This document shows, piece by piece, positions 1 through 57,391 of a stretch of 57,391 nt of DNA. The notes under the pieces are model-generated. The model saw nothing but the letters and a program-made list of their open reading frames with translations. It did not search any database and was not told where the DNA came from. This stretch comes from a virus (taxonomy: Duplodnaviria > Caudoviricetes). How positions within the stretch are numbered: position 1 is the first letter of the stretch; each line of letters starts with the position of its first letter. The stretch spans positions 1 to 57,391 of the IMG/VR virus record IMGVR_UViG_3300027708_000083. The stretch is one strand, 5' to 3'. The position numbers and the translations under genes were made by a program.

Positions 1-30
1 TAATAATTGCTTGTGTGTTCATGGTAGTCC

Positions 31-561
31 TTAATTATAAAATATGTGACGGCCGATCTTGGCCACTGGTTTCTTGTTCCACCCGGGTTTTACATAGTCC
101 CCATGAAAGTACAGGGCATTCTTTAGGTCTGGAAGTCTAAATCCTTCAAGTAAGACTTTCTTTGCCACTTCCATACTTTCGGTATAGATAGGTCCATTCA
201 TTGGTTTCATGGCATTTGGACTTTGGCAATACCAGCTGAACTGGCACAGCACACGTTCGTAGACTATATTCTTTTGGTAGACTACTTGGCAGATGTCAGA
301 TGGAAATGCGCCACTTTCTGTTCTGTTGATTGTTACTTGAGCCACTGCCACTTTGCCTTCAAAAGGTTCCGAGCCTGCTTCATGGTAGATATTACGAGCT
401 AGACAATCTAATTGTGTTTGTCTCATTTGCGCTGTAATTGGGCTTGCTGTTTCACGAGCTTCTTTAAGTTTGTTGAACTTAAATTGTACTGCTTGTTGAG
501 CGGCCAATGCCACTGCTAGTACTACTGAAATATTTAAAATTGTTTTGATAATGCGTATCAT
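31..561 (-). CDS. SleB-like cell wall hydrolase (Hydrolase_2) with N-terminal membrane anchor
   Basis: Motifs CLARNIYHEA, VAVAQVTINR, CQFSW and IGRHIFY. Start placed at ATG 561 behind AGGAG rather than at 729. Confidence 0.85.
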   Translation of the reverse strand: MIRIIKTILNISVVLAVALAAQQAVQFKFNKLKEARETASPITAQMRQTQLDCLARNIYHEAGSEPFEGKVAVAQVTINRTESGAFPSDICQVVYQKNIVYERVLCQFSWYCQSPNAMKPMNGPIYTESMEVAKKVLLEGFRLPDLKNALYFHGDYVKPGWNKKPVAKIGRHIFYN

Positions 562-732
562 TTTTTTCTCCTTTACGCTGGATGAGGTATCGCTAGTACC
601 ATCATTGTTAATTGCTTGGCTGTTTCCGTTTCTCCTTAAAAATAGGCCGTTGCCCACTAAACCTTTAGTGGGCAATATATAGTTATCCTTTGTTGACAGC
701 GTTAAAATACTATTATTATGAGTGACCATGCT

Positions 733-1128
733 TTATCGCCTCATACGAGCGATATCAACTGCTTCCTCATCGCTAAAAATTGGCACTGCATTGCTTTTGT
801 GCATGGTTGCGATGCCTTTGACTTTGGTTCCTGTATAAACTTTGGCTGGAGCCAAAGTAGCGTTACCACCAGTATCTATGCTTTTCAAATGTGCGGTTGT
901 GTTGCGACCTTCGGGGATTGTCAAACTATAGTGTCCGCTCAAGCTGGGTGCAGTCATGGCTCGGGCACGTTTCTTAGCCTCTGCTTCAACGCCCCATTTT
1001 TTCTGGAGTTCTTTCCATGACTCGTCTAGATCTCTAGCTTTTCTAGCATGTTCTGCCGAAGCGAATTTTTGTTTGCCTTTCTTTTTGCCGGTGGTACTGA
1101 GCCACGGACCTTCTAAATGCATTGACAT
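733..1128 (-). CDS. Conserved phage hypothetical protein
   Basis: 131-aa ORF. The C-terminal YTG..GIATMHKSNAVP motif is one I recognise from large myoviruses. Confidence 0.7.
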   Translation of the reverse strand: MSMHLEGPWLSTTGKKKGKQKFASAEHARKARDLDESWKELQKKWGVEAEAKKRARAMTAPSLSGHYSLTIPEGRNTTAHLKSIDTGGNATLAPAKVYTGTKVKGIATMHKSNAVPIFSDEEAVDIARMRR

Positions 1129-1129
1129 A

Positions 1130-1480
1130 TCAGTTCCACTCCATTAGTTGCTTGCCTGATTGTGTTTCTGTTAATTTTGAAACAAGTCCACCAATTCGAT
1201 TGTGTAAAGGGTCAGTTGATTTCATCTTGGTTGCATCAAACGGAAGTTGCATTTTAGAAAGCCAATGTTTAGTCATGCGAAGCAAATCAATATCATTCTG
1301 ACATTGTTGCATTGATAAAAATACGCATCGATCAACTGTATCATGAAACTCGTTACTATCATCACCGTATCTTAACTTAGCATCTTGCATTAGATTACCC
1401 AATTCATCTGCCATAGTTTTAGGATCAAATTTAAGTACATTCCAAAAATGTTGCTGTTCTGGTGTCAAGTTAAACTCCAA
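1130..1480 (-). CDS. Hypothetical protein
   Basis: 116-aa ORF with TTG start, downstream of a sigma70 promoter. Confidence 0.6.
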   Translation of the reverse strand: MEFNLTPEQQHFWNVLKFDPKTMADELGNLMQDAKLRYGDDSNEFHDTVDRCVFLSMQQCQNDIDLLRMTKHWLSKMQLPFDATKMKSTDPLHNRIGGLVSKLTETQSGKQLMEWN

Positions 1481-1498
1481 AAGTTATACACTACTAGT

Positions 1499-1527
1499 AT
1501 TATACTAGAATAGTCAAACTATGTCAA
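1499..1527 (-). promoter_or_regulatory. Sigma70-type promoter
   Basis: TTGACA-N17-TATAAT on the minus strand. Confidence 0.75.
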
Positions 1528-1533
1528 ATGTGT

Positions 1534-1860
1534 TTACACTCGAAAACTTTCACCGCAACCGCATTCGCCTTTGGAATTTGGATTGGAAAATTCAAACCCT
1601 TCATTGAGACCATTGCGGACCCAATCCATTGTCAAGCCATTCAAGTATGCTAGACTTTTGGCATCTACCAACACACAAAAATCTGGTTGGGCAAAATTGG
1701 TAACACCAACTTCAGGTTCGTACTCGTCCACATATTCCAGTGTATAAGCCAATCCACTGCAACCTGTGGTCTTTACACCGATTCGTATGCCAACACCTCG
1801 GCCTCGGCGTTTAAGCTGTTGCTGTATCTTCTTTGATGCTGTTTCGGTTACGATAATCAT
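1534..1860 (-). CDS. iscA: Iron-sulfur cluster A-type carrier IscA
   Basis: TTGCSGLAY, FEFSNPN and CGCGESF motifs. Confidence 0.92.
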   Translation of the reverse strand: MIIVTETASKKIQQQLKRRGRGVGIRIGVKTTGCSGLAYTLEYVDEYEPEVGVTNFAQPDFCVLVDAKSLAYLNGLTMDWVRNGLNEGFEFSNPNSKGECGCGESFRV

Positions 1861-2215
1861 TTACTGCCGCCTTGATAGCATCTTCTGCTAGTATTGAACA
1901 ATGTATCTTGACCGGAGGTAGAGCCAACTCTTCAGCAATGTCGCTGTTCTTGATTGAGCTTGCTTGATCCAAACTCATGCCTTTGACCAATTCAGTGATA
2001 AGAGAACTACTAGCAATGGCCGAACCACAACCGTAAGTCTTGAATTTTGCATCTGTAATGATACCATCTGCGCCTACTTTTATTTGTAGTTTCATCACAT
2101 CGCCACAAGCAGGTGCACCGACCATACCTGTGCCAACTGTGGGATCATCTTTTTCAAACGATCCCACGTTGCGTGGATTTTCGTAATGATCAATTACTTT
2201 ATCCGAGTATGCCAT
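1811..2215 (-). CDS. iscU: Iron-sulfur cluster scaffold IscU
   Basis: YSDKVIDHYENPRNVG, APACGDVM, GCGSAIAS and LPPVKIHCS. Confidence 0.95.
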   Translation of the reverse strand: MAYSDKVIDHYENPRNVGSFEKDDPTVGTGMVGAPACGDVMKLQIKVGADGIITDAKFKTYGCGSAIASSSLITELVKGMSLDQASSIKNSDIAEELALPPVKIHCSILAEDAIKAAVNDYRNRNSIKEDTATA

Positions 2216-2538
2216 TATTGTGTACAGGTCCTGGTACGAGTAACGGTACCATCAGAGTGTTGTGTTTCTGTCCATACCGTACAACTTGGTTGCGGTGTAA
2301 CTGTATATACAGGTTGCTGTTGCACAATAATCGGCTGTTGCTGTACAACTACAGGTGGTTCATAATAGCGTGGACGATTAAGTTCATAACCAATTACACC
2401 ACCGATAAGTGCTGGCCCAACCCAGTTGCCTCCAGCATAGAAGCCGCCGCCCCTATAGTAAGGACCATGATGATGCCATTGTGCATTAGCAGTACCTACT
2501 ACTGCTAACATTGAAAGTGCTAATAATAACTGTTTCAT
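2215..2538 (-). CDS. Secreted or membrane Gly/Pro/Gln-rich small protein
   Basis: Signal peptide MKQLLLALSMLAVVGTANA and a low-complexity body. Confidence 0.65.
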   Translation of the reverse strand: MKQLLLALSMLAVVGTANAQWHHHGPYYRGGGFYAGGNWVGPALIGGVIGYELNRPRYYEPPVVVQQQPIIVQQQPVYTVTPQPSCTVWTETQHSDGTVTRTRTCTQ

Positions 2539-2590
2539 AATAGTCTCCGGGCTATGCATATATAACGCCTTAGGCTAGTATTTAGTTGAC

Positions 2591-2785
2591 TTATTTTGGT
2601 TCTTTACGTGCGTTTTTAACTGCGGTGACATCGTTGCGAGTTTCTTTGCACAACTTAGCCAAATCCTGACAGTGCTTTCGAACACGGGTACCAGCGGCAC
2701 CTACTTCTTTGTCATAGAACTTTTCGAAGTCTGCTTCCATTGCTTCGACGATCTTTGTGAATTCTGCAAATTTATTTGTAGCCAT
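2591..2785 (-). CDS. Histone H1-like (Hc1-type) small basic protein
   Basis: KFYDKEVGAAGTRVRK..LAKLCKETR pattern. Confidence 0.65.
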   Translation of the reverse strand: MATNKFAEFTKIVEAMEADFEKFYDKEVGAAGTRVRKHCQDLAKLCKETRNDVTAVKNARKEPK

Positions 2786-2853
2786 TTTATTTCCTTTAAT
2801 GTGAGTACAGAGTACTTATACCTATTGTACAGGTGTCGAAAATAAAGGTCTAG

Positions 2854-3159
2854 TTAATTGACTATCACATCCGGTGATCCGGCAGTGATTGCGCCACCGT
2901 CTGTTGAATCTCCTACTCGGGCAACACCAACGCCACCAACAAATACATTGCTCGAACCTGCGTTAATAACAGCGCCATGCGGTACACAGTTTCTGCCAGA
3001 TCGTATTGTATGGGCCGCAGTTGGATTGCCGATACACTCTATCGCTATGCCGTTGGCAAACACTTTGGCTCCGGCACCGGTAGGGCCAGTCACAGTGGTT
3101 GTTCCGTCACAACTGTGTCCGGTTGTTGTTGGGTCTCCGTCTCGGGCTATTGCTGGCAT
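2854..3159 (-). CDS. PAAR-repeat spike tip protein
   Basis: PAIARDGD, ARVGD and GSPDV repeats with His/Cys ligands. Confidence 0.88.
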   Translation of the reverse strand: MPAIARDGDPTTTGHSCDGTTTVTGPTGAGAKVFANGIAIECIGNPTAAHTIRSGRNCVPHGAVINAGSSNVFVGGVGVARVGDSTDGGAITAGSPDVIVN

Positions 3160-3167
3160 AAAATTAT

Positions 3168-3458
3168 TTATGCCAATTTGATACCAGTAGTCTGCTCAGT
3201 ATATCGATCAGCGGCATCTTTTACCGTAGGGGCCAGCACCATAATTGCACTTCTGTTTATATTAACTTCGCCGTCTGGATCTGTGGTAAACAGAAATGGT
3301 ACTAGGCCAATACCATCTTTGGTTGCTGTCAAGCACAATGGTTTCCTTACAGTAACAGCCATTGGGTTTTCGGATACCAGTTTGGCAACAATCTCTTCAC
3401 CTGCTGTAGTTTTAATTGTGACTACTTCGCCAGCGGCGATACCTTTATTAATTAACAT
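3168..3458 (-). CDS. Conserved phage protein, possibly Sm/SH3-like beta fold
   Basis: VVTIKTTAGEEIVAKL...Y.EQTTGIKL. Start placed at MLINKG behind AAAGG. Confidence 0.65.
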   Translation of the reverse strand: MLINKGIAAGEVVTIKTTAGEEIVAKLVSENPMAVTVRKPLCLTATKDGIGLVPFLFTTDPDGEVNINRSAIMVLAPTVKDAADRYTEQTTGIKLA

Positions 3459-3459
3459 G

Positions 3460-3780
3460 TTATACCTTTTCGAAATGTTTTTTGAGTTCTGTGAACCCAC
3501 CTATATAATTATCGTCTAAAAATATCTGTGGTAAAGTTCTGGCTGTAGGTACAGCTTCTAATAGTTGTTCTTTAGTCCATGTTGTTTCGACATTTCTTTC
3601 TTCGTATTCAATACCTTTCATTTCAAGTAGGGCTTTGGCCTGTACACAAAATGGGCAAGAATTCTTACTCCATACTACTGCTTTCATATTGTCCTTTTTC
3701 TTAAAAATATTGTCCCAATTACTGTCAAATGTCTTGTGATCAACACTGAAAGGTCTTGGAGTACTTCCTTTTCCTGACAT
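3460..3780 (-). CDS. Glutaredoxin with a 31-aa N-terminal extension (alternative start at 3687)
   Basis: CPFC active site, TLPQIF and IGGF. Lies just downstream of nrdAB. Confidence 0.9.
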   Translation of the reverse strand: MSGKGSTPRPFSVDHKTFDSNWDNIFKKKDNMKAVVWSKNSCPFCVQAKALLEMKGIEYEERNVETTWTKEQLLEAVPTARTLPQIFLDDNYIGGFTELKKHFEKV

Positions 3781-3781
3781 G

Positions 3782-4444
3782 TTATCTCCTTGGTTTAAAG
3801 TGGAACACGCCCCCATTAGGTGCGTTGTTAGTATTATACATACTTATTAAGTCAAGTCCATACATTCCGGCTAACATGATTAATTTAGGATCCTTGTTAA
3901 CTTCAATAATATAAAGATCTGCATCATCTGTTAAATGAGCGTTTATGTTTTTATAGAATTCTCTATGGATGGCAAAATCTTGATCTACTAGTATGCGTAG
4001 CATATTTGGATCTGGATAATCCTTGCTAGTAGCAGTTTCATCAAATGTCCATGGGGGATTTGCTACAACTAGATCCCAAATTTCTTCTTGGGGAATATAT
4101 TCAATTGCAGGGCTTACATAGCCTGTAATTTTATCGGTTAGGTTATTATTGTGTGCGGTGCTGTAACAGTCTTTTATAGCTACATCATAGTAATCAGAGA
4201 ACACCATATGATCGCATAGACCGGCGCCTAGTACTTCAAAACCAATAACTCCAAAACCAGCACACCATTCAAATCCGCGATTGTACTTTTCTTTGCCGGA
4301 ATTTCTAATTGCTTTTATAATATCATTTTTGTATCTTAGCCCACCGCCGTCTAAATGGACAGGAGACGTAATCTTGATGCCGCTATCTAGAGTAACATCA
4401 AGAGGAGTCCAATCTTTCTCATAGTCTAATGACATTAATTTCAT
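3782..4444 (-). CDS. Class I SAM-dependent methyltransferase (NPPW type)
   Basis: EWCAGFGVIG motif I and DLVVANPPW motif IV. Confidence 0.8.
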   Translation of the reverse strand: MKLMSLDYEKDWTPLDVTLDSGIKITSPVHLDGGGLRYKNDIIKAIRNSGKEKYNRGFEWCAGFGVIGFEVLGAGLCDHMVFSDYYDVAIKDCYSTAHNNNLTDKITGYVSPAIEYIPQEEIWDLVVANPPWTFDETATSKDYPDPNMLRILVDQDFAIHREFYKNINAHLTDDADLYIIEVNKDPKLIMLAGMYGLDLISMYNTNNAPNGGVFHFKPRR

Positions 4445-5541
4445 AGTGACGGCAGTGCTTCATAATCTATGCCCTCCCCCATGATGCCAATAACATAATT
4501 TGTCGACTCATTTTCTTGTAGTGCTGTTTGCTTCTTGCTAGTATCTACGTGTTTGTTAAACCAGGGAATTGGTGTTGACTTTGGAGAACTTACTTGATAC
4601 TTGATTCCGATATCTTTGAGTGCGCTTACTGCGGTATAATCAACGAAATCTTTTAGAATGTTTGCGTTGAGACCAATCACAGGACCTTTCTTAAACAGGT
4701 ATACTGCCCAATCTTTTTCTTCCTGTATAACATCCAAGTACATTTGGTATACTTCGGCCTCGCAATCAAGTTTTGCGTTGGCAAATCGAGGATCTTCCTT
4801 GACCACTTGATTGATAATGTAAGCAGTCCAGCCTTTATGTAACAACTCGTCTTGTAGTATCAAACTGATAATATTACCGTTACCAATAAAGATCTTGTTC
4901 TCTACCATGGCCAAACTAGTAGCAAATGATACCATGAATCGAAATGCCTCTAGGGCATAGCTGGCGTTGAGTGCCAACCATATAGCTCGTATATGTTCAA
5001 CTTCGGAAACAAATTCTCCTGTTTCTTTGCGACAGTTAATCAAATGCAAATTGTCATAATACTTGCCTACACTTGCCGCCATGCTAACAATTTCTTCAGT
5101 GTCGTGAATGGTAGCAAATACATCCTTGGGCACATTGTAGATGTTGCGAATAATGTGGCTGTAGCTCTTTGAGTGAATGTTGGTTTCAAAGAATCCCCAG
5201 TTGTACATCAGTGCTTCTAATTCGGGAATACTACATACTGGAGTAAACACTTGTGTAGGGCCACGTCCTTGCAAACTATCTAATGCTGTTTGTCGTAGTA
5301 AGTTACTGGTAAAGATATGCTTAATGGCATCACTGGCATCTTTAAAGTCATTACTGTCTTTGCTTAGGCTAATCTCTTCGGGTTGCCAGAAGAAACCACG
5401 AGCCGTGGCATCGAAGTCTGCAATCTTCTTGTATTTAACTTCTTCGAAGCGTTGGATAGTCACTGGACCTGCTGGATCCAGAAACATCTTACGGCTTAGG
5501 TAGTCAGTTTTAGTGTGTAAGTTGTATTGTGCTTTGCTCAT
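4441..5541 (-). CDS. nrdB: Ribonucleotide reductase class Ia beta subunit
   Basis: FFWQPEEI, LDSLQGRGP, IHSKSY, LEAFRF and DELLH; C-terminal QE.E..Y. Confidence 0.95.
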   Translation of the reverse strand: MSKAQYNLHTKTDYLSRKMFLDPAGPVTIQRFEEVKYKKIADFDATARGFFWQPEEISLSKDSNDFKDASDAIKHIFTSNLLRQTALDSLQGRGPTQVFTPVCSIPELEALMYNWGFFETNIHSKSYSHIIRNIYNVPKDVFATIHDTEEIVSMAASVGKYYDNLHLINCRKETGEFVSEVEHIRAIWLALNASYALEAFRFMVSFATSLAMVENKIFIGNGNIISLILQDELLHKGWTAYIINQVVKEDPRFANAKLDCEAEVYQMYLDVIQEEKDWAVYLFKKGPVIGLNANILKDFVDYTAVSALKDIGIKYQVSSPKSTPIPWFNKHVDTSKKQTALQENESTNYVIGIMGEGIDYEALPSL

Positions 5542-5565
5542 TAATATTTTCCTGATGCAAGTTGT

Positions 5566-6273
5566 TCATCCAGGTAGTTCATTGGTTATTAATTTCCCTG
5601 TGCTATAGTTATCTATTGCATCTCGTATCCAATTGAAAACAATTTCATTTCGTCCTTCCCCATCTAGATGATTCCATGCTGGATCACCTATTACTCCGCC
5701 AATAGTATTACCGTTAGATATACTTATTCTATCTAATGCTGGACGAATTTCTAATCCGTTAGTCCATCGATAATGATACTCCCCAGCCCAGCACCACATC
5801 TCATGGTAAGACCATAAATGAATAATTTTTGTCGATGGTGGGAATAAAGGTAAGATTGTATTGTCAAAATAATACATAGCTGATTTCATTTGAAAATCTA
5901 CTAGTTCTGTATCGTACAGATATCTATAATATTGCTCGGCCGCCTTCCATACTGGCCCGGTTTCATTTCCGTGTATAATTTTTGTAAAAACTATGTCTCG
6001 AACATTTTTATGAAACAACCGATCTTTACTAGTCCAAACGAATATACATACATCGGGTATTGTTTGCTCTTGAATAAAAGGAGTAATTTGCATTAATATT
6101 GTATCATAGATAGAACTTCCCGCAAGTCCTATGTTGACGATCTCTGCTTGATAGTGATTTTGTAATTTTTTAATGTAGGTTTCATAGGTAGGCCATACAC
6201 CGTTGGTAGCAAATCCGCCATGGCGCTTGTCTAGCACTGAACAAAAACTATCCCCAAAAAATCCTATTTTCAT
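5566..6273 (-). CDS. SGNH/GDSL-hydrolase-like protein
   Basis: FFGDSF, GLAGSS and NHL motifs. Confidence 0.6.
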   Translation of the reverse strand: MKIGFFGDSFCSVLDKRHGGFATNGVWPTYETYIKKLQNHYQAEIVNIGLAGSSIYDTILMQITPFIQEQTIPDVCIFVWTSKDRLFHKNVRDIVFTKIIHGNETGPVWKAAEQYYRYLYDTELVDFQMKSAMYYFDNTILPLFPPSTKIIHLWSYHEMWCWAGEYHYRWTNGLEIRPALDRISISNGNTIGGVIGDPAWNHLDGEGRNEIVFNWIRDAIDNYSTGKLITNELPG

Positions 6274-8591
6274 AACTTACAACTCTCACAATCTTCTTCA
6301 TTATCAAAGTCAATTGGTTCTAACATCGCAGGCGCATCTTCTTGTACTGCTTTACTGCCCGCTTTGTTGATCAAACTGTAGTAGAATGTCTTTAGTCCCC
6401 ATGCATGTGCTTGCATTAAGTTCTTAATAATTAAAGTAGTCGGTACTTTACGATCCGCCCAATGCGCAGGATTATAGAATGTGTTAGTGCTGATGCTTTG
6501 ATCAACATAAGCGGCTAACACACTGGCTGTTTTCAAATAGCCGTCGCAGTCTTTTTGTTCCCACATGAGTTGATACTTGTTCTTGAGTTTATGATACTCT
6601 GGAACAACTTGAATAAAACTGCCTGCTTTACTTTCTTTAACACTGATTAAACTCATGGGTAACTCAATTCCATTAGTGCTGTTTATAACAACGCTTGAGC
6701 TTTCGACTGGGGCAATGGCCATCAATGTGGCATTGCGAACACCGTACTGTTTCATGTTGACTCGCAGTGTTTCCCAATCAAGTTCTGGGGCAAAGTTTGC
6801 TAGTTCATTAGCACCCTCTGCTCGTAATTCCCAAGGGAATATGCCTTGACCATATCGTGTCTTATCACTGTGGGTGCATGGCCCACGTTCTTTAGCTAGT
6901 TCTACTGTGGCTTCAGTCAAGTAAAAGGCTTGATGCTCCATCCAGCTCTTGACATCTTGTAGTGCATCCTTTTCACCATAACGTAGTCCACGTTTGGCAT
7001 GCCAATAGGCCAAATTAGTTACGCCAATACCCAAGGGTTGGATTTCATCATTACTGAGTTTGCTTTGAATACTTAAAAAATCTTGGTAGTCAAGTATGTT
7101 GCACAGACTGCGCTGTAAAATGCGGCAAGCACGGCGCATGTCTTCTGGATTGCGGAAGGCTCCCCAGTTGATACTGCCGAGTGTGCAAAGAGCAATGCGG
7201 CCGTCCACATCATCAAGACGTTTAAAAGATTTAGTAGGTAAAAGTATTTCACAGCATAAGTTACTTTGATAAATGGTATGGTACTCAGGATCAAATGGTC
7301 CTTGATTCTGTACATTGTCGATGAACACAAGATAGATCCGACCAGTGTCGGTACGTTCTTTTAGTATGCCACTCTTGAATACTTCTTCAGCACTCATAGT
7401 TTTGGTACGTAGGTCTCGACGCTTTTCGTATTTTACATACAGTTCTTCAAATTCTGCTGTGTTACGATAAAAGGCTTCATATAGGTCTGGTACCTCATTC
7501 GGGTCAAAGAAGGTGATGTTCTCTTTGTTCTTGAACCGGCGCCAAAAGAATTTGCTAAGGACAACTCCGTAGTCCATGTGTCGAACTCTAGTTTCCTCTG
7601 TGCCTTGATTGTTTTTAAGAACAATAAGGTCATCAAACTGATGATGCCAAATGGGATAAAATACAGTAGCACTTGCATTGCGAATACCTCCTTGACTGCA
7701 TGAGCGTAAATCTCCAAACCACTTCTTAAGGAATGGAACCATACCTGTGTGCATAATCTCACCTCCGCGGATGGGACTGCCCAAAGGACGTAGTCGTCCA
7801 ATCTCTAAACCAATGCCAGCACGTTTGCTGGCATACTTGGCCATCATCTCACCAGACGCGAAAATACTGTCCAGATCATCATCTGATCTAATAAGAACGC
7901 AACTGCTAAATTGTTTCGTAGGAGTACCAAGCCCAGCAAGAACAGGAGTAGCAAGAGTAAATAACCCGTCACTAGCCGCTTGGTAGTACTCTTTGATGTA
8001 GCGCATTCTCGCTGAGTTGGGTTCTTCTTTGTGGAAGACAGTGGCAGCGGCAATAATATATCTAATCTGTGGTGTTTCATAAGTTTGTTTTGTTGCGCGA
8101 TTCTTTACTAGATATTTTTCGATTAGCTGTTCAATAGCCGCATAACCATACTGTTCATCTTTTTCATGATCCAGCATGTCATTCATCCGGTTCCAGTCGT
8201 CTTCTGAGTACCATTCTAATAGTTCTGGAGTATACAGGCCTGTGGCCACATTCTTTTGTACAATAGAGAAAAGACTTGGGACTTGGTATTGTCCGTATAC
8301 ATCTTTACGCAAGATGCTGAGACGCTGTTTACCTGCTACATATTGATAATTGGTGTGGCCTACATCTGGATTTGATTCTACATCGATCAAATCTACGATA
8401 GCACGTAGGGTAATGTTGTCAATTTCGCTAGTGGTAATTCCATCATAGAAGTGCGGCTGACTCTTGATTTCAATCATACTTTGACTGACGTCTGCTATGC
8501 CTTGACAGACTTTGGTTATTTGAGCTTGCCATTTCTCAACTGCTAACGGCTCCCGGCTGCCGTTTCTCTTAATTACTGTTATCTTGCTCAT
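6270..8591 (-). CDS. nrdA: Ribonucleotide reductase class Ia alpha subunit with ATP cone
   Basis: VIKRNG ATP cone, QFSSC, SNLCCEI, LCTL, APVESSS, KTFYY and a C-terminal CESC. Confidence 0.97.
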   Translation of the reverse strand: MSKITVIKRNGSREPLAVEKWQAQITKVCQGIADVSQSMIEIKSQPHFYDGITTSEIDNITLRAIVDLIDVESNPDVGHTNYQYVAGKQRLSILRKDVYGQYQVPSLFSIVQKNVATGLYTPELLEWYSEDDWNRMNDMLDHEKDEQYGYAAIEQLIEKYLVKNRATKQTYETPQIRYIIAAATVFHKEEPNSARMRYIKEYYQAASDGLFTLATPVLAGLGTPTKQFSSCVLIRSDDDLDSIFASGEMMAKYASKRAGIGLEIGRLRPLGSPIRGGEIMHTGMVPFLKKWFGDLRSCSQGGIRNASATVFYPIWHHQFDDLIVLKNNQGTEETRVRHMDYGVVLSKFFWRRFKNKENITFFDPNEVPDLYEAFYRNTAEFEELYVKYEKRRDLRTKTMSAEEVFKSGILKERTDTGRIYLVFIDNVQNQGPFDPEYHTIYQSNLCCEILLPTKSFKRLDDVDGRIALCTLGSINWGAFRNPEDMRRACRILQRSLCNILDYQDFLSIQSKLSNDEIQPLGIGVTNLAYWHAKRGLRYGEKDALQDVKSWMEHQAFYLTEATVELAKERGPCTHSDKTRYGQGIFPWELRAEGANELANFAPELDWETLRVNMKQYGVRNATLMAIAPVESSSVVINSTNGIELPMSLISVKESKAGSFIQVVPEYHKLKNKYQLMWEQKDCDGYLKTASVLAAYVDQSISTNTFYNPAHWADRKVPTTLIIKNLMQAHAWGLKTFYYSLINKAGSKAVQEDAPAMLEPIDFDNEEDCESCKL

Positions 8592-8734
8592 TATTACCTA
8601 TTCTAAATTGTTTATACTTTACTTAATTTGTTTGTTTAGAAAAGTATTTAGTGATGAGACATGGCCTTCTACATCTTATTCGTTATATTAACACGAATTA
8701 TATACGCATTTATAGACAATGTCTACTCAATCGG

Positions 8735-10660
8735 TTACAGCGCAGTGAAGTAGGTATAATTGAAATATCCAGCATCGCCGGTTAATAGATTTTGATACTT
8801 AACTGAAATAGAATAAGGCACTTGGCCGGCCCCGCCTACATAATTACCGCCAGTTTGATCTAAAAAACTAGCTGAGAATGATAATAGAATTGAATTTTGG
8901 TTATTTGGATCTGTGCCGGCAAAATCGTATTCGTCACTCAATTGGATAACTCTGCTGTCAATGTTTGCTGAGATTGTTATTATGCCGCGACGTGTAAAAT
9001 TATTAGAAATACTTTGATAGAAATATTCAATTTCATAATTTATACTGCCAATCGGAGTCCCGTTTTGATCAGTTGAAACAGGTAATCTAAATGCCATAAC
9101 TGGATTAATCACCTGCCCCAACAATATTTGTTGTTGCCCAAATGATTTGTAGTAAGCGTGTCCTGCAACTTCTGGAACATATGGGTGTGATAAATTACTC
9201 GTAGACAGATCACCGGCTCGATCTGATTGATCGTTTAGAGAGGAGTTACCAAATGTGTTGAACCATACCTGCGGATATTGCGAAGCTGATGCATTGCTAC
9301 CACCGTTGTTGCCCACATTGATATATTTGCAATTGGTAGTTGCATTACCAGTGCCCAAGTTTATAAACACAGCTTGGCGCTTGATATTAGAAAATTTACT
9401 GTTTGAAATAGTAGTTTGTCTTGGTCCGTATTGTTGACCAACTGTACTGCCATTAGCACCAATACCTAAACCAAATCCAGTATAACAATCACTAGTGTTT
9501 ATGTTGTCAAATGTGTTGTTTAAAATATCTCCCTTGGCAAATACTCCGTAACTGAATCCGTCAAGTTTGATATTTTTAAATTTATTGCTGTCTGAAGTAA
9601 CAATATTACTAACTGCATTTAATGTGATCCCGCAACTCTGTGCATTGAATGAACTGAAGGCAGTAGCACCTCGGAGATTTATATTTTCAAAAACACATTC
9701 CTTGGCAGCATCGAGTTGGATACAAGTATTAAGACCTGTGGTAACACGAATACTGAGATCACTAATTGTTATGCCTTTTGGCTGAGTAGTTCCTAATGTG
9801 TTACTTATACTACTAGGATTTCCAGCAGTGCTTGCATCGTTGACTAACTGGATAGCAGGCTGTGCTGGAGTCACTGTAAATGTGTTTAGAGTTGCGCCGG
9901 ATGATACTGTTGCAGTCTTATTCAGTGTTATGCTAGCACCAGCAACCACTGACGACACCACTGTGTTGGCTGGGATTCCTGTTCCTACTACTGTTGCGCC
10001 TAACAAGTAGGCAGATGCAGATGTTGTTGACAATACAGCACTGTTGTTAATTGTACTACCTTGGATTGTAATTACTGGGTTATAATATATAAATGTTTTA
10101 TCGGCACCTGCCCCAACAAGGGTAGCATAGCTTGGAATGTATAATGGACTTGTTGTTAAGTAAATTCCTGGAGGGATAGTCAGCGTTACTCTAGTTTTTG
10201 CGGCAGCAATAAGCGGAGTTCCATCAAGATTCGTTGCACTTGATTTCGTTACATTTAAAAATAATTGATTAATTGCACGTTGTAATGCTACTGTATCATT
10301 AGATACACCATTACCAGTAGCTCCAAACTCCGCAGTATTGACCTGATCGTCAAACCTTGCTTGTATAGAGCGAGTTATTTGGGAGTTTACATTAGGACCT
10401 GTGACGATAGTACTGTCTGTGGCCTTGTAGGCATACTGCACTAGCCCTAATAAATTCCCCTGAGCTGTTAGATCGTTTTGTGTAACAATCTTAGTATTAC
10501 CAACAGCAGGAGCACCTTCAGCAACACTTCCGTTACCAATGTATAATTCTTGGGTGTCCACGGCCCATGCCATTTCTCCGCTGGCCAGTTGCGGTAACCC
10601 TGTGCCGGTCTGTGCTTGCCCGCGACGTATTTGTATTCTTGAAATTTGGACAACAGCCAT
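8735..10660 (-). CDS. Tail fibre/baseplate-type virion protein with pectate-lyase-like beta-helix
   Basis: N-terminal QIRRG...LASGEMAW module, FGATGNGVSNDTVALQRAI, and Asn-rich beta-helix repeats. Confidence 0.75.
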   Translation of the reverse strand: MAVVQISRIQIRRGQAQTGTGLPQLASGEMAWAVDTQELYIGNGSVAEGAPAVGNTKIVTQNDLTAQGNLLGLVQYAYKATDSTIVTGPNVNSQITRSIQARFDDQVNTAEFGATGNGVSNDTVALQRAINQLFLNVTKSSATNLDGTPLIAAAKTRVTLTIPPGIYLTTSPLYIPSYATLVGAGADKTFIYYNPVITIQGSTINNSAVLSTTSASAYLLGATVVGTGIPANTVVSSVVAGASITLNKTATVSSGATLNTFTVTPAQPAIQLVNDASTAGNPSSISNTLGTTQPKGITISDLSIRVTTGLNTCIQLDAAKECVFENINLRGATAFSSFNAQSCGITLNAVSNIVTSDSNKFKNIKLDGFSYGVFAKGDILNNTFDNINTSDCYTGFGLGIGANGSTVGQQYGPRQTTISNSKFSNIKRQAVFINLGTGNATTNCKYINVGNNGGSNASASQYPQVWFNTFGNSSLNDQSDRAGDLSTSNLSHPYVPEVAGHAYYKSFGQQQILLGQVINPVMAFRLPVSTDQNGTPIGSINYEIEYFYQSISNNFTRRGIITISANIDSRVIQLSDEYDFAGTDPNNQNSILLSFSASFLDQTGGNYVGGAGQVPYSISVKYQNLLTGDAGYFNYTYFTAL

Positions 10661-10687
10661 GGAAATATCCCCTATATAGGATATTTA

Positions 10688-11404
10688 TCACATCTGTTTG
10701 TAGTATTGTTCCACCTTGTCCCACCACTTAGCTTCCCAATAGCTAAAATCTTCAGGTTTTAATATAAATTCCTGATATACAGGATCTCCCCAAATTAATG
10801 GCTTGATTTCAGGCGGCTTAATACACATTAGCACGACACCTTTGCGTATATTACTTCCGTGTACTTTATTGTGGGCTAGCGCATAGGCAGTTAATTGCAG
10901 ATAATAATCTTCAATCCACTCTTCTTTTTTAGCTTTATTTGTTTGCTTGTAATCTAGGATAGCTTCGTCATTTAGATGAAGCCCGCAGCCGTCAGTAGTT
11001 CCAGCATATATTCCGGGATAGTACAAGGGAACTTCCACACCCCAGACTTCGTTGACATTAGACAACCCTTGTTCAATAACAACCTTGGCCATCTTGTGAC
11101 TTTGTATACTATAAGGATTTGTTCCAGGTTCGTTGATAGAGCCCTGTTTGACATAGTCCTCTAGGAACTTGTGCATACGTGTGCCACGACCGGCCGCTTC
11201 AGTTACGATTTCTTGTGCTTTAACTTCGCCGACACGTTTTTTCCAATTAGCAAGTGCTTGCTTCTTTTCTTCGCTTTTGGTTTTGTCTAGGATTGTAGTT
11301 ACACTAGGAACTTTGCTACCATCTGGTAGTGCATACAGTCTCTTACCTTCTACGCTTTCTCTATTGATAGGTTCGTAGTTATACCGTTCTTTTAATAAAG
11401 TCAT
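10688..11404 (-). CDS. PD-(D/E)XK exonuclease (Cas4/MGME1-like phage exonuclease)
   Basis: PSVTTIL, RGTRMH, AGTTD, ILDYKQ and QLTAYA. Confidence 0.85.
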   Translation of the reverse strand: MTLLKERYNYEPINRESVEGKRLYALPDGSKVPSVTTILDKTKSEEKKQALANWKKRVGEVKAQEIVTEAAGRGTRMHKFLEDYVKQGSINEPGTNPYSIQSHKMAKVVIEQGLSNVNEVWGVEVPLYYPGIYAGTTDGCGLHLNDEAILDYKQTNKAKKEEWIEDYYLQLTAYALAHNKVHGSNIRKGVVLMCIKPPEIKPLIWGDPVYQEFILKPEDFSYWEAKWWDKVEQYYKQM

Positions 11405-11409
11405 CAATA

Positions 11410-11438
11410 ATTATACAACAATTTATAGTGTAAGTCAA
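11410..11438 (-). promoter_or_regulatory. Sigma70-type promoter giving a probable leaderless mRNA
   Basis: TTGACT-N17-TATAAT ending 5 nt before ATG 11404. Confidence 0.7.
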
Positions 11439-11459
11439 TCTTTATTGGCGATGCTAGTA

Positions 11460-12134
11460 CTATCTTTGATACCAAGCAATGTCCCAACCTTTATTTTTTT
11501 TCCAAACTATAGTTCGTATATAATTTTCAAATTCATCAAAATACTCTGTTGGGATTAAATCGATTACAACATGCGTTCTAGAACTAGAACCATTATTAGC
11601 ACCAAAATGTGTGACCATATTGTTAAACTCATATACTGATCCAATTTCCATACACATAGACATATTGCCACAAGTCATTATAGTGTCAGCATTAGTGGTA
11701 ATAGGTACATGTACCCTCTTAGTCATAGTAAACCACCATACAGATCCGTCTTCATTATCTATATGAGGCTTAATTGCTGTTCCCGGAGCCATATAGTTTA
11801 TGTCTGCGATATAGATGGAAAATCCTGGATTTAATTCTTCAACTCTAGTAAATATACCCTCGCATACATCGTATATTTCTGAAATTTCCTCAAAATACTT
11901 TGTTGTTAAAGCAGGGTGAAGTTTTTTAAATTTATGCGAGTATGTGCGAAAGAAGAATGGAAACTGATGCCAGTGTATACCTTTAAACTTTTCTGGAAAA
12001 TGCTGTGTGCGTTCTTCTCTTAGGTTGCCTGCCACACAGGCGGCAAGAGGCTCTAGCATAGATTTATCAATATCGCCTAGTAATATTATAGGAGTATCTG
12101 GTTTAGTGTACCAATGTGTTGAAGGTGTGAGCAT
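11460..12134 (-). CDS. 2OG-Fe(II) oxygenase, AspH-like (paralog 2)
   Basis: PHID...RVHVPI...THFG...RTH facial-triad pattern. Confidence 0.8.
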   Translation of the reverse strand: MLTPSTHWYTKPDTPIILLGDIDKSMLEPLAACVAGNLREERTQHFPEKFKGIHWHQFPFFFRTYSHKFKKLHPALTTKYFEEISEIYDVCEGIFTRVEELNPGFSIYIADINYMAPGTAIKPHIDNEDGSVWWFTMTKRVHVPITTNADTIMTCGNMSMCMEIGSVYEFNNMVTHFGANNGSSSRTHVVIDLIPTEYFDEFENYIRTIVWKKNKGWDIAWYQR

Positions 12135-12155
12135 AGTTTTTTAAGGATAACGGCT

Positions 12156-12827
12156 TTATTTTGTCCACCATGATTTTCCTTGACTATTTCCTTTCCAAAA
12201 TATGTTTACTATATAATTTTCAAATTCATCAAAATATTCAGTTGGAACAAGATCTAATACTATGTGGGTTCTCGGACTGGTGCCATTGTTGGCGCCAGAA
12301 TGCATTACTATATTATTAAACTCATATACTGACCCAATTTCCATACACATAGACATATTGCCACAAGTCATCATAGTTTCAGCATTGGTAGTGATTGGCA
12401 CATGCACTCTGCGAGTCATGTTTATCCACCAAAATTCTCCAGTGGAATTATCTACGTGAGCTTTAATGCAAGCCGCGGGCGACATGTAATTAACTTCGGC
12501 TAGATAGATACTGAATCCAGGATTTAGCTCTTCAACTCTAGCAAATATATCTTGAGATAACTCGTTTATTTTTACTATTTGATCGTACTTATTTTCGTTC
12601 GCAGGATTATCTAATAAGTGCATGTGATCTTGATATTTTCGAAAGAAAAAAGGAAACTGCATCCAATGTATTCCATCCCACCATTCTGGATATCTTCTTA
12701 CTCGTTCTGCTTTTATGTTACCTAATATATAGGTTGCAAGTGGTTCAAGTATTGACCTTTCAATACTTCCTAGTAATATTATAGGAGTGTCAGGTTTTGT
12801 ATACCAATGTGTTGAAGGTATGGGCAT
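12156..12827 (-). CDS. 2OG-Fe(II) oxygenase, AspH-like (paralog 1)
   Basis: AHVD...RVHVPI...MHSG...RTH. Collinear with the neighbouring paralog. Confidence 0.8.
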   Translation of the reverse strand: MPIPSTHWYTKPDTPIILLGSIERSILEPLATYILGNIKAERVRRYPEWWDGIHWMQFPFFFRKYQDHMHLLDNPANENKYDQIVKINELSQDIFARVEELNPGFSIYLAEVNYMSPAACIKAHVDNSTGEFWWINMTRRVHVPITTNAETMMTCGNMSMCMEIGSVYEFNNIVMHSGANNGTSPRTHIVLDLVPTEYFDEFENYIVNIFWKGNSQGKSWWTK

Positions 12828-12830
12828 ACG

Positions 12831-13142
12831 TTATTTCTTTAATGCTTTGCCTGTAGCTCTTTTAGCCATTTGGCTTATTTTGCTTTTCTTGTTGCCGCCA
12901 TGCTTTTCAGGTTCGGCGGCATTGGTTTTGATTACTAAACCGTGCCCGTCAAAGCGATCAACGATCTGTTTAAGCATAGGATCATTTTCCCAACGTGCGG
13001 CAAACTGATCGTAACGGATCATCGGAGCACCTTGATTTTTACTAATGGAGTTTATTGCATCCCAGGTGTAAGAACCTTGGGCATTTTTGTTATTGGCATT
13101 AGCTTGGAGACTCATTAGTGTTGCCACTAATGGGTCGCCCAT
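12831..13142 (-). CDS. Hypothetical protein in the putative head cluster
   Basis: 103-aa ORF ending ISQMAKRA. Confidence 0.65.
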   Translation of the reverse strand: MGDPLVATLMSLQANANNKNAQGSYTWDAINSISKNQGAPMIRYDQFAARWENDPMLKQIVDRFDGHGLVIKTNAAEPEKHGGNKKSKISQMAKRATGKALKK

Positions 13143-13150
13143 ACTTTCAA

Positions 13151-14125
13151 TTACTTTTTTTTTGAGTTCAGTAACATGCCTAGTCGACGACTGTAGTCGA
13201 CACTTTCACGCTTTTCACGGCCAGCGTCTGGAGCTGGCATTGCGCCTGCTTCTTCTGGAGTGCCGCCCATTTCGCCGCCTGCTTCTGGAGCACCAACTGG
13301 AGGCATACCGCCGCCTGCTGGAGCACCGCCCATTGTTGGAGCCTCACCGCCTGATACTAGTGCCAATGCGCCTGACAAGCCTTGACGGCTTGTTTCTAAT
13401 GCTGTATAAATTGCTTCAAGGGCTGGTTTTACTTGTTCTGTATATTGTTGCGCAACATCGCTGCCTAGGGTTTCTCTTATAGAGTCTGTTAATTCTAGTA
13501 GTTGTTCTGCTTTCATTGCAGCCACATCTTCTAGCCAGCCTGTGATACGGTCAACCATATCTTTTGTTGCCATGATAACTTCAGCTTTGTCTTCTTCGCC
13601 TTCTGCTAGGTATACAATATGATTAGCCACTGCTTCACTTAGATCATATCGTGTTGTTAATTCTGCTGTGAGTTCTTCTTCATCTGATTCGCCTAATTCA
13701 ATGCGCTCAATAGCTGAATCAATCCATGACTCAGGAACTGAATGCTCCATAGCTTTTTCTTTTAATTTATCTGCGTGTACTTTTTTACGTAGTTCTGCTT
13801 TCTTCTCAGCCTTGTGTTCATGTTCTTCTTCATCGCACTCACATGGATTCTTGTTGCATGCATCACAACAATCTTCTCTTTCTAAAATTGCCTGGTTAAC
13901 ACAGTCTAACATTAGTCGTGTTTTTTGATATTCAGTGCTTTCTAGCATTCCGTCATAGCTTTCATTAACTTCAAGCTGACTAATTTTAGTACGTAGCTTA
14001 TTGCGAGCGTCCTCTAGTTGGACATCGCTGAATTGTTCGAAATTAATAGTATAGCCAAATTTCTTTGCCATACTTTCATTTAAACGCTTGCTAGTAACAG
14101 GTTTTGATAAGTCTCTAATTTGCAT
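13151..14125 (-). CDS. Acidic coiled-coil protein, putative prohead core/scaffold
   Basis: Glu-rich helical sequence with many L/I-x-E sites and a Gly/Pro/Glu tail; TAAATA upstream. Confidence 0.55.
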   Translation of the reverse strand: MQIRDLSKPVTSKRLNESMAKKFGYTINFEQFSDVQLEDARNKLRTKISQLEVNESYDGMLESTEYQKTRLMLDCVNQAILEREDCCDACNKNPCECDEEEHEHKAEKKAELRKKVHADKLKEKAMEHSVPESWIDSAIERIELGESDEEELTAELTTRYDLSEAVANHIVYLAEGEEDKAEVIMATKDMVDRITGWLEDVAAMKAEQLLELTDSIRETLGSDVAQQYTEQVKPALEAIYTALETSRQGLSGALALVSGGEAPTMGGAPAGGGMPPVGAPEAGGEMGGTPEEAGAMPAPDAGREKRESVDYSRRLGMLLNSKKK

Positions 14126-14155
14126 GGTGGTATCCTAAGCTTCTATTGTATGTAT

Positions 14156-14638
14156 TTATACGAACGACCACTTAAACATCTTGGAAATCCTGTCCTTGAA
14201 TTGTTCAGTTAGTAATCTGCTGTGTTCTAATCTAGTTAATAATATTTGAAATCTTTCAAAATCTTTAGCTTTTTGTATATTATGTGCGTAAATTAAGGTG
14301 TCTGAGTAGTTTGCCCAGTATTGATTGTCGAGTTCTTTAATTTCAAAGAACTTTTCTAAAAATGTCTTGCTGTATGCTCTGGCCGCTAACAGGGCACTGG
14401 TTTTTAAGAAAAACTGTTCTATCAAATCTCGAGAGTTTATATTGTATAATCCCCAGTTGCCAGTGGCTTGTTGTCTGATCACAAATGTTTTATAAACAAT
14501 ACTGCCGTCGGGCTGTATTGCAATAGGCAGTTTAGCATTTAAGGTTTCCTCAAAATGCTGAGCCAGCTCTTTAATCATTTTAGATTTATTTTTAAGAGCA
14601 GGAGTTTTAGGTTTTGTATTTTTAGATTGTTTTTTCAT
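14156..14638 (-). CDS. Hypothetical protein
   Basis: ORF in the operon; start could be 14638 or 14578. Confidence 0.65.
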   Translation of the reverse strand: MKKQSKNTKPKTPALKNKSKMIKELAQHFEETLNAKLPIAIQPDGSIVYKTFVIRQQATGNWGLYNINSRDLIEQFFLKTSALLAARAYSKTFLEKFFEIKELDNQYWANYSDTLIYAHNIQKAKDFERFQILLTRLEHSRLLTEQFKDRISKMFKWSFV

Positions 14639-14828
14639 TTGCAACTACAGTAGGATCTTTCATTCCACTCTTAGTTACCAAACTCTTACGTATGAGTGTC
14701 TGAATCCTGAATTGATCATGCTCACTCAGGTTGCTTAATTTAACAGGGGTCTTTAATCTGGACAGCAACTCTGCTTCTTCATTAGTTGTCCAGATTCCAA
14801 ACTCACCTACTAATTCGTTTATTTTCAT
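14622..14828 (-). CDS. Hypothetical protein (MKINEL start)
   Basis: 68-aa ORF with ATGA overlap. Confidence 0.65.
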   Translation of the reverse strand: MKINELVGEFGIWTTNEEAELLSRLKTPVKLSNLSEHDQFRIQTLIRKSLVTKSGMKDPTVVANEKTI

Positions 14829-15541
14829 CGTAGACCTGCAATTCGCAACATGTGTTCTAATTCAGATTTAGCACCGAATGTATTGGCTCTTTCATTTACA
14901 TGAGCATGACCTAACTCATCTTCAGGTTGTGCTAGGATATCAGCGATGTATGCATCTCCAGCATCTCGGCCTATTTCGCCATGATTTTCTTTTGTGGGCT
15001 CATTGCGGCTTGGAAACGGACTTTGTGCTTCGTCAACTCCCCCACCGTGGAATTTGTGTGTCAAATGGTGTGCATAATTTTCGATATCGCCTGGGTGGAC
15101 TTTATCCGACAAGAAGTGTAGTGCCTTATTGAATACCATGTCATGGTCCCCACTATCATCGTCGTGCGGAGCATGCTCACTATTCATCCAATCGTGAAAA
15201 TGTGCATGACTTGGATGCTCATGTTCATCTTCTTCGTAGTCTTCCGATGTCTGTACTACCTTGTCGCCTACTAGGTCGGATCCCGGTGTAGCCGGTACTT
15301 GTTGAGTAGTATCATCTTTGGCAACCATGTCTTTTGCCGGCATTGTTGTTGTTTTGCCATCGGGTGTTTTCATTTGAACATTACCGTCTGGTCCTGGAGG
15401 AGCTGTGATAGTACCTAGTTCCTTATCTTCCTCGTTCATGGGAGCTTCGGGTTTCTTGGGCTCAATTGTATTGATAGGTTTTTTAGTGTAGATTTTGGCT
15501 CTACGACCTTTAGCATGTTCTACGATATCACTGATCTTCAT
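14825..15541 (-). CDS. Acidic His-rich putative internal head protein
   Basis: MKISDIVE start and LEHMLRIAGL C-terminus. Confidence 0.6.
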   Translation of the reverse strand: MKISDIVEHAKGRRAKIYTKKPINTIEPKKPEAPMNEEDKELGTITAPPGPDGNVQMKTPDGKTTTMPAKDMVAKDDTTQQVPATPGSDLVGDKVVQTSEDYEEDEHEHPSHAHFHDWMNSEHAPHDDDSGDHDMVFNKALHFLSDKVHPGDIENYAHHLTHKFHGGGVDEAQSPFPSRNEPTKENHGEIGRDAGDAYIADILAQPEDELGHAHVNERANTFGAKSELEHMLRIAGLR

Positions 15542-16238
15542 GGTGTTCTCCCAGGCTTAATTTAGCACTTGTTAATTTGTCAATGTGTTTACGAAACTTG
15601 TCAATTTTTCCACGAGCACGTAGTAGTTTAAAAGCTAGGTTTTCTACTGAATACTCGCCACCAGCTTGAAGTCCAGTTTGGCGCAGTCTACGAATATCCG
15701 ACATTGTTTCTTCAGCTGTATTTAAGTCATTTGAGCGCATTGCTTGATTGATCTTACTGGCATAATTTCGAGCTTTGCTTTTAACTTCGGCATCTCGAAT
15801 GTGTGGAATTTTGTGAGTAGGTTTAACTAACCAGTGATCGTTTAGTACAGAGTATATGCCTGCTGAATGATGCGGCTGTTGCACATCTTGCACATACAAT
15901 TCTACATCAATACCTTTGATGTTGATGTCATATGTAAAGTTATACTGATTCTTTTTGGCAGTGTATAGTTCAGCTAGTTCTGGTTGATCTTTGGGCATGT
16001 CAACTACTAGATGCAGATCTAGGTCACTATGCGGGCCATACCCATACGCGGCATTTGATCCACTGATCGTGATATCTCTTAAGTTTAACTTTGTAACATT
16101 TAGAAACTTGGCAAAATGCAAAGCTATTGACATCAACTTGTATCGAACTGTGGTTTCTAAATGATTATTCTCCCACAGTAGGGGATTAAGTTCGCTGTTA
16201 TAGGTAACAGGGGATATTGAGATCTCTTGAAAGTTCAT
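15528..16238 (-). CDS. Pol-beta-superfamily nucleotidyltransferase-like protein
   Basis: ISGSNA...SDLDLH...VELYVQD pattern. Confidence 0.7.
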   Translation of the reverse strand: MNFQEISISPVTYNSELNPLLWENNHLETTVRYKLMSIALHFAKFLNVTKLNLRDITISGSNAAYGYGPHSDLDLHLVVDMPKDQPELAELYTAKKNQYNFTYDINIKGIDVELYVQDVQQPHHSAGIYSVLNDHWLVKPTHKIPHIRDAEVKSKARNYASKINQAMRSNDLNTAEETMSDIRRLRQTGLQAGGEYSVENLAFKLLRARGKIDKFRKHIDKLTSAKLSLGEHHEDQ

Positions 16239-16254
16239 ACTGTATTTAACAGTA

Positions 16255-16656
16255 TTATAAGCCTAAGAACTTTAATATGTGTGGAAAGTTAACAGCATTG
16301 ATCCAACCTGTGCCTGCGGCAAATGCCAGACCAACCATGGCATACGTGGTGTACTTGTTTTTGACTTTTTCTAAGTCGCCAATTTTGCCAGCTAATTCAT
16401 TGTGTTGTGCAGACTGTTGTTCATTTAAATGATTGGCATGCTCATAGTACTTTTCAGCATTACTACGATATTCATTGGTCATCTTGTCCAACTGTGCCAA
16501 GACTACATCACGAGTATTGTCAAGACATTCGTGCATGTCTTTAACATCGGCCTTGAGGTCGACGATCTGTTCTTTGAGTGATTCTACTTTGGTTTCAACT
16601 ATGCCTACACGCTCTGGTAACATAGCTATTTGTGCTACAGCTTCTTTCGTGGCCAT
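16255..16656 (-). CDS. Coiled-coil protein with C-terminal TM helix (possibly lysis-related)
   Basis: Heptad repeats then YAMVGLAFAAGTGW. Start at MATKE behind GGAG. Confidence 0.6.
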   Translation of the reverse strand: MATKEAVAQIAMLPERVGIVETKVESLKEQIVDLKADVKDMHECLDNTRDVVLAQLDKMTNEYRSNAEKYYEHANHLNEQQSAQHNELAGKIGDLEKVKNKYTTYAMVGLAFAAGTGWINAVNFPHILKFLGL

Positions 16657-16796
16657 TCTGGGCTCTCCAATGTTATAAGTCAAGTGCTCGCTCCGAGCCA
16701 TGTGCCTAATTTATGATTGAATGCCTATGTGCCTTTGTAGTATAGTAATTACACTGATAGTATTTATTAATATATGCGAGATATTATAGCACTAGT

Positions 16797-17198
16797 TTAT
16801 TTTTTAAAGAAACTAATATTCTTACCAGGATCGTATGTGTTGAATACTGCGTACTCCTGTTCCATATCTTCGTCTAAGTTATTTATGTAGGGAACTAAAT
16901 GAAAGTCCTGTAGCAACATACCAACTGGATCACCGTCGACCTCATAGTTAAAGTCAAGATCTGTGGACCAATCAAATCTCCAAACTCGTATAATCTTATC
17001 AGTATCAAACCCAACAAGTCTTCCGCATACTTCTGTTACGTCGGGCTTGTATGTCCACACAATATTAGATCGTATACCCAGTGTTTGTATAATTGTGTTA
17101 AAGTTTTGTTCTTTTTTGTGTGCAATTTCAGATCCCGGAACAGACCTATGCTGTCCAGTATGTGTAATATCAACAAGTGTGTAGAGTTTGTATTCCAT
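16797..17198 (-). CDS. Conserved phage hypothetical protein
   Basis: YTLVDIT.TG...QNFNTIIQTLGIR motif; TAAATA 4 nt upstream. Confidence 0.65.
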   Translation of the reverse strand: MEYKLYTLVDITHTGQHRSVPGSEIAHKKEQNFNTIIQTLGIRSNIVWTYKPDVTEVCGRLVGFDTDKIIRVWRFDWSTDLDFNYEVDGDPVGMLLQDFHLVPYINNLDEDMEQEYAVFNTYDPGKNISFFKK

Positions 17199-17215
17199 CA
17201 CATATTTAACAGTCG

Positions 17216-17245
17216 TAAAAAAGCCCCACTATAAAAGTGAGGCTT
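17216..17245 (-). terminator. Rho-independent terminator
   Basis: AAGCCTCAC-loop-GTGGGGCTT followed by a T-run on the minus strand. Confidence 0.75.
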
Positions 17246-17274
17246 AGTCTTCCCATCCCTGAGAAATAAAGCTA

Positions 17275-17760
17275 TTAAGCGAAAGCAACGCCTGTGGCAT
17301 CAGTAGTCACGGTTGCGATAGTGCATGTAGATGAACCACCAAATCCTAGACTAGCTACAACGGCTGCTTCTAGATCACCGTATGATCCGTCTGCTGTGTT
17401 ACCAGTTGTGTCGCTGTCATTAACTGTGTCTTCTGTAACAAGAACCAAGAAACCAGTTGTACCAGGTGTGAATACTTGGTAAATTTCAGCGCCAACTTGT
17501 AGTGCGCGAACTGCTTTAGAGAATGCGCTGTTTGAAGCTTGGTAACCTGTACCAACTACTGAGTAAGCGGCGCCGCCGGATAGACCTGTATCTTTTTGGA
17601 ACGCTACTGCTGTTGAACCGTCGTTTCCTGTTGCTGTTACTTTCAATACACGTAATTGACGTGTTCCAAAGTTACTGAATAGTGAACCTACACCGTAACC
17701 TTGTTGTGGGACCATACGTCCGTAATTTGTTGCTACTGTTGTACCTAATAGTGATGGCAT
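17275..17760 (-). CDS. Ala/Gly/Thr-rich putative abundant virion protein
   Basis: Strong AGGAG RBS, hairpinned leader and its own terminator. Confidence 0.6.
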   Translation of the reverse strand: MPSLLGTTVATNYGRMVPQQGYGVGSLFSNFGTRQLRVLKVTATGNDGSTAVAFQKDTGLSGGAAYSVVGTGYQASNSAFSKAVRALQVGAEIYQVFTPGTTGFLVLVTEDTVNDSDTTGNTADGSYGDLEAAVVASLGFGGSSTCTIATVTTDATGVAFA

Positions 17761-17857
17761 AATTTTTCTCCTAAATGTCCATAACTGCTCGAACTCTTCG
17801 AGCGGCTTATTAAAAAGCCTTTGTAATATTATTTACCACTTTGGGCAAAAACCGGGC

Positions 17858-18700
17858 TCAAAGAGACATTTTTTGGCGTATAGCTTTGAACCAATCTACG
17901 GTACCTTCTTGCAGATGCGGGTACTTTTTAGCCATATCTGCACGGAATTGTTCTAAGCGTGGGCTATTGATGCCGCCCACTCGAGCAATAATACTTTCTA
18001 CATTGCCTAGATCTTCAGCAGTTGCTCCAGCACCTAGCGCAATTTCAGCTACTTTGTCTATGTCACGTGTGACTACTTCGCCAGTAGCACGATCTTGTAG
18101 TGCTCCACCAAAGCCGTTGTATTGGAATGTTTTAGGAGGATGTCCTGGGATAGTATTAATCACACTGGCCATGGCAAACTGTTGATCTTGTCCACCGTAG
18201 GGACTATCTTTAACAGAATAGTCGTGCTCATGATGTTTACCTATTTCATGTGCATGTTCCATGATCATTAGATCTATCTGAAAGTATGTGGGCAATCCTT
18301 CTATTTCGTGCCCGGTAGGATAGCCTATGTGTACATTCTTACCTATTTGCAGTGTGGGATAGTGCTGAGTCATGTGCTGTGCTACTGCTTTGCGTACACC
18401 AGCATCATCTGTACCAGGGTCTAGCTGTAATTTTTGTTTAATACTGACTGCGTCCATGAACACATCTACATCGCCGCTGTCAATTTTACTAGTACCTTTG
18501 TGTGCATACCTGTGTTCCGGATCAAACGAACCAGCACCGCCACTGCGCCAGAATCCAGAGTCGCCTATACTTTCTAACACAGGCTGTAGTCCGTTCTTTA
18601 TTTCCATATACTGAGTTGGTGTTAGGCGAACCAGCACACCCTTAGTTGGACCGTTGGCTAGTATATCTATGCCTAGCTTTTTAAGTGCATTACCGCTCAT
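17858..18700 (-). CDS. Nucleotidyltransferase-like protein (pol X/beta fold)
   Basis: GAGS...DSGDVDV...FQIDLM pattern. Confidence 0.65.
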   Translation of the reverse strand: MSGNALKKLGIDILANGPTKGVLVRLTPTQYMEIKNGLQPVLESIGDSGFWRSGGAGSFDPEHRYAHKGTSKIDSGDVDVFMDAVSIKQKLQLDPGTDDAGVRKAVAQHMTQHYPTLQIGKNVHIGYPTGHEIEGLPTYFQIDLMIMEHAHEIGKHHEHDYSVKDSPYGGQDQQFAMASVINTIPGHPPKTFQYNGFGGALQDRATGEVVTRDIDKVAEIALGAGATAEDLGNVESIIARVGGINSPRLEQFRADMAKKYPHLQEGTVDWFKAIRQKMSL

Positions 18701-18963
18701 TCTTTTGATTCCTGGATACGTTTGATACCACGTTTGAACTTGGTAGCATCACTAGTTCTAATGCTATTGATAAATCTACGCTCTAACTCAGCGGCAGTTT
18801 CTATGTCATAGTTTTCTCGAATCATAGTCAGTAGATTGATAGCACTTTGGATAATGTTTGAGCCGCGGCTCTCTATGACTAGATCCGAATTTCGGCTTAG
18901 ACCAATGTCGTTTAACTCTTGTAAAATACTTCTAGTGCTTTTTCGCATGAATTTAGTTTCCAA
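18697..18963 (-). CDS. Conserved phage hypothetical protein
   Basis: TRSILQEL...ELERRFINSIR...KFKRG. Start could be TTG 18963 or ATG 18948. Confidence 0.65.
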   Translation of the reverse strand: METKFMRKSTRSILQELNDIGLSRNSDLVIESRGSNIIQSAINLLTMIRENYDIETAAELERRFINSIRTSDATKFKRGIKRIQESKE

Positions 18964-19095
18964 CTGTATTTATGGTATTATACACAACAATGATAAGAAC
19001 ATCAATCAAGTTGATTATTTGTGCAATGCCACGTATACTTGATAAATACTCAGTAGAAACCATGAGTATCTACTAACACCCACAGGAGTCACAAA

Positions 19096-19281
19096 ATGAC
19101 AACAATATCAAATAAAATGCTTTCTATATTAGAAAGACTGGCAGAAATGTTTCCTAAAGCAGGTTATCAAACGCACTTAGAGCAGTATATTAACAGCAAA
19201 AACCCAACTAATGCGGCAGAAGTAGACTACTGGCAACGCCAATACGATTCAGAAGCCAAATACTGGAGCCGTGGACTATGA
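19096..19281 (+). CDS. Small hypothetical protein
   Basis: AGGAG RBS and upstream TAAATA. Confidence 0.65.
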   Translation: MTTISNKMLSILERLAEMFPKAGYQTHLEQYINSKNPTNAAEVDYWQRQYDSEAKYWSRGL

Positions 19282-19397
19282 AAACCATTCTTAACTCAAT
19301 TTGGACAATCTTAGTCTCAGTAGGCGAAGCTCGTCATGCGGCGTGGCTCGCACGTCAAGGCCGAGTAGAAGAAGCCAAGGCAGTATATGGCAACTAA
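19278..19397 (+). CDS. 39-aa hypothetical protein (not in ORF track)
   Basis: ATGA overlap; MKTILNSIWTILVSVGEARHAAWLARQGRVEEAKAVYGN. Confidence 0.5.
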   Translation: MKTILNSIWTILVSVGEARHAAWLARQGRVEEAKAVYGN

Positions 19398-19497
19398 AGT
19401 ATTTGAAGCTGTTCAACACTTTGAACACAAGTACGGTGAACGAGCCGCGACATGGGCCATTGCGGCCATTGTTGTGTACTTGGTAATAGCACAGTAA
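19387..19497 (+). CDS. 36-aa membrane peptide (not in ORF track)
   Basis: MATKVFEAVQHFEHKYGERAATWAIAAIVVYLVIAQ. Confidence 0.45.
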   Translation: MATKVFEAVQHFEHKYGERAATWAIAAIVVYLVIAQ

Positions 19498-19516
19498 ACT
19501 ACCGATAAATATTGGC

Positions 19517-20092
19517 ATGAACTTAGTGTATATTCACGGGGCAAATGCCACCAGCGAGAGCTTCAACTATATTAAAAGTAAACTGGGCACAGGACTAGAC
19601 ATTAACTACGATAGTCGCAACGGGTTTGAAAACAACTTCAAAGATATGCAGACTGCGTTGCAGGATCATAAGGACATAGTGTTTGTTGCGCATAGTCTTG
19701 GTGGTATATACGCATTGCACTTGGCCAACAGCATGCCTAATATAGTTAAGGGTGCTGTGACACTAAGCACTCCATATGGTGGTGCTGAAGTAGCGGACTA
19801 TGCTCAATACTTCTTGCCATTCAGCAGACTGATGCGTGATATTGGACCCAGTTCGTGGGTAATGAAGCAGGCTAAACGTATCAAGATACAGCATCCGTGG
19901 ACCAACATTGTTACGGTGAAAGGGCAAAGCCCATTTATGCATGAGCCTAACGATGGCGTTGTAACTATTGCCAGTCAACGGCATCATGCGGATATGGAAC
20001 TAGTAGAAGTGGACTGCAACCACTATGAAGTTGTGCTGAGTGATGCTGTTGTTAGACTTGTTAAAGAAAGAGTAAACAAGTTTAAAAAATAA
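19517..20092 (+). CDS. Alpha/beta hydrolase (lipase/esterase-like)
   Basis: YIHG oxyanion motif, AHSLGG nucleophile elbow, NDGVV and NH. Confidence 0.85.
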   Translation: MNLVYIHGANATSESFNYIKSKLGTGLDINYDSRNGFENNFKDMQTALQDHKDIVFVAHSLGGIYALHLANSMPNIVKGAVTLSTPYGGAEVADYAQYFLPFSRLMRDIGPSSWVMKQAKRIKIQHPWTNIVTVKGQSPFMHEPNDGVVTIASQRHHADMELVEVDCNHYEVVLSDAVVRLVKERVNKFKK

Positions 20093-20189
20093 GTCATTCA
20101 GCTTTACACACAGTCTTGTACACTGTATAATAAATACATGGACAGCAAAGTTGCTGTCAATACAGACATTAAACACACAGGAGATTATT

Positions 20190-20462
20190 ATGTCACAATT
20201 TGAAACACCAAAACTACCAGAAGTTAAATTCAGCAAGAACGGCTACGAAATCCGTACTGACATCTTGGGCATGGCCAAAAGCCTAGTACAAGACGACTTC
20301 CACGCCAAATTCCAAGGCTGGGAAATGACCACTGCCAAAGATCCAGCTACAGGCAAGTTGGTTACCACAGTGGGTATGCCTGAGTTTCCAGGACTTGACA
20401 AAGTGTTGGAAACAGCTGAAAAGATGTATAGCTTTGTGAACCAAGGCGTTGCAAAGAAGTAA
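20190..20462 (+). CDS. Conserved phage hypothetical protein
   Basis: AGGAG RBS; KNGYEIRTDIL...VLETAEKMYSFV. Confidence 0.7.
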   Translation: MSQFETPKLPEVKFSKNGYEIRTDILGMAKSLVQDDFHAKFQGWEMTTAKDPATGKLVTTVGMPEFPGLDKVLETAEKMYSFVNQGVAKK

Positions 20463-20505
20463 TACATTAGCATAGCTAGTTCGCCAGAATAGCGTAACAT
20501 TCACT

Positions 20506-20529
20506 AGCACCTTCGGGTGCTTTTCTTTT
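20506..20529 (+). terminator. Rho-independent terminator
   Basis: AGCACC-TTCG-GGTGCT followed by a T-run. Confidence 0.85.
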
Positions 20530-20619
20530 GGCTAAAATACTTGTCAACGGATGTGCAGGCTATGGCGTTATATATATGTAGGGGTAGAAATTCCTACTTA
20601 ACCAAAAGGAAACTTCAAA

Positions 20620-20871
20620 ATGAAAACTATCGCAACCGTAATCGCAACCTTGTTTGCCGCAACTGCTTTCGCCGCTGAGCCAGCTAAGGCTCCTGCAACA
20701 CCAGCAAGTGCAACTCCTGCCGCTACAGCAAGTGCTCCAGCACCAACTGCTTCTAAGCCTGCCAAGACTGAAAAGAAAGCAAAGCCAGAGGTAGCCAAAG
20801 CTGATGCCACTAAAAGTGCAACACCAGCACCTGCCGCTAAGGATACCAAAACAGAAGCTGTTAAGAAGTAA
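20620..20871 (+). CDS. Secreted Ala/Pro/Lys-rich low-complexity protein
   Basis: Signal peptide MKTIATVIATLFAATAFA and AAAGGA RBS. Confidence 0.75.
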   Translation: MKTIATVIATLFAATAFAAEPAKAPATPASATPAATASAPAPTASKPAKTEKKAKPEVAKADATKSATPAPAAKDTKTEAVKK

Positions 20872-21076
20872 TCCACTTAGAAAAAGTTTGATACTTGGAG
20901 GGAGCGATCCTTCCAATACTATCGACGATGAAGATCTAATAACAACGTATCGTCGCAGAGATTTAGACAAGTCGGACAAACTCCAACCAGATGCTGATCT
21001 CAGTGATTATGTTTTAGTTAGATTGGCTGTGGCCAGAGCCAAAGCAATGGCTGCATATAGAGAAGCTCAAGCGTGA
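20804..21076 (+). CDS. Hypothetical protein, start uncertain
   Basis: Open frame with a protein-like acidic then helical C-half, followed by a hairpin and T-run. Confidence 0.4.
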   Translation: MPLKVQHQHLPLRIPKQKLLRSNPLRKSLILGGSDPSNTIDDEDLITTYRRRDLDKSDKLQPDADLSDYVLVRLAVARAKAMAAYREAQA

Positions 21077-21092
21077 AAACGGTTGGGCTTTT

Positions 21093-21503
21093 TTATTCTA
21101 CTGATTCTTTGTCAAAGTAGTTGGGATGCTGTTTACCCCAGTTACGCATGATAACTGCGGCCTGTGCATTAGCTTCATTCTCTTGTGGTGATCCAGTTGA
21201 ACCAGCGGCATCGTCAGCCAGCTCGCCATTCAAGTCTTGTTTGAAGTGTACCATTTCGTGTGCTAATGTCCTGCACACATCGTTGATGTGGCGATTTTTC
21301 ACAGTGATGGTGATGTGCTCAGCACCTGGCTGATATCCACCAAAGCTCTTGTTGTTTACACTTTGCTTTGAGTCAAACACAAAGTCAAACTTTGGCAATG
21401 TTTCAAGTTCCAAATGCTTGGCGGCAAAACGCACAAAGTCGTGTAGGATACCAAATGTATCCCGTTTGCTCATGCCCTCTACAAGTATTTCTTTAACTTT
21501 CAT
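21093..21503 (-). CDS. Zincin-like HEXXH metallopeptidase
   Basis: TLAHEMVH...ENEAN; MKVKEILVE start. Confidence 0.75.
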   Translation of the reverse strand: MKVKEILVEGMSKRDTFGILHDFVRFAAKHLELETLPKFDFVFDSKQSVNNKSFGGYQPGAEHITITVKNRHINDVCRTLAHEMVHFKQDLNGELADDAAGSTGSPQENEANAQAAVIMRNWGKQHPNYFDKESVE

Positions 21504-21513
21504 TGAGTATTTA

Positions 21514-22302
21514 TTACCAATTAATGGTAAACTGTGTACCTTGTGGGATTACTGAAGCACCAAACCATCCGGCAAAATTATAAAAGGTAGCATCTTCTGA
21601 AGCAACTGATGTAAATCCGCTGCCGGTCTGTGTTCTCACGTTGATTTGATTAGCAGTAAATCCGCCATTGTCGAATCTTGGATCAGTCCAAGTCAGTATC
21701 CAACCAGTGTTAGTGATGGCCGAAGCCATTCCTGAATTATCTGATTTTCTAACTTTAAACGTAAATGGATTGCCTACACTACTGTCTATGGTTCCTACAT
21801 AACTGGTAACAGGAGCATTAGTCCAAGGACGACCAGCTACTAAAGTTTGAGAACCCAAATATTGCCAAACAACAAAAGAATGGCCGACTATGCTGTTGCT
21901 GGTTAAAGTTAATTGCGTATCCGATTGTATTGATGCGATAGTACCAATTCCAAAGTTTCCATACGTTGATGTCATAACTGTGCCAACAGTCAACGTTGTA
22001 AAACTGGTTCCGGAACCAGTAACAATATTACTAGATGTACTGGCACTGATCAGTCCTGAGCCGGCAACTTGTACAGCACCATTGGCATTATTAGTTATAG
22101 CATTGCCTGTGTATTTTGTTGGTAATAAATTAATATCTAAAGTATTAGCGGCTCTATAATAATTCTTAGTAGAATCTATGCTTCCAGTAATCGTGCCATC
22201 ACGGGCCACAACTTTGCCCTGTCGTTTGGCAGTGGCTTTGTCCAGTTTGGCTTCTTGCTTTAACTGTTTAGTTGATAGTGTTGATATTCCGTTGGCGGCC
22301 AT
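21514..22302 (-). CDS. Putative virion fibre/decoration protein
   Basis: Thr/Gly/Ser-rich beta sequence with a VTGSGTSFT...IASIQSDTQLTL module. Confidence 0.55.
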   Translation of the reverse strand: MAANGISTLSTKQLKQEAKLDKATAKRQGKVVARDGTITGSIDSTKNYYRAANTLDINLLPTKYTGNAITNNANGAVQVAGSGLISASTSSNIVTGSGTSFTTLTVGTVMTSTYGNFGIGTIASIQSDTQLTLTSNSIVGHSFVVWQYLGSQTLVAGRPWTNAPVTSYVGTIDSSVGNPFTFKVRKSDNSGMASAITNTGWILTWTDPRFDNGGFTANQINVRTQTGSGFTSVASEDATFYNFAGWFGASVIPQGTQFTINW

Positions 22303-22341
22303 TATATGAATCCTCTACGTGTATTTATCGATAAGTACTCC

Positions 22342-22938
22342 ATGCTTACACATGTTCCTATAATACCTAATCTAGTGTATAAAACGCACGTTCCGCTAGA
22401 TTGGGCGGCAATCAACAACAAGTGCTTTGATTTAATCGGTACTTCTTTAAAAACAGAGTATGCTAAATCTCCTACAAACGGTGGTACTTCATTCACTCAA
22501 CGAGAACAACCTCACGAGTGGGACGAATTTAGTCTGTTACGATCAACAATACAAGCTAGCATTGAACAGATACGCAAAGAGTGGAAGTTAGTTCCCATTA
22601 AGTTTTGGTTAGAAAAAAGCTGGATAAGTTGGCATGATAATGGTGCCAAACTAGAAGAACACGATCACGGGCATACTATGTTTATAGCAACATACTATTT
22701 GAAAAAGCCCCCAAACAGCGGCAACATTGAATATAGAAATCCGTTAGAATATCACTGGGCTGGATACCCCATCTTACCCCCAGAACAAACACTCTGGACT
22801 GAAGTTCCTGCAGAAGCAGGAGATCTACTGTTGTTTCCCGGATGGCTCAAACATCGGGTACAACCTAACAACACCAATCAGAGGCGCATTGCCCTTACTA
22901 TAAATATTAACTCACATAGGTATCAATTTAATGATTAA
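22342..22938 (+). CDS. Putative 2OG-Fe(II) oxygenase (TIGR02466-like)
   Basis: HDH...YYL...[14 protein letters not shown]...RIAL. Confidence 0.8.
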
Positions 22939-24130
22939 CAAGCAACCGTTCGAGAAACTGATCGCAGAACTAAAAGACAATGGCAAGTATCGTGTGTTTA
23001 ATGATATCGTACGTGAAACAGGTAAGTTTCCCAGTGCTATATGGTATGGGCCTTACAACATCAAAAACATTGTTAACTGGTGTTCGAACGACTATTTAGG
23101 CATGGGGCAGAACAAAGTAGTACTGGATGCTATGCATACAGCATTAGATATGACTGGCGCAGGATCTGGCGGCACACGTAACATTGGTGGTACTAGTCAC
23201 TATCACGTGGCCTTAGAGCATGAGATAGCCACTCTACACAAGAAGGAAAAGGCAGTATTGTTTAGTTCAGCCTATGTGGCTAACGAATGGACCTTGATTG
23301 CTCTGGCCAAGATTATTCCTAATATTGAATATATCAGCGACAGCAATAATCATAACAGTATCATAGTGGGCATACAGCATAGCCGTGCTAAGAAAGTTAT
23401 CTTTAATCACAACGACTTAGAAGATCTAGAACAAAAACTTAAGATTAGTTTTGCACAAGGTAATACTCCTTGTGTAGTATTTGAAAGCGTGTACTCAATG
23501 GACGGAGATGTTGGACATATTAAAGAAATATGTAAACTGGCTGAAAAATATAAAGCTATAACTTACATAGACGAAGTTCATGCAGTGGGATTATATGGTA
23601 AAACTGGCGGCGGCAAAGTTGAAGAACTTGGGCTTGAAGACAAGATTGATATAATCAACGGAACCTTGGGAAAGGCCTTTGGTGTTCAAGGCGGCTACAT
23701 TGCTTGCGATAAGATTGTAGCTGATGCCATTCGAAGTGTTGCCGCTGGTTTTATCTTTACCACGTCAATGAGCCCTGTAACTTGTAGCGGAGCATTGGCT
23801 GCTATCAAATGGCTCAAGGATCATAATGAAGTACGTGAAAAGCATCAAGAACGGGCTCGTAAACTAAAACATAGATTGACTGTGGCTGGCATACCTGTAA
23901 TGGAATGTTCAACTAGTCACATTGTTCCTGTGCTGGTCGGTGATGCTAAACGTGCTAAGGCTATGAGTGATGCATTGTTAGCTGACTATAGTATCTATGT
24001 ACAGGCTATTAACTATCCTACAGTTGATGTGGGCACGGAGCGATTGCGATTTGCTCCCACTCCGTTTCATGATGATGGTATGATTGAAGACCTTGTTGAG
24101 GCCCTGGTCCATGTGTTTAATACAAACTGA
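22931..24130 (+). CDS. hemA: 5-aminolevulinate synthase (Shemin/C4 pathway, PLP-dependent)
   Basis: [55 protein letters not shown] and INYPTV..GTERLR. Confidence 0.93.
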
Positions 24131-24347
24131 TCAACTGCGTGACGCCAAATACTAAGGCAGCACGAGCCTGTTGATCAGCGGCCGCTTCTTCCAACTTGTC
24201 TGTACTGATTAAATCTTGTAGGATCTCTTTGGCTTCACTACCACTTAGTAAGCCTGCTCCAACAGATTCGTGTACTTGTAACGCATACTGAGCACGTTCT
24301 GCGGCCCATGGATGGCCGCTGTTCATTAGTTCTGTTAATACGCTCAT
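24117..24347 (-). CDS. Hypothetical protein
   Basis: 76-aa ORF with GGAG RBS. Confidence 0.6.
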
Positions 24348-27298
24348 TTAGAATCTCCTAGTTTTCCTACTACATAGCACAATGGCTCTAACACAGCACG
24401 ATATACTCGTCCTAATGTGTCTCTACGACGACCTTTTATTTCTAAATAGATGTCGCTGGTTCTATGACGGGCAATGTGTTCTAATGCTTTCTTAACCCAA
24501 TGATTAGTTTGGCCTGTACCTTGAGCATAAGCAACCAATGGCAAGAACAAAGCATGATAGCCACGTTGATATACATCAGCTTCGGGCATGTTGGCACTAT
24601 GACGCAACCATATGGCATTGCGATAACTTCCAAATCCATATTCATCGTTCATCATAGTACACACAATTTTCTTTCCGCCGCCACTTAATACGCTTACTAC
24701 TTTACCAGCCGCATCTGTACAAGCATTGGCAATTTGTCCGCCTGTTTTGACAATACCGTTTTCAATTTGATAACCAGCATCGACAAATGTTTTTACAGCT
24801 TCTGCGGCTTTGATGCCTGTGAGATTCTCCAAGTCAGCCTGTCTCAAGTTAGATAAGGATACTGCGGCATTGTAAATATTTTTGCGATTATCATAGATAT
24901 ATTTGCTTGTTCGGTAAGCCTGCATGCCTTCGTTTATCAGTTGATTAAAATCAAAGGTGCCGCTAACATTGACATCTTCAAGTCCTATATACGCCGCAAC
25001 ACTTCCTGATACTCCCATAGTGAGTTTGCCATCTTTGTAAGTGGTCTGCTCTCCGAGATCAGCTTCAAAGTGATCGCGCCCAACTGACACACCGGCTGAT
25101 GCAGTTCCACCAACTGGACCTTCTGTCACAGTAACACTGCCTTCTACACCCACGCAACTGCCAATTTCCACGCCACCTTGCATTTGTTGGCCGTTTTGGC
25201 CAACTTCAATGACCATCTCAGCTCTGGCACCTGACTGTGCAAACACACAACCTTCTGCATTGACTGTGGTGTCTGGACCGTATGGATTCACAACATGTCC
25301 TTCTACTGCGGCACCTGATTCGGCTCGTACTATACAACAGGCTCCGGCTGTGACATAAGCATTGTTGCCTGTAGTACCAACACCAGCATAGGCTTCTTCT
25401 CTCACTGTCAAATCTACCCAGGCACGCATTTGGCAACCAACATACTCGTTGCCTACTTCTGCTGTGGCTTCGGCACCCACGCTGTATGATTGTCCAACAT
25501 AGACTGAAGCACCGGTCCTGCTGACTTCAGCACTGGCTGATTGATTGTATGTGGCATAGGCAGATACTTGGTAGCTGGCACTAAATCCGCCACCGGACAC
25601 TGAATCAGATTTTGACACAGTTATCTCACCGCCACTATTATATGCCACTACCTGTTTATTGTCAGTGGGATCTTTGGCTCTTTCTGTAGCAGGCAAGAAT
25701 CGAGTACCATGCACTGAGTATAATGCTCGTATCTGCGATGCTGTCAGTACTGAGCTGTATGCTCTAATCTGTGCCAAGTTGCCTTGGAAGTTTTCACTGG
25801 CTCCGGCGTTGTAAGCAATGCCCAATGCTGTATTGATTCTGGCACCTTTTGGAAAGTTGTTATGTGTGTTGTCTAACGCACCGTCTACAAAAATCTGTGC
25901 TTGTCCTGTGGCAATGTTACGAGTAACTGCCAATTGATGCCATCGACCGTCATTGTAAGATTTAGTAGATACAAATGTAGTATCAGGCTGACCCATGCCA
26001 AACACAATGCGTCCTTGTGCCATACCAATGCCCATGTCAGCAACATCGCCTCCCAGTTCACCGCCCACCATCATAGTAGACATATACCATGGGGCATTTG
26101 GATTACCACGAGTAGAAGTTGTGTTGAACCATATGATCCATGTCATATTGTTGACCACTGGCATGCCTATATTGGCACGACGGACATCGCCATTAAAAGA
26201 GAAATAGCCACCAGCATCAGTGCTATACCCTTGAGACCCATGTGTCAAGGTAGCATTGAATCTATTGTTACTGTCAGTCCATGTGTTGCCTGAAGTATAG
26301 TTAGCGGCATCCAGATTCATTACAAGGCTGTTGGCTGAAGCAGATTTATAGCCACCTGCGTTTGAAGTTCTAACTGAAATACTACGCACTGGCACTTGTT
26401 TCCATCTTAGCTTATCCATGTCAGCTTTGGCAGCAAGCATGTCTTTCTGCGCAGAATCGGCACTGGCCTTGGCTGAATCAGCAGGACCCTTGGCAACAAG
26501 TAAGTCTTTGATATTGCCTTCAATAATGAAAGCAGCCGCTTTGGCAAGTTTGTTATTTTTACCTTGTAAACGAACAGGTCTTCGGCCAGCACGGATAAAC
26601 ACGGTGCTGTTGTATTCTTTTCGCTGTCCACCAATGTCAGCTATCGGTTGATTATCTACCCAGGCTTTTCCTGAATCATCAACTGCACCTCTAAAGTTAT
26701 AGTAAGCATCAACCGGGAAGTCAACCATCCAAGTATAATCAAAAAGATCTGTATTGCCAATCCAATTACAGTTGTCATTTAACAGTTGACAATAGTTGTC
26801 TTGTTTTGGTTGATTGTTTAAGGGAACTTGCTGGCCTTGCCAATCAACTGTGGCAGTTCTCATGTTCCATATACGCATTAACTGTGTGTCATCATCAATA
26901 ATCATGGCACAGGACTTATCACCACCAGTGTCATTGCCCTGGCAACGGATAACATGATCGCCACCGCCAATCCACATTACTTGACTGGTCATTTGATTGT
27001 AAGGGCCGCTCTTGGGCAGGTCAACTCCGTCAATACTGAACATGGCCCAGTTGTCGGCGGCATACTTAAAATTGTAATAACCATCACCTGGAAAGTTCAC
27101 AGTAGTGGTCACATCAATCTGTTGTTTTTCTGTTTTGGTTGAAGTCTTGTTGGTAAACGGTTGCTTGAATGTGGTTACTTTGTCTTGCGGCCATACGCCA
27201 TTGTCACGCAACCACTGACTGTAGTCGCCGTTTTGATCGCCTTGACGCCACGACATCAAGTTGGTGTTCTTTAAGTTAAAGAGTTGATTGACTGCCAT
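24344..27298 (-). CDS. 984-aa mosaic protein: PA14-like repeats, LamG/ConA domain, Gly-rich beta region, KIVCT C-terminal domain
   Basis: Two YYNF..A.DD repeats; LDAANY..., DGRWHQLAVT and FQGNLAQIRAYSSVLTASQI (LamG). Confidence 0.7.
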   Translation of the reverse strand: MAVNQLFNLKNTNLMSWRQGDQNGDYSQWLRDNGVWPQDKVTTFKQPFTNKTSTKTEKQQIDVTTTVNFPGDGYYNFKYAADNWAMFSIDGVDLPKSGPYNQMTSQVMWIGGGDHVIRCQGNDTGGDKSCAMIIDDDTQLMRIWNMRTATVDWQGQQVPLNNQPKQDNYCQLLNDNCNWIGNTDLFDYTWMVDFPVDAYYNFRGAVDDSGKAWVDNQPIADIGGQRKEYNSTVFIRAGRRPVRLQGKNNKLAKAAAFIIEGNIKDLLVAKGPADSAKASADSAQKDMLAAKADMDKLRWKQVPVRSISVRTSNAGGYKSASANSLVMNLDAANYTSGNTWTDSNNRFNATLTHGSQGYSTDAGGYFSFNGDVRRANIGMPVVNNMTWIIWFNTTSTRGNPNAPWYMSTMMVGGELGGDVADMGIGMAQGRIVFGMGQPDTTFVSTKSYNDGRWHQLAVTRNIATGQAQIFVDGALDNTHNNFPKGARINTALGIAYNAGASENFQGNLAQIRAYSSVLTASQIRALYSVHGTRFLPATERAKDPTDNKQVVAYNSGGEITVSKSDSVSGGGFSASYQVSAYATYNQSASAEVSRTGASVYVGQSYSVGAEATAEVGNEYVGCQMRAWVDLTVREEAYAGVGTTGNNAYVTAGACCIVRAESGAAVEGHVVNPYGPDTTVNAEGCVFAQSGARAEMVIEVGQNGQQMQGGVEIGSCVGVEGSVTVTEGPVGGTASAGVSVGRDHFEADLGEQTTYKDGKLTMGVSGSVAAYIGLEDVNVSGTFDFNQLINEGMQAYRTSKYIYDNRKNIYNAAVSLSNLRQADLENLTGIKAAEAVKTFVDAGYQIENGIVKTGGQIANACTDAAGKVVSVLSGGGKKIVCTMMNDEYGFGSYRNAIWLRHSANMPEADVYQRGYHALFLPLVAYAQGTGQTNHWVKKALEHIARHRTSDIYLEIKGRRRDTLGRVYRAVLEPLCYVVGKLGDSK
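24345..24358. repeat. 14-bp direct repeat, copy 1 (CATTTAGAATCTCC)
   Basis: Exact copy at 27296-27309. Confidence 0.85.
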
Positions 27299-27309
27299 TT
27301 AGAATCTCC
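27296..27309. repeat. 14-bp direct repeat, copy 2
   Basis: Exact copy at 24345-24358. Confidence 0.85.
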
Positions 27310-27682
27310 CTTGTACTGATCCTGTTAGGATCTCAGTTTGTTGTTTAATAATTTTTAATTTCAAATCGCAATACAAAGGACTTACGGGTCCAGTCTTCAA
27401 ACGATCTTGATACTCTTTAACTGTTGTTGTTATTGTATCCGTTAGTTTAGCAATATCACGTGTTGGTTTAGTACGAGCATAGGTGTCAAACCACTCTACA
27501 TTAATTGCCAATGCACTTAACTGACTGGCTTGATCAGCCTTGCAATCAAAGTGATTGGCTTGTACTTGTATGTCTGTAATAACCTTAGCTTGGTTAACAT
27601 CCCAACGGCTTGGAATCATTTCCATTATGCTGGCGCAACCTGTTAAACTTAAAAATGCTAATACGACTAATAATTGTTTCAT
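27299..27682 (-). CDS. Lipoprotein
   Basis: Lipobox LTGC after a hydrophobic leader. Confidence 0.75.
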   Translation of the reverse strand: MKQLLVVLAFLSLTGCASIMEMIPSRWDVNQAKVITDIQVQANHFDCKADQASQLSALAINVEWFDTYARTKPTRDIAKLTDTITTTVKEYQDRLKTGPVSPLYCDLKLKIIKQQTEILTGSVQGRF

Positions 27683-27951
27683 ATTGGCTCCAATGCTGTG
27701 TCGTCGCCGACTTTTTGTTGTACTGCTTGAATTGTCTGTGTAGGATATTGTTGTTCAATCTTGGCAATTGCTTGATTGTACATTTGTACTTGACTTGCCA
27801 TGTCTGCTATCATTAATGCTTGACCAAGGCCGGGAATAAAATATAACAAAGTGGACAAGTTAGGGAATTTTTCTTTAAGTTGGCTGAGTAGGTTACCTTC
27901 AACATCTTGGCCACCGAACTTAACTTCACTTATAAATTCCGTTGCTCTCAT
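27679..27951 (-). CDS. Hypothetical protein (MRATEFISE start)
   Basis: 90-aa ORF with ATGA overlaps. Confidence 0.6.
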   Translation of the reverse strand: MRATEFISEVKFGGQDVEGNLLSQLKEKFPNLSTLLYFIPGLGQALMIADMASQVQMYNQAIAKIEQQYPTQTIQAVQQKVGDDTALEPI

Positions 27952-29207
27952 TTTTTCTTTCCCGATTTCATGTTAGCCATCCAATGTGCTAACTGTGCCG
28001 CACGTCCATGGTGTCCTTTGGCAAACTTACGTAAACTACTAACACTACCCTTAGTTGGTACGTGATAGCGTTTACTGTCACCTTTGTCTTCTGGATTGCG
28101 CCCATCTGCAAAGTTCTCATGCACTTTGTCTAAAAACGTATCAGCAAACGCTTCACAACGTGTGCGTAGTTCTTTGTTCTGTGTTTCAACTAGATTGTAT
28201 TCACGATCATCTTCTGCACCATCGTGCTGTGTTGGATCAATGTAACCGCAATAAACTTTTTGTATGCCGTGATCATTTAATAAGTCAGCACAGCTAGGTC
28301 CATCACGTTCATCCATTGGAGTGTTACATGGACTTAGTGTTGTAATAATTACACTACCTTGTGGGATACTTCCATACTTCTTAATAAAGTCTTCAATCAC
28401 AGCATGTTCTGCATGTATACGTCCATCCTTGCCTGGACGATTTAGGCGAGCCATGTACTCACCTCTGAGTGGAAGTATGCCAGCGCCAACCATACCAAAG
28501 TCTTTGCCACTAGCTTGCCCTTTTTCTACAAGATCACAAAGCTCTGACAAGTACTTGTCCAGTTTGTGATAGTTGCGTACTTCGTAATCAGTACGATCAT
28601 GATCTAATGAAACGCTTTCGTTAGTTCTCTGATACTCAGTTGCTTCACCTTTCAAACTCACATGCCAAGCATAGAATTTTGTATCTGGGTATTCTTCTTT
28701 AAGGCTAACAAATGCTTCCAAATTAGGAATAGCATCATCGTACATTATGGCTTTGGAGTAAGAATCCTTGTTCAGCAAATTTCGTATAATGATCTTTTTC
28801 TTTTCTTCAGTACTAGCTTTGCCCACAAAGTTACCTGCACGATACACATGTACTTTGCTCATGTCAACACCGTACTTACGAAACGTGTCCAAGAACAGTT
28901 CTCTATCATTGAAGTCTGCACGGGCAGTGACCATAACAACTTTGTTGCCTGTGGCTATGTCATGTTTGAGTTGATCAATCATTGGAATGATTGGTTTAGC
29001 ATTAGTAAAGAATTCTTTGGCGTCTCGGAACGCACCAAAGTCAAACTCTTCACCCGGTTGTAGTTTATAGTGTGTGAAGTCGTGACTGTTGAGACTTTTA
29101 ATTAGTTGTCCATCACGAATGACATGAACTTTAGTTTGAGTGTGGACCAGTGTGTCATCTATATCAAAGATGACCAGCTTGCTTGGATGTATTTCATGTG
29201 CTCTCAT
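27948..29207 (-). CDS. HAD-family phosphatase fused to a Zn-dependent nucleotide/nucleic-acid deaminase
   Basis: FDIDDTL, VTAR, K and YDD (HAD motifs I-IV); IHAEH...LSPC...C (deaminase). Confidence 0.78.
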   Translation of the reverse strand: MRAHEIHPSKLVIFDIDDTLVHTQTKVHVIRDGQLIKSLNSHDFTHYKLQPGEEFDFGAFRDAKEFFTNAKPIIPMIDQLKHDIATGNKVVMVTARADFNDRELFLDTFRKYGVDMSKVHVYRAGNFVGKASTEEKKKIIIRNLLNKDSYSKAIMYDDAIPNLEAFVSLKEEYPDTKFYAWHVSLKGEATEYQRTNESVSLDHDRTDYEVRNYHKLDKYLSELCDLVEKGQASGKDFGMVGAGILPLRGEYMARLNRPGKDGRIHAEHAVIEDFIKKYGSIPQGSVIITTLSPCNTPMDERDGPSCADLLNDHGIQKVYCGYIDPTQHDGAEDDREYNLVETQNKELRTRCEAFADTFLDKVHENFADGRNPEDKGDSKRYHVPTKGSVSSLRKFAKGHHGRAAQLAHWMANMKSGKKK

Positions 29208-29329
29208 AGCTCGTTAATTTCATCAAAGGTTAGCGGTATTCCAGCCATGCCGCAACCAAATACGGCTAATCCAATGTAAATCTGTTTAAACAGGGCTGTA
29301 AGGGTTTCTTGGTCTATCATATCCATCAT
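29204..29329 (-). CDS. Small hypothetical protein
   Basis: GAGG RBS before MMDMIDQE and upstream TAAATA. Confidence 0.45.
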   Translation of the reverse strand: MMDMIDQETLTALFKQIYIGLAVFGCGMAGIPLTFDEINEL

Positions 29330-29358
29330 CCTCTGGGTATACAGGATATTTATCTGGT

Positions 29359-30180
29359 TCAGTCGGCGGAAGCGTTGGCTCCGCATTTAGCACGTTTAGC
29401 ATTAGTTAAAGCTCCAAAGTCTACTGGCCATTCTTGTCCAGGATTTAATTCTCTAGCATTTTTAGGAAACTTGAAATCAATACCAGATGTTTTTTCAATT
29501 TGTGCAATCGGCAATCGGAAGCGAGTTAAATCGTTACCCAAGTTAGGATATGGTGCAACGTGCGGAAAAGCCCAACCTGCGATTTCTCCTGTAGCTTGAT
29601 TGGTAACAATCTTGTAAAAACCGTGTGGAACAACTACACCGGTACCGATCTTCTTGTCGGTAGCATCATAGATACCACCTGCGACGATTGTGTAAGTTTG
29701 ATTACGCTGTACTGCCCACCCACGCACTGATGTTTCTAACAGTTTCCAAATACCGCGATTTAAACTACCGGCCTGTGGGCTCATGTTGGTCATAAGGAAT
29801 GATTCAAACTCTACTTGTACATCCCATGATAGGTCACCATCTGGTGCCATATGTCCTTTGTCGTAGCCTGTGCCAGCATAGTCATCCGGACGAGCTCCGC
29901 CCTGGACGCTTTGATCTGCGGCAAACGCATTGGTACGAGCAACACAGCCTATGGCATTAGGGGGTGTCAAGGTGTAGGCTACGTAGTTTGGTAGTTTGGC
30001 CTGTGCATCATATGCCACTAGGTAAGCCTGACGGCAAATAGGTTGTAGTTGACGTGCTGTCTGTGCAAAGCCGTATGGTTGATGAACAGCACAGGCCTGT
30101 ACTGGATTTGGAGCACGTTGATCCCATGCACTTGCTAGACTGCTAACAGCAAGTAGTAGGACAAATAGTAATTGTTTCAT
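29359..30180 (-). CDS. Secreted DNA/RNA non-specific endonuclease (NucA/Serratia family)
   Basis: Signal peptide, YDKGHMAP, NMSPQ..LNRGIW..LE and VPHGFYK. Confidence 0.9.
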   Translation of the reverse strand: MKQLLFVLLLAVSSLASAWDQRAPNPVQACAVHQPYGFAQTARQLQPICRQAYLVAYDAQAKLPNYVAYTLTPPNAIGCVARTNAFAADQSVQGGARPDDYAGTGYDKGHMAPDGDLSWDVQVEFESFLMTNMSPQAGSLNRGIWKLLETSVRGWAVQRNQTYTIVAGGIYDATDKKIGTGVVVPHGFYKIVTNQATGEIAGWAFPHVAPYPNLGNDLTRFRLPIAQIEKTSGIDFKFPKNARELNPGQEWPVDFGALTNAKRAKCGANASAD

Positions 30181-30215
30181 TAATAGCACCTTTTTAATTA
30201 AGTGCTATTATTTAG

Positions 30216-30635
30216 TTAGAAACTATTGTTGATCCAGCCGATCTTCTTTCCAGCGGCAATGCGTCTATCGTGCTCTTCTACACTGCCTGGCCAGCGCCAT
30301 GCCCATACAGCAACACACAGCATAAAGATGCCTGTATAAACAATGCCACGAGCGGGTACGTTGGTAAAGTACATGATAGCCAAACTGGAACTCATCATGG
30401 CCAGCATAAAGAACTTCATCTTAGTGGGAAATACACGTTTCTCACACCAGTTAGTAAGGAACGGGCCAAAGATCTTATGATTATATAGCCAGCGATGCAT
30501 ACGTTCGTTGCCTTTGCTAAAGCAATAGGCCGCAAATACTACGAAGCAACTATAAGGAATGCCCGGGGTAATTAATCCCACATAGGCCATGCCTAAACTT
30601 AAAAATCCTAATATATTCCATAAAAACTTTTTCAT
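30216..30635 (-). CDS. YbaN/DUF454 inner-membrane protein
   Basis: G...PGIP..F...AAYCF.K...R.H.WL.NHK.FGP.L..W. Confidence 0.85.
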   Translation of the reverse strand: MKKFLWNILGFLSLGMAYVGLITPGIPYSCFVVFAAYCFSKGNERMHRWLYNHKIFGPFLTNWCEKRVFPTKMKFFMLAMMSSSLAIMYFTNVPARGIVYTGIFMLCVAVWAWRWPGSVEEHDRRIAAGKKIGWINNSF

Positions 30636-31510
30636 GCGATCCCCCAACTGTTATTACTTTTTCTTGCTTGTTTATCAAATCCATTTTTACAAATAGATTT
30701 AGGACACACCGTGGCATCTTGATGCAATAATATAGGATTATTGTATATATTGCCAAATCCTGACCCGCTGGCATGGCACCATCCTCGGTATACATTTCCA
30801 GCATAGTCGACTACGATTTGATCGACTCCGGCCCAACATAAATGCCCTAAGTAATTATCATACAGAGTTTGCTCAGTCCACTGAATTTGGACTTCAACTG
30901 GTTGGTCTTGCGGAACTACAATCTTGGAGGATTCTACGTAATAAGTCCATTGCTCATAATTATAGTCTAGGTACTTGTTGTTACCTCGTTGATAGTTAGA
31001 AAAAAGTGTTTTGAAACTTACTGAATATGCATGCTCTTTAAACATTTCAAAAGCATCAACCGCCTGTTGCCACCGATCAACTTCAGCATCTGCGTTAACT
31101 ACTATGTGGCACGGAACATTGCTGTTGTAGGCCAAATCAACAACAGATTTGAAATGGTCAGTATCTACTTTGTAATGCCATGCTAAAATTAGTTTGCTAC
31201 AGTTGGCTATTGCCTGCGACCACCAGGATAGATCTGCACTAGCATTAGTGTGCAGTTGGAATTTAAGTCGAGGATCTAGAGATTCAGTTAGCAGACGTCG
31301 AATACTATCAGATACTGTAGGTTCGCCGCCCTGTAGTTCAATATGAATACAATCGTAATTTTTAGTGCTTCTAAGTAAATTATGTAGGCCGGCACTTAGT
31401 CTTTCATAAGTTGCAAACGGCCTACTTCCACTGTTAAGACTATGATGGCAATATTCGCATTTGAAATTGCAATCATTACCAGCTTGCCATTGAACTACTA
31501 ATTCTTTCAC
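30632..31510 (-). CDS. Radical SAM protein with SPASM/twitch-like C-terminus
   Basis: CNFKCEYC, GGEPT, TNAS and C-terminal C..G...G...WC...C...C. Confidence 0.85.
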   Translation of the reverse strand: MKELVVQWQAGNDCNFKCEYCHHSLNSGSRPFATYERLSAGLHNLLRSTKNYDCIHIELQGGEPTVSDSIRRLLTESLDPRLKFQLHTNASADLSWWSQAIANCSKLILAWHYKVDTDHFKSVVDLAYNSNVPCHIVVNADAEVDRWQQAVDAFEMFKEHAYSVSFKTLFSNYQRGNNKYLDYNYEQWTYYVESSKIVVPQDQPVEVQIQWTEQTLYDNYLGHLCWAGVDQIVVDYAGNVYRGWCHASGSGFGNIYNNPILLHQDATVCPKSICKNGFDKQARKSNNSWGIA

Positions 31511-32022
31511 TCTAAGAATTTAAGCCATTCTTTGTGTGGTACATTGAAAGAATGCTTTTTTCTTTTGTTTACCAATTCGTAGTAATCAGGCTTATAAGGT
31601 TTACGTATTGGTTTCCACCCTTTGGTCTTATCACTTTTATTAGAGTTGCAGGTTTGGCAGGCAGTAGTACAATTATCCCATGTACTCTTGCCGCCTTTGC
31701 TCACAGGCATAACGTGATCAAGAGTGGCAACCTTGCGTTCAATAGATTTGGCACAATACTGGCAAACACCTTCATCTCGTAGATATACATTGCCTCTACT
31801 GAATCGTACAGTCATTTTTGGTTTCATGTATGTACGTAGGATCATAACACTAGGTACTTGTGTTTCCCAGCTGGCACTATGCACAATCCAATTATCGTGC
31901 CACATCAATACATCGGCTTTTTCTAAAACCAAATATCTAATTGAATCTTGCCATGTGAGAGTGCTTAACGGCATATAAGCCACTGGATTACCGTCAGCGT
32001 TCAGCAGTAAAGTATCTGCCAT
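31507..32022 (-). CDS. HNH endonuclease (McrA-like)
   Basis: RD...CQYC, TLDHVMPVSKGG, WDN and ACQTCN. Confidence 0.9.
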   Translation of the reverse strand: MADTLLLNADGNPVAYMPLSTLTWQDSIRYLVLEKADVLMWHDNWIVHSASWETQVPSVMILRTYMKPKMTVRFSRGNVYLRDEGVCQYCAKSIERKVATLDHVMPVSKGGKSTWDNCTTACQTCNSNKSDKTKGWKPIRKPYKPDYYELVNKRKKHSFNVPHKEWLKFLE

Positions 32023-32087
32023 TTTGATTACCTCTATAGTTGTGTTACAGACCCAACCGAAGTATTTATTATATACGAGATTACAAG

Positions 32088-32636
32088 TTATGTCAACAAG
32101 TTTTCAGCAAACTGTTGAGCACTTTGATCAATAGCGTTGCACCACTGATCTTTATTATCTGAGTCAAATACCAAATTGACAGAACTATTTGCCCAACACC
32201 AACTTGTAGTAATATTCCAAGGTGATTTACCTTGTATTTCGCCTATTAGTTGTCCCTGTGTCCACCCACACATACCAACGAATAATCTCCAACGCTCTGG
32301 AGTATCACCGGCAGCAAGTCTTGGCAATATATCGTCAGCACTACTGAGACTAAATTCGTTGTTAATCCTCATAGTATTTTTACTTTGCCAATCATTAGTG
32401 TGCAGGAAGCTGAGGCTTTTGGTATTAATAGGGCCGCCCATATAAACAAATCCCGGAACATCTACATGCATTCCTAACGATTGGGCAAACTCTACTATTG
32501 ATGTTTGACTACTTCTGTTTAGTACAAGACCAACACTGCCATTTTGGTCGTGTTCGGTGACCATTATCACAGTTTTGTACCAGAAGTTTCCTTTGACAGC
32601 CGGAGGGGCGATTAATAAATTTCCTACAATATTCAT
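32088..32636 (-). CDS. YqgE/AlgH (DUF179) family protein
   Basis: GNLLIAPP, EH...G.VGLVLN, YMGGP and GW..GQL..EI. Confidence 0.85.
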   Translation of the reverse strand: MNIVGNLLIAPPAVKGNFWYKTVIMVTEHDQNGSVGLVLNRSSQTSIVEFAQSLGMHVDVPGFVYMGGPINTKSLSFLHTNDWQSKNTMRINNEFSLSSADDILPRLAAGDTPERWRLFVGMCGWTQGQLIGEIQGKSPWNITTSWCWANSSVNLVFDSDNKDQWCNAIDQSAQQFAENLLT

Positions 32637-32654
32637 GTAGGTATTTATAGCTAG

Positions 32655-34097
32655 TTAAGCAGTCCTGATATCTTTCAAGGTGGTCAATGCAAGATCGGCT
32701 TTGACACCTGCCCTGTTGGAACCTACTCCTTGATATGTGCTCAATCCTGTGGTGTTGGGTAGTCCAGCCCATACGTTAGAAAGTTTATTCAAGAATTCGC
32801 CGTCGGATACTTTGCCATCCAACCATCCATCCAATTTGCACTGAAAACGCATGGTATATATAGCCAGTTGATCTTGAAATTTAGGATCAAACTTCTGCTG
32901 ATTCATGTCTACACCCATGCGCTTGGCATAATCTAGCAGAGTACCAGGCATGTATTGATAACGTCCAGCAGCCGCAGTCTCCCCGCCGGCGCCGCCCCTC
33001 TTTTGATATTTGTACAACTCAGCTAATGTCATATCTAGTATCTGAGGAACACGCTTCCCGCCTTGCATGACATCGTAGGCGCCACCACTTTCTGGTTTGG
33101 CTATGAGATCCAACACTTTGCCAACTTTACCTGTGGTTACCGCATCTTGCGACAGAGCCGCCATTGGTGTGTTGGTTACAGCTCTTGCTTTTACGTCTGA
33201 TTTTTCAGCATGCGTCAGTCCGCTTGCAATATCAGGCTTAGAAGCCAGTAATTTATTTAAAGCTCCTACAGTTTCAGGTCCTGGATCACCATCAACGTCT
33301 ACCCCCAGGCGGGCCTGCAATTTTTTCACTGCCGCACTGGTATAAGGACCACGAACACCATCTACGCCATTAGGTCCAATATCATATCCTAGTGCCACTA
33401 AGGTCTTTTGTATATCAGCTACCTCAGTGCCTACCCTACCACTAGGTACAGCAATTTCAAAACTGCTAGAAGACTTGCTAGGTGAAGCTCCTTGTTTTTT
33501 ATCATCTTTAGATGATTTGCTATCTACTGAAGAAGCGGCTCCTGATGCTCCTGCTTGGAACAATTTAGAATACCCATTGAAAGGATGTATACCGTCATGC
33601 TGACTAATTGAATTATCAAAATCTTCAAGTGGTCCTAAGAATTTAGCTCCGTTGGCTGATGCAATTGAATCCAGTTGTTGATTTACGCCTGTGTAATTCA
33701 CTACCCAGGACTTGCCTTTGGTAAACTGTGTAGGTTTTTGTGGTGGAGTTTGCTTACTTGCTACGCCGACAAGCACTACCTTGGCACCTGCATCTTTAAG
33801 TAATCTAATCTGGCTTGATATTGGTCCAAAGTTTTCTTGCTGTATTACGGTACCATCGTCAGTTTGTACTTTAGAACTGTTGGCAGCGCCACTGCTTAAA
33901 ATTACAGTTGCGCCGTTAGCTTTTCCACTTTTAATAAAAGGTTTAACTAAATTTTGCAAAACAAAAGAAGTATTCTTTCCTGGATCAGTATATTGAGTAG
34001 TAACATGGCCCGCACCTGCAATTCCATTAGCAATACTATCTCCGATTACGTAGACATTCTTGTTGTCACTTTCTAGTATTATTTCTAAAATCTTCAT
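32655..34097 (-). CDS. SGNH esterase + peptidoglycan-binding + lysozyme/lytic-transglycosylase fusion
   Basis: IGDS/G..N/DGIHP; DG..GP.T..AV..LQ...G..VDG..GP.T; ESGGAY...AAGRYQ...Q...W.GLP. Confidence 0.8.
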   Translation of the reverse strand: MKILEIILESDNKNVYVIGDSIANGIAGAGHVTTQYTDPGKNTSFVLQNLVKPFIKSGKANGATVILSSGAANSSKVQTDDGTVIQQENFGPISSQIRLLKDAGAKVVLVGVASKQTPPQKPTQFTKGKSWVVNYTGVNQQLDSIASANGAKFLGPLEDFDNSISQHDGIHPFNGYSKLFQAGASGAASSVDSKSSKDDKKQGASPSKSSSSFEIAVPSGRVGTEVADIQKTLVALGYDIGPNGVDGVRGPYTSAAVKKLQARLGVDVDGDPGPETVGALNKLLASKPDIASGLTHAEKSDVKARAVTNTPMAALSQDAVTTGKVGKVLDLIAKPESGGAYDVMQGGKRVPQILDMTLAELYKYQKRGGAGGETAAAGRYQYMPGTLLDYAKRMGVDMNQQKFDPKFQDQLAIYTMRFQCKLDGWLDGKVSDGEFLNKLSNVWAGLPNTTGLSTYQGVGSNRAGVKADLALTTLKDIRTA

Positions 34098-34098
34098 G

Positions 34099-34371
34099 TT
34101 ATGACCAATCGGGTAGTGGGCCGCCATACTTCTGGCCTTTGATACGATGTCCGCCAACCACAACTCTACTTTTAGGACTTTTTCCTAGCTTATGGCTCTT
34201 CTTACCATCTCGAGCACGTAGACCTTGGCTTTTACAGCTAGCAAGATTGCTAGCACCTAGTTGGCTATCTGGCTTTGAACTAGTACACAGCTGACGTGAA
34301 GCTTTGCCGTGCTCGTTTAAGCTGCCGCCACAATCTGGACAAAATTGTTCTGTTACTTCGTATAATCTCAT
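34099..34371 (-). CDS. Basic Cys-containing hypothetical protein (MRLYEVTE start)
   Basis: CPDCG; TAAATA 5 nt upstream. Confidence 0.65.
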   Translation of the reverse strand: MRLYEVTEQFCPDCGGSLNEHGKASRQLCTSSKPDSQLGASNLASCKSQGLRARDGKKSHKLGKSPKSRVVVGGHRIKGQKYGGPLPDWS

Positions 34372-34384
34372 ACAGATATTTATG

Positions 34385-34978
34385 CTAATTTAACGATTCA
34401 ACAAATGCGGCTAAGTTATCAAATATTATGACCTTTGGTTTAATGTCTCTATAAGCATATCTGCTGAGATCCTGCTCAGTCTTAGCACCTTGTCCAGTGC
34501 GTACTAATACAGGTCTTGCACCAATAGCAACCGCGGCTTTAAGGTCACGTATAGTGTGCCCAACGTAATACCCACCCTTAAACTGCACATCGCCACGTTC
34601 TTTTTCACAGCGTTTGAACATTTCTATATTGGGTTTTACATACGGATCTTGTTTCTGTGCGCCTGCACTGTAATATAGCCCGTCTATCTCTGCAACACCG
34701 ACACCACCGAGATGTTTAAACATTTCATCATTAACTAGCTCAACATCTGCTTCTTTGTATCGACCTTGTTCAATTCCTCGTTGATCAGTGATGATACTAA
34801 TTTTATAACCCTTGCGTCGCATTTCTGCGATAGCATCGATACTACCTGCGATAGGTTTAAAATCTTCGGCTCGAGCAACATAGTCGACTATTTCATTAAT
34901 TACACCGTCACGCTCTAGCCCAACTACACATTTAGTCCTGTATTCGCCGCCACTCCAAATGACACTGGGTTTATTCAT
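34385..34978 (-). CDS. gmhB: GmhB-like heptose-1,7-bisphosphate phosphatase (HAD), motif I variant ERDG
   Basis: LERDGVIN, ITDQRGI, KPNIEM, VGH...D..A and LVRTG.G. Confidence 0.75.
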   Translation of the reverse strand: MNKPSVIWSGGEYRTKCVVGLERDGVINEIVDYVARAEDFKPIAGSIDAIAEMRRKGYKISIITDQRGIEQGRYKEADVELVNDEMFKHLGGVGVAEIDGLYYSAGAQKQDPYVKPNIEMFKRCEKERGDVQFKGGYYVGHTIRDLKAAVAIGARPVLVRTGQGAKTEQDLSRYAYRDIKPKVIIFDNLAAFVESLN

Positions 34979-35758
34979 TTAACATTCTCTCAAAGTACTG
35001 TTTAATTTAGTTAAATCTGCACAGGTGTACTTTTGATATGACTGCTCTAATTCTTTAGGCATAGCTATTTGTTCTACGACTGAAGGATACTGTATACCAA
35101 TCTCAGTAGCAACATCTAAAAAGCTCTTGGTCTTGCCGGTACCGAGATTCCACAGTCCAGAACTCTTAACGTACAGAAATTTGATGTGCGTTTTAACTAC
35201 TTCGCTTACATGGATAAAATCTCTATGATAGTTTCTGCTGTTGTCGAATAGTTTTATTGTTCCTGTTGTTTTAGCCTGTTGTGTGAATTTATAGTAAGGA
35301 CTAGCTTGATCGCCTTTGTGTTCCTCACCCTCGGGACCATACACATTAAAGTATCTGAATATCTGTGTAGTTGCACCCATTGGATGCTCTCTGATATATC
35401 GCTCGGCTAGATATTTAGAGAACGCATAAGGAGTACGAGGATCCACAGTTGCATCTTCTTTGAAGTCAGTGCCTAATCCATACACACTTGCACTGCTAGA
35501 AAACTGAAAGTTGACACCATATGTTTTACAAGCATTATAAAGTTGTCGAGTAAAATCATAGTTCTGTTTAAGAACTTTATCTACATCTCGTTCTGTTGTG
35601 CTACTGATAGCACCCATATGTATGACCCAGTCTTGTTCCATTACACTAGGTAGCAATTCTCCCCACTCATAGGTGCTTACACAATGTCCGTCAGCTTCTA
35701 GAGCTGTTAGCATGTGGCTACCAATAAAGCCCTTATGTCCGGTTAATAATACTCTCAT
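34979..35758 (-). CDS. hldD: ADP-L-glycero-D-manno-heptose 6-epimerase-like (copy 2)
   Basis: TGHKGFIG, HMGAISSTTE, SSASVYG, YAFSK, RYFNVYGP.EEHKG and YQKYTCAD. Confidence 0.85.
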   Translation of the reverse strand: MRVLLTGHKGFIGSHMLTALEADGHCVSTYEWGELLPSVMEQDWVIHMGAISSTTERDVDKVLKQNYDFTRQLYNACKTYGVNFQFSSSASVYGLGTDFKEDATVDPRTPYAFSKYLAERYIREHPMGATTQIFRYFNVYGPEGEEHKGDQASPYYKFTQQAKTTGTIKLFDNSRNYHRDFIHVSEVVKTHIKFLYVKSSGLWNLGTGKTKSFLDVATEIGIQYPSVVEQIAMPKELEQSYQKYTCADLTKLNSTLREC

Positions 35759-36522
35759 TTGATTTGCTCCAGTCTAGGTGCATATACTCCCACGTGCTGT
35801 ACTGTTATGCCAGCGGCTTTGTTGGCAAATACTATTGCTTTGGGCATATGGTTAGTTTCTAAAAACTTATATACCAGTGCAGATAAAAACGTGTCTCCTG
35901 CTCCACACACATCGGTTACGTCTCCAACAATTTCTGCAGAATATATCCAGTCGTTCCAATAGGCGCCATCACCGCCGTGTGTGACAATCAAATGCTCAGA
36001 GTCAGGTAAACTTGTTGCCAGACTTTTTTCTAATTTATTAATTTTTATATAACAACCTTTCAGTCTTGCCAAGTCTCGCTTCTTTGTATCAATAAAGATT
36101 GGCACAGTTACTTCTTTGATCAGCTGTTCGACAAGTTCGTAGCTCACTGAGCCTTTGTTATAATCGCTAATCACAACAGCATCGTACATATCGGGTATGG
36201 CTGTTTCAAACGTGATAGGATCGCTAATCTCATCGTGATCAATGCGTAGTAAATGTTGCTTGCTACGTTGATCAATTATGCGTTTTTTCCTGTTGGTCTT
36301 GCCGTGTAAAAATGTTACATCACATCCCAATGCTTCTAAATTCTTACGTACATTGCCGGCCATGCCGTCTAAGATTATTTCATACTTTGGTTCAAACACA
36401 GGTACTGGTGCTTCGGGACTAATGCGATCAACAGTTCCGTACACATAAGTGTCTACGCAGTCATCGCCTATCAGCAATATGTTGAATGATTTTTGTACTT
36501 GAGTATGGTTCAATTCTGTCAT
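35755..36522 (-). CDS. Heptose-7-phosphate kinase (RfaE/HldE domain I, PfkB family)
   Basis: GTVDRISPEAPVP, SDYNKG and DVCGAGDTF. Confidence 0.9.
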   Translation of the reverse strand: MTELNHTQVQKSFNILLIGDDCVDTYVYGTVDRISPEAPVPVFEPKYEIILDGMAGNVRKNLEALGCDVTFLHGKTNRKKRIIDQRSKQHLLRIDHDEISDPITFETAIPDMYDAVVISDYNKGSVSYELVEQLIKEVTVPIFIDTKKRDLARLKGCYIKINKLEKSLATSLPDSEHLIVTHGGDGAYWNDWIYSAEIVGDVTDVCGAGDTFLSALVYKFLETNHMPKAIVFANKAAGITVQHVGVYAPRLEQIK

Positions 36523-36862
36523 AATAAATTACTTCTTTACAATATTGATGTGCGGTAGATTGTGTGTCGTGTTTCCAGTCACTGCCTTTGACATACACAT
36601 CAGGCCTGTACGTTTTCATTAGTTCTACTAATTCTTCTGTGCTACCAAATGTTTTAACATAGTCAACACATTTTAAACTATGTAGCATAAACATTCTATC
36701 ACTTTGGTTGTTTATAGGCCGAGCAGGGCCTTTGAGTTCTGCTACTCGACTGTCGGTGTCTATGGCGACTAACAAATAATCACCCTGACTCTTTGCATAA
36801 TGCAACAGTTCTAAATGCCCGCGATGCAGGATATCAAATGTGCCATTAACCATTACTCGCAT
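36461..36862 (-). CDS. Heptose-1-phosphate nucleotidyltransferase (RfaE/HldE domain II)
   Basis: NGTFDILHRGH, LKG..RP, VKGSDW and YSSTKII. Confidence 0.9.
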   Translation of the reverse strand: MRVMVNGTFDILHRGHLELLHYAKSQGDYLLVAIDTDSRVAELKGPARPINNQSDRMFMLHSLKCVDYVKTFGSTEELVELMKTYRPDVYVKGSDWKHDTQSTAHQYCKEVIYYDRIEPYSSTKIIQHIADRR

Positions 36863-37214
36863 TTTGACTGTCACCTTTGCCTACTCTGTAATTGTCTTCT
36901 ACGCTGTCCGGAGTGCTGACTTCCACAATGATGCCTTCTTTGAGACAAATTAGCTGATGTGGCTCTAGCGGGTAGTTACGCCATGTATCACCTTCTTCCA
37001 ATATCTCAGAGTGTACACTGGCATCTTTGGTGTCGATGTACTTGACTTCAAACCGTCCCTGTAGCACTAACCATGTTTCGTCCTTCTCGCTGTGGAAATG
37101 CATACTAAACTTAGCCGCATCTTTAAAGTACATGATCTTTCCACAGTACTTGTCATTGGTGGCAAAGATATATTCTCCACCCCAGCCTTTTTCTACGATG
37201 CCTTCAAGCCTCAT
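36846..37214 (-). CDS. Cupin sugar-phosphate isomerase-like protein
   Basis: KGWG.E, SMHFH..KDETW, PH and EVST...EDNYRV. Confidence 0.75.
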   Translation of the reverse strand: MRLEGIVEKGWGGEYIFATNDKYCGKIMYFKDAAKFSMHFHSEKDETWLVLQGRFEVKYIDTKDASVHSEILEEGDTWRNYPLEPHQLICLKEGIIVEVSTPDSVEDNYRVGKGDSQNASNG

Positions 37215-38028
37215 AATCTAACCATTCATATATGTTTAACCACTGTCGTTTACCAACAGTTTCTTTTAGGTGTTTGAGATCAGCGCAGGTTTTCATTCTC
37301 ATGCGCATTTGATCCTCCAATGGGATTGGAACAGTTCTAATCTCAACACCTTCTTGTTCTGCTATGTGTTCTGCGATGGCCAGGAAACTGTGTGACAGTC
37401 CAGACCCAACATTCCAAATTCCACTTCCCTTGACCGTGGTAATAAAATCTGTGTGTAACTTACAGATATCTCCGGCCCAGGTAAAGTCTCGTTTGATGTT
37501 ATCAGCACCTTCCCAAACTTCTATATAGCCGTCCTTTTGTGCTTGCTTGCGCCATTTGTATATGATGTTGGCACGGCGACCACGTAGGTGCATCCATTTG
37601 CCAAACACATTGTGATAGCGGAATCCCTGTACAAATATGTTTTGCTCTTGTTGAAATACCCATCGGTCAAACAAATACTTTGAATACGCATAAGCAGTCT
37701 GCGGATAGCAAGGTGCAGTTTCGCTGGTGTCTTTGGTATTACCATATACCGAACTGGAACTTGCATACTGCAAATGAGTACCATGCTTGTTGCACTCATT
37801 GAATAGCCATTGTGAAAACTCGTAGTTTTGCTTAAAAACTTTATCTACATCTTTTTCGGTCATGTCGGCAATGGCTCCTAAATGCACTACCCAATCGTAT
37901 TCAACAACGGATGGACGTTCTTTTGGATCCCATTCGTACCCATCGATCGTCCATCCGTCCTGTTGATGCAACCAAGCAGACATGTTCCTGCCAATAAATC
38001 CCTCATGTCCGGTTAGTAGTATCTTCAT
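37204..38028 (-). CDS. ADP-heptose 6-epimerase-like SDR (copy 1)
   Basis: TGHEGFIG, HLGA, YASSSSVYG, YAYSK and KRDF. Confidence 0.8.
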   Translation of the reverse strand: MKILLTGHEGFIGRNMSAWLHQQDGWTIDGYEWDPKERPSVVEYDWVVHLGAIADMTEKDVDKVFKQNYEFSQWLFNECNKHGTHLQYASSSSVYGNTKDTSETAPCYPQTAYAYSKYLFDRWVFQQEQNIFVQGFRYHNVFGKWMHLRGRRANIIYKWRKQAQKDGYIEVWEGADNIKRDFTWAGDICKLHTDFITTVKGSGIWNVGSGLSHSFLAIAEHIAEQEGVEIRTVPIPLEDQMRMRMKTCADLKHLKETVGKRQWLNIYEWLDYEA

Positions 38029-38032
38029 GATA

Positions 38033-38431
38033 CTATTTACTTACAGTATAGTGCTCTACTAGGTCTTTTAGATTGTCTGTAGTTAATGGTAAAAACCGTT
38101 TTGGAACTTTGGTCACTTTAAACTTCCATTCTTCGATAATACTGTCAATTGCAGTTTCTAAAGCGGTGTGGGTTTGGCTGATCCATTCTGAGTGTCCGGC
38201 TCCGCTTAGATCAATATCCCAATTAAACTGTTGTTTAACAGCTTGTTCTAATCTGCTAATGACACGAGCCGGGCCGATATAGACAACATCAAAACAGGCC
38301 ACATGACTTTTACGACTGTAGCTGTTTTGATATACACCAAATCGGACAGCAGGATTACCCGTGATACCTACCTTGCTATCTATAGAACCCATGGGGTCCT
38401 TAAAGATATACAGTAGTTTCTGTCCTTTCAT
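38033..38431 (-). CDS. GIY-YIG/T5orf172-like protein
   Basis: LYI...KVGIT....R...E...EW pattern. Confidence 0.6.
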   Translation of the reverse strand: MKGQKLLYIFKDPMGSIDSKVGITGNPAVRFGVYQNSYSRKSHVACFDVVYIGPARVISRLEQAVKQQFNWDIDLSGAGHSEWISQTHTALETAIDSIIEEWKFKVTKVPKRFLPLTTDNLKDLVEHYTVSK

Positions 38432-38432
38432 A

Positions 38433-39641
38433 TTAGACCTTCCATTGACAAGTAGGCGCCGGCAACATGACCTTGCCGCCTGATTGCTTGTAGAAGTTGA
38501 TAATAGCATTGAGCACACGGAACTTATCGTGCTGTGGTTGCTCGCCGGCTATGGTAAGACTGTTAACAGCTGACCAATAACTTTCCTTGAGCAGTTCTTG
38601 CACTTCTTCAGCATCACCATAGGCTTTACTCAACATTTTGGCAAGTTCTGTATCAAAGCTGGCTGGGATATTGAATCCCTGTACACTTGCCCAAGCATAC
38701 AAATATGCCATCGGACGATACAGTTCCAAGACTAAATGTCCCTTCTTCCAATGATTGCGTTGGAACGCAACAGCACGGCTCCAGAACGCACCGTTACTTG
38801 GCCCGGCTCCACCTTCTAGGTCATAACATTCGATGCCACTCTTAATCTGTGTCCAGGCACCGTCACAACTGGCGTGGCGCTTGGGCATACAGCCATTTGA
38901 AGCTAGTATATTGTTCATTGCAACAAACTTAGGGTCAAGTGTTTCTAGACCAATCATAAAGTCGTCATACGGTGCCAGCGGGCGTTTGTTCAACCCATTG
39001 ATGCGGCGCATGTTCTTGCCAGCGATGTAACAGCCGAAACGGATACGTTCTTCGTCAGTGTCGCCAAAACCTGCGTTCTCGATTTCAGCAGTGGTAAATT
39101 GATCCAAGTCAATGATCCATGCTGGAAACTTGGTGTAGCCTTTAAGGCGGCATACTTGCACAGTATGATGACCATCCCAAACACAATAGATAGTAGCGCC
39201 TGTTATCAGGGTGATCTTGATGATACAGGGCACGATCACTGAGCTTTCATCAAAGTCGAAATAAATCTTCTTTACGTGGTTAGGTGCTACATCTCGTTGG
39301 AAGATCGTCCACAACCAAAGGTCATGCCAACTAATATAGTCGAAGTATTCTTTGGGACGCTGTCCAGAAGCATATCCCAAGAAGCCGCCGCTTGGATCGT
39401 GTCCAAATGTAATGTTGTGGAATGTTGGACCTAGTACGGTTACAATTGCCTTGTGTATTTCTTCACAAGGAATAGGACCGTCATTGAAGTTTTTAGACAT
39501 CTCTCTAAGATCGATGCTGTCATCTTCCATATCAAATTCATGTTTGAAAGATTTAACAAACTGTATAATAGCTTGTTTTTTATTGTAAGGTTGCGACTTA
39601 CGATTGCGGGCCTGCTTGGCCACGAGAGACATTGTTGCCAT
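38433..39641 (-). CDS. ParB/Srx-like (DGQHR-type) domain protein
   Basis: FQRD...HV.KI...F...VWDGHHT motif. Confidence 0.55.
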   Translation of the reverse strand: MATMSLVAKQARNRKSQPYNKKQAIIQFVKSFKHEFDMEDDSIDLREMSKNFNDGPIPCEEIHKAIVTVLGPTFHNITFGHDPSGGFLGYASGQRPKEYFDYISWHDLWLWTIFQRDVAPNHVKKIYFDFDESSVIVPCIIKITLITGATIYCVWDGHHTVQVCRLKGYTKFPAWIIDLDQFTTAEIENAGFGDTDEERIRFGCYIAGKNMRRINGLNKRPLAPYDDFMIGLETLDPKFVAMNNILASNGCMPKRHASCDGAWTQIKSGIECYDLEGGAGPSNGAFWSRAVAFQRNHWKKGHLVLELYRPMAYLYAWASVQGFNIPASFDTELAKMLSKAYGDAEEVQELLKESYWSAVNSLTIAGEQPQHDKFRVLNAIINFYKQSGGKVMLPAPTCQWKV

Positions 39642-39716
39642 TTTGTTTCCTTTGCGCCTACTTTTATTTCGGCTGGGTTAGATCGTTTTCACCTATTTAC
39701 TTCCGATCATGCAGTT

Positions 39717-39812
39717 ATTATATATAGAATCATTTTAGTGGTCAACTAGTTTTGGCTAGATTGAAGTTGAATACCAAACTGTGTTGACTTTGTTTGCCAA
39801 TGGCTGTACAAT
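39717..39812. promoter_or_regulatory. Divergent sigma70 promoter pair at the major strand switch
   Basis: Minus: TTGACC-N17-TATAAT (39745-39717). Plus: TTGACT-N17-TACAAT (39784-39812). Confidence 0.7.
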
Positions 39813-39841
39813 TAGGACATGCAACGATCTAAGGAAGTAAT

Positions 39842-40045
39842 ATGGATGTGACGAATGCGGCTGGTGTTCTGGCTGGAAGTATATTAACAGGGTTGGCCCT
39901 TGTAGTAATAGTAGCTACGATTGTAGCCATTAACAATATCTTTCACAGATATTGGAAACCCGTAACCTTGTGGCGATACGACTCGCTACCTGCAAGATTT
40001 GCAGATCCGACAGAATTGAAAGAGACTAATGCTAAACAAATTTAA
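39842..40045 (+). CDS. Small membrane protein
   Basis: AAGGA RBS and one TM helix. Confidence 0.65.
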   Translation: MDVTNAAGVLAGSILTGLALVVIVATIVAINNIFHRYWKPVTLWRYDSLPARFADPTELKETNAKQI

Positions 40046-40156
40046 ACAGTACAGGCAATTCTTTATTGGATTCTTAATGGCCACAGCATTTTGGATGTGG
40101 GTGGCTAATGAGATTGAAATTCCCGAATACACTATAACTCGAACCACGCTCTGCAC

Positions 40157-40453
40157 ATGAAAAAGTTTACTGTGGTTCGACTAGATCGGCGACACAAAGC
40201 CCACAATCTATTCAGTCATTATATTATGCCTGTTTGGTCCAGTCAGCTTGCAGATAAGTTACAGTATTTCGAATGGCGCAATTGGTGTTGGGCTACTTGG
40301 GGACCTGGCATGGAACGTGAAGAAGCTATCGAGTGGAGTGGTCACTACTACCCTGTAGGTCGCTGGGCTTGGCATACAGGGAATGGTGCTAAACGGTTGT
40401 ACTTTCAAACTGAAAAAGAATTGAATTGGTTTGTTTTAACTTGGAGTGAATAA
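40157..40453 (+). CDS. Hypothetical protein, F..E....F.L.W family
   Basis: C-terminus YFQTEKELNWFVLTW. Confidence 0.7.
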   Translation: MKKFTVVRLDRRHKAHNLFSHYIMPVWSSQLADKLQYFEWRNWCWATWGPGMEREEAIEWSGHYYPVGRWAWHTGNGAKRLYFQTEKELNWFVLTWSE

Positions 40454-40545
40454 TGCATTGGTTAGTTCCTGTAGTTTTGGTGTTAACTGGTAACATCTTT
40501 TGGGCATTGTTGGTAACATTTATTTTTATATTGATGGAGTAGATC

Positions 40546-40743
40546 ATGACAGAATGGCGATTTAGAGGTTTGATGGCTATCATGGCTGTATGGTTGACAA
40601 TTTGTGTGTACAGCATTATAATATACAAGCCCCCACAGGCTATGTGCCTTAATGGTATTGTTATGGTGCCAGACAAAGGCGGAGACATGTGGGTTCAAAA
40701 GGGCCTGTGGGCCACGTACTGTATACCTGTAGATAAGGATTGA
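40546..40743 (+). CDS. Small membrane-anchored protein
   Basis: N-terminal TM helix and GGAG RBS. Confidence 0.55.
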   Translation: MTEWRFRGLMAIMAVWLTICVYSIIIYKPPQAMCLNGIVMVPDKGGDMWVQKGLWATYCIPVDKD

Positions 40744-40744
40744 T

Positions 40745-41101
40745 ATGGCTGGTTGGAATACAATTCAAAGAATTCGCAATATCGAAGAAAAAATTGATCA
40801 ACTGGGCTTTAAGTTCAGCAAGAGCAAGCACAGTGATTGGTCGGAAGATCACGGTGCTCTAAGCCTTGTGCCAAAAGATCACGAATCTCTGCCAATTTAT
40901 TCACGCGATGCTGAACTGTTTGTTGGTAGTTTAGAACGACTTGAAGATTGGCTAGCCGGTGTGCGCTGGGCCCGTGAATACGACATGATGTTAAAGTTAA
41001 GCGATGAAAAGAAACGTGAAGCCGCTGAACAAAAGGAACGCAATCGCCAATTGATGCGTACACTCAAAGAAGGCAAGCGTGTGGAAGGAAGTGTAGGATG
41101 A
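40745..41101 (+). CDS. Hypothetical protein
   Basis: Tightly packed 118-aa ORF. Confidence 0.7.
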   Translation: MAGWNTIQRIRNIEEKIDQLGFKFSKSKHSDWSEDHGALSLVPKDHESLPIYSRDAELFVGSLERLEDWLAGVRWAREYDMMLKLSDEKKREAAEQKERNRQLMRTLKEGKRVEGSVG

Positions 41102-41568
41102 AAAAGATCTATTACGAAAAGATTGGATGCAAATATGTGCCTGTTGCTGAGTATGACAACGACTTCATGGACGGCTTTACCAAAGGTACTCATTTGGTTA
41201 TGAGCTACCCTGGTGGTACTAGTCGCAGGTATAACATCGACCCCAACTATGCCGCAATGATTGCCGCTGGGCGTGTAGCAGAAGATGCTATCTGCCGGGC
41301 TATCAGCAAGGCTAGTGAACTGCGCCCTAAGCAAACTCCTATCACCGTAGGGCAGAAGAAGGCCTGGGAAAAGTTGGCAAAAGAGTTTGGTGATGAGCTT
41401 TGTACACTGCATGGGCTCAGTGTACACGACTGTGCTGAAGCTGGAGTTAAAGCCATGATGTTGGAAGCCGACAAGCTGTTGTCTAACCCAACTGTACGTA
41501 AGGCATACGAAAAGTTTTTATTTGTAGCAGAATTAACGAGAGATCATAATGAGCAAAGCAAAACATAA
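41098..41568 (+). CDS. Conserved phage hypothetical protein
   Basis: 156-aa ORF with ATGA overlap. Confidence 0.7.
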   Translation: MKKIYYEKIGCKYVPVAEYDNDFMDGFTKGTHLVMSYPGGTSRRYNIDPNYAAMIAAGRVAEDAICRAISKASELRPKQTPITVGQKKAWEKLAKEFGDELCTLHGLSVHDCAEAGVKAMMLEADKLLSNPTVRKAYEKFLFVAELTRDHNEQSKT

Positions 41569-41803
41569 GCCTTACCAATGGATTGACGGGGAGACTGCTG
41601 ATCGTATCACCAGTCTTAACCTAAAAGATTATCGTGCGTATCTTAAGAAAGAACTTAAACAGTGGAAGAAGAATCCAAAAAGTGAAGGCAATCCAGATGG
41701 TGTTTGGATGCATCCAGGAGATGTAGGTCTCAACATTCAAACTATTGCGGCACTGGATTTGATTATCAGTCACTTTGTAACTACAGAGGATGAGATAAAA
41801 TGA
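41549..41803 (+). CDS. Hypothetical protein
   Basis: 84-aa ORF. Confidence 0.65.
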   Translation: MSKAKHKPYQWIDGETADRITSLNLKDYRAYLKKELKQWKKNPKSEGNPDGVWMHPGDVGLNIQTIAALDLIISHFVTTEDEIK

Positions 41804-42006
41804 ACGAACGAATTTATGAACTTGCCGAGCAAGCTGGAGCCTATTGCGAATCACTCAGAGGTGGCGATTACAAACCGCCGGTGCTGGATCTCATGAACTT
41901 GGAAAAGTTCGCTGAGTTGATTGTGAGAGAATGTGCTGAATTGGTTGAATACAATTCAAAATGGGCAGGACGAGATATTAGAGAACATTTCGGAGTTGAA
42001 GAATGA
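41800..42006 (+). CDS. MNERI-family small phage protein
   Basis: MNERI.ELAEQAG...EKFAELIVRECA...IREHFGVEE. Confidence 0.75.
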   Translation: MNERIYELAEQAGAYCESLRGGDYKPPVLDLMNLEKFAELIVRECAELVEYNSKWAGRDIREHFGVEE

Positions 42007-42242
42007 ACTTAGATGAATACTTTACAGCCAACAGACCCAAACCCCAATACAAGTTTGGTGATAGAGTCGAAGGCACATACAAAGGCATCCCTTATGTAGG
42101 TACAGCCTACACTGACAACATGCGTAATGAAACAGAAGGACCTATGGTGAGCATACATTTAGACTTACCTATGAAGGTTGGGTCTGAATGGCTATATTAC
42201 ATTAGGGTAGGATATCACGAGATCAAAGGATTACGAACATGA
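42003..42242 (+). CDS. Hypothetical protein (SH3-like)
   Basis: YKFGDRV.G motif. Confidence 0.65.
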   Translation: MNLDEYFTANRPKPQYKFGDRVEGTYKGIPYVGTAYTDNMRNETEGPMVSIHLDLPMKVGSEWLYYIRVGYHEIKGLRT

Positions 42243-42493
42243 ACGAAAGAATTAAAGAATTGATGGACCAGGCCGACTACCCTGCTCCTGAAATGGCTGG
42301 TCGTGCTCAACGGCTGGTTGAACTACTAGTCAAAGACTTTTACGACCTGTGTAACCAGGCATGGTCGTTCAACGAACGAGAAAAGAACAAAGAAGGGCTA
42401 ACTCCAGCAGAACAACTAGTATTTGCCGGTGCTATGGCACAATGTCAGAAGATGAAAGAGAACATCGAGGAACAGTTCGGAGTCAAAGAATGA
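42239..42493 (+). CDS. MNERI-family small phage protein
   Basis: MNERIKEL...FGVKE. Confidence 0.7.
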   Translation: MNERIKELMDQADYPAPEMAGRAQRLVELLVKDFYDLCNQAWSFNEREKNKEGLTPAEQLVFAGAMAQCQKMKENIEEQFGVKE

Positions 42494-42873
42494 TTAAAGG
42501 TATTATGGGTAATAAAGGTGTTACAGTCTCCGGCGGAGATGTTAGTACACCCTATATTAACAACAACAGTAGCAACCCCATACAGGGTATGATTAGACTT
42601 TGGGGCAATGACTTTCAAGTGTTTGATGGAAGCATGTGGGTACAATTGGCCAGTAGCTATGCTACTGTAAGTTTAGATCAAGACACACAGGATTTGTTAA
42701 CATGGGCACGTACACAACGCACCCTGGAACGAAATCGTGCTGTCTTAATTGAACTCAATCCTGCCCTTGAAAAAGCATACAAGGCTGTGCTACGTGCAGA
42801 AGCTAACTTTGAAATACTCAGTAAGTTTGTTGAAAATGATTTAGATGCTGAACTCAGAGAATTGGCGCCATGA
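42490..42873 (+). CDS. Hypothetical protein
   Basis: Start at MIKGIMG with ATGA overlap. Confidence 0.65.
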   Translation: MIKGIMGNKGVTVSGGDVSTPYINNNSSNPIQGMIRLWGNDFQVFDGSMWVQLASSYATVSLDQDTQDLLTWARTQRTLERNRAVLIELNPALEKAYKAVLRAEANFEILSKFVENDLDAELRELAP

Positions 42874-43184
42874 ACATACTAAATCTACGGTTTGAATTAA
42901 CTAATCCATTTGATCGTTGGGATCACTTTCGTAATCTTGGATCCCTATTTGGCCGGATCAGTGAACACAAGGCTTGGGAACTGGAACACAGTTATTACAG
43001 TCCGTTATTGATAGATATTGACGCCAAATGGACACATAGAACAGATCATGCAGGCATAGAGATTGGCATTGGCTTGTTAGGCTACGGTGTTAGTTTTCGA
43101 ATTTACGATAACCGTCATTGGAATCACACTACTAACAGTTGGGAAGAGCACGACTTCGATGAGTACTTTAAAACTAACAGTTAG
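42870..43184 (+). CDS. Hypothetical protein
   Basis: 104-aa ORF. Confidence 0.65.
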   Translation: MNILNLRFELTNPFDRWDHFRNLGSLFGRISEHKAWELEHSYYSPLLIDIDAKWTHRTDHAGIEIGIGLLGYGVSFRIYDNRHWNHTTNSWEEHDFDEYFKTNS

Positions 43185-43407
43185 CCAATGGCAACGGATC
43201 CGTGTTGACTTACACTCCCATCATTCAAAGTCAGTGTTTATGCTCAAACATAAAATGAAACAAGAGTTAGGGTTTACCGTGCGTGAACATAATGAATGGG
43301 TTATCAAACCAGACGGCGGATATGGCGATCATTCAATCCGTCTTGATTTCTACAACGAAAGAAAGTATACTATGTTTCTACTCAAATATTCGGAGTATTT
43401 AAAATGA
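43159..43407 (+). CDS. Hypothetical protein, F..E....F.L.W-like family
   Basis: C-terminus DFYNERKYTMFLLKY. Confidence 0.65.
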   Translation: MSTLKLTVSQWQRIRVDLHSHHSKSVFMLKHKMKQELGFTVREHNEWVIKPDGGYGDHSIRLDFYNERKYTMFLLKYSEYLK

Positions 43408-43616
43408 ACGATATACAACGTATTATAGACGAGAATAATAGTCTCAAAGAAGAACTCAAACGATTGTACGGGGTTGAGCGACCATTCATCTGCGGTGTTG
43501 CAGGAGATAAGGGAGCAGATGATCTGAATGAATACATTCTAGTTTGCCCAATGTACGGAGCAGATGGATTTGCTATGTATAAAAAGCACAAAGATTACTC
43601 AGCACCGGAATATTGA
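43404..43616 (+). CDS. Hypothetical protein
   Basis: 70-aa ORF. Confidence 0.6.
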   Translation: MNDIQRIIDENNSLKEELKRLYGVERPFICGVAGDKGADDLNEYILVCPMYGADGFAMYKKHKDYSAPEY

Positions 43617-43617
43617 T

Positions 43618-43860
43618 ATGAACGAACAAATTAAAAAACTTTCTGTAGAAGCTGGATTAGATATTGCTACTAACAGCGTTGGTATGCCTATCATTGTTAC
43701 CACTAAAGATGGAAAACTAACAGATCCGAATGAAGCAATACAACGATTCGCTGAGTTATTGATTAATGATTGTACCGGAGCAATAGAGCAGTTTGCAATG
43801 ATGCAGGTTCCACCTGCAATGATTACAGGGTTAGTTAAAAAGAAGTATGGAGTAGTATAA
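43618..43860 (+). CDS. MNERI-family small phage protein
   Basis: MNEQIKKL..EAG...RFAELLINDC...YGV. Confidence 0.65.
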   Translation: MNEQIKKLSVEAGLDIATNSVGMPIIVTTKDGKLTDPNEAIQRFAELLINDCTGAIEQFAMMQVPPAMITGLVKKKYGVV

Positions 43861-44078
43861 TGGAACAGGTACGAGTTGGCATGTGGAAGTTACCTGGAAT
43901 TAAATTCCAGCCTAGTATATCAGATGAGGTAGTTGCTGAGATGGATAACTGGGCCAAAGAAAATCATTGTGGCATGTGCATGGGCCCTGGCTTCTGGTCA
44001 TTTAAAAATGAAGCCCAGCGTGATTGGTTTATCTTACGATGGAGTGATGAGTTTCCAAAAGAGAAACAAGATGACTAG
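43860..44078 (+). CDS. Hypothetical protein, F..E....F.L.W family
   Basis: WSFKNEAQRDWFILRW. Confidence 0.7.
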   Translation: MEQVRVGMWKLPGIKFQPSISDEVVAEMDNWAKENHCGMCMGPGFWSFKNEAQRDWFILRWSDEFPKEKQDD

Positions 44079-44379
44079 TCTAGTAGGAAGACAAATGGGC
44101 AAGAGTTATGTTAATAGCATAATGCAAGGATGGTATGCAAGTATGCGAGAAAAATACACACCTACAATTAAATGGCAACGTTTGCCCGGACTTAAACTGC
44201 AAGCCTATACAGATCAAGTAGGTCCACGTGGATTTGAACGTGGGCTTAATGAAACAGATATGGATCCTGTACAAGCATGGACTGATGAATGTCGTTGTGG
44301 TACACGTATGAGCTTTAATGTTTGGAAGTTTAAAAGTGAAAAGCAAATCACCATGTTCTTAATTAGGTGGGCATCATGA
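44071..44379 (+). CDS. Hypothetical protein, F..E....F.L.W family
   Basis: WKFKSEKQITMFLIRW. Confidence 0.65.
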   Translation: MTSLVGRQMGKSYVNSIMQGWYASMREKYTPTIKWQRLPGLKLQAYTDQVGPRGFERGLNETDMDPVQAWTDECRCGTRMSFNVWKFKSEKQITMFLIRWAS

Positions 44380-44756
44380 GACACCCTAACCTCAAACATA
44401 GAGACAACGCTGGAGACTTGGAGTATTTTATTTCCAAGTTCGAATGCCGTGTGGAAGACAGTCGCGAGTACAATCAATATGTGAGACCAGCACCTTACTA
44501 TCGTGATGTTTGCTCCAGTGACGATTGGCGAATGGAAACCAAGATTACTCCCATGAAAGCCATACATTTGACTTCGGACAACTTGGCAAGGCTTGTGGCA
44601 GAACAGGAACACATACAACATCTCAGTGCCGATGCTGAGTATGGCAAGAAGTGCTGGGATCACGAACGCAGAGACCGCATAGTACGTGAATCAAATCCCG
44701 CAGTAGACAAAGCCTATCAAAAGTACGTGATGCTTTTGGAGTTGGCACGTAAATGA
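44376..44756 (+). CDS. Hypothetical protein
   Basis: C-terminal NPAV.KAY.KY..LLEL. Confidence 0.65.
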   Translation: MRHPNLKHRDNAGDLEYFISKFECRVEDSREYNQYVRPAPYYRDVCSSDDWRMETKITPMKAIHLTSDNLARLVAEQEHIQHLSADAEYGKKCWDHERRDRIVRESNPAVDKAYQKYVMLLELARK

Positions 44757-45073
44757 ATTACAGTCCGGAGGTAATGGCCAATATGGGTAAATGGGTAGAA
44801 AGTCAAACTTATATATTAGAAAAAGAAATGATAGAAGCCAAGGCTAAAGAAATGTCAGATGAGATTGACAGAGAAGTGCTTTGGGGAATGTTACAAGGCA
44901 TAGGATGGACCCGTGTTATGTTGCCTCGATTGATAGATAATCATCATGCTATCGATATCTCCTATTGGCTAGAGGAGAACTGTAAAAAAACCTACGAACG
45001 CAATGGCCGTGACTTTTTATTTGAGTGCGCCAAAGATTCCAATTGGTTTCGACTACGCTGGGGAACTGTATGA
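44753..45073 (+). CDS. Hypothetical protein, F..E....F.L.W family
   Basis: FLFECAKDSNWFRLRW. Confidence 0.65.
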   Translation: MNYSPEVMANMGKWVESQTYILEKEMIEAKAKEMSDEIDREVLWGMLQGIGWTRVMLPRLIDNHHAIDISYWLEENCKKTYERNGRDFLFECAKDSNWFRLRWGTV

Positions 45074-45234
45074 CACATGAATACCATTGTGTGCATGTGG
45101 ACAAGGTTCCTACATACATACTAGCATGGATGGTAGAAACATTTGGGCCAGCAGGCACCCGCTGGTGGCATAACAATAACAAAATCTATTTCAGAGATGA
45201 ACGAGATTGGATTTGGTTTGAATTAAGGACATAA
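45070..45234 (+). CDS. Hypothetical protein, F..E....F.L.W family
   Basis: WMVETFGP..RW...YFRDERDWIWFELR. Confidence 0.65.
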   Translation: MTHEYHCVHVDKVPTYILAWMVETFGPAGTRWWHNNNKIYFRDERDWIWFELRT

Positions 45235-46040
45235 TGAAAAAAATACTATTACTATTATTATTTTGTACGTCAGCACACGCTCAGCAAGGTAGTTATGCGC
45301 TATACGATTATGATAATCTTGAGTATCAAGTATCGTATAATGCAACCGAAGTAAGACCTATTGCCAGTATTACCAAACTGTTTACAGCTATTACTGTATT
45401 GAGAAGTGGTGCTGATCTCACTGAAAAGGTACGAGTTAAAGGCAAGAGCAATGGTCGCTTCCCTAATGGCATGCTGGTTCCTAGGAACGATCTAATGAAG
45501 GCCATGCTGATATCTAGTGATAATCGTGCGGCTGAAACACTGGCCAACACATATCCCGGAGGGTTTGATGTGTTCATCCGAGATGCTAATGCTTATATAC
45601 GGGGGCGTGGTCTCATACAAACTTCAATAGAAGAACCTACAGGACTATCTCAAAACAATGTCAGCACAGCCGCAGAGCTGGTCAGTTTTCTTGGTTCTAT
45701 AAGAAATAATGAAGCTATTCGAAATTACGCAGATGATAAAACGGCAGAGATCCTAATACCAAAAGGTAAGAAGTTTATACACATTCGATTGCATAATACT
45801 AATCCCAGTATCTTTAAATTTGATAACATCCTGATCAGCAAGACCGGATTTACCAATCCAGCAGGTCGTTGTGTAATAATGCTAGTAGAGAAGGAGCATA
45901 GATACTATGCCATAGTTGTACTGGGACAACAGACTATTAAAACTCGAAGTGAGATTGCCAATGAGTTGATCACTGCTAGTCCATTGCCACCAAAGGCAAC
46001 AACCGTAGCCGATCCTATTGTATTCGAAAGTGCCATGTGA
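45234..46040 (+). CDS. Peptidase S11 D-Ala-D-Ala endo/carboxypeptidase (PBP7-like)
   Basis: Signal peptide, ASITK (SxxK), SDN (SxN) and KTGFT. Confidence 0.9.
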   Translation: MKKILLLLLFCTSAHAQQGSYALYDYDNLEYQVSYNATEVRPIASITKLFTAITVLRSGADLTEKVRVKGKSNGRFPNGMLVPRNDLMKAMLISSDNRAAETLANTYPGGFDVFIRDANAYIRGRGLIQTSIEEPTGLSQNNVSTAAELVSFLGSIRNNEAIRNYADDKTAEILIPKGKKFIHIRLHNTNPSIFKFDNILISKTGFTNPAGRCVIMLVEKEHRYYAIVVLGQQTIKTRSEIANELITASPLPPKATTVADPIVFESAM

Positions 46041-46456
46041 AAGATACTGTAGTACCACTACCTAACGGAGACTTTACCTCTACCCGTTGGCTCAAAGACC
46101 ATTATTATAATAAAGGATATATGGGTCAAACAAAAAGAGTTAAGCTAAACAAATTTATGTTGATAGAAGATCGAGTACACGAAGTGCATAGTGTTATAGT
46201 ATATAGATTCAAAATGGGTGATGTTGAAGATCCGGACCTTTATGCCGCGCAGCCACTTTGGGAATGGCAATCTAGTGAAATGGGCAAATGGGTGATGGAA
46301 CGTAGTGTAGAAACACCCGTGTGGCATAGACAAACTAGTCCACATCAATATCATACCGAATATGCTGTACAAGCCTGGCTCAAGGGAGTAGATTATTCAT
46401 TTTGGGTGCTAAAATGGGGTAATCAAGTTGACAAGGATACTGTTATTAGTGTATAA
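46037..46456 (+). CDS. Conserved phage hypothetical protein
   Basis: MGDVEDPDLYAAQPLWEW motif. Confidence 0.65.
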   Translation: MKDTVVPLPNGDFTSTRWLKDHYYNKGYMGQTKRVKLNKFMLIEDRVHEVHSVIVYRFKMGDVEDPDLYAAQPLWEWQSSEMGKWVMERSVETPVWHRQTSPHQYHTEYAVQAWLKGVDYSFWVLKWGNQVDKDTVISV

Positions 46457-46489
46457 TATGTTATGTTCAACTAGTTTGGAAAGCGTATT

Positions 46490-46819
46490 ATGCAGGCAGT
46501 CATTGAAACCACAGGTGGATTATTTCCCGCCCACACATATCTTTTGGACAGCAACAATCTAGTTGCCTATATCAAACGAGGCGAAACTGTTCCTTTTTAC
46601 TTTAAACAGCCAATCAAAGGTTTTGACCGGCGCGGTAGAACTTTTGAAAAGACAGATGACAGTTTGTTTACACAGACTCAACAACCCGCAGGTACTATCG
46701 AAGTCAAGGGTAGTAAAGGTGAAACATATACAGTTGACACAGAATCTCAAACTTGTACCTGCCCTGGATACACATTCCGTGGTGCTTGCAAACATGTAAA
46801 AGAATTGGTCTCTGCATAG
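46490..46819 (+). CDS. SWIM zinc-finger protein
   Basis: GSKG..Y.V...CTCPG..FR..CKH; TTGACA-N18-TATAAT upstream (46428-46457). Confidence 0.8.
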   Translation: MQAVIETTGGLFPAHTYLLDSNNLVAYIKRGETVPFYFKQPIKGFDRRGRTFEKTDDSLFTQTQQPAGTIEVKGSKGETYTVDTESQTCTCPGYTFRGACKHVKELVSA

Positions 46820-46835
46820 AGCGTTAAATACTGTT

Positions 46836-47750
46836 ATGCATACAGACTCATTAGAAACGTTAATAACTAACGAAAAATATCAACAAAAGTTTGGGGCACA
46901 TAGCCAAGTGCCTCCTATTGACGAAAGAATGACCTACAATGGATTGATCTCTCGTCAGCTGACTAGAAAAACTTGTAGACATTTCAAACCTGATCCGATT
47001 GATAATGCAACCATAGAACTAATGGTAGCTGGATCTCAGTGTAGCCCAACCAGTGGTATGCTACAGACCTATAGTGTATTGGCATTGACGACCAAGGAAG
47101 AAAAAGACAAGCTGTTTGCACACGATTGGAATAGAGGTATTATAGGCGGTGTTGATAGCCACAATCTACGAGTTTACTATGAATGTCCAGTATTTTTAAT
47201 TTGGATAGCTGATTTGCACAGAACTGAAGTGTTGCTGACAGAAGCTCTAGACAACGAACTGCATGATACCAATTGCATTGATTTTTTGTCCTCTGCTGAA
47301 ATTAATCTTAAATCAGTTATTGATACGGCTATTGTGGCACAGAGTTTCTGTATGATTGCTGAAAGCTACGGATATGGTACTATGTATTGTGGGGCTATTA
47401 GACAAATTAATCCTAGACATTTTCAAGAGCAGTATGGTATGCCGCACTATTGCGTGCCTTTGTTTGGTATGGCTTTGGGAATACCGGATACGATAAATGG
47501 TGCCGGGGCGATCACTAAACCTAGAATGCCTACTGCAAACATTCTCCATTTTGGAAGTTACAATCCTATTACTGGCAAGGCCGATTTAGGTGGATATAAT
47601 GAATGGCATTCCGATGGCATTAAACAAGGTGCTTATAAGAGTGGCGATCATCTTACATTTGTTCAAAGGTTAGTTGAACGATTTCATATCAGTCCCGCAA
47701 AGACTTTGATAGGTGATTTTTTTAAGAAAATGGGTTTTGAATTCAAATAA
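46836..47750 (+). CDS. Nitroreductase/flavin reductase (NfsA-like)
   Basis: RKTCRHF, SPTSGMLQ.YS, D.AI.AQ...AES.GYG..Y.GAIR and KPRMP. Confidence 0.85.
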   Translation: MHTDSLETLITNEKYQQKFGAHSQVPPIDERMTYNGLISRQLTRKTCRHFKPDPIDNATIELMVAGSQCSPTSGMLQTYSVLALTTKEEKDKLFAHDWNRGIIGGVDSHNLRVYYECPVFLIWIADLHRTEVLLTEALDNELHDTNCIDFLSSAEINLKSVIDTAIVAQSFCMIAESYGYGTMYCGAIRQINPRHFQEQYGMPHYCVPLFGMALGIPDTINGAGAITKPRMPTANILHFGSYNPITGKADLGGYNEWHSDGIKQGAYKSGDHLTFVQRLVERFHISPAKTLIGDFFKKMGFEFK

Positions 47751-47761
47751 AGGAAAGAAAA

Positions 47762-47995
47762 ATGCAAGTTAGAGTAAAAGAAAACGCAGAAGAATTTGGT
47801 AAATGTGGTTGTGGCCGCAGTCCAACAGGCAAATGTATTGGCTGGCACGGACTCACAGAAGAAATGTATCAGCATCAAAAAATGCTGTGGTTGGAAGAAG
47901 AAATGAAAAAAGATCACGAGCTTGAAGAATACAAACGTCAAGCACAAGAAACTTGGAGTGACAGTTGTACCACACCCCGAAAGGAACAAGAATGA
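47762..47995 (+). CDS. CDGSH-type (NEET-like) 2Fe-2S binding protein
   Basis: CGCGRS....CIGWH (CxC-x-C-x3-H). Confidence 0.65.
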
Positions 47996-48291
47996 ATTGG
48001 TTAAAATTAAAATTACGTAACTGGGTAATGAGTGCCCAAGACGAACCCGAACAGATCTATTCAAATTCTAAAGTGAGCCACGGCATGAATACGGTTAGTA
48101 CACGTGATGTTGGTAGTGATCCTACGCTACAGTTCAAAGTGTACAATGCCATTGGTGGCAAGGTAGTAGAGTTTAGCCGATACGACCGCATGAAAGATCG
48201 ACACTTCCACGATATCTACATTATTGGCAAAAATGAAGACTTTGGTCAGAAGATTGCCAAAATTGCCATGCTTGAAGTGTTGAAAGATTGA
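47992..48291 (+). CDS. Hypothetical protein
   Basis: F.VY.A.GG.VVE motif. Confidence 0.65.
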   Translation: MNWLKLKLRNWVMSAQDEPEQIYSNSKVSHGMNTVSTRDVGSDPTLQFKVYNAIGGKVVEFSRYDRMKDRHFHDIYIIGKNEDFGQKIAKIAMLEVLKD

Positions 48292-48319
48292 TTAAATAAC
48301 TTACCTAGAGAGAACTCAA

Positions 48320-48670
48320 ATGGAATATATTTCTTACCTTGCAGTTGCCGTTGTGGCTTTTTGGATTGGCGGGCACTGGAAGGCCTACCAGATCATGCAA
48401 AACTTGATCAGTCGCCCAGACGACATGATTAAACTGATTACCAAACTAAAAGAGCTGAATGATGAAGTCGAAGCTGACAATACCCTGCCCGATGATGCTG
48501 TAGAATTGACTTTGGAAAACGTAGGCGATCAAGTCTATGCCTACAACAAGTCCACAGGGCAGTTTTTGGCTCAAGCTGGCAGTGTTTATCAAGTGGCTAT
48601 CCTAGCGGCTAAACAATGCGGCAAGACCGTTTGGCATCCTGATCTCAAGCAAGACAGCCAAACAGCTTGA
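48320..48670 (+). CDS. Membrane-anchored hypothetical protein
   Basis: N-terminal TM helix and YAY...GQFLAQ. Confidence 0.65.
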   Translation: MEYISYLAVAVVAFWIGGHWKAYQIMQNLISRPDDMIKLITKLKELNDEVEADNTLPDDAVELTLENVGDQVYAYNKSTGQFLAQAGSVYQVAILAAKQCGKTVWHPDLKQDSQTA

Positions 48671-48739
48671 GTTTGTCAGGGCATTTTGCTATACTAGATA
48701 TAGCTGTTTAATTACAGCATAATCTAAAGGAAACACAAA

Positions 48740-49012
48740 ATGAAATTCATTTCAAAAGAAACTAAGACCTACAAGTTGTTCAATGCCCTGTACAATGGCG
48801 AAAAGGTAACTGGTGCCCAAGCTGAAAAGCGTTTTGGTATCAAGAACATTGCTGCCGAAGCTTCACGTATTCGTCAATCAGGCTATGCTGTCTACAGCAA
48901 GAGCCGTGTTGCTGGTAACGGTGTTACAGTCACTGAATACGAAATGGGCAATGCCAGCCGCGAAATCATCGCACTGGGCTACAAGGCCAAAGCAATGGGT
49001 ATCACTCTTTAA
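48740..49012 (+). CDS. Winged-HTH-like DNA-binding protein
   Basis: L..G..VT..QA..RFG.......SRIR..GY; TTGAGT-N17-TATACT promoter and AAAGGA RBS. Confidence 0.65.
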   Translation: MKFISKETKTYKLFNALYNGEKVTGAQAEKRFGIKNIAAEASRIRQSGYAVYSKSRVAGNGVTVTEYEMGNASREIIALGYKAKAMGITL

Positions 49013-49033
49013 TTAGAGCTTGCCCAAACAATC

Positions 49034-49055
49034 AAGGCTGGTAACAGCCTTTTTT
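49034..49055 (+). terminator. Rho-independent terminator
   Basis: AAGGCTG-GTAA-CAGCCTT followed by a T-run. Confidence 0.8.
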
Positions 49056-49087
49056 GTTGACTTGATGTTAGCAGGACTAATTATAGT

Positions 49088-49384
49088 ATGAATATTAAAC
49101 AACTAGCACAGCCCACTATAGATTGGATACACGATGATTACAAGAGTGATAGAATACGTTTTTGTCTTGAGGTCCTTGCTTGGGCTATATCTATTGGTTG
49201 TGCTATCACTATGGCAACCACCGTACCAAACCCCCCATTACTTGTTCTCTATCCCATATGGATTTGTGGATGTGCTATATATGCTTGGTGTTCTTTTAGT
49301 CGGCGTTCCTTTGGCATGTTGGCTAATTACATACTTTTGGTCAGCATCGACTCAGTCGGCCTGATTAGAATGTTACTGAACTAA
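49088..49384 (+). CDS. Small multi-pass membrane protein
   Basis: About three hydrophobic segments. Confidence 0.7.
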   Translation: MNIKQLAQPTIDWIHDDYKSDRIRFCLEVLAWAISIGCAITMATTVPNPPLLVLYPIWICGCAIYAWCSFSRRSFGMLANYILLVSIDSVGLIRMLLN

Positions 49385-49937
49385 CAGGCGGTAGGCTAGG
49401 GGCCTGATCCCAGGGTACACAGGCCCAGGGCAGTATGCGTATGCTGATCAATTGTGCTGGCTCAGAGCTGGCATTACATAGGCTATGCCATGTATTGATA
49501 TCAGCTACAAAGGGCTGATCACACAGTCTACTTTCTACAACTTCAGCGGCATCAACGGGTAGCATGGGCACAGTATTGTACTGGCCTTGAGCATCCTGTT
49601 GGAACGTCTTAGATTCATCAGTACACCTATACCACGACCACGTTAGATGCTCACAGTTCTTAATGGGTATGATCAAGCTACGATGTACATCACCACTAAA
49701 CGGACTACGATCTGAATGTATCTCTATGGGGTCCTTGCTAGGGAACCAGGCTTGAAGTACATTATAGTTACGGGTCACTGCCCAATCTGTGCCTAGACGT
49801 TCCAATATAGCTCGTTGGCTGTGAGGAGGTATACGTCCCACATACCCTCTACGTGCTTGTGGGGGTTCTACTTGATCGGCCAACCACAGGCTCAGCTGGC
49901 TAATGTTGGCTAGAGTTACAGGGTATGAGTGCTTCAT
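49365..49937 (-). CDS. Cupin/2OG-Fe(II) oxygenase-like protein
   Basis: IHSD...IIP...WHSL.N...ISIR. Confidence 0.6.
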   Translation of the reverse strand: MKHSYPVTLANISQLSLWLADQVEPPQARRGYVGRIPPHSQRAILERLGTDWAVTRNYNVLQAWFPSKDPIEIHSDRSPFSGDVHRSLIIPIKNCEHLTWSWYRCTDESKTFQQDAQGQYNTVPMLPVDAAEVVESRLCDQPFVADINTWHSLCNASSEPAQLISIRILPWACVPWDQAPSLPPVSSVTF

Positions 49938-49938
49938 G

Positions 49939-50529
49939 TTAATCCGCTAGGTATGCTATTAGGTGTAGTTGTGGCTCTGTGTCGTCATTGACCATCTTGT
50001 GATCTACCCTAGTGCTGAATTGGTACACACTGCCGTCGGCTGGCCAATAAGCCAAGGATCGATCAGGCCCAAACATACGACTCCGTGGTGGGGCATATAT
50101 GGGTATGTGGACTCGCACACGTCCCGTGACGTCCGAACGACCCCAAAAGGTTTCTACCCCCGCGGGTAGCCAGCTTAACTGTACCCGACCCAGGCCCCGG
50201 GGGCTTTGTGCCACGAGATCCTGTGCCACACTCTTGAGATAAGTACCCTCGGCTTCTTCTAGAAACTCAGTATAATGATGCTCGGCATAGCCCCTGTGCA
50301 GGTATATCCAATCCATACTGGCATTGAGTCCCCATACTCGTTTTTCGGGATCAACTGCCCGAGGGTGAGTTAAATTGATTCCCGATAAATTATAAGAGTC
50401 TCTGTAGACCCGGGGCACACGTTCTGTTTGCACATCTATCCATCGGGTGCCCAAGCGTTCTAACAGTAGTTCAACAGAAGCTTGAAGCTGGGCAGGGTCA
50501 TAAGTTTTAGATTGAATAGTGTACCACAT
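49939..50529 (-). CDS. AspH-like oxygenase-fold protein with degenerate HxD
   Basis: GRV.L..L...RVHIPI...PADGSVY...T...H..VN; RSD in place of HxD. Confidence 0.6.
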   Translation of the reverse strand: MWYTIQSKTYDPAQLQASVELLLERLGTRWIDVQTERVPRVYRDSYNLSGINLTHPRAVDPEKRVWGLNASMDWIYLHRGYAEHHYTEFLEEAEGTYLKSVAQDLVAQSPRGLGRVQLSWLPAGVETFWGRSDVTGRVRVHIPIYAPPRSRMFGPDRSLAYWPADGSVYQFSTRVDHKMVNDDTEPQLHLIAYLAD

Positions 50530-50589
50530 AAGTAGAAATATTTATTCACATTCTTGACCCCAGGTGATATTTCGTGTATAATTATATGC

Positions 50590-50814
50590 ATGACAGAAGA
50601 AGAAAAAGACGCTCGTTTAGAGCAATTAGTTGAAGCTATAGATCAAGTGATCAGCCAATACCCGGACTTTGAACCCCACAATATCGCAGGTGTACTCTTG
50701 AGCCGTATTACCTTGCTAATGAGCTCGGATACTGAAACGGGCAAGGCCTTGCTAAAGTTCGTTTGGGAAAAGCTGGACGAACTAGAACAATCAAACCCAA
50801 ATCAATACCTATGA
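50590..50814 (+). CDS. Hypothetical protein
   Basis: TTGACC-N17-TATAAT (50554-50582) directly before the start. Confidence 0.65.
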   Translation: MTEEEKDARLEQLVEAIDQVISQYPDFEPHNIAGVLLSRITLLMSSDTETGKALLKFVWEKLDELEQSNPNQYL

Positions 50815-51014
50815 CAGAAGAACAACAACTGATTGACACCTTGGCCCGAGAATATCGTGGCGGCAACGGTGATGTATACACCAATCTAAAGACCTGGTTT
50901 CCCGACAGTGAAAACGACCCTTGGATTGAATATCAACACAAGGCTACAGGACAGAAGTATTCTTGTAGATTGGCGGCATTTCTAACCCGTTTCACGCCCC
51001 ACGTTAATTCTTAA
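50811..51014 (+). CDS. Hypothetical protein
   Basis: ATGA overlap; WIEY......YSC...AF..RF. Confidence 0.6.
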   Translation: MTEEQQLIDTLAREYRGGNGDVYTNLKTWFPDSENDPWIEYQHKATGQKYSCRLAAFLTRFTPHVNS

Positions 51015-51137
51015 TCCGCGAAGCGGTAGCGGCAAAAATTTTTAGCTAGAGTGTAGACCCGACTCAAATCACGCCATTCGCAAGCCCGAACCCAGTTCAG
51101 ACTTGACTCTGGGGGTCTAATCGTGTATAATACCTGT

Positions 51138-51371
51138 ATGTACATGAAACTCGTCGTCGCCATAATACTGGCCAATTTATCGGGCTGTGCTATAGTATAT
51201 ACGGGCGCATCAACAGCCACCCTTGTGACCACAGGTAAGAGCATACCCGAACACGCTGCCAGCGGTGTCACAGGCAGTGACTGCAACGTGGTCAACTATG
51301 TGTTCAGGGATCGGGACTATCTGTGCGAACAACGCGACATAGCTAAAACCTACAATCGCAACCCGTTTTAG
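51138..51371 (+). CDS. Small lipoprotein
   Basis: LSGC lipobox; TTGACT-N17-TATAAT at 51103-51131. Confidence 0.7.
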   Translation: MYMKLVVAIILANLSGCAIVYTGASTATLVTTGKSIPEHAASGVTGSDCNVVNYVFRDRDYLCEQRDIAKTYNRNPF

Positions 51372-51401
51372 TGTAAATACTCACACAACAAAGGAATAGA
51401 T

Positions 51402-51659
51402 ATGCCACAAGGTTACGCAATCATAGCAACATCAGAAACAAATCTACGTCAAAAGAAGGTTGATTTGAACGACTCAACTCCCATTACAGACAGCCAATAT
51501 GCACAACAGCTAGCTGAATCATATGCCGCAGAGCTTAATCGTCTGGGCATGGCCAACTGCACTAACTGGGTAGGTTCAATCGAATGGACAGAAACCGGTA
51601 TTGCGACACTGGGTGGATTCCAAGGTTTTGCTGATCCGGGTTCAGGAAGCCAACACTAG
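51402..51659 (+). CDS. Hypothetical protein
   Basis: TAAATA plus AAAGGA RBS. Confidence 0.65.
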   Translation: MPQGYAIIATSETNLRQKKVDLNDSTPITDSQYAQQLAESYAAELNRLGMANCTNWVGSIEWTETGIATLGGFQGFADPGSGSQH

Positions 51660-51660
51660 T

Positions 51661-51996
51661 ATGTATCAGAGCAACCCAATGGATCCTTTAAACTCCGTAA
51701 AGTACTGGTGGTATTGGGAAGCCAGCAGAGCTCAAAAACTCATGCTGACGGGGTTGGCTATATTAACTTTGGTGTTGTGTGCTCGCATGGTAACATATAT
51801 GCCCGCTCTACCTGAAAGCCGTAAACCCAGATTGGATATGAACTTGTACGAACCAATCACTCATGAAGTAGACACAACTCCGCTACCCGTTGTTGAAACT
51901 CCACCTAAGTACTATAGATACGTAGAACATCAACAACCCGTGCGTCGCCTACAGCTTAAACAGATCAAGCATAAAAAGCCCAAGGATACTAAGTGA
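51661..51996 (+). CDS. Membrane-anchored hypothetical protein
   Basis: One TM helix and a basic tail. Confidence 0.55.
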   Translation: MYQSNPMDPLNSVKYWWYWEASRAQKLMLTGLAILTLVLCARMVTYMPALPESRKPRLDMNLYEPITHEVDTTPLPVVETPPKYYRYVEHQQPVRRLQLKQIKHKKPKDTK

Positions 51997-52148
51997 TGAC
52001 TATACTAGCAGTGTTAGAATGCATGGGTGTGATGACTATAACCGTACTGGCAGTTATAGCTGTTCAGTTGACCTTTAGATCAATGACCTTGGATAGATGG
52101 ATGCTGGCTTCAGCTATCGTACTGGCTGTGGGTTTTCTACTGTTATAA
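51996..52148 (+). CDS. 50-aa two-TM membrane protein (not in ORF track)
   Basis: TGATG overlap; MTILAVLECMGVMTITVLAVIAVQLTFRSMTLDRWMLASAIVLAVGFLLL. Confidence 0.45.
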   Translation: MTILAVLECMGVMTITVLAVIAVQLTFRSMTLDRWMLASAIVLAVGFLLL

Positions 52149-52352
52149 CACTAAGACCTGTAGTGAGTCCGAGTACTCTAGTAAGATAAAGTCTATGCGA
52201 CTGTTAGCATCACACTCTATACTCCATGGACACGAACTAACTGAAGAGTCAAATTGCCCTATTCGATAGGTGCAGATATCAAACTGACGACAACGACTTA
52301 TGATCTCGTCTACTAGACTGCTGTCACCTTGGACTATGAGTTGTACTCGCAT
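52143..52352 (-). CDS. Hypothetical protein
   Basis: TAAATA 5 nt before ATG. Confidence 0.55.
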   Translation of the reverse strand: MRVQLIVQGDSSLVDEIISRCRQFDICTYRIGQFDSSVSSCPWSIECDANSRIDFILLEYSDSLQVLVL

Positions 52353-52382
52353 GCTAGTATTTACTCGCTACTAGCTGTTACA

Positions 52383-52622
52383 TAGGCCCCGCTGTACATA
52401 TAAGTGCATGTGTATAGACTGCATTGGTTTGTCCTGTATAGGAACCTTACTAGCTATGAACGCACTTCGTGCTATGCCGGAACTACTGTATAACACATAG
52501 TATAGAGTCTATCGGACTACAGTGCAACAAGAATGGTTACACGCACTGACACGCTCAAACTACGCTAGGCCCCGCTGTGGGGTCACGTATACACACTATG
52601 CATATAGGATAGGCCCCGCTGT
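52383..52622 (+). repeat. Three exact copies of TAGGCCCCGCTGT
   Basis: Copies at 52383-52395, 52566-52578 and 52610-52622. Confidence 0.9.
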
Positions 52623-52760
52623 AGAGAGTGGGCATTGTGGGAGATTTGGCAGAGTTTGAGTAACCATTTAAACTATGCCTGTCTAGACCTCGAGCCTCTC
52701 AAATGGTTACTACCGTAGAGCCAGAGTGTCAACCAAGATAGTGGCTCTTTATCACATTTC

Positions 52761-52804
52761 TGCCACACTTTATTGCACTTTTTCACACTTTTCTTCACTT
52801 TTTT
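52761..52804 (+). repeat. CACTT(T) repeated four times with exact 10-bp period
   Basis: tgccacactt tattgcactt tttcacactt ttcttcactt tttt. Confidence 0.75.
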
Positions 52805-53006
52805 AGGTTGACACCTTGCTTAGATTGGTCTGTACGCTAGGGGCCATGATCTAGATCACACTTAGTCACACCTAATCCTATTCTAGATCACAATGTATCA
52901 TATACTATACACTCTAGCTCTACTCAACTGTACGGTCCTTAACTAGTCTAACCACTAGTATATAGGATCGAACCGATAAGTATTATATAGGTGATGGGAG
53001 ACCACT

Positions 53007-53213
53007 ATGCAAGCTAGTAAGAGTTTTATACAGTTCGCTACACATGCTGTACACATAACAGTAACTGAAGATAGTCATATACGTGTATTCAAGCACTCAG
53101 ATCGTTGTTGTGACTTTGGTGTGTTTACTGATCAGGATGAAGCCTGTGACTATATATTAGAACTCATGCCCACTACACACTTTCGAGTAACGTTTCCCGA
53201 GGATGATGAGTAA
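53007..53213 (+). CDS. Hypothetical protein
   Basis: GGGAG RBS and TAAGTA upstream. Confidence 0.6.
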   Translation: MQASKSFIQFATHAVHITVTEDSHIRVFKHSDRCCDFGVFTDQDEACDYILELMPTTHFRVTFPEDDE

Positions 53214-53247
53214 TTAATAGAAGTTTAAGGGCCGGAAGAGTCCTGCC

Positions 53248-53273
53248 AAAACCTGCTTTAATCAGCAGGTTTT
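53248..53273. terminator. Bidirectional terminator
   Basis: AAAACCTGC-N8-GCAGGTTTT. Confidence 0.75.
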
Positions 53274-53464
53274 ATTTTGGCTTTTATACTAGCGATCCAA
53301 AAGTCAAATCAAAACCTATTAACCCTAGTGTCAACCAGGTTGTTGCGTTTATGCCACAGTTGGTTGGCGCTAACTAACTTAAGAAATGCCGCCCACCCTC
53401 CACGTCCACCCCCAGTATAGCTGTTCGAACCTATTCGGTCTACCCGTTTTCTTATTATGTTATA

Positions 53465-53493
53465 ATTATAGCTGATTTTGGGCGGGGCGTCAA
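53465..53493 (-). promoter_or_regulatory. Leftward sigma70 promoter with no downstream ORF
   Basis: TTGACG-N17-TATAAT on the minus strand. Confidence 0.7.
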
Positions 53494-53528
53494 CTCCTTT
53501 CTTTTTGTGTGTGTTCTTCTAGCCACAG

Positions 53529-53557
53529 TTGACACGCTGGGCGGGGTCTGCTATAAT
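53529..53557 (+). promoter_or_regulatory. Sigma70 promoter with extended -10
   Basis: TTGACA-N17-TATAAT with TGn; ATG 6 nt later, so probably leaderless. Confidence 0.85.
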
Positions 53558-53563
53558 ACTCAT

Positions 53564-53884
53564 ATGAAGACAAAAAGAACTGCTCGCAAAGACTCTAATT
53601 TCGTTATCTATTGTGCATTCCACAATGGGCTAGCCTATATTGGACTCACCCGCAAGGGGTCTACTACAGTCTCTAAGGCTGTAAAAGAACGCTGGCGTAA
53701 GCATATCAGTCGCGCCCGACACGAAGACAGGGACTGGGAGCTGTATCGCTATATTAAGAAGGGCCATTGGGACGGATGGACCCACACTGTCTTAGATGTC
53801 ATACGCGGGCGGGCTGAAGCTTATGCATACGAGCGTGAGCTGGTCAAGCAGATCCAACCCGAACTGAATGATCAGTACAGATAA
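53564..53884 (+). CDS. GIY-YIG nuclease-like protein
   Basis: VIY...YIGLT...RW..H...E...LN. Confidence 0.75.
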   Translation: MKTKRTARKDSNFVIYCAFHNGLAYIGLTRKGSTTVSKAVKERWRKHISRARHEDRDWELYRYIKKGHWDGWTHTVLDVIRGRAEAYAYERELVKQIQPELNDQYR

Positions 53885-53892
53885 CCCTGGGG

Positions 53893-53921
53893 TTGACTGG
53901 TGTATTGAATCCTGCTATAAT
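53893..53921 (+). promoter_or_regulatory. Sigma70 promoter
   Basis: TTGACT-N17-TATAAT with TGn. Confidence 0.85.
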
Positions 53922-53951
53922 TAAGGCTAAGTTAAACAAAGGAGCGAAACT

Positions 53952-54653
53952 ATGTTCAAGCTATTAAGTACTGCAAACCCTAAGATCCAAAAGGGCACCA
54001 AGATGGGCTATTTGAGCTTCATCCTGCACCTTGCACCTGCTGACTTGTCAGGCAAAGAAACATGCCCCAAGCGCACCGCAGGCTGTACTAGTGCATGCCT
54101 TAACACCGCAGGACGTGGTGGCATGTTCAAGCGCGGTGAAAACACTAACATGATCCAAAAGGCACGTATCCGCAAGACCCAGTACTTCTTCAACAATCGT
54201 GCAGAGTTTATGGTAGATCTAGCCAACGACATCAAGAAGGCTATACGTTTCGCAGAGCGCAAGGGCTTGACTCCTGTGTTCCGCTTAAACGGTACGAGCG
54301 ATTTGAGCTGGGAGAAGTACGATGTCATCGAAGGGTTCAACATCTTTGAAATGTTCCCTACTGTACAGTTCTATGACTACACTAAGGTCTTGGGACGTAA
54401 GGTTGCGCACCTGCAGAACTATCACCTTACATTCTCTAAGGCAGACGGCAATGACGCTGATGTCGCAGAAGCATTAATGCAGGGCATGAGTGTAGTGGCT
54501 GTCTACGACAAGATCCCAGAGGGTGTTCCGAGTGCAGACGAAACTGATCTGCGCTTCCTAGACCCAAAAGGCACTATGCTAGGGCTCAAGGCCAAGGGTC
54601 GTGCTAAGAAGGACTATTCAGGCTTCGTAATCCGCTTGACAGAACAGGCTTAA
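53952..54653 (+). CDS. Gp88-like (radical-SAM-related) phage protein
   Basis: CP....C...CL..AGRG, RLNGTSD, QFYDYTK, NYHLTFS and DLRFLD. Confidence 0.75.
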   Translation: MFKLLSTANPKIQKGTKMGYLSFILHLAPADLSGKETCPKRTAGCTSACLNTAGRGGMFKRGENTNMIQKARIRKTQYFFNNRAEFMVDLANDIKKAIRFAERKGLTPVFRLNGTSDLSWEKYDVIEGFNIFEMFPTVQFYDYTKVLGRKVAHLQNYHLTFSKADGNDADVAEALMQGMSVVAVYDKIPEGVPSADETDLRFLDPKGTMLGLKAKGRAKKDYSGFVIRLTEQA

Positions 54654-54664
54654 GGCCTTATAAT
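54636..54664 (+). promoter_or_regulatory. Sigma70 promoter overlapping the upstream CDS end
   Basis: TTGACA-N17-TATAAT. Confidence 0.85.
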
Positions 54665-54696
54665 ACTAACATACAGACACAAAAGGAGCGAAACTT

Positions 54697-54972
54697 ATGA
54701 TGTTTACACTAGAGATATACAAGAAGGATCGCCGCAAGAAAGAGGGCGAACGACTGATTGGCAAGTACGACTATGATCGCCCAGATCGTGAGGCCATGTT
54801 GCGTGAGAGCAATGAGCTCTATGATGCTTACCCACCACGCCTAGGCTATAGGTTTGCTATACATGAAACCTATGTAAAGAAGACCAACTTGATGGGTGGT
54901 GCAGAGTTCCTGGAGCGGTACGATACGCCCTACTTCTGCTCACCAGCATCCGAATCCTACTGGAGCATGTAG
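54697..54972 (+). CDS. Conserved phage early protein
   Basis: C-terminal NLMGG...E..DTP..CSPASESYWSM; AGGAGCGAAA RBS. Confidence 0.75.
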   Translation: MMFTLEIYKKDRRKKEGERLIGKYDYDRPDREAMLRESNELYDAYPPRLGYRFAIHETYVKKTNLMGGAEFLERYDTPYFCSPASESYWSM

Positions 54973-54973
54973 G

Positions 54974-55029
54974 TTGACTGGGTGCCCAAAAGGCAGTATA
55001 ATAAACACTTAAACACACACAGGAGCGAA
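54974..55029 (+). promoter_or_regulatory. Sigma70 promoter plus leader cassette
   Basis: TTGACT-N17-TATAAT; 54997-55029 is identical to 55276-55308. Confidence 0.85.
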
Positions 55030-55032
55030 ACT

Positions 55033-55272
55033 ATGCGTACAATTACCACCCTGCGTAACGGCAACATCTATCAGATGGACATACAAGAAGCCATTGACAT
55101 TGTGCAGGCCTATGCTCGTCAGAACACGGGCGGGGATCTGTTGCAAGCGGCCACTGAGATGACGGACTTGGCCACACTGGACGAGTTGCCGACTATACAA
55201 AAGATTGCCATCCGACGCTTCATGCGAGACATGGGTCGTTTGCTTGCACCGGTTGACGTTGAAACAGTTTGA
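55033..55272 (+). CDS. Hypothetical early protein
   Basis: Start at MRTITT behind AGGAG. Confidence 0.7.
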   Translation: MRTITTLRNGNIYQMDIQEAIDIVQAYARQNTGGDLLQAATEMTDLATLDELPTIQKIAIRRFMRDMGRLLAPVDVETV

Positions 55273-55308
55273 GCATATAATAAACACTTAAACACACACA
55301 GGAGCGAA
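55253..55308 (+). promoter_or_regulatory. Sigma70 promoter plus leader cassette
   Basis: TTGACG-N17-TATAAT with the duplicated 33-nt leader. Confidence 0.85.
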
Positions 55309-55309
55309 C

Positions 55310-55600
55310 ATGCTAACGATTCAAGAAGTTAACCGGGCTATCATGCTACAAGAGTGGACCAACACTGAGTTGAGTTCTATGATTGATGCAGTCAAGTGGA
55401 ACAAAGAGCAATTGGCCAAGCGCATCAAGTACTCAATCCGCACAGGCGACAATGTTGAGTTCACTAGTTCGAAGACAGGGCGAGTGACCAGAGGCTTTGT
55501 AACCAAAGTGGCTATCAAGTATGTCACAGTGAATACAGGCATGGGCCTGTGGAGAGTTCCGGCTAATATGCTTACAGTGGTTGACAAAGAGTTGGCCTGA
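55310..55600 (+). CDS. Hypothetical early protein (SH3/KOW-like C-half)
   Basis: GDNVEF...G.V.K...K...V.....WRVPA.ML. Confidence 0.7.
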   Translation: MLTIQEVNRAIMLQEWTNTELSSMIDAVKWNKEQLAKRIKYSIRTGDNVEFTSSKTGRVTRGFVTKVAIKYVTVNTGMGLWRVPANMLTVVDKELA

Positions 55601-55609
55601 GAGTATAAT
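55581..55609 (+). promoter_or_regulatory. Sigma70 promoter
   Basis: TTGACA-N17-TATAAT. Confidence 0.85.
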
Positions 55610-55636
55610 TAACACTTAGCAACAAAGGAAGCAAAG

Positions 55637-55723
55637 ATGGAATGTACTATATGTAGGAAGTGGCACTGGAAGGGTTTCGAGGTTTGCTTGCAGAACAAGG
55701 GACCAATTCCACACAAAGGATAG
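55637..55723 (+). CDS. 28-aa Cys/His micro-protein (not in ORF track)
   Basis: MECTICRKWHWKGFEVCLQNKGPIPHKG, with its own promoter and AAAGGA RBS. Confidence 0.5.
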   Translation: MECTICRKWHWKGFEVCLQNKGPIPHKG

Positions 55724-55728
55724 GGTTG

Positions 55729-55757
55729 TTGACAAGGACTAGTTCATGTGCTATAAT
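55729..55757 (+). promoter_or_regulatory. Sigma70 promoter with the -10 box inside a perfect inverted repeat
   Basis: TTGACA-N17-TATAAT with TGn; GTTCATGTGCT/AGCACATGAAC. Confidence 0.85.
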
Positions 55758-55763
55758 AAGCAC

Positions 55764-56210
55764 ATGAACAGTTAGAAAAGAGTTAAAGGTTACCTACACC
55801 GTTAGGCGCCCAGGTAGAGGACAGTATCGACGGATACGCTTGAGACTGGGGCATGAAACAAGCACCTAAGACGTGTTGGAGATGCGGCGGATCATGTAGG
55901 CAGTAATGATGAAGGCAGACGATCTAGCAGACGGTGCTAGCGGCTAGTCCGGACTTCCTTTAGTCTTTTTCTAACTGACGTTTATGTCCCGGGAATCCAC
56001 GCTGAGTTCGCAACTCAGGGCAGTGAGTAGGTGAAACTCCTATAGGGACGCCATTTAAGGCATTCATGCGAAAGCTGATGTAAGGCCAATCTAACATCGC
56101 TGAGGGACAAGTGCGTTCCTGTAGGGCTAGCCATAGGTTAGCGATTAACAAGAGTCCCTACGAAACCTGCTAGTCGACCCGGGTGAGACTTCCCAAAACC
56201 CTCCCGGAAC
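55764..56210 (+). ncRNA. Candidate large structured non-coding RNA (two domains or two RNAs), family unassigned
   Basis: Consensus promoter, no plus-strand ORF, a 21-bp long-range helix with G-U pairs, many nested hairpins, GNRA and T-loop-like loops. Confidence 0.7.
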
Positions 56211-56242
56211 TTCTTGATAAAGACCCTACTGCTTGTAGGGAC

Positions 56243-56271
56243 TTGACAGTTTGCCCAAAATACGCTATAAT
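56243..56271 (+). promoter_or_regulatory. Sigma70 promoter
   Basis: TTGACA-N17-TATAAT, preceded by a CCCTAC/GTAGGG hairpin. Confidence 0.85.
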
Positions 56272-56301
56272 TAACACATACACAAACACACAGGAGCGTA
56301 T

Positions 56302-56565
56302 ATGTTAACACAATGCATAGCAAAAGCAAAATTAGTTTATAACAAAAAATTGCAATCTTATAAACTAGTTGTCGCATTTAACACACACAAAACAATTAAA
56401 AAAATAGGTAATACAGAAGTTGTAAAATACAACTTCCCTACACAAGCAAAATGCGCTTATGTTAGCGGGGACTTACTTGCAAATAATTTGCAAAACGAGC
56501 TTGCAAATGTAATGCCAAATGTTTACAAAGCAATACGCACAAACACAGTAGAGTTTGTGGACTAA
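56302..56565 (+). CDS. Hypothetical early protein
   Basis: ACACACAGGAGCG leader. Confidence 0.7.
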   Translation: MLTQCIAKAKLVYNKKLQSYKLVVAFNTHKTIKKIGNTEVVKYNFPTQAKCAYVSGDLLANNLQNELANVMPNVYKAIRTNTVEFVD

Positions 56566-56591
56566 AAACAACACTACTGCGCACAGGGTTA

Positions 56592-56620
56592 TTGACAGTG
56601 TGCGCAGTATATGCTATAAT
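56592..56620 (+). promoter_or_regulatory. Sigma70 promoter with the -35 box enclosed by an 11-bp inverted repeat
   Basis: TTGACA-N17-TATAAT; TACTGCGCACA (56575-85) and TGTGCGCAGTA (56599-609). Confidence 0.85.
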
Positions 56621-56651
56621 TAATTTTTAACAAGCACTAGGAGCGAAAACT

Positions 56652-57038
56652 ATGCAAACATTTACTACACTACACACAAACGGATGCGGCTATTGGAGTA
56701 ACACTGCTACAGCAGTAGCAATTACAAAATTGGACTTGCAGTACTGTACAGCAGAGAGAGATTTTGGAGAGCTGTGTGTGTACTTTAACACAAACGATTG
56801 GGACGTTAATACTAACGGACTTATATACACAGACAAATTGTTTATGCAGGAGTTGCGTACATACTTGCAAACTATTGGCTTTACGGAAGCGGAAGCTAAC
56901 GACGTAAGCTACAGCGAACAGGGTATGCAAAGCAATGTATATGTTAGCTGTGACGTGGGAGCTGTGTTTATTGCAGGACTTATGCGCTTAGACAGTGCGC
57001 ATGTTAACGCTGTAGTAGCAGAGTGCGCAGATGTTTAA
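56652..57038 (+). CDS. Conserved phage early protein
   Basis: T.G.GYWS...GEL.VYF...W....GLIYTD..F...YSEQGMQ...VS.D; AGGAGCGAAAA RBS. Confidence 0.75.
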   Translation: MQTFTTLHTNGCGYWSNTATAVAITKLDLQYCTAERDFGELCVYFNTNDWDVNTNGLIYTDKLFMQELRTYLQTIGFTEAEANDVSYSEQGMQSNVYVSCDVGAVFIAGLMRLDSAHVNAVVAECADV

Positions 57039-57255
57039 CAACATAGTGCAGTGGGCCGGAACGGCCTGCTTTCTCTGCATGTACACTATAATGTCGTTCT
57101 TCCCACAGCACAACAGCTACAGCATATTGGCTGGGTTTTGTGGGGGAACGCTGTACATGATATGGAGTTTACGTGTACGCAACTGGCCGCAGACACTAAC
57201 TAACGTTGTGTCAATATCCATATGCGCTATAGGGTTATACAAAGCGTTTAGTTGA
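57031..57255 (+). CDS. Small three-TM membrane protein
   Basis: Hydrophobic segments. Confidence 0.65.
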   Translation: MFNNIVQWAGTACFLCMYTIMSFFPQHNSYSILAGFCGGTLYMIWSLRVRNWPQTLTNVVSISICAIGLYKAFS

Positions 57256-57280
57256 CGTTTTGGCTAAAATGTGCTATAAT
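57252..57280 (+). promoter_or_regulatory. Sigma70 promoter
   Basis: TTGACG-N17-TATAAT with TGn. Confidence 0.85.
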
Positions 57281-57300
57281 TAGTTTTTAAGGAGCACACA

Positions 57301-57391
57301 ATGCGTAAAGTTAAAGTTGTAAGCGTAGAGGACGGCGGCTACTATAGTAGCGCATATGCTAGCGGTAATACTGTAAACGTTACACTACAGC
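57301..57391 (+). CDS. Hypothetical protein, truncated by the window end
   Basis: AAGGAG RBS and an open frame starting MRKVKVVSVEDGG. Confidence 0.6.
   Translation, partial: MRKVKVVSVEDGGYYSSAYASGNTVNVTLQ

Follow-up and report, generated by a model that had tools for sequence, protein, structure and literature searches.

The dinucleotide 5'-YC-3' (TC plus CC) has been almost completely purged from the plus strand at the right end of a phage DNA of 57,391 nucleotides (IMG/VR record IMGVR_UViG_3300027708_000083; this whole stretch is referred to here as the window). Comparison of related sequences shows that purifying selection removed the dinucleotide from the sense strand of a gene cassette, and hence from its mRNA, in all codon phases, in the spacers and down into the encoded proteins. 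The window covers about 16% of an uncultured, XacN1-like freshwater jumbo phage of ~350 kb, the record itself being a fragment (about 16% complete). The tract is best explained as part of a mobile class of immediate-early gene cassettes in this phage.

The signal is real and stronger than first noted. The original prediction described a strand-specific loss of TC and of nearly all CC, and its counts were reproduced. TC is absent from 56437-57071 (635 nt), where 29.7 are expected from composition, and from 57220-57391; it occurs three times in 56221-57071, and CC occurs once in 56440-57055 versus 19.6 expected. Counted as YC, six were observed versus 61.3 expected in 56256-57055 (800 nt), none versus 41.4 in 56516-57055 (540 nt) and none versus 12.0 in 57219-57391 (173 nt). 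The longest YC-free gap is 541 nt, compared with 88 nt outside the region (Poisson estimate about 5e-24). For TC alone, the largest gap in the whole record (57391 nt) measures 637 nt, followed by 188 nt outside the region, and for CC the corresponding values are 541 nt and 196 nt, while the other two-letter classes tested left no gap above 113 nt. GA, which is TC on the other strand, had been said to stay common; GR on the same strand does persist but is mildly low (61 versus 93.7 in 56256-57055; genome-wide ratio 0.91), and thus not fully ordinary. The claim that the bias covers both coding and intergenic sequence agrees with three intergenic pieces (161 nt), which hold no YC versus 13.2 expected. 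Amino acid composition does not explain the loss, because none of 1000 synonymous resamples of the ORF at 56652-57038, with codons drawn from the codon usage of the genome, reached zero YC (18.0 +/- 3.7).

The features of the region are as follows.

56224-56240, plus strand: stem-loop CCCTAC-tgctt-GTAGGG, directly 5' of promoter P1; contains the last CC steps ahead of the tract.
56243-56271, plus strand: promoter P1 (TTGACA, 17-nt spacer, TATAAT); the last CC (56254-56255) lies inside the spacer.
56256-57055, plus strand: YC-poor tract, starting within P1; 6 YC in 800 nt, the final 540 nt without YC.
56302-56565, plus strand: 87-aa ORF (family cluster 1) that opens the tract; purged only in part (6 YC, ratio 0.32, 2 Pro).
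56577-56607, plus strand: hairpin ctgcgcaca / tgtgcgcag, the loop of which holds the -35 box of P2.
56592-56620, plus strand: promoter P2 (TTGACA, 17-nt spacer, TATAAT); no YC.
56652-57038, plus strand: ORF of 128 aa, family cluster 0; no YC, no Pro, no assigned function.
57031-57255, plus strand: ORF of 74 aa, small membrane protein; its start overlaps the stop of the 56652-57038 ORF; 13 YC, ratio 0.54.
57219-57391, plus strand: second YC-free tract; 0 YC in 173 nt, continuing past the contig end.
57252-57280, plus strand: promoter P3 of the zone type (TTGACG, 17-nt spacer TTTTGGCTAAAATGTGC, TATAAT); no YC.
57301-57391, plus strand: ORF of family cluster 3, first 30 codons, truncated by the contig end; YC-free.

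The hairpin at 56577-56607 is free of YC because it is built of alternating purine-pyrimidine steps, and the consensus of 34 zone promoters shows the same arrangement (atagcgcac-TTGACA..-gtgcgcTAT); the same CCCTA..TAGGG hairpin also precedes promoters in relatives. Homologues of cluster 1 (n=18) all have YC ratios of 0.00-0.58, and full-length homologues of cluster 3 (n=9) have ratios of 0.00-0.07, one of them (L029) being identical across the 30 aa. The cluster 0 protein carries the conserved motifs GYWS, GELxVYF, GLIYTD and YSEQGMQ and was modelled by AlphaFold with a pLDDT of 83; it has no match in PHROGs or Pfam, nor does the model have a PDB match by Foldseek at E <= 0.001. The window's own early ORFs fall into no named family in PHROGs or Pfam. 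The membrane gene had been credited with ordinary TC content, which was too generous, its YC content being intermediate. It is a YC-containing island forming the 3' boundary of the YC-free unit, and all 28 homologues have ratios of 0.34-0.95, 11 of the 28 adjoining a cluster 0 gene.

The stretch or parts of it were found in 24 public runs from 16 studies, with at least half of its words in seven runs. Contigs from three RNA runs cover parts of 56291-57391, some of them crossing P2 and P3; these are at most a hint of expression and read-through, as strand, ends and level are invisible in contigs and DNA carry-over is possible. None of the differences listed for the RNA runs lies inside the tract. 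A DNA search of a phage collection with the YC-poor tract and a 20-kb stretch gave no match, no Rfam signal rose above noise in 52000-57391, the window as a whole holds no tRNA according to ARAGORN, and joining position 57391 to position 1 produced no sensible gene. The sole match in a genome collection consulted for the host was a 4.7-kb contig in a MAG labelled Bacteroidetes, which is probably a binned phage fragment and was set aside.

In homologous regions the trait is conserved and graded across the phage clade. YC-poor zones occur on the plus strand in 34 of 58 related contigs or loci, with runs of up to 1445 nt, and on the minus strand in none of the 58. The strand specificity first proposed holds equally for genes: 51 of 1345 plus-strand ORFs have a YC ratio below 0.1, versus 0 of 652 minus-strand ORFs, none of which is below even 0.2. 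The trait is carried by about 20 ORFan families, whose small acidic proteins are encoded behind sigma70-type promoter/stem-loop cassettes; the 20 cluster representatives belong to no named family in PHROGs or Pfam-A and gave only weak matches to families of unknown function. Every cassette combines a sigma70-type promoter embedded in a stem-loop with a strong Shine-Dalgarno sequence and a small ORFan; the encoded proteins are strongly acidic, their median net charge being -12.9 per 100 aa versus 0.0. That the bias belongs to early genes was borne out. The tracts begin at consensus sigma70 promoters, with YC-rich sequence extending right up to the -35 box. The first gene of a tract is usually only partly purged. 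The position of the zones varies by contig, upstream or downstream of an anchor gene, and contig joints and loose ends fall at promoters (e.g. 57252, 56651 and 54972). Among 54 unique homologues the YC ratio is below 0.1 in 7, 0.1-0.35 in 31, 0.35-0.6 in 8 and at least 0.6 in 8; the between-locus share of the variance is 0.46, the trait thus differing among lineages. No such tract was found in T4 (49 kb sampled) or in the cultured relatives BUDD, XacN1 and RAS14, and the BUDD homologue has a normal YC ratio of 0.98. In two near-complete relatives, the terminal regions searched (20 kb at the end of G003 and 20 kb at the start of G002) contain no YC-free run of at least 150 nt.

Across the 46 unique YC-free ORFs (12.3 kb), C is kept but placed behind purines (AC 1.64, GC 1.71; GAC far above GAT). 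Each of the 14 trinucleotides that contain YC is reduced to 0.04-0.19 of its background level, the most depleted being TCA, CCA and ATC (0.04-0.07). YCA is purged hardest; the residual YC (n=142) are followed by TG in 20% of cases versus 8% in the background, leaving YCTG over-represented. By codon position, YC stands at 0.015 (1-2), 0.022 (2-3) and 0.017 (3-1) of background, and zone spacers hold 0.011 YC per nt versus 0.066 outside the zones. Proline is absent from the purged proteins, and serine is encoded by AGY only, never by TCN. Codon use otherwise resembles that of well-expressed genes (GAC, AAC and TAC preferred), while TTC and ATC, normally favoured, have been abandoned. A translational constraint, by which certain tRNA codons are avoided or CUCC-like stretches able to pair with AGGAG ribosome-binding sites are removed, would suit this codon use, and base-pairing rules suggest that YC-free RNA could not form strong anti-Shine-Dalgarno pairing. 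Such a constraint is nevertheless very improbable: YC is lost as strongly at the codon boundary and in spacers as within codons, blocking that pairing would require the loss of a few tetramers rather than of every YC, and the favoured TTC and ATC were given up.

The general frame of the original prediction, selection on the transcript or the non-template strand, was right. Selection rather than mutation is indicated because zero YC persists between homologues only 23-34% identical, despite a chance of about 23% that a random substitution creates one, and because the replacements lack a C>T signature. When the residue of the YC-free homologue was counted opposite 153 aligned YC positions, T was present at 48, A at 43, G at 32 and C with a changed 5' base at 30. 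The footprint of targeted mutagenesis or of a deaminase, also put forward at first, is contradicted by the lack of any T excess (T content of YC-free genes 23.0% versus 25.1% background), by Leu and Phe, which are not enriched, and by the shift of serine from TCN to AGY. The deaminase at 27948, named as a possible source, is a kinase and dCMP-deaminase-type fusion that nothing ties to the pattern. UV lesions fare no better, as their avoidance would purge the template strand, which retains YC (sense-strand GA 0.89, GG 0.76), and DarT-type targeting of TNTC or TCT does not fit either, CC being purged equally and ATC, GTC, CTC and TTC all standing at 0.04-0.12. Mutation bias alone, whether from C>T deamination at YC or from UV photoproducts, would account for TT being somewhat raised in YC-free genes (odds 1.38 versus 1.07); against the replacement counts and serine codons it has next to no probability, and the same holds for an assembly artefact, given the many runs and studies holding the stretch and the occurrence of the trait in tens of independent contigs.

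Selection could also act on DNA, if the non-template strand, single-stranded in heavily transcribed early units, had to be shielded from a dC-specific attack of the T4 EndoIV (DenB), APOBEC/DddA or DarT kind. The affected strand is indeed the non-template strand, and the trinucleotides most depleted, TCA among them, recall T4 EndoIV, a phage enzyme that cleaves single-stranded DNA at dC with a preference for dTdCdA (PMC2095790, PMC1635256). Protection of this kind is unlikely, however. The membrane gene in the YC-free unit keeps YC in all 28 homologues, which argues against a hazard to the DNA itself, damage there being equally harmful, and the remaining genome, single-stranded during replication, is unpurged (whole-window TC odds 0.84). 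The C>T signature is absent, and the DarT motif TNTC would leave CC and other TC contexts unexplained. DenB acts on DNA, and T4 escapes it through hydroxymethyl-C; here a search without positive control found no DenB homologue in five records, and the ThyA family, which includes dCMP hydroxymethylase, was found in 0 of the 5 (control positive in 10 of 14).

A YC-free sense strand is equally a template strand free of 5'-GR-3', as would be favoured if the phage modified G (or C) in context and host RNA polymerase read such bases poorly. Some phages carry 7-deazaguanine at GA or GGC. This can be held barely probable, as no TGT/DpdA family match was obtained in five records, of which two are 94-96% complete (control positive in 14 of 14 genomes), the ThyA-family hydroxymethylase, C5 methylase and N4/N6 methylase each occur in 0 of 5 (controls positive), and other early genes behind the same promoter type retain template-strand GR. 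No standard DNA-modification genes were found in the two near-complete relatives.

At the level of RNA, the selecting agent may be the host termination factor Rho, which would be blind to YC-free early transcripts made by host RNA polymerase; this is the preferred reading of the sequences, plausible if held at somewhat below an even chance. The primary-site clefts of Rho bind 5'-YC (review PMC12360218), one dinucleotide per subunit, so a YC-free transcript would offer no loading site. Host RNA polymerase could then finish the first transcripts despite poor translation coupling, ahead of any phage-made protection, and the YC-bearing membrane gene at the 3' end would be the point where protection no longer matters. 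The Rho reading is supported because the purged unit is exactly YC, TC and CC odds both being 0.02 in the YC-free ORFs, and because the effect is confined to the sense strand of early genes regardless of frame, in tracts that begin at sigma70 promoters; the graded depletion among the homologues fits a density-dependent reader. As expected of rut-free RNA, YC is absent over 540 nt in the window and over runs of up to 1445 nt in relatives. Among the descriptors that best capture Rho-dependent terminators are %YC and YC-dimer spacing, while G-rich motifs oppose Rho termination (PMC6144790); Rho silences foreign and prophage genes (PMC12360218), and in vitro purified Rho confines early transcription of T4 to immediate-early RNA (PMC2988021). 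The identity of YC with the dinucleotide bound by Rho's primary site was overlooked in the original prediction, as was the clade-wide conservation.

Several observations weigh against Rho. It needs several YC steps, whereas the total absence of YC for over 1 kb and the missing proline look as though each single site carried a cost. In other respects the zones do not look built against Rho: C-G averages -0.069 in zones versus -0.038 in flanks, C still exceeds G in 17% of 78-nt windows (41% within the tract of this record), G-rich motifs and trinucleotides are depleted, and ACA and CAC are enriched. The cassettes are short and individually equipped with a promoter and a stem-loop, and as stem-loops of this type terminate well in phage RB49 (PMC2839356), little would be left for Rho to do. 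Furthermore, T4, BUDD, XacN1 and RAS14 also face Rho but lack such a tract, and the first gene of a tract is usually purged only in part.

A close rival to Rho is an endoribonuclease or RNA-modifying enzyme specific for YC, which the transcripts would evade and which would belong either to host defence or to phage host shut-off or early-mRNA turnover; the YC-free cassettes would code for proteins needed while the enzyme is active. Strand, frame and spacer features match it as well as they match Rho, and the exact zeros over up to 1445 nt with loss of proline suit a cost per site. An enzyme specific to the clade would explain the confinement to one freshwater clade, the lineage differences (0.46) and the ratio of 0.98 in BUDD, and the hardest purge at YCA with YCTG leftovers hints at an extended preference of the reader. 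Many anti-defence proteins are small and very acidic, as the cassette proteins are (-12.9 per 100 aa). Conversely, many homologues carry 4-13 YC, so single sites are tolerated, and no candidate gene was identified in this analysis. To our knowledge, no YC-specific enzyme is known in bacteria or phages, including the MazF, RelE, HEPN and RegB types. Evasion of such an enzyme is possible but rather doubtful. Equally tentative is its fuller form, in which the cassettes would bear the mark of an enzyme not yet described, cutting or modifying single-stranded RNA at pyrimidine-C steps, either a defence of freshwater bacteria or a shut-off weapon of the phage, and the acidic ORFans would be counter-measures translated in the meantime.

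Word-specific attack on mRNA has bacterial precedents: CmdTAC ADP-ribosylates GA in mRNA, and ACA-less mRNAs resist MazF. In both, a two- or three-letter word is the target of an effector and word-free messages are immune; no YC effector was identified here. Viruses also avoid oligonucleotides such as restriction sites (phages), CpG (ZAP) and UpA (RNase L), and APOBEC3 leaves TC footprints. The likeness is that a short word is selected out since a host factor reads it; here the avoidance affects one strand and a few early cassettes, is near-absolute and reshapes amino acid use. Restriction avoidance is symmetric on both strands, whereas no minus-strand zones and no minus-strand ORFs below 0.2 (0/652) were found here, and the APOBEC footprint is a mutational C>T pattern, which is contradicted here.

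Known phage escapes from Rho (lambda N/Q, P4 Psu) share with these cassettes the Rho-bound dinucleotide, early RNAs made by host polymerase and, in T4, a limit set by Rho on early RNA. They depend on trans-acting proteins or RNA elements that modify polymerase or inhibit Rho, whereas here the escape would lie in transcript composition. A search for the Psu family found nothing, its control being silent as well. The architecture resembles the PeSL-ORFan cassettes of T4-type phages, in which a strong sigma70-like promoter and a stem-loop, with the -35 or -10 box sometimes inside it, stand before small ORFans in a plastic early region shuffled by recombination (Arbiol et al., 2010; PMC2839356). 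A sigma70-like promoter with an adjoining or overlapping stem-loop likewise precedes small ORFans here; promoters stand before nearly every small gene, hairpins surround the -35 box, zone position varies and joints fall at promoters. The available part of that account does not mention a compositional purge, and its stems consist of G- and C-tracts (PMC2839356), whereas the zone stems here are of the GCGC type and avoid YC. No description of YC-free phage genes was found in the literature searched, supplementary files lying outside the search.

Selection of a strength that clears one dinucleotide from one strand over more than 1 kb is rare in any genome. In these cassettes it has eliminated proline and has persisted while the proteins diverged to about 25% identity. 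Should Rho be the reader, the cassettes would yield naturally Rho-proof mRNAs, a cis-encoded and composition-based form of anti-termination, and they would give a direct in vivo readout of primary-site requirements that are still hard to define. If the reader is other than Rho, the pattern would be a signpost to an unknown RNA-targeting activity, and if that is a YC enzyme, the phage genome would mark its first-line anti-defence genes by composition alone. Either way, about 20 ORFan families are flagged as the phage's most urgently expressed genes, and long one-strand YC-free runs behind sigma70 promoters provide a rule for finding such genes in metagenomes.

At the 3' end of the window the plus strand lacks TC over long stretches, as the original prediction had held. 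TC is absent from 56437-57071 (0 in 635 nt, 29.7 expected) and from 57220-57391, and occurs three times in 56221-57071. CC, described as nearly absent, is found once in 56440-57055, where 19.6 are expected. Gaps without TC reach 637 nt here and no more than 188 nt in the remainder of the record; for CC the corresponding maxima are 541 nt and 196 nt. Since TC and CC are depleted alike, the missing unit is 5'-YC-3' (ratios below are YC observed/expected). The features concerned are as follows.

56243, 56592 and 57252, plus strand: promoters with a stem-loop just upstream or around the -35 box
56256-57055, plus strand: YC-poor tract
56302-56565, plus strand: first gene of the tract, 87 aa
56652-57038, plus strand: gene for a 128-aa protein
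57031-57255, plus strand: membrane gene, 74 aa, its start overlapping the stop of the 128-aa gene
57219-57391, plus strand: second, YC-free tract, reaching the contig end
57301-57391, plus strand: ORF cut by the contig end

The first tract holds 6 YC (61.3 expected), with none in its last 540 nt (41.4 expected), and the second holds none (12.0 expected). Elsewhere in the record no YC-free gap exceeds 88 nt, versus 541 nt in the tract, for which a Poisson estimate gives a probability of about 5e-24; the other two-letter classes tested have no gap above 113 nt. Amino-acid composition was ruled out as the cause by codon resampling of ORF 56652-57038, the shuffled control called for at the outset, which gave 18.0 +/- 3.7 YC and reached zero in 0 of 1000 resamples. 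Spacers in the region (161 nt) also have no YC against 13.2 expected. Two further claims required adjustment: GA does persist, but GR (YC read on the other strand) is mildly low on the same strand, with a ratio of about 0.65 versus 0.91 genome-wide, and the membrane gene, said to be ordinary, is intermediate (YC ratio 0.54).

Related loci were collected with the conserved neighbour gene 53952-54653 (Pfam GP88), which yielded 56 viral contigs, and with the 128-aa protein, which added two. Many carry YC-free runs of 400-1244 nt on the same strand as the window tract; on the opposite strand of the 58 loci a single run of at least 150 nt was found (178 nt). YC-poor zones (at most 3 YC per 200 nt over at least 300 nt) occur on the plus strand in 34 of 58 loci and on the minus strand in none, counts that are partly non-independent through near-duplicates (L009/L012, L011/L013, L015/L016 and L004/L008). 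A mechanical call (longest ORFs without overlap, minimum length 45 aa, hence partly spurious) gave 1997 ORFs, whose ratio is bimodal, with a main mode near 0.9 and a second at 0-0.1. The latter comprises 51 ORFs, 51 of 1345 on the plus strand and 0 of 652 on the minus. With blastp at E <= 1e-5 and coverage >= 50%, the 66 ORFs whose ratio is under 0.2 group into about 20 protein families, among them those of all three purged ORFs of the window. Depletion varies both between phage lineages and between families (between-locus variance share 0.46; 20 loci, 85 genes).

A profile search with the 128-aa protein returned 338 relatives, of which the best 80 gave 54 unique sequences. Their YC ratio is below 0.1 in seven (four of these at 0), 0.1-0.35 in 31, 0.35-0.6 in 8 and at least 0.6 in 8; the median is 0.245, the GR median over the same stretches 0.85, and the longest YC-free run among these best 80 is 1445 nt. 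The closest cultured matches are in Xanthomonas phages BUDD and X1, and the BUDD homologue has a ratio of 0.98. The sampled parts of BUDD and XacN1 (about 40 kb from each), RAS14 (25 kb) and T4 (49 kb) contain no YC-poor tract. From the homologue ratios and these sampled phages, the trait is a property of one freshwater clade, whose members show it to differing degrees.

To characterize the constraint, unique ORFs with ratios under 0.1 were pooled (the YC-free pool, 46 ORFs, 12.3 kb) and compared with a background of 863 unique plus-strand ORFs no longer than 600 nt whose ratio is at least 0.6. In the pool the odds of TC and of CC are each 0.02, and each of the 14 trinucleotides that contain YC is reduced to 0.04-0.19 of background. 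C is mostly kept (17.5% versus 20.3%), having shifted behind purines (AC 1.64, GC 1.71). Proline falls to 0.0% versus 3.5%, serine is written with 210 AGY and 2 TCN codons, TTC, CTC, ATC, GTC, ACC and GCC are barely used, and GAC, AAC, TAC and AGC are favoured. What is constrained is the string of nucleotides rather than codons or tRNAs, because the three codon phases (0.015, 0.022 and 0.017 of background) and the spacers (0.011 YC per nt inside zones versus 0.066 outside) are purged alike; effects at the level of translation are very improbable. Across 22 unique zones (20.6 kb) there are 130 runs of leftover YC, of which 84 are coding, 41 lie between genes and 5 separate a Shine-Dalgarno sequence from its ATG; the 5' arms of CCCTA..TAGGG hairpins are among them. 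T or TG follows these YC more often, and A less often, than it follows YC in the background (n = 142, homologous and not independent sites).

Nine members of the 128-aa family have no YC at all, and pairs among them fall to 23-34% protein identity and differ at 50-60% of nucleotides; a new YC would arise from about 23% of all single substitutions and from about 25% of the synonymous ones. In 20 pairs of a YC-bearing member and its nearest YC-free homologue (identity >= 45%), the YC-free partner has T at 48, A at 43, G at 32 and C with a changed 5' base at 30 of 153 aligned YC positions. T, Leu and Phe do not increase in the YC-free pool. These mixed replacements and the lack of any such rise rule out a C>T deamination footprint, and pure mutation or artefact is given almost no weight. 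The pattern is that of purifying selection using every available escape from YC.

The membrane gene retains YC in all 28 homologues (ratio 0.34-0.95), and in 11 of the 28 it adjoins the 128-aa gene's 3' end or overlaps it, so the purge ends within one translationally coupled unit. Its 74-aa product, with two P-Q motifs (FFPQ and NWPQ) and 27 homologues, occurs widely across the clade, its gene often being coupled to the one for the 128-aa protein; the one Pfam match is weak (Tmemb_14, E 0.008). A hazard read from DNA would not spare this gene or the rest of the genome. Attack on non-template single-stranded DNA is accordingly unlikely; a T4 DenB homologue was found in none of five records, including two near-complete relatives, in a search run without a positive control. 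Modification of the template strand is more improbable still: the same five records contain no TGT/DpdA family gene (control 14/14) and no ThyA-family hydroxymethylase, C5 methylase or N4/N6 methylase (controls positive). Since YC persists on the template strand, UV avoidance is excluded.

The window is an entire assembly with an estimated completeness of about 16%; for relatives of 356 kb and 345 kb the estimates are 96% and 94%. By protein search the closest cultured phages are the Xanthomonas/Stenotrophomonas jumbo phages XacN1, Xoo-sp13, CM1 and RAS14, and public runs containing the stretch are lake and freshwater metagenomes. Its rightmost 16 kb is an early region, where nearly all small plus-strand genes lie behind TTGACN, a 16-18-nt spacer and TAYAAT. 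There are 14 such promoters on the plus strand of 41500-57391, and up to 24 per 13-20 kb locus in relatives L001-L058. The promoter/stem-loop and small-gene layout matches the cassettes of promoter-early-stem-loop (PeSL) and ORFan described for T4-type phages (PMC2839356). Metagenome contigs join or break differently at early promoters, as would be expected if PeSL elements mediate shuffling. Upstream of a zone the sequence stays rich in YC as far as the first zone promoter's -35 box, and zone promoters (consensus of 34) have a distinctive YC-free design, atagcgcac-TTGACAttttgggctaa-gtgcgcTATAAT; 400 ordinary early promoters average 1.66 YC in the spacer.

Directly 5' of the stem-loop and first promoter of the tract, 56150-56230 (plus strand) is C-rich and G-poor (C 27, G 15; 18 YC in 81 nt), and zones in two related loci (L013, L042) likewise have a C-rich stretch upstream. 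This stretch could be a Rho loading site insulating the tract from upstream transcription. Further upstream, a consensus early promoter at 55729 precedes about 480 nt without a convincing ORF. This segment (55729-56240, plus strand) is YC-rich, conserved at 73-92% in five loci (L003, L029, L032, L001 and L005), has no Rfam match and contains a hairpin with compensatory changes (GTATC..GATAC, GTACC..GGTAC, GTAGC..GCTAC). In L003 its counterpart bears an insertion whose end resembles the T-arm and acceptor 3' end of a tRNA. The segment 55729-56240 probably encodes a structured early RNA that has no name as yet. Other genes of the window include the following.

1534-2785, minus strand: Fe-S cluster assembly proteins (IscA-like Fe-S_biosyn, IscU/NifU_N) and an Hc1 histone-H1-like protein
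8735-10660, minus strand: 641-aa protein with Mtd_N (major tropism determinant N-terminal) and pectate-lyase-like domains, likely a receptor-binding fibre
22306-38028, mostly minus strand: large small-molecule enzyme set (2OG-Fe(II) oxygenase, class I/II aminotransferase, radical SAM protein, HAD/PNK-phosphatase, two NAD epimerase/dehydratases, PfkB kinase, cupin)
27948-29207, part of this enzyme set: fusion of a P-loop kinase and a dCMP-deaminase-type domain

The enzyme set looks like a sugar or nucleotide-sugar pathway; thymidine hypermodification is unsupported, the relatives having no ThyA-family hydroxymethylase. A 4.7-kb genome-collection contig (L065), from a MAG labelled uncultured Bacteroidetes, carries a 77%-identical copy of the phage D-Ala-D-Ala carboxypeptidase gene; the contig is probably phage DNA that was binned with the MAG, not an indication of the host.

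In a defined class of early cassettes, which are transcribed by host RNA polymerase, YC is selected against on the sense strand. To our knowledge, Rho is the one well-documented bacterial factor with exactly YC specificity. Each of its primary-site clefts takes one 5'-YC (PMC12360218), YC content and spacing are among the leading descriptors of Rho terminators (PMC6144790), foreign and prophage genes are silenced by Rho (PMC12360218), and Rho holds T4 early transcription to immediate-early RNA in vitro (PMC2988021). On these four grounds Rho is ranked first, and we infer it as the reader: the early transcripts may be 'Rho-invisible', the leading possibility, tentatively held. Against Rho, exact zeros are hard to explain in this way, C>G windows persist in zones and G-rich motifs are depleted. 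Also, the cassettes are short and insulated by stem-loops (PMC2839356), the trait is missing from the sampled parts of T4 and cultured relatives, and the tract's first gene is only partly purged. Avoidance of a putative YC-specific RNase or RNA modifier is also consistent with these data and accounts more naturally for the restriction to one clade; it is judged somewhat less probable than Rho. The remaining probability lies with other, unconsidered causes. If Rho is the reader, one may speculate that slow-growing, ribosome-poor freshwater hosts uncouple transcription and translation more often, which would make Rho more dangerous to the earliest messages of the phage.

The proteins encoded by YC-free genes are small and highly acidic, with a median net charge of -12.9 per 100 residues (83% negative); the median of 851 other small early ORFs is 0.0. 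None has a named family in PHROGs or Pfam. The 128-aa protein has a confident predicted fold (pLDDT 83), with no Foldseek match to the PDB at E <= 0.001. The available part of the PeSL cassette report mentions no compositional tract of this kind (PMC2839356). Full-text literature searches, supplements excluded, found no published report of YC-free tracts. Viral word avoidance is a known kind of adaptation. The tracts are apparently a new form of it, a one-strand, cassette-limited and near-absolute dinucleotide purge that rewrites protein composition.
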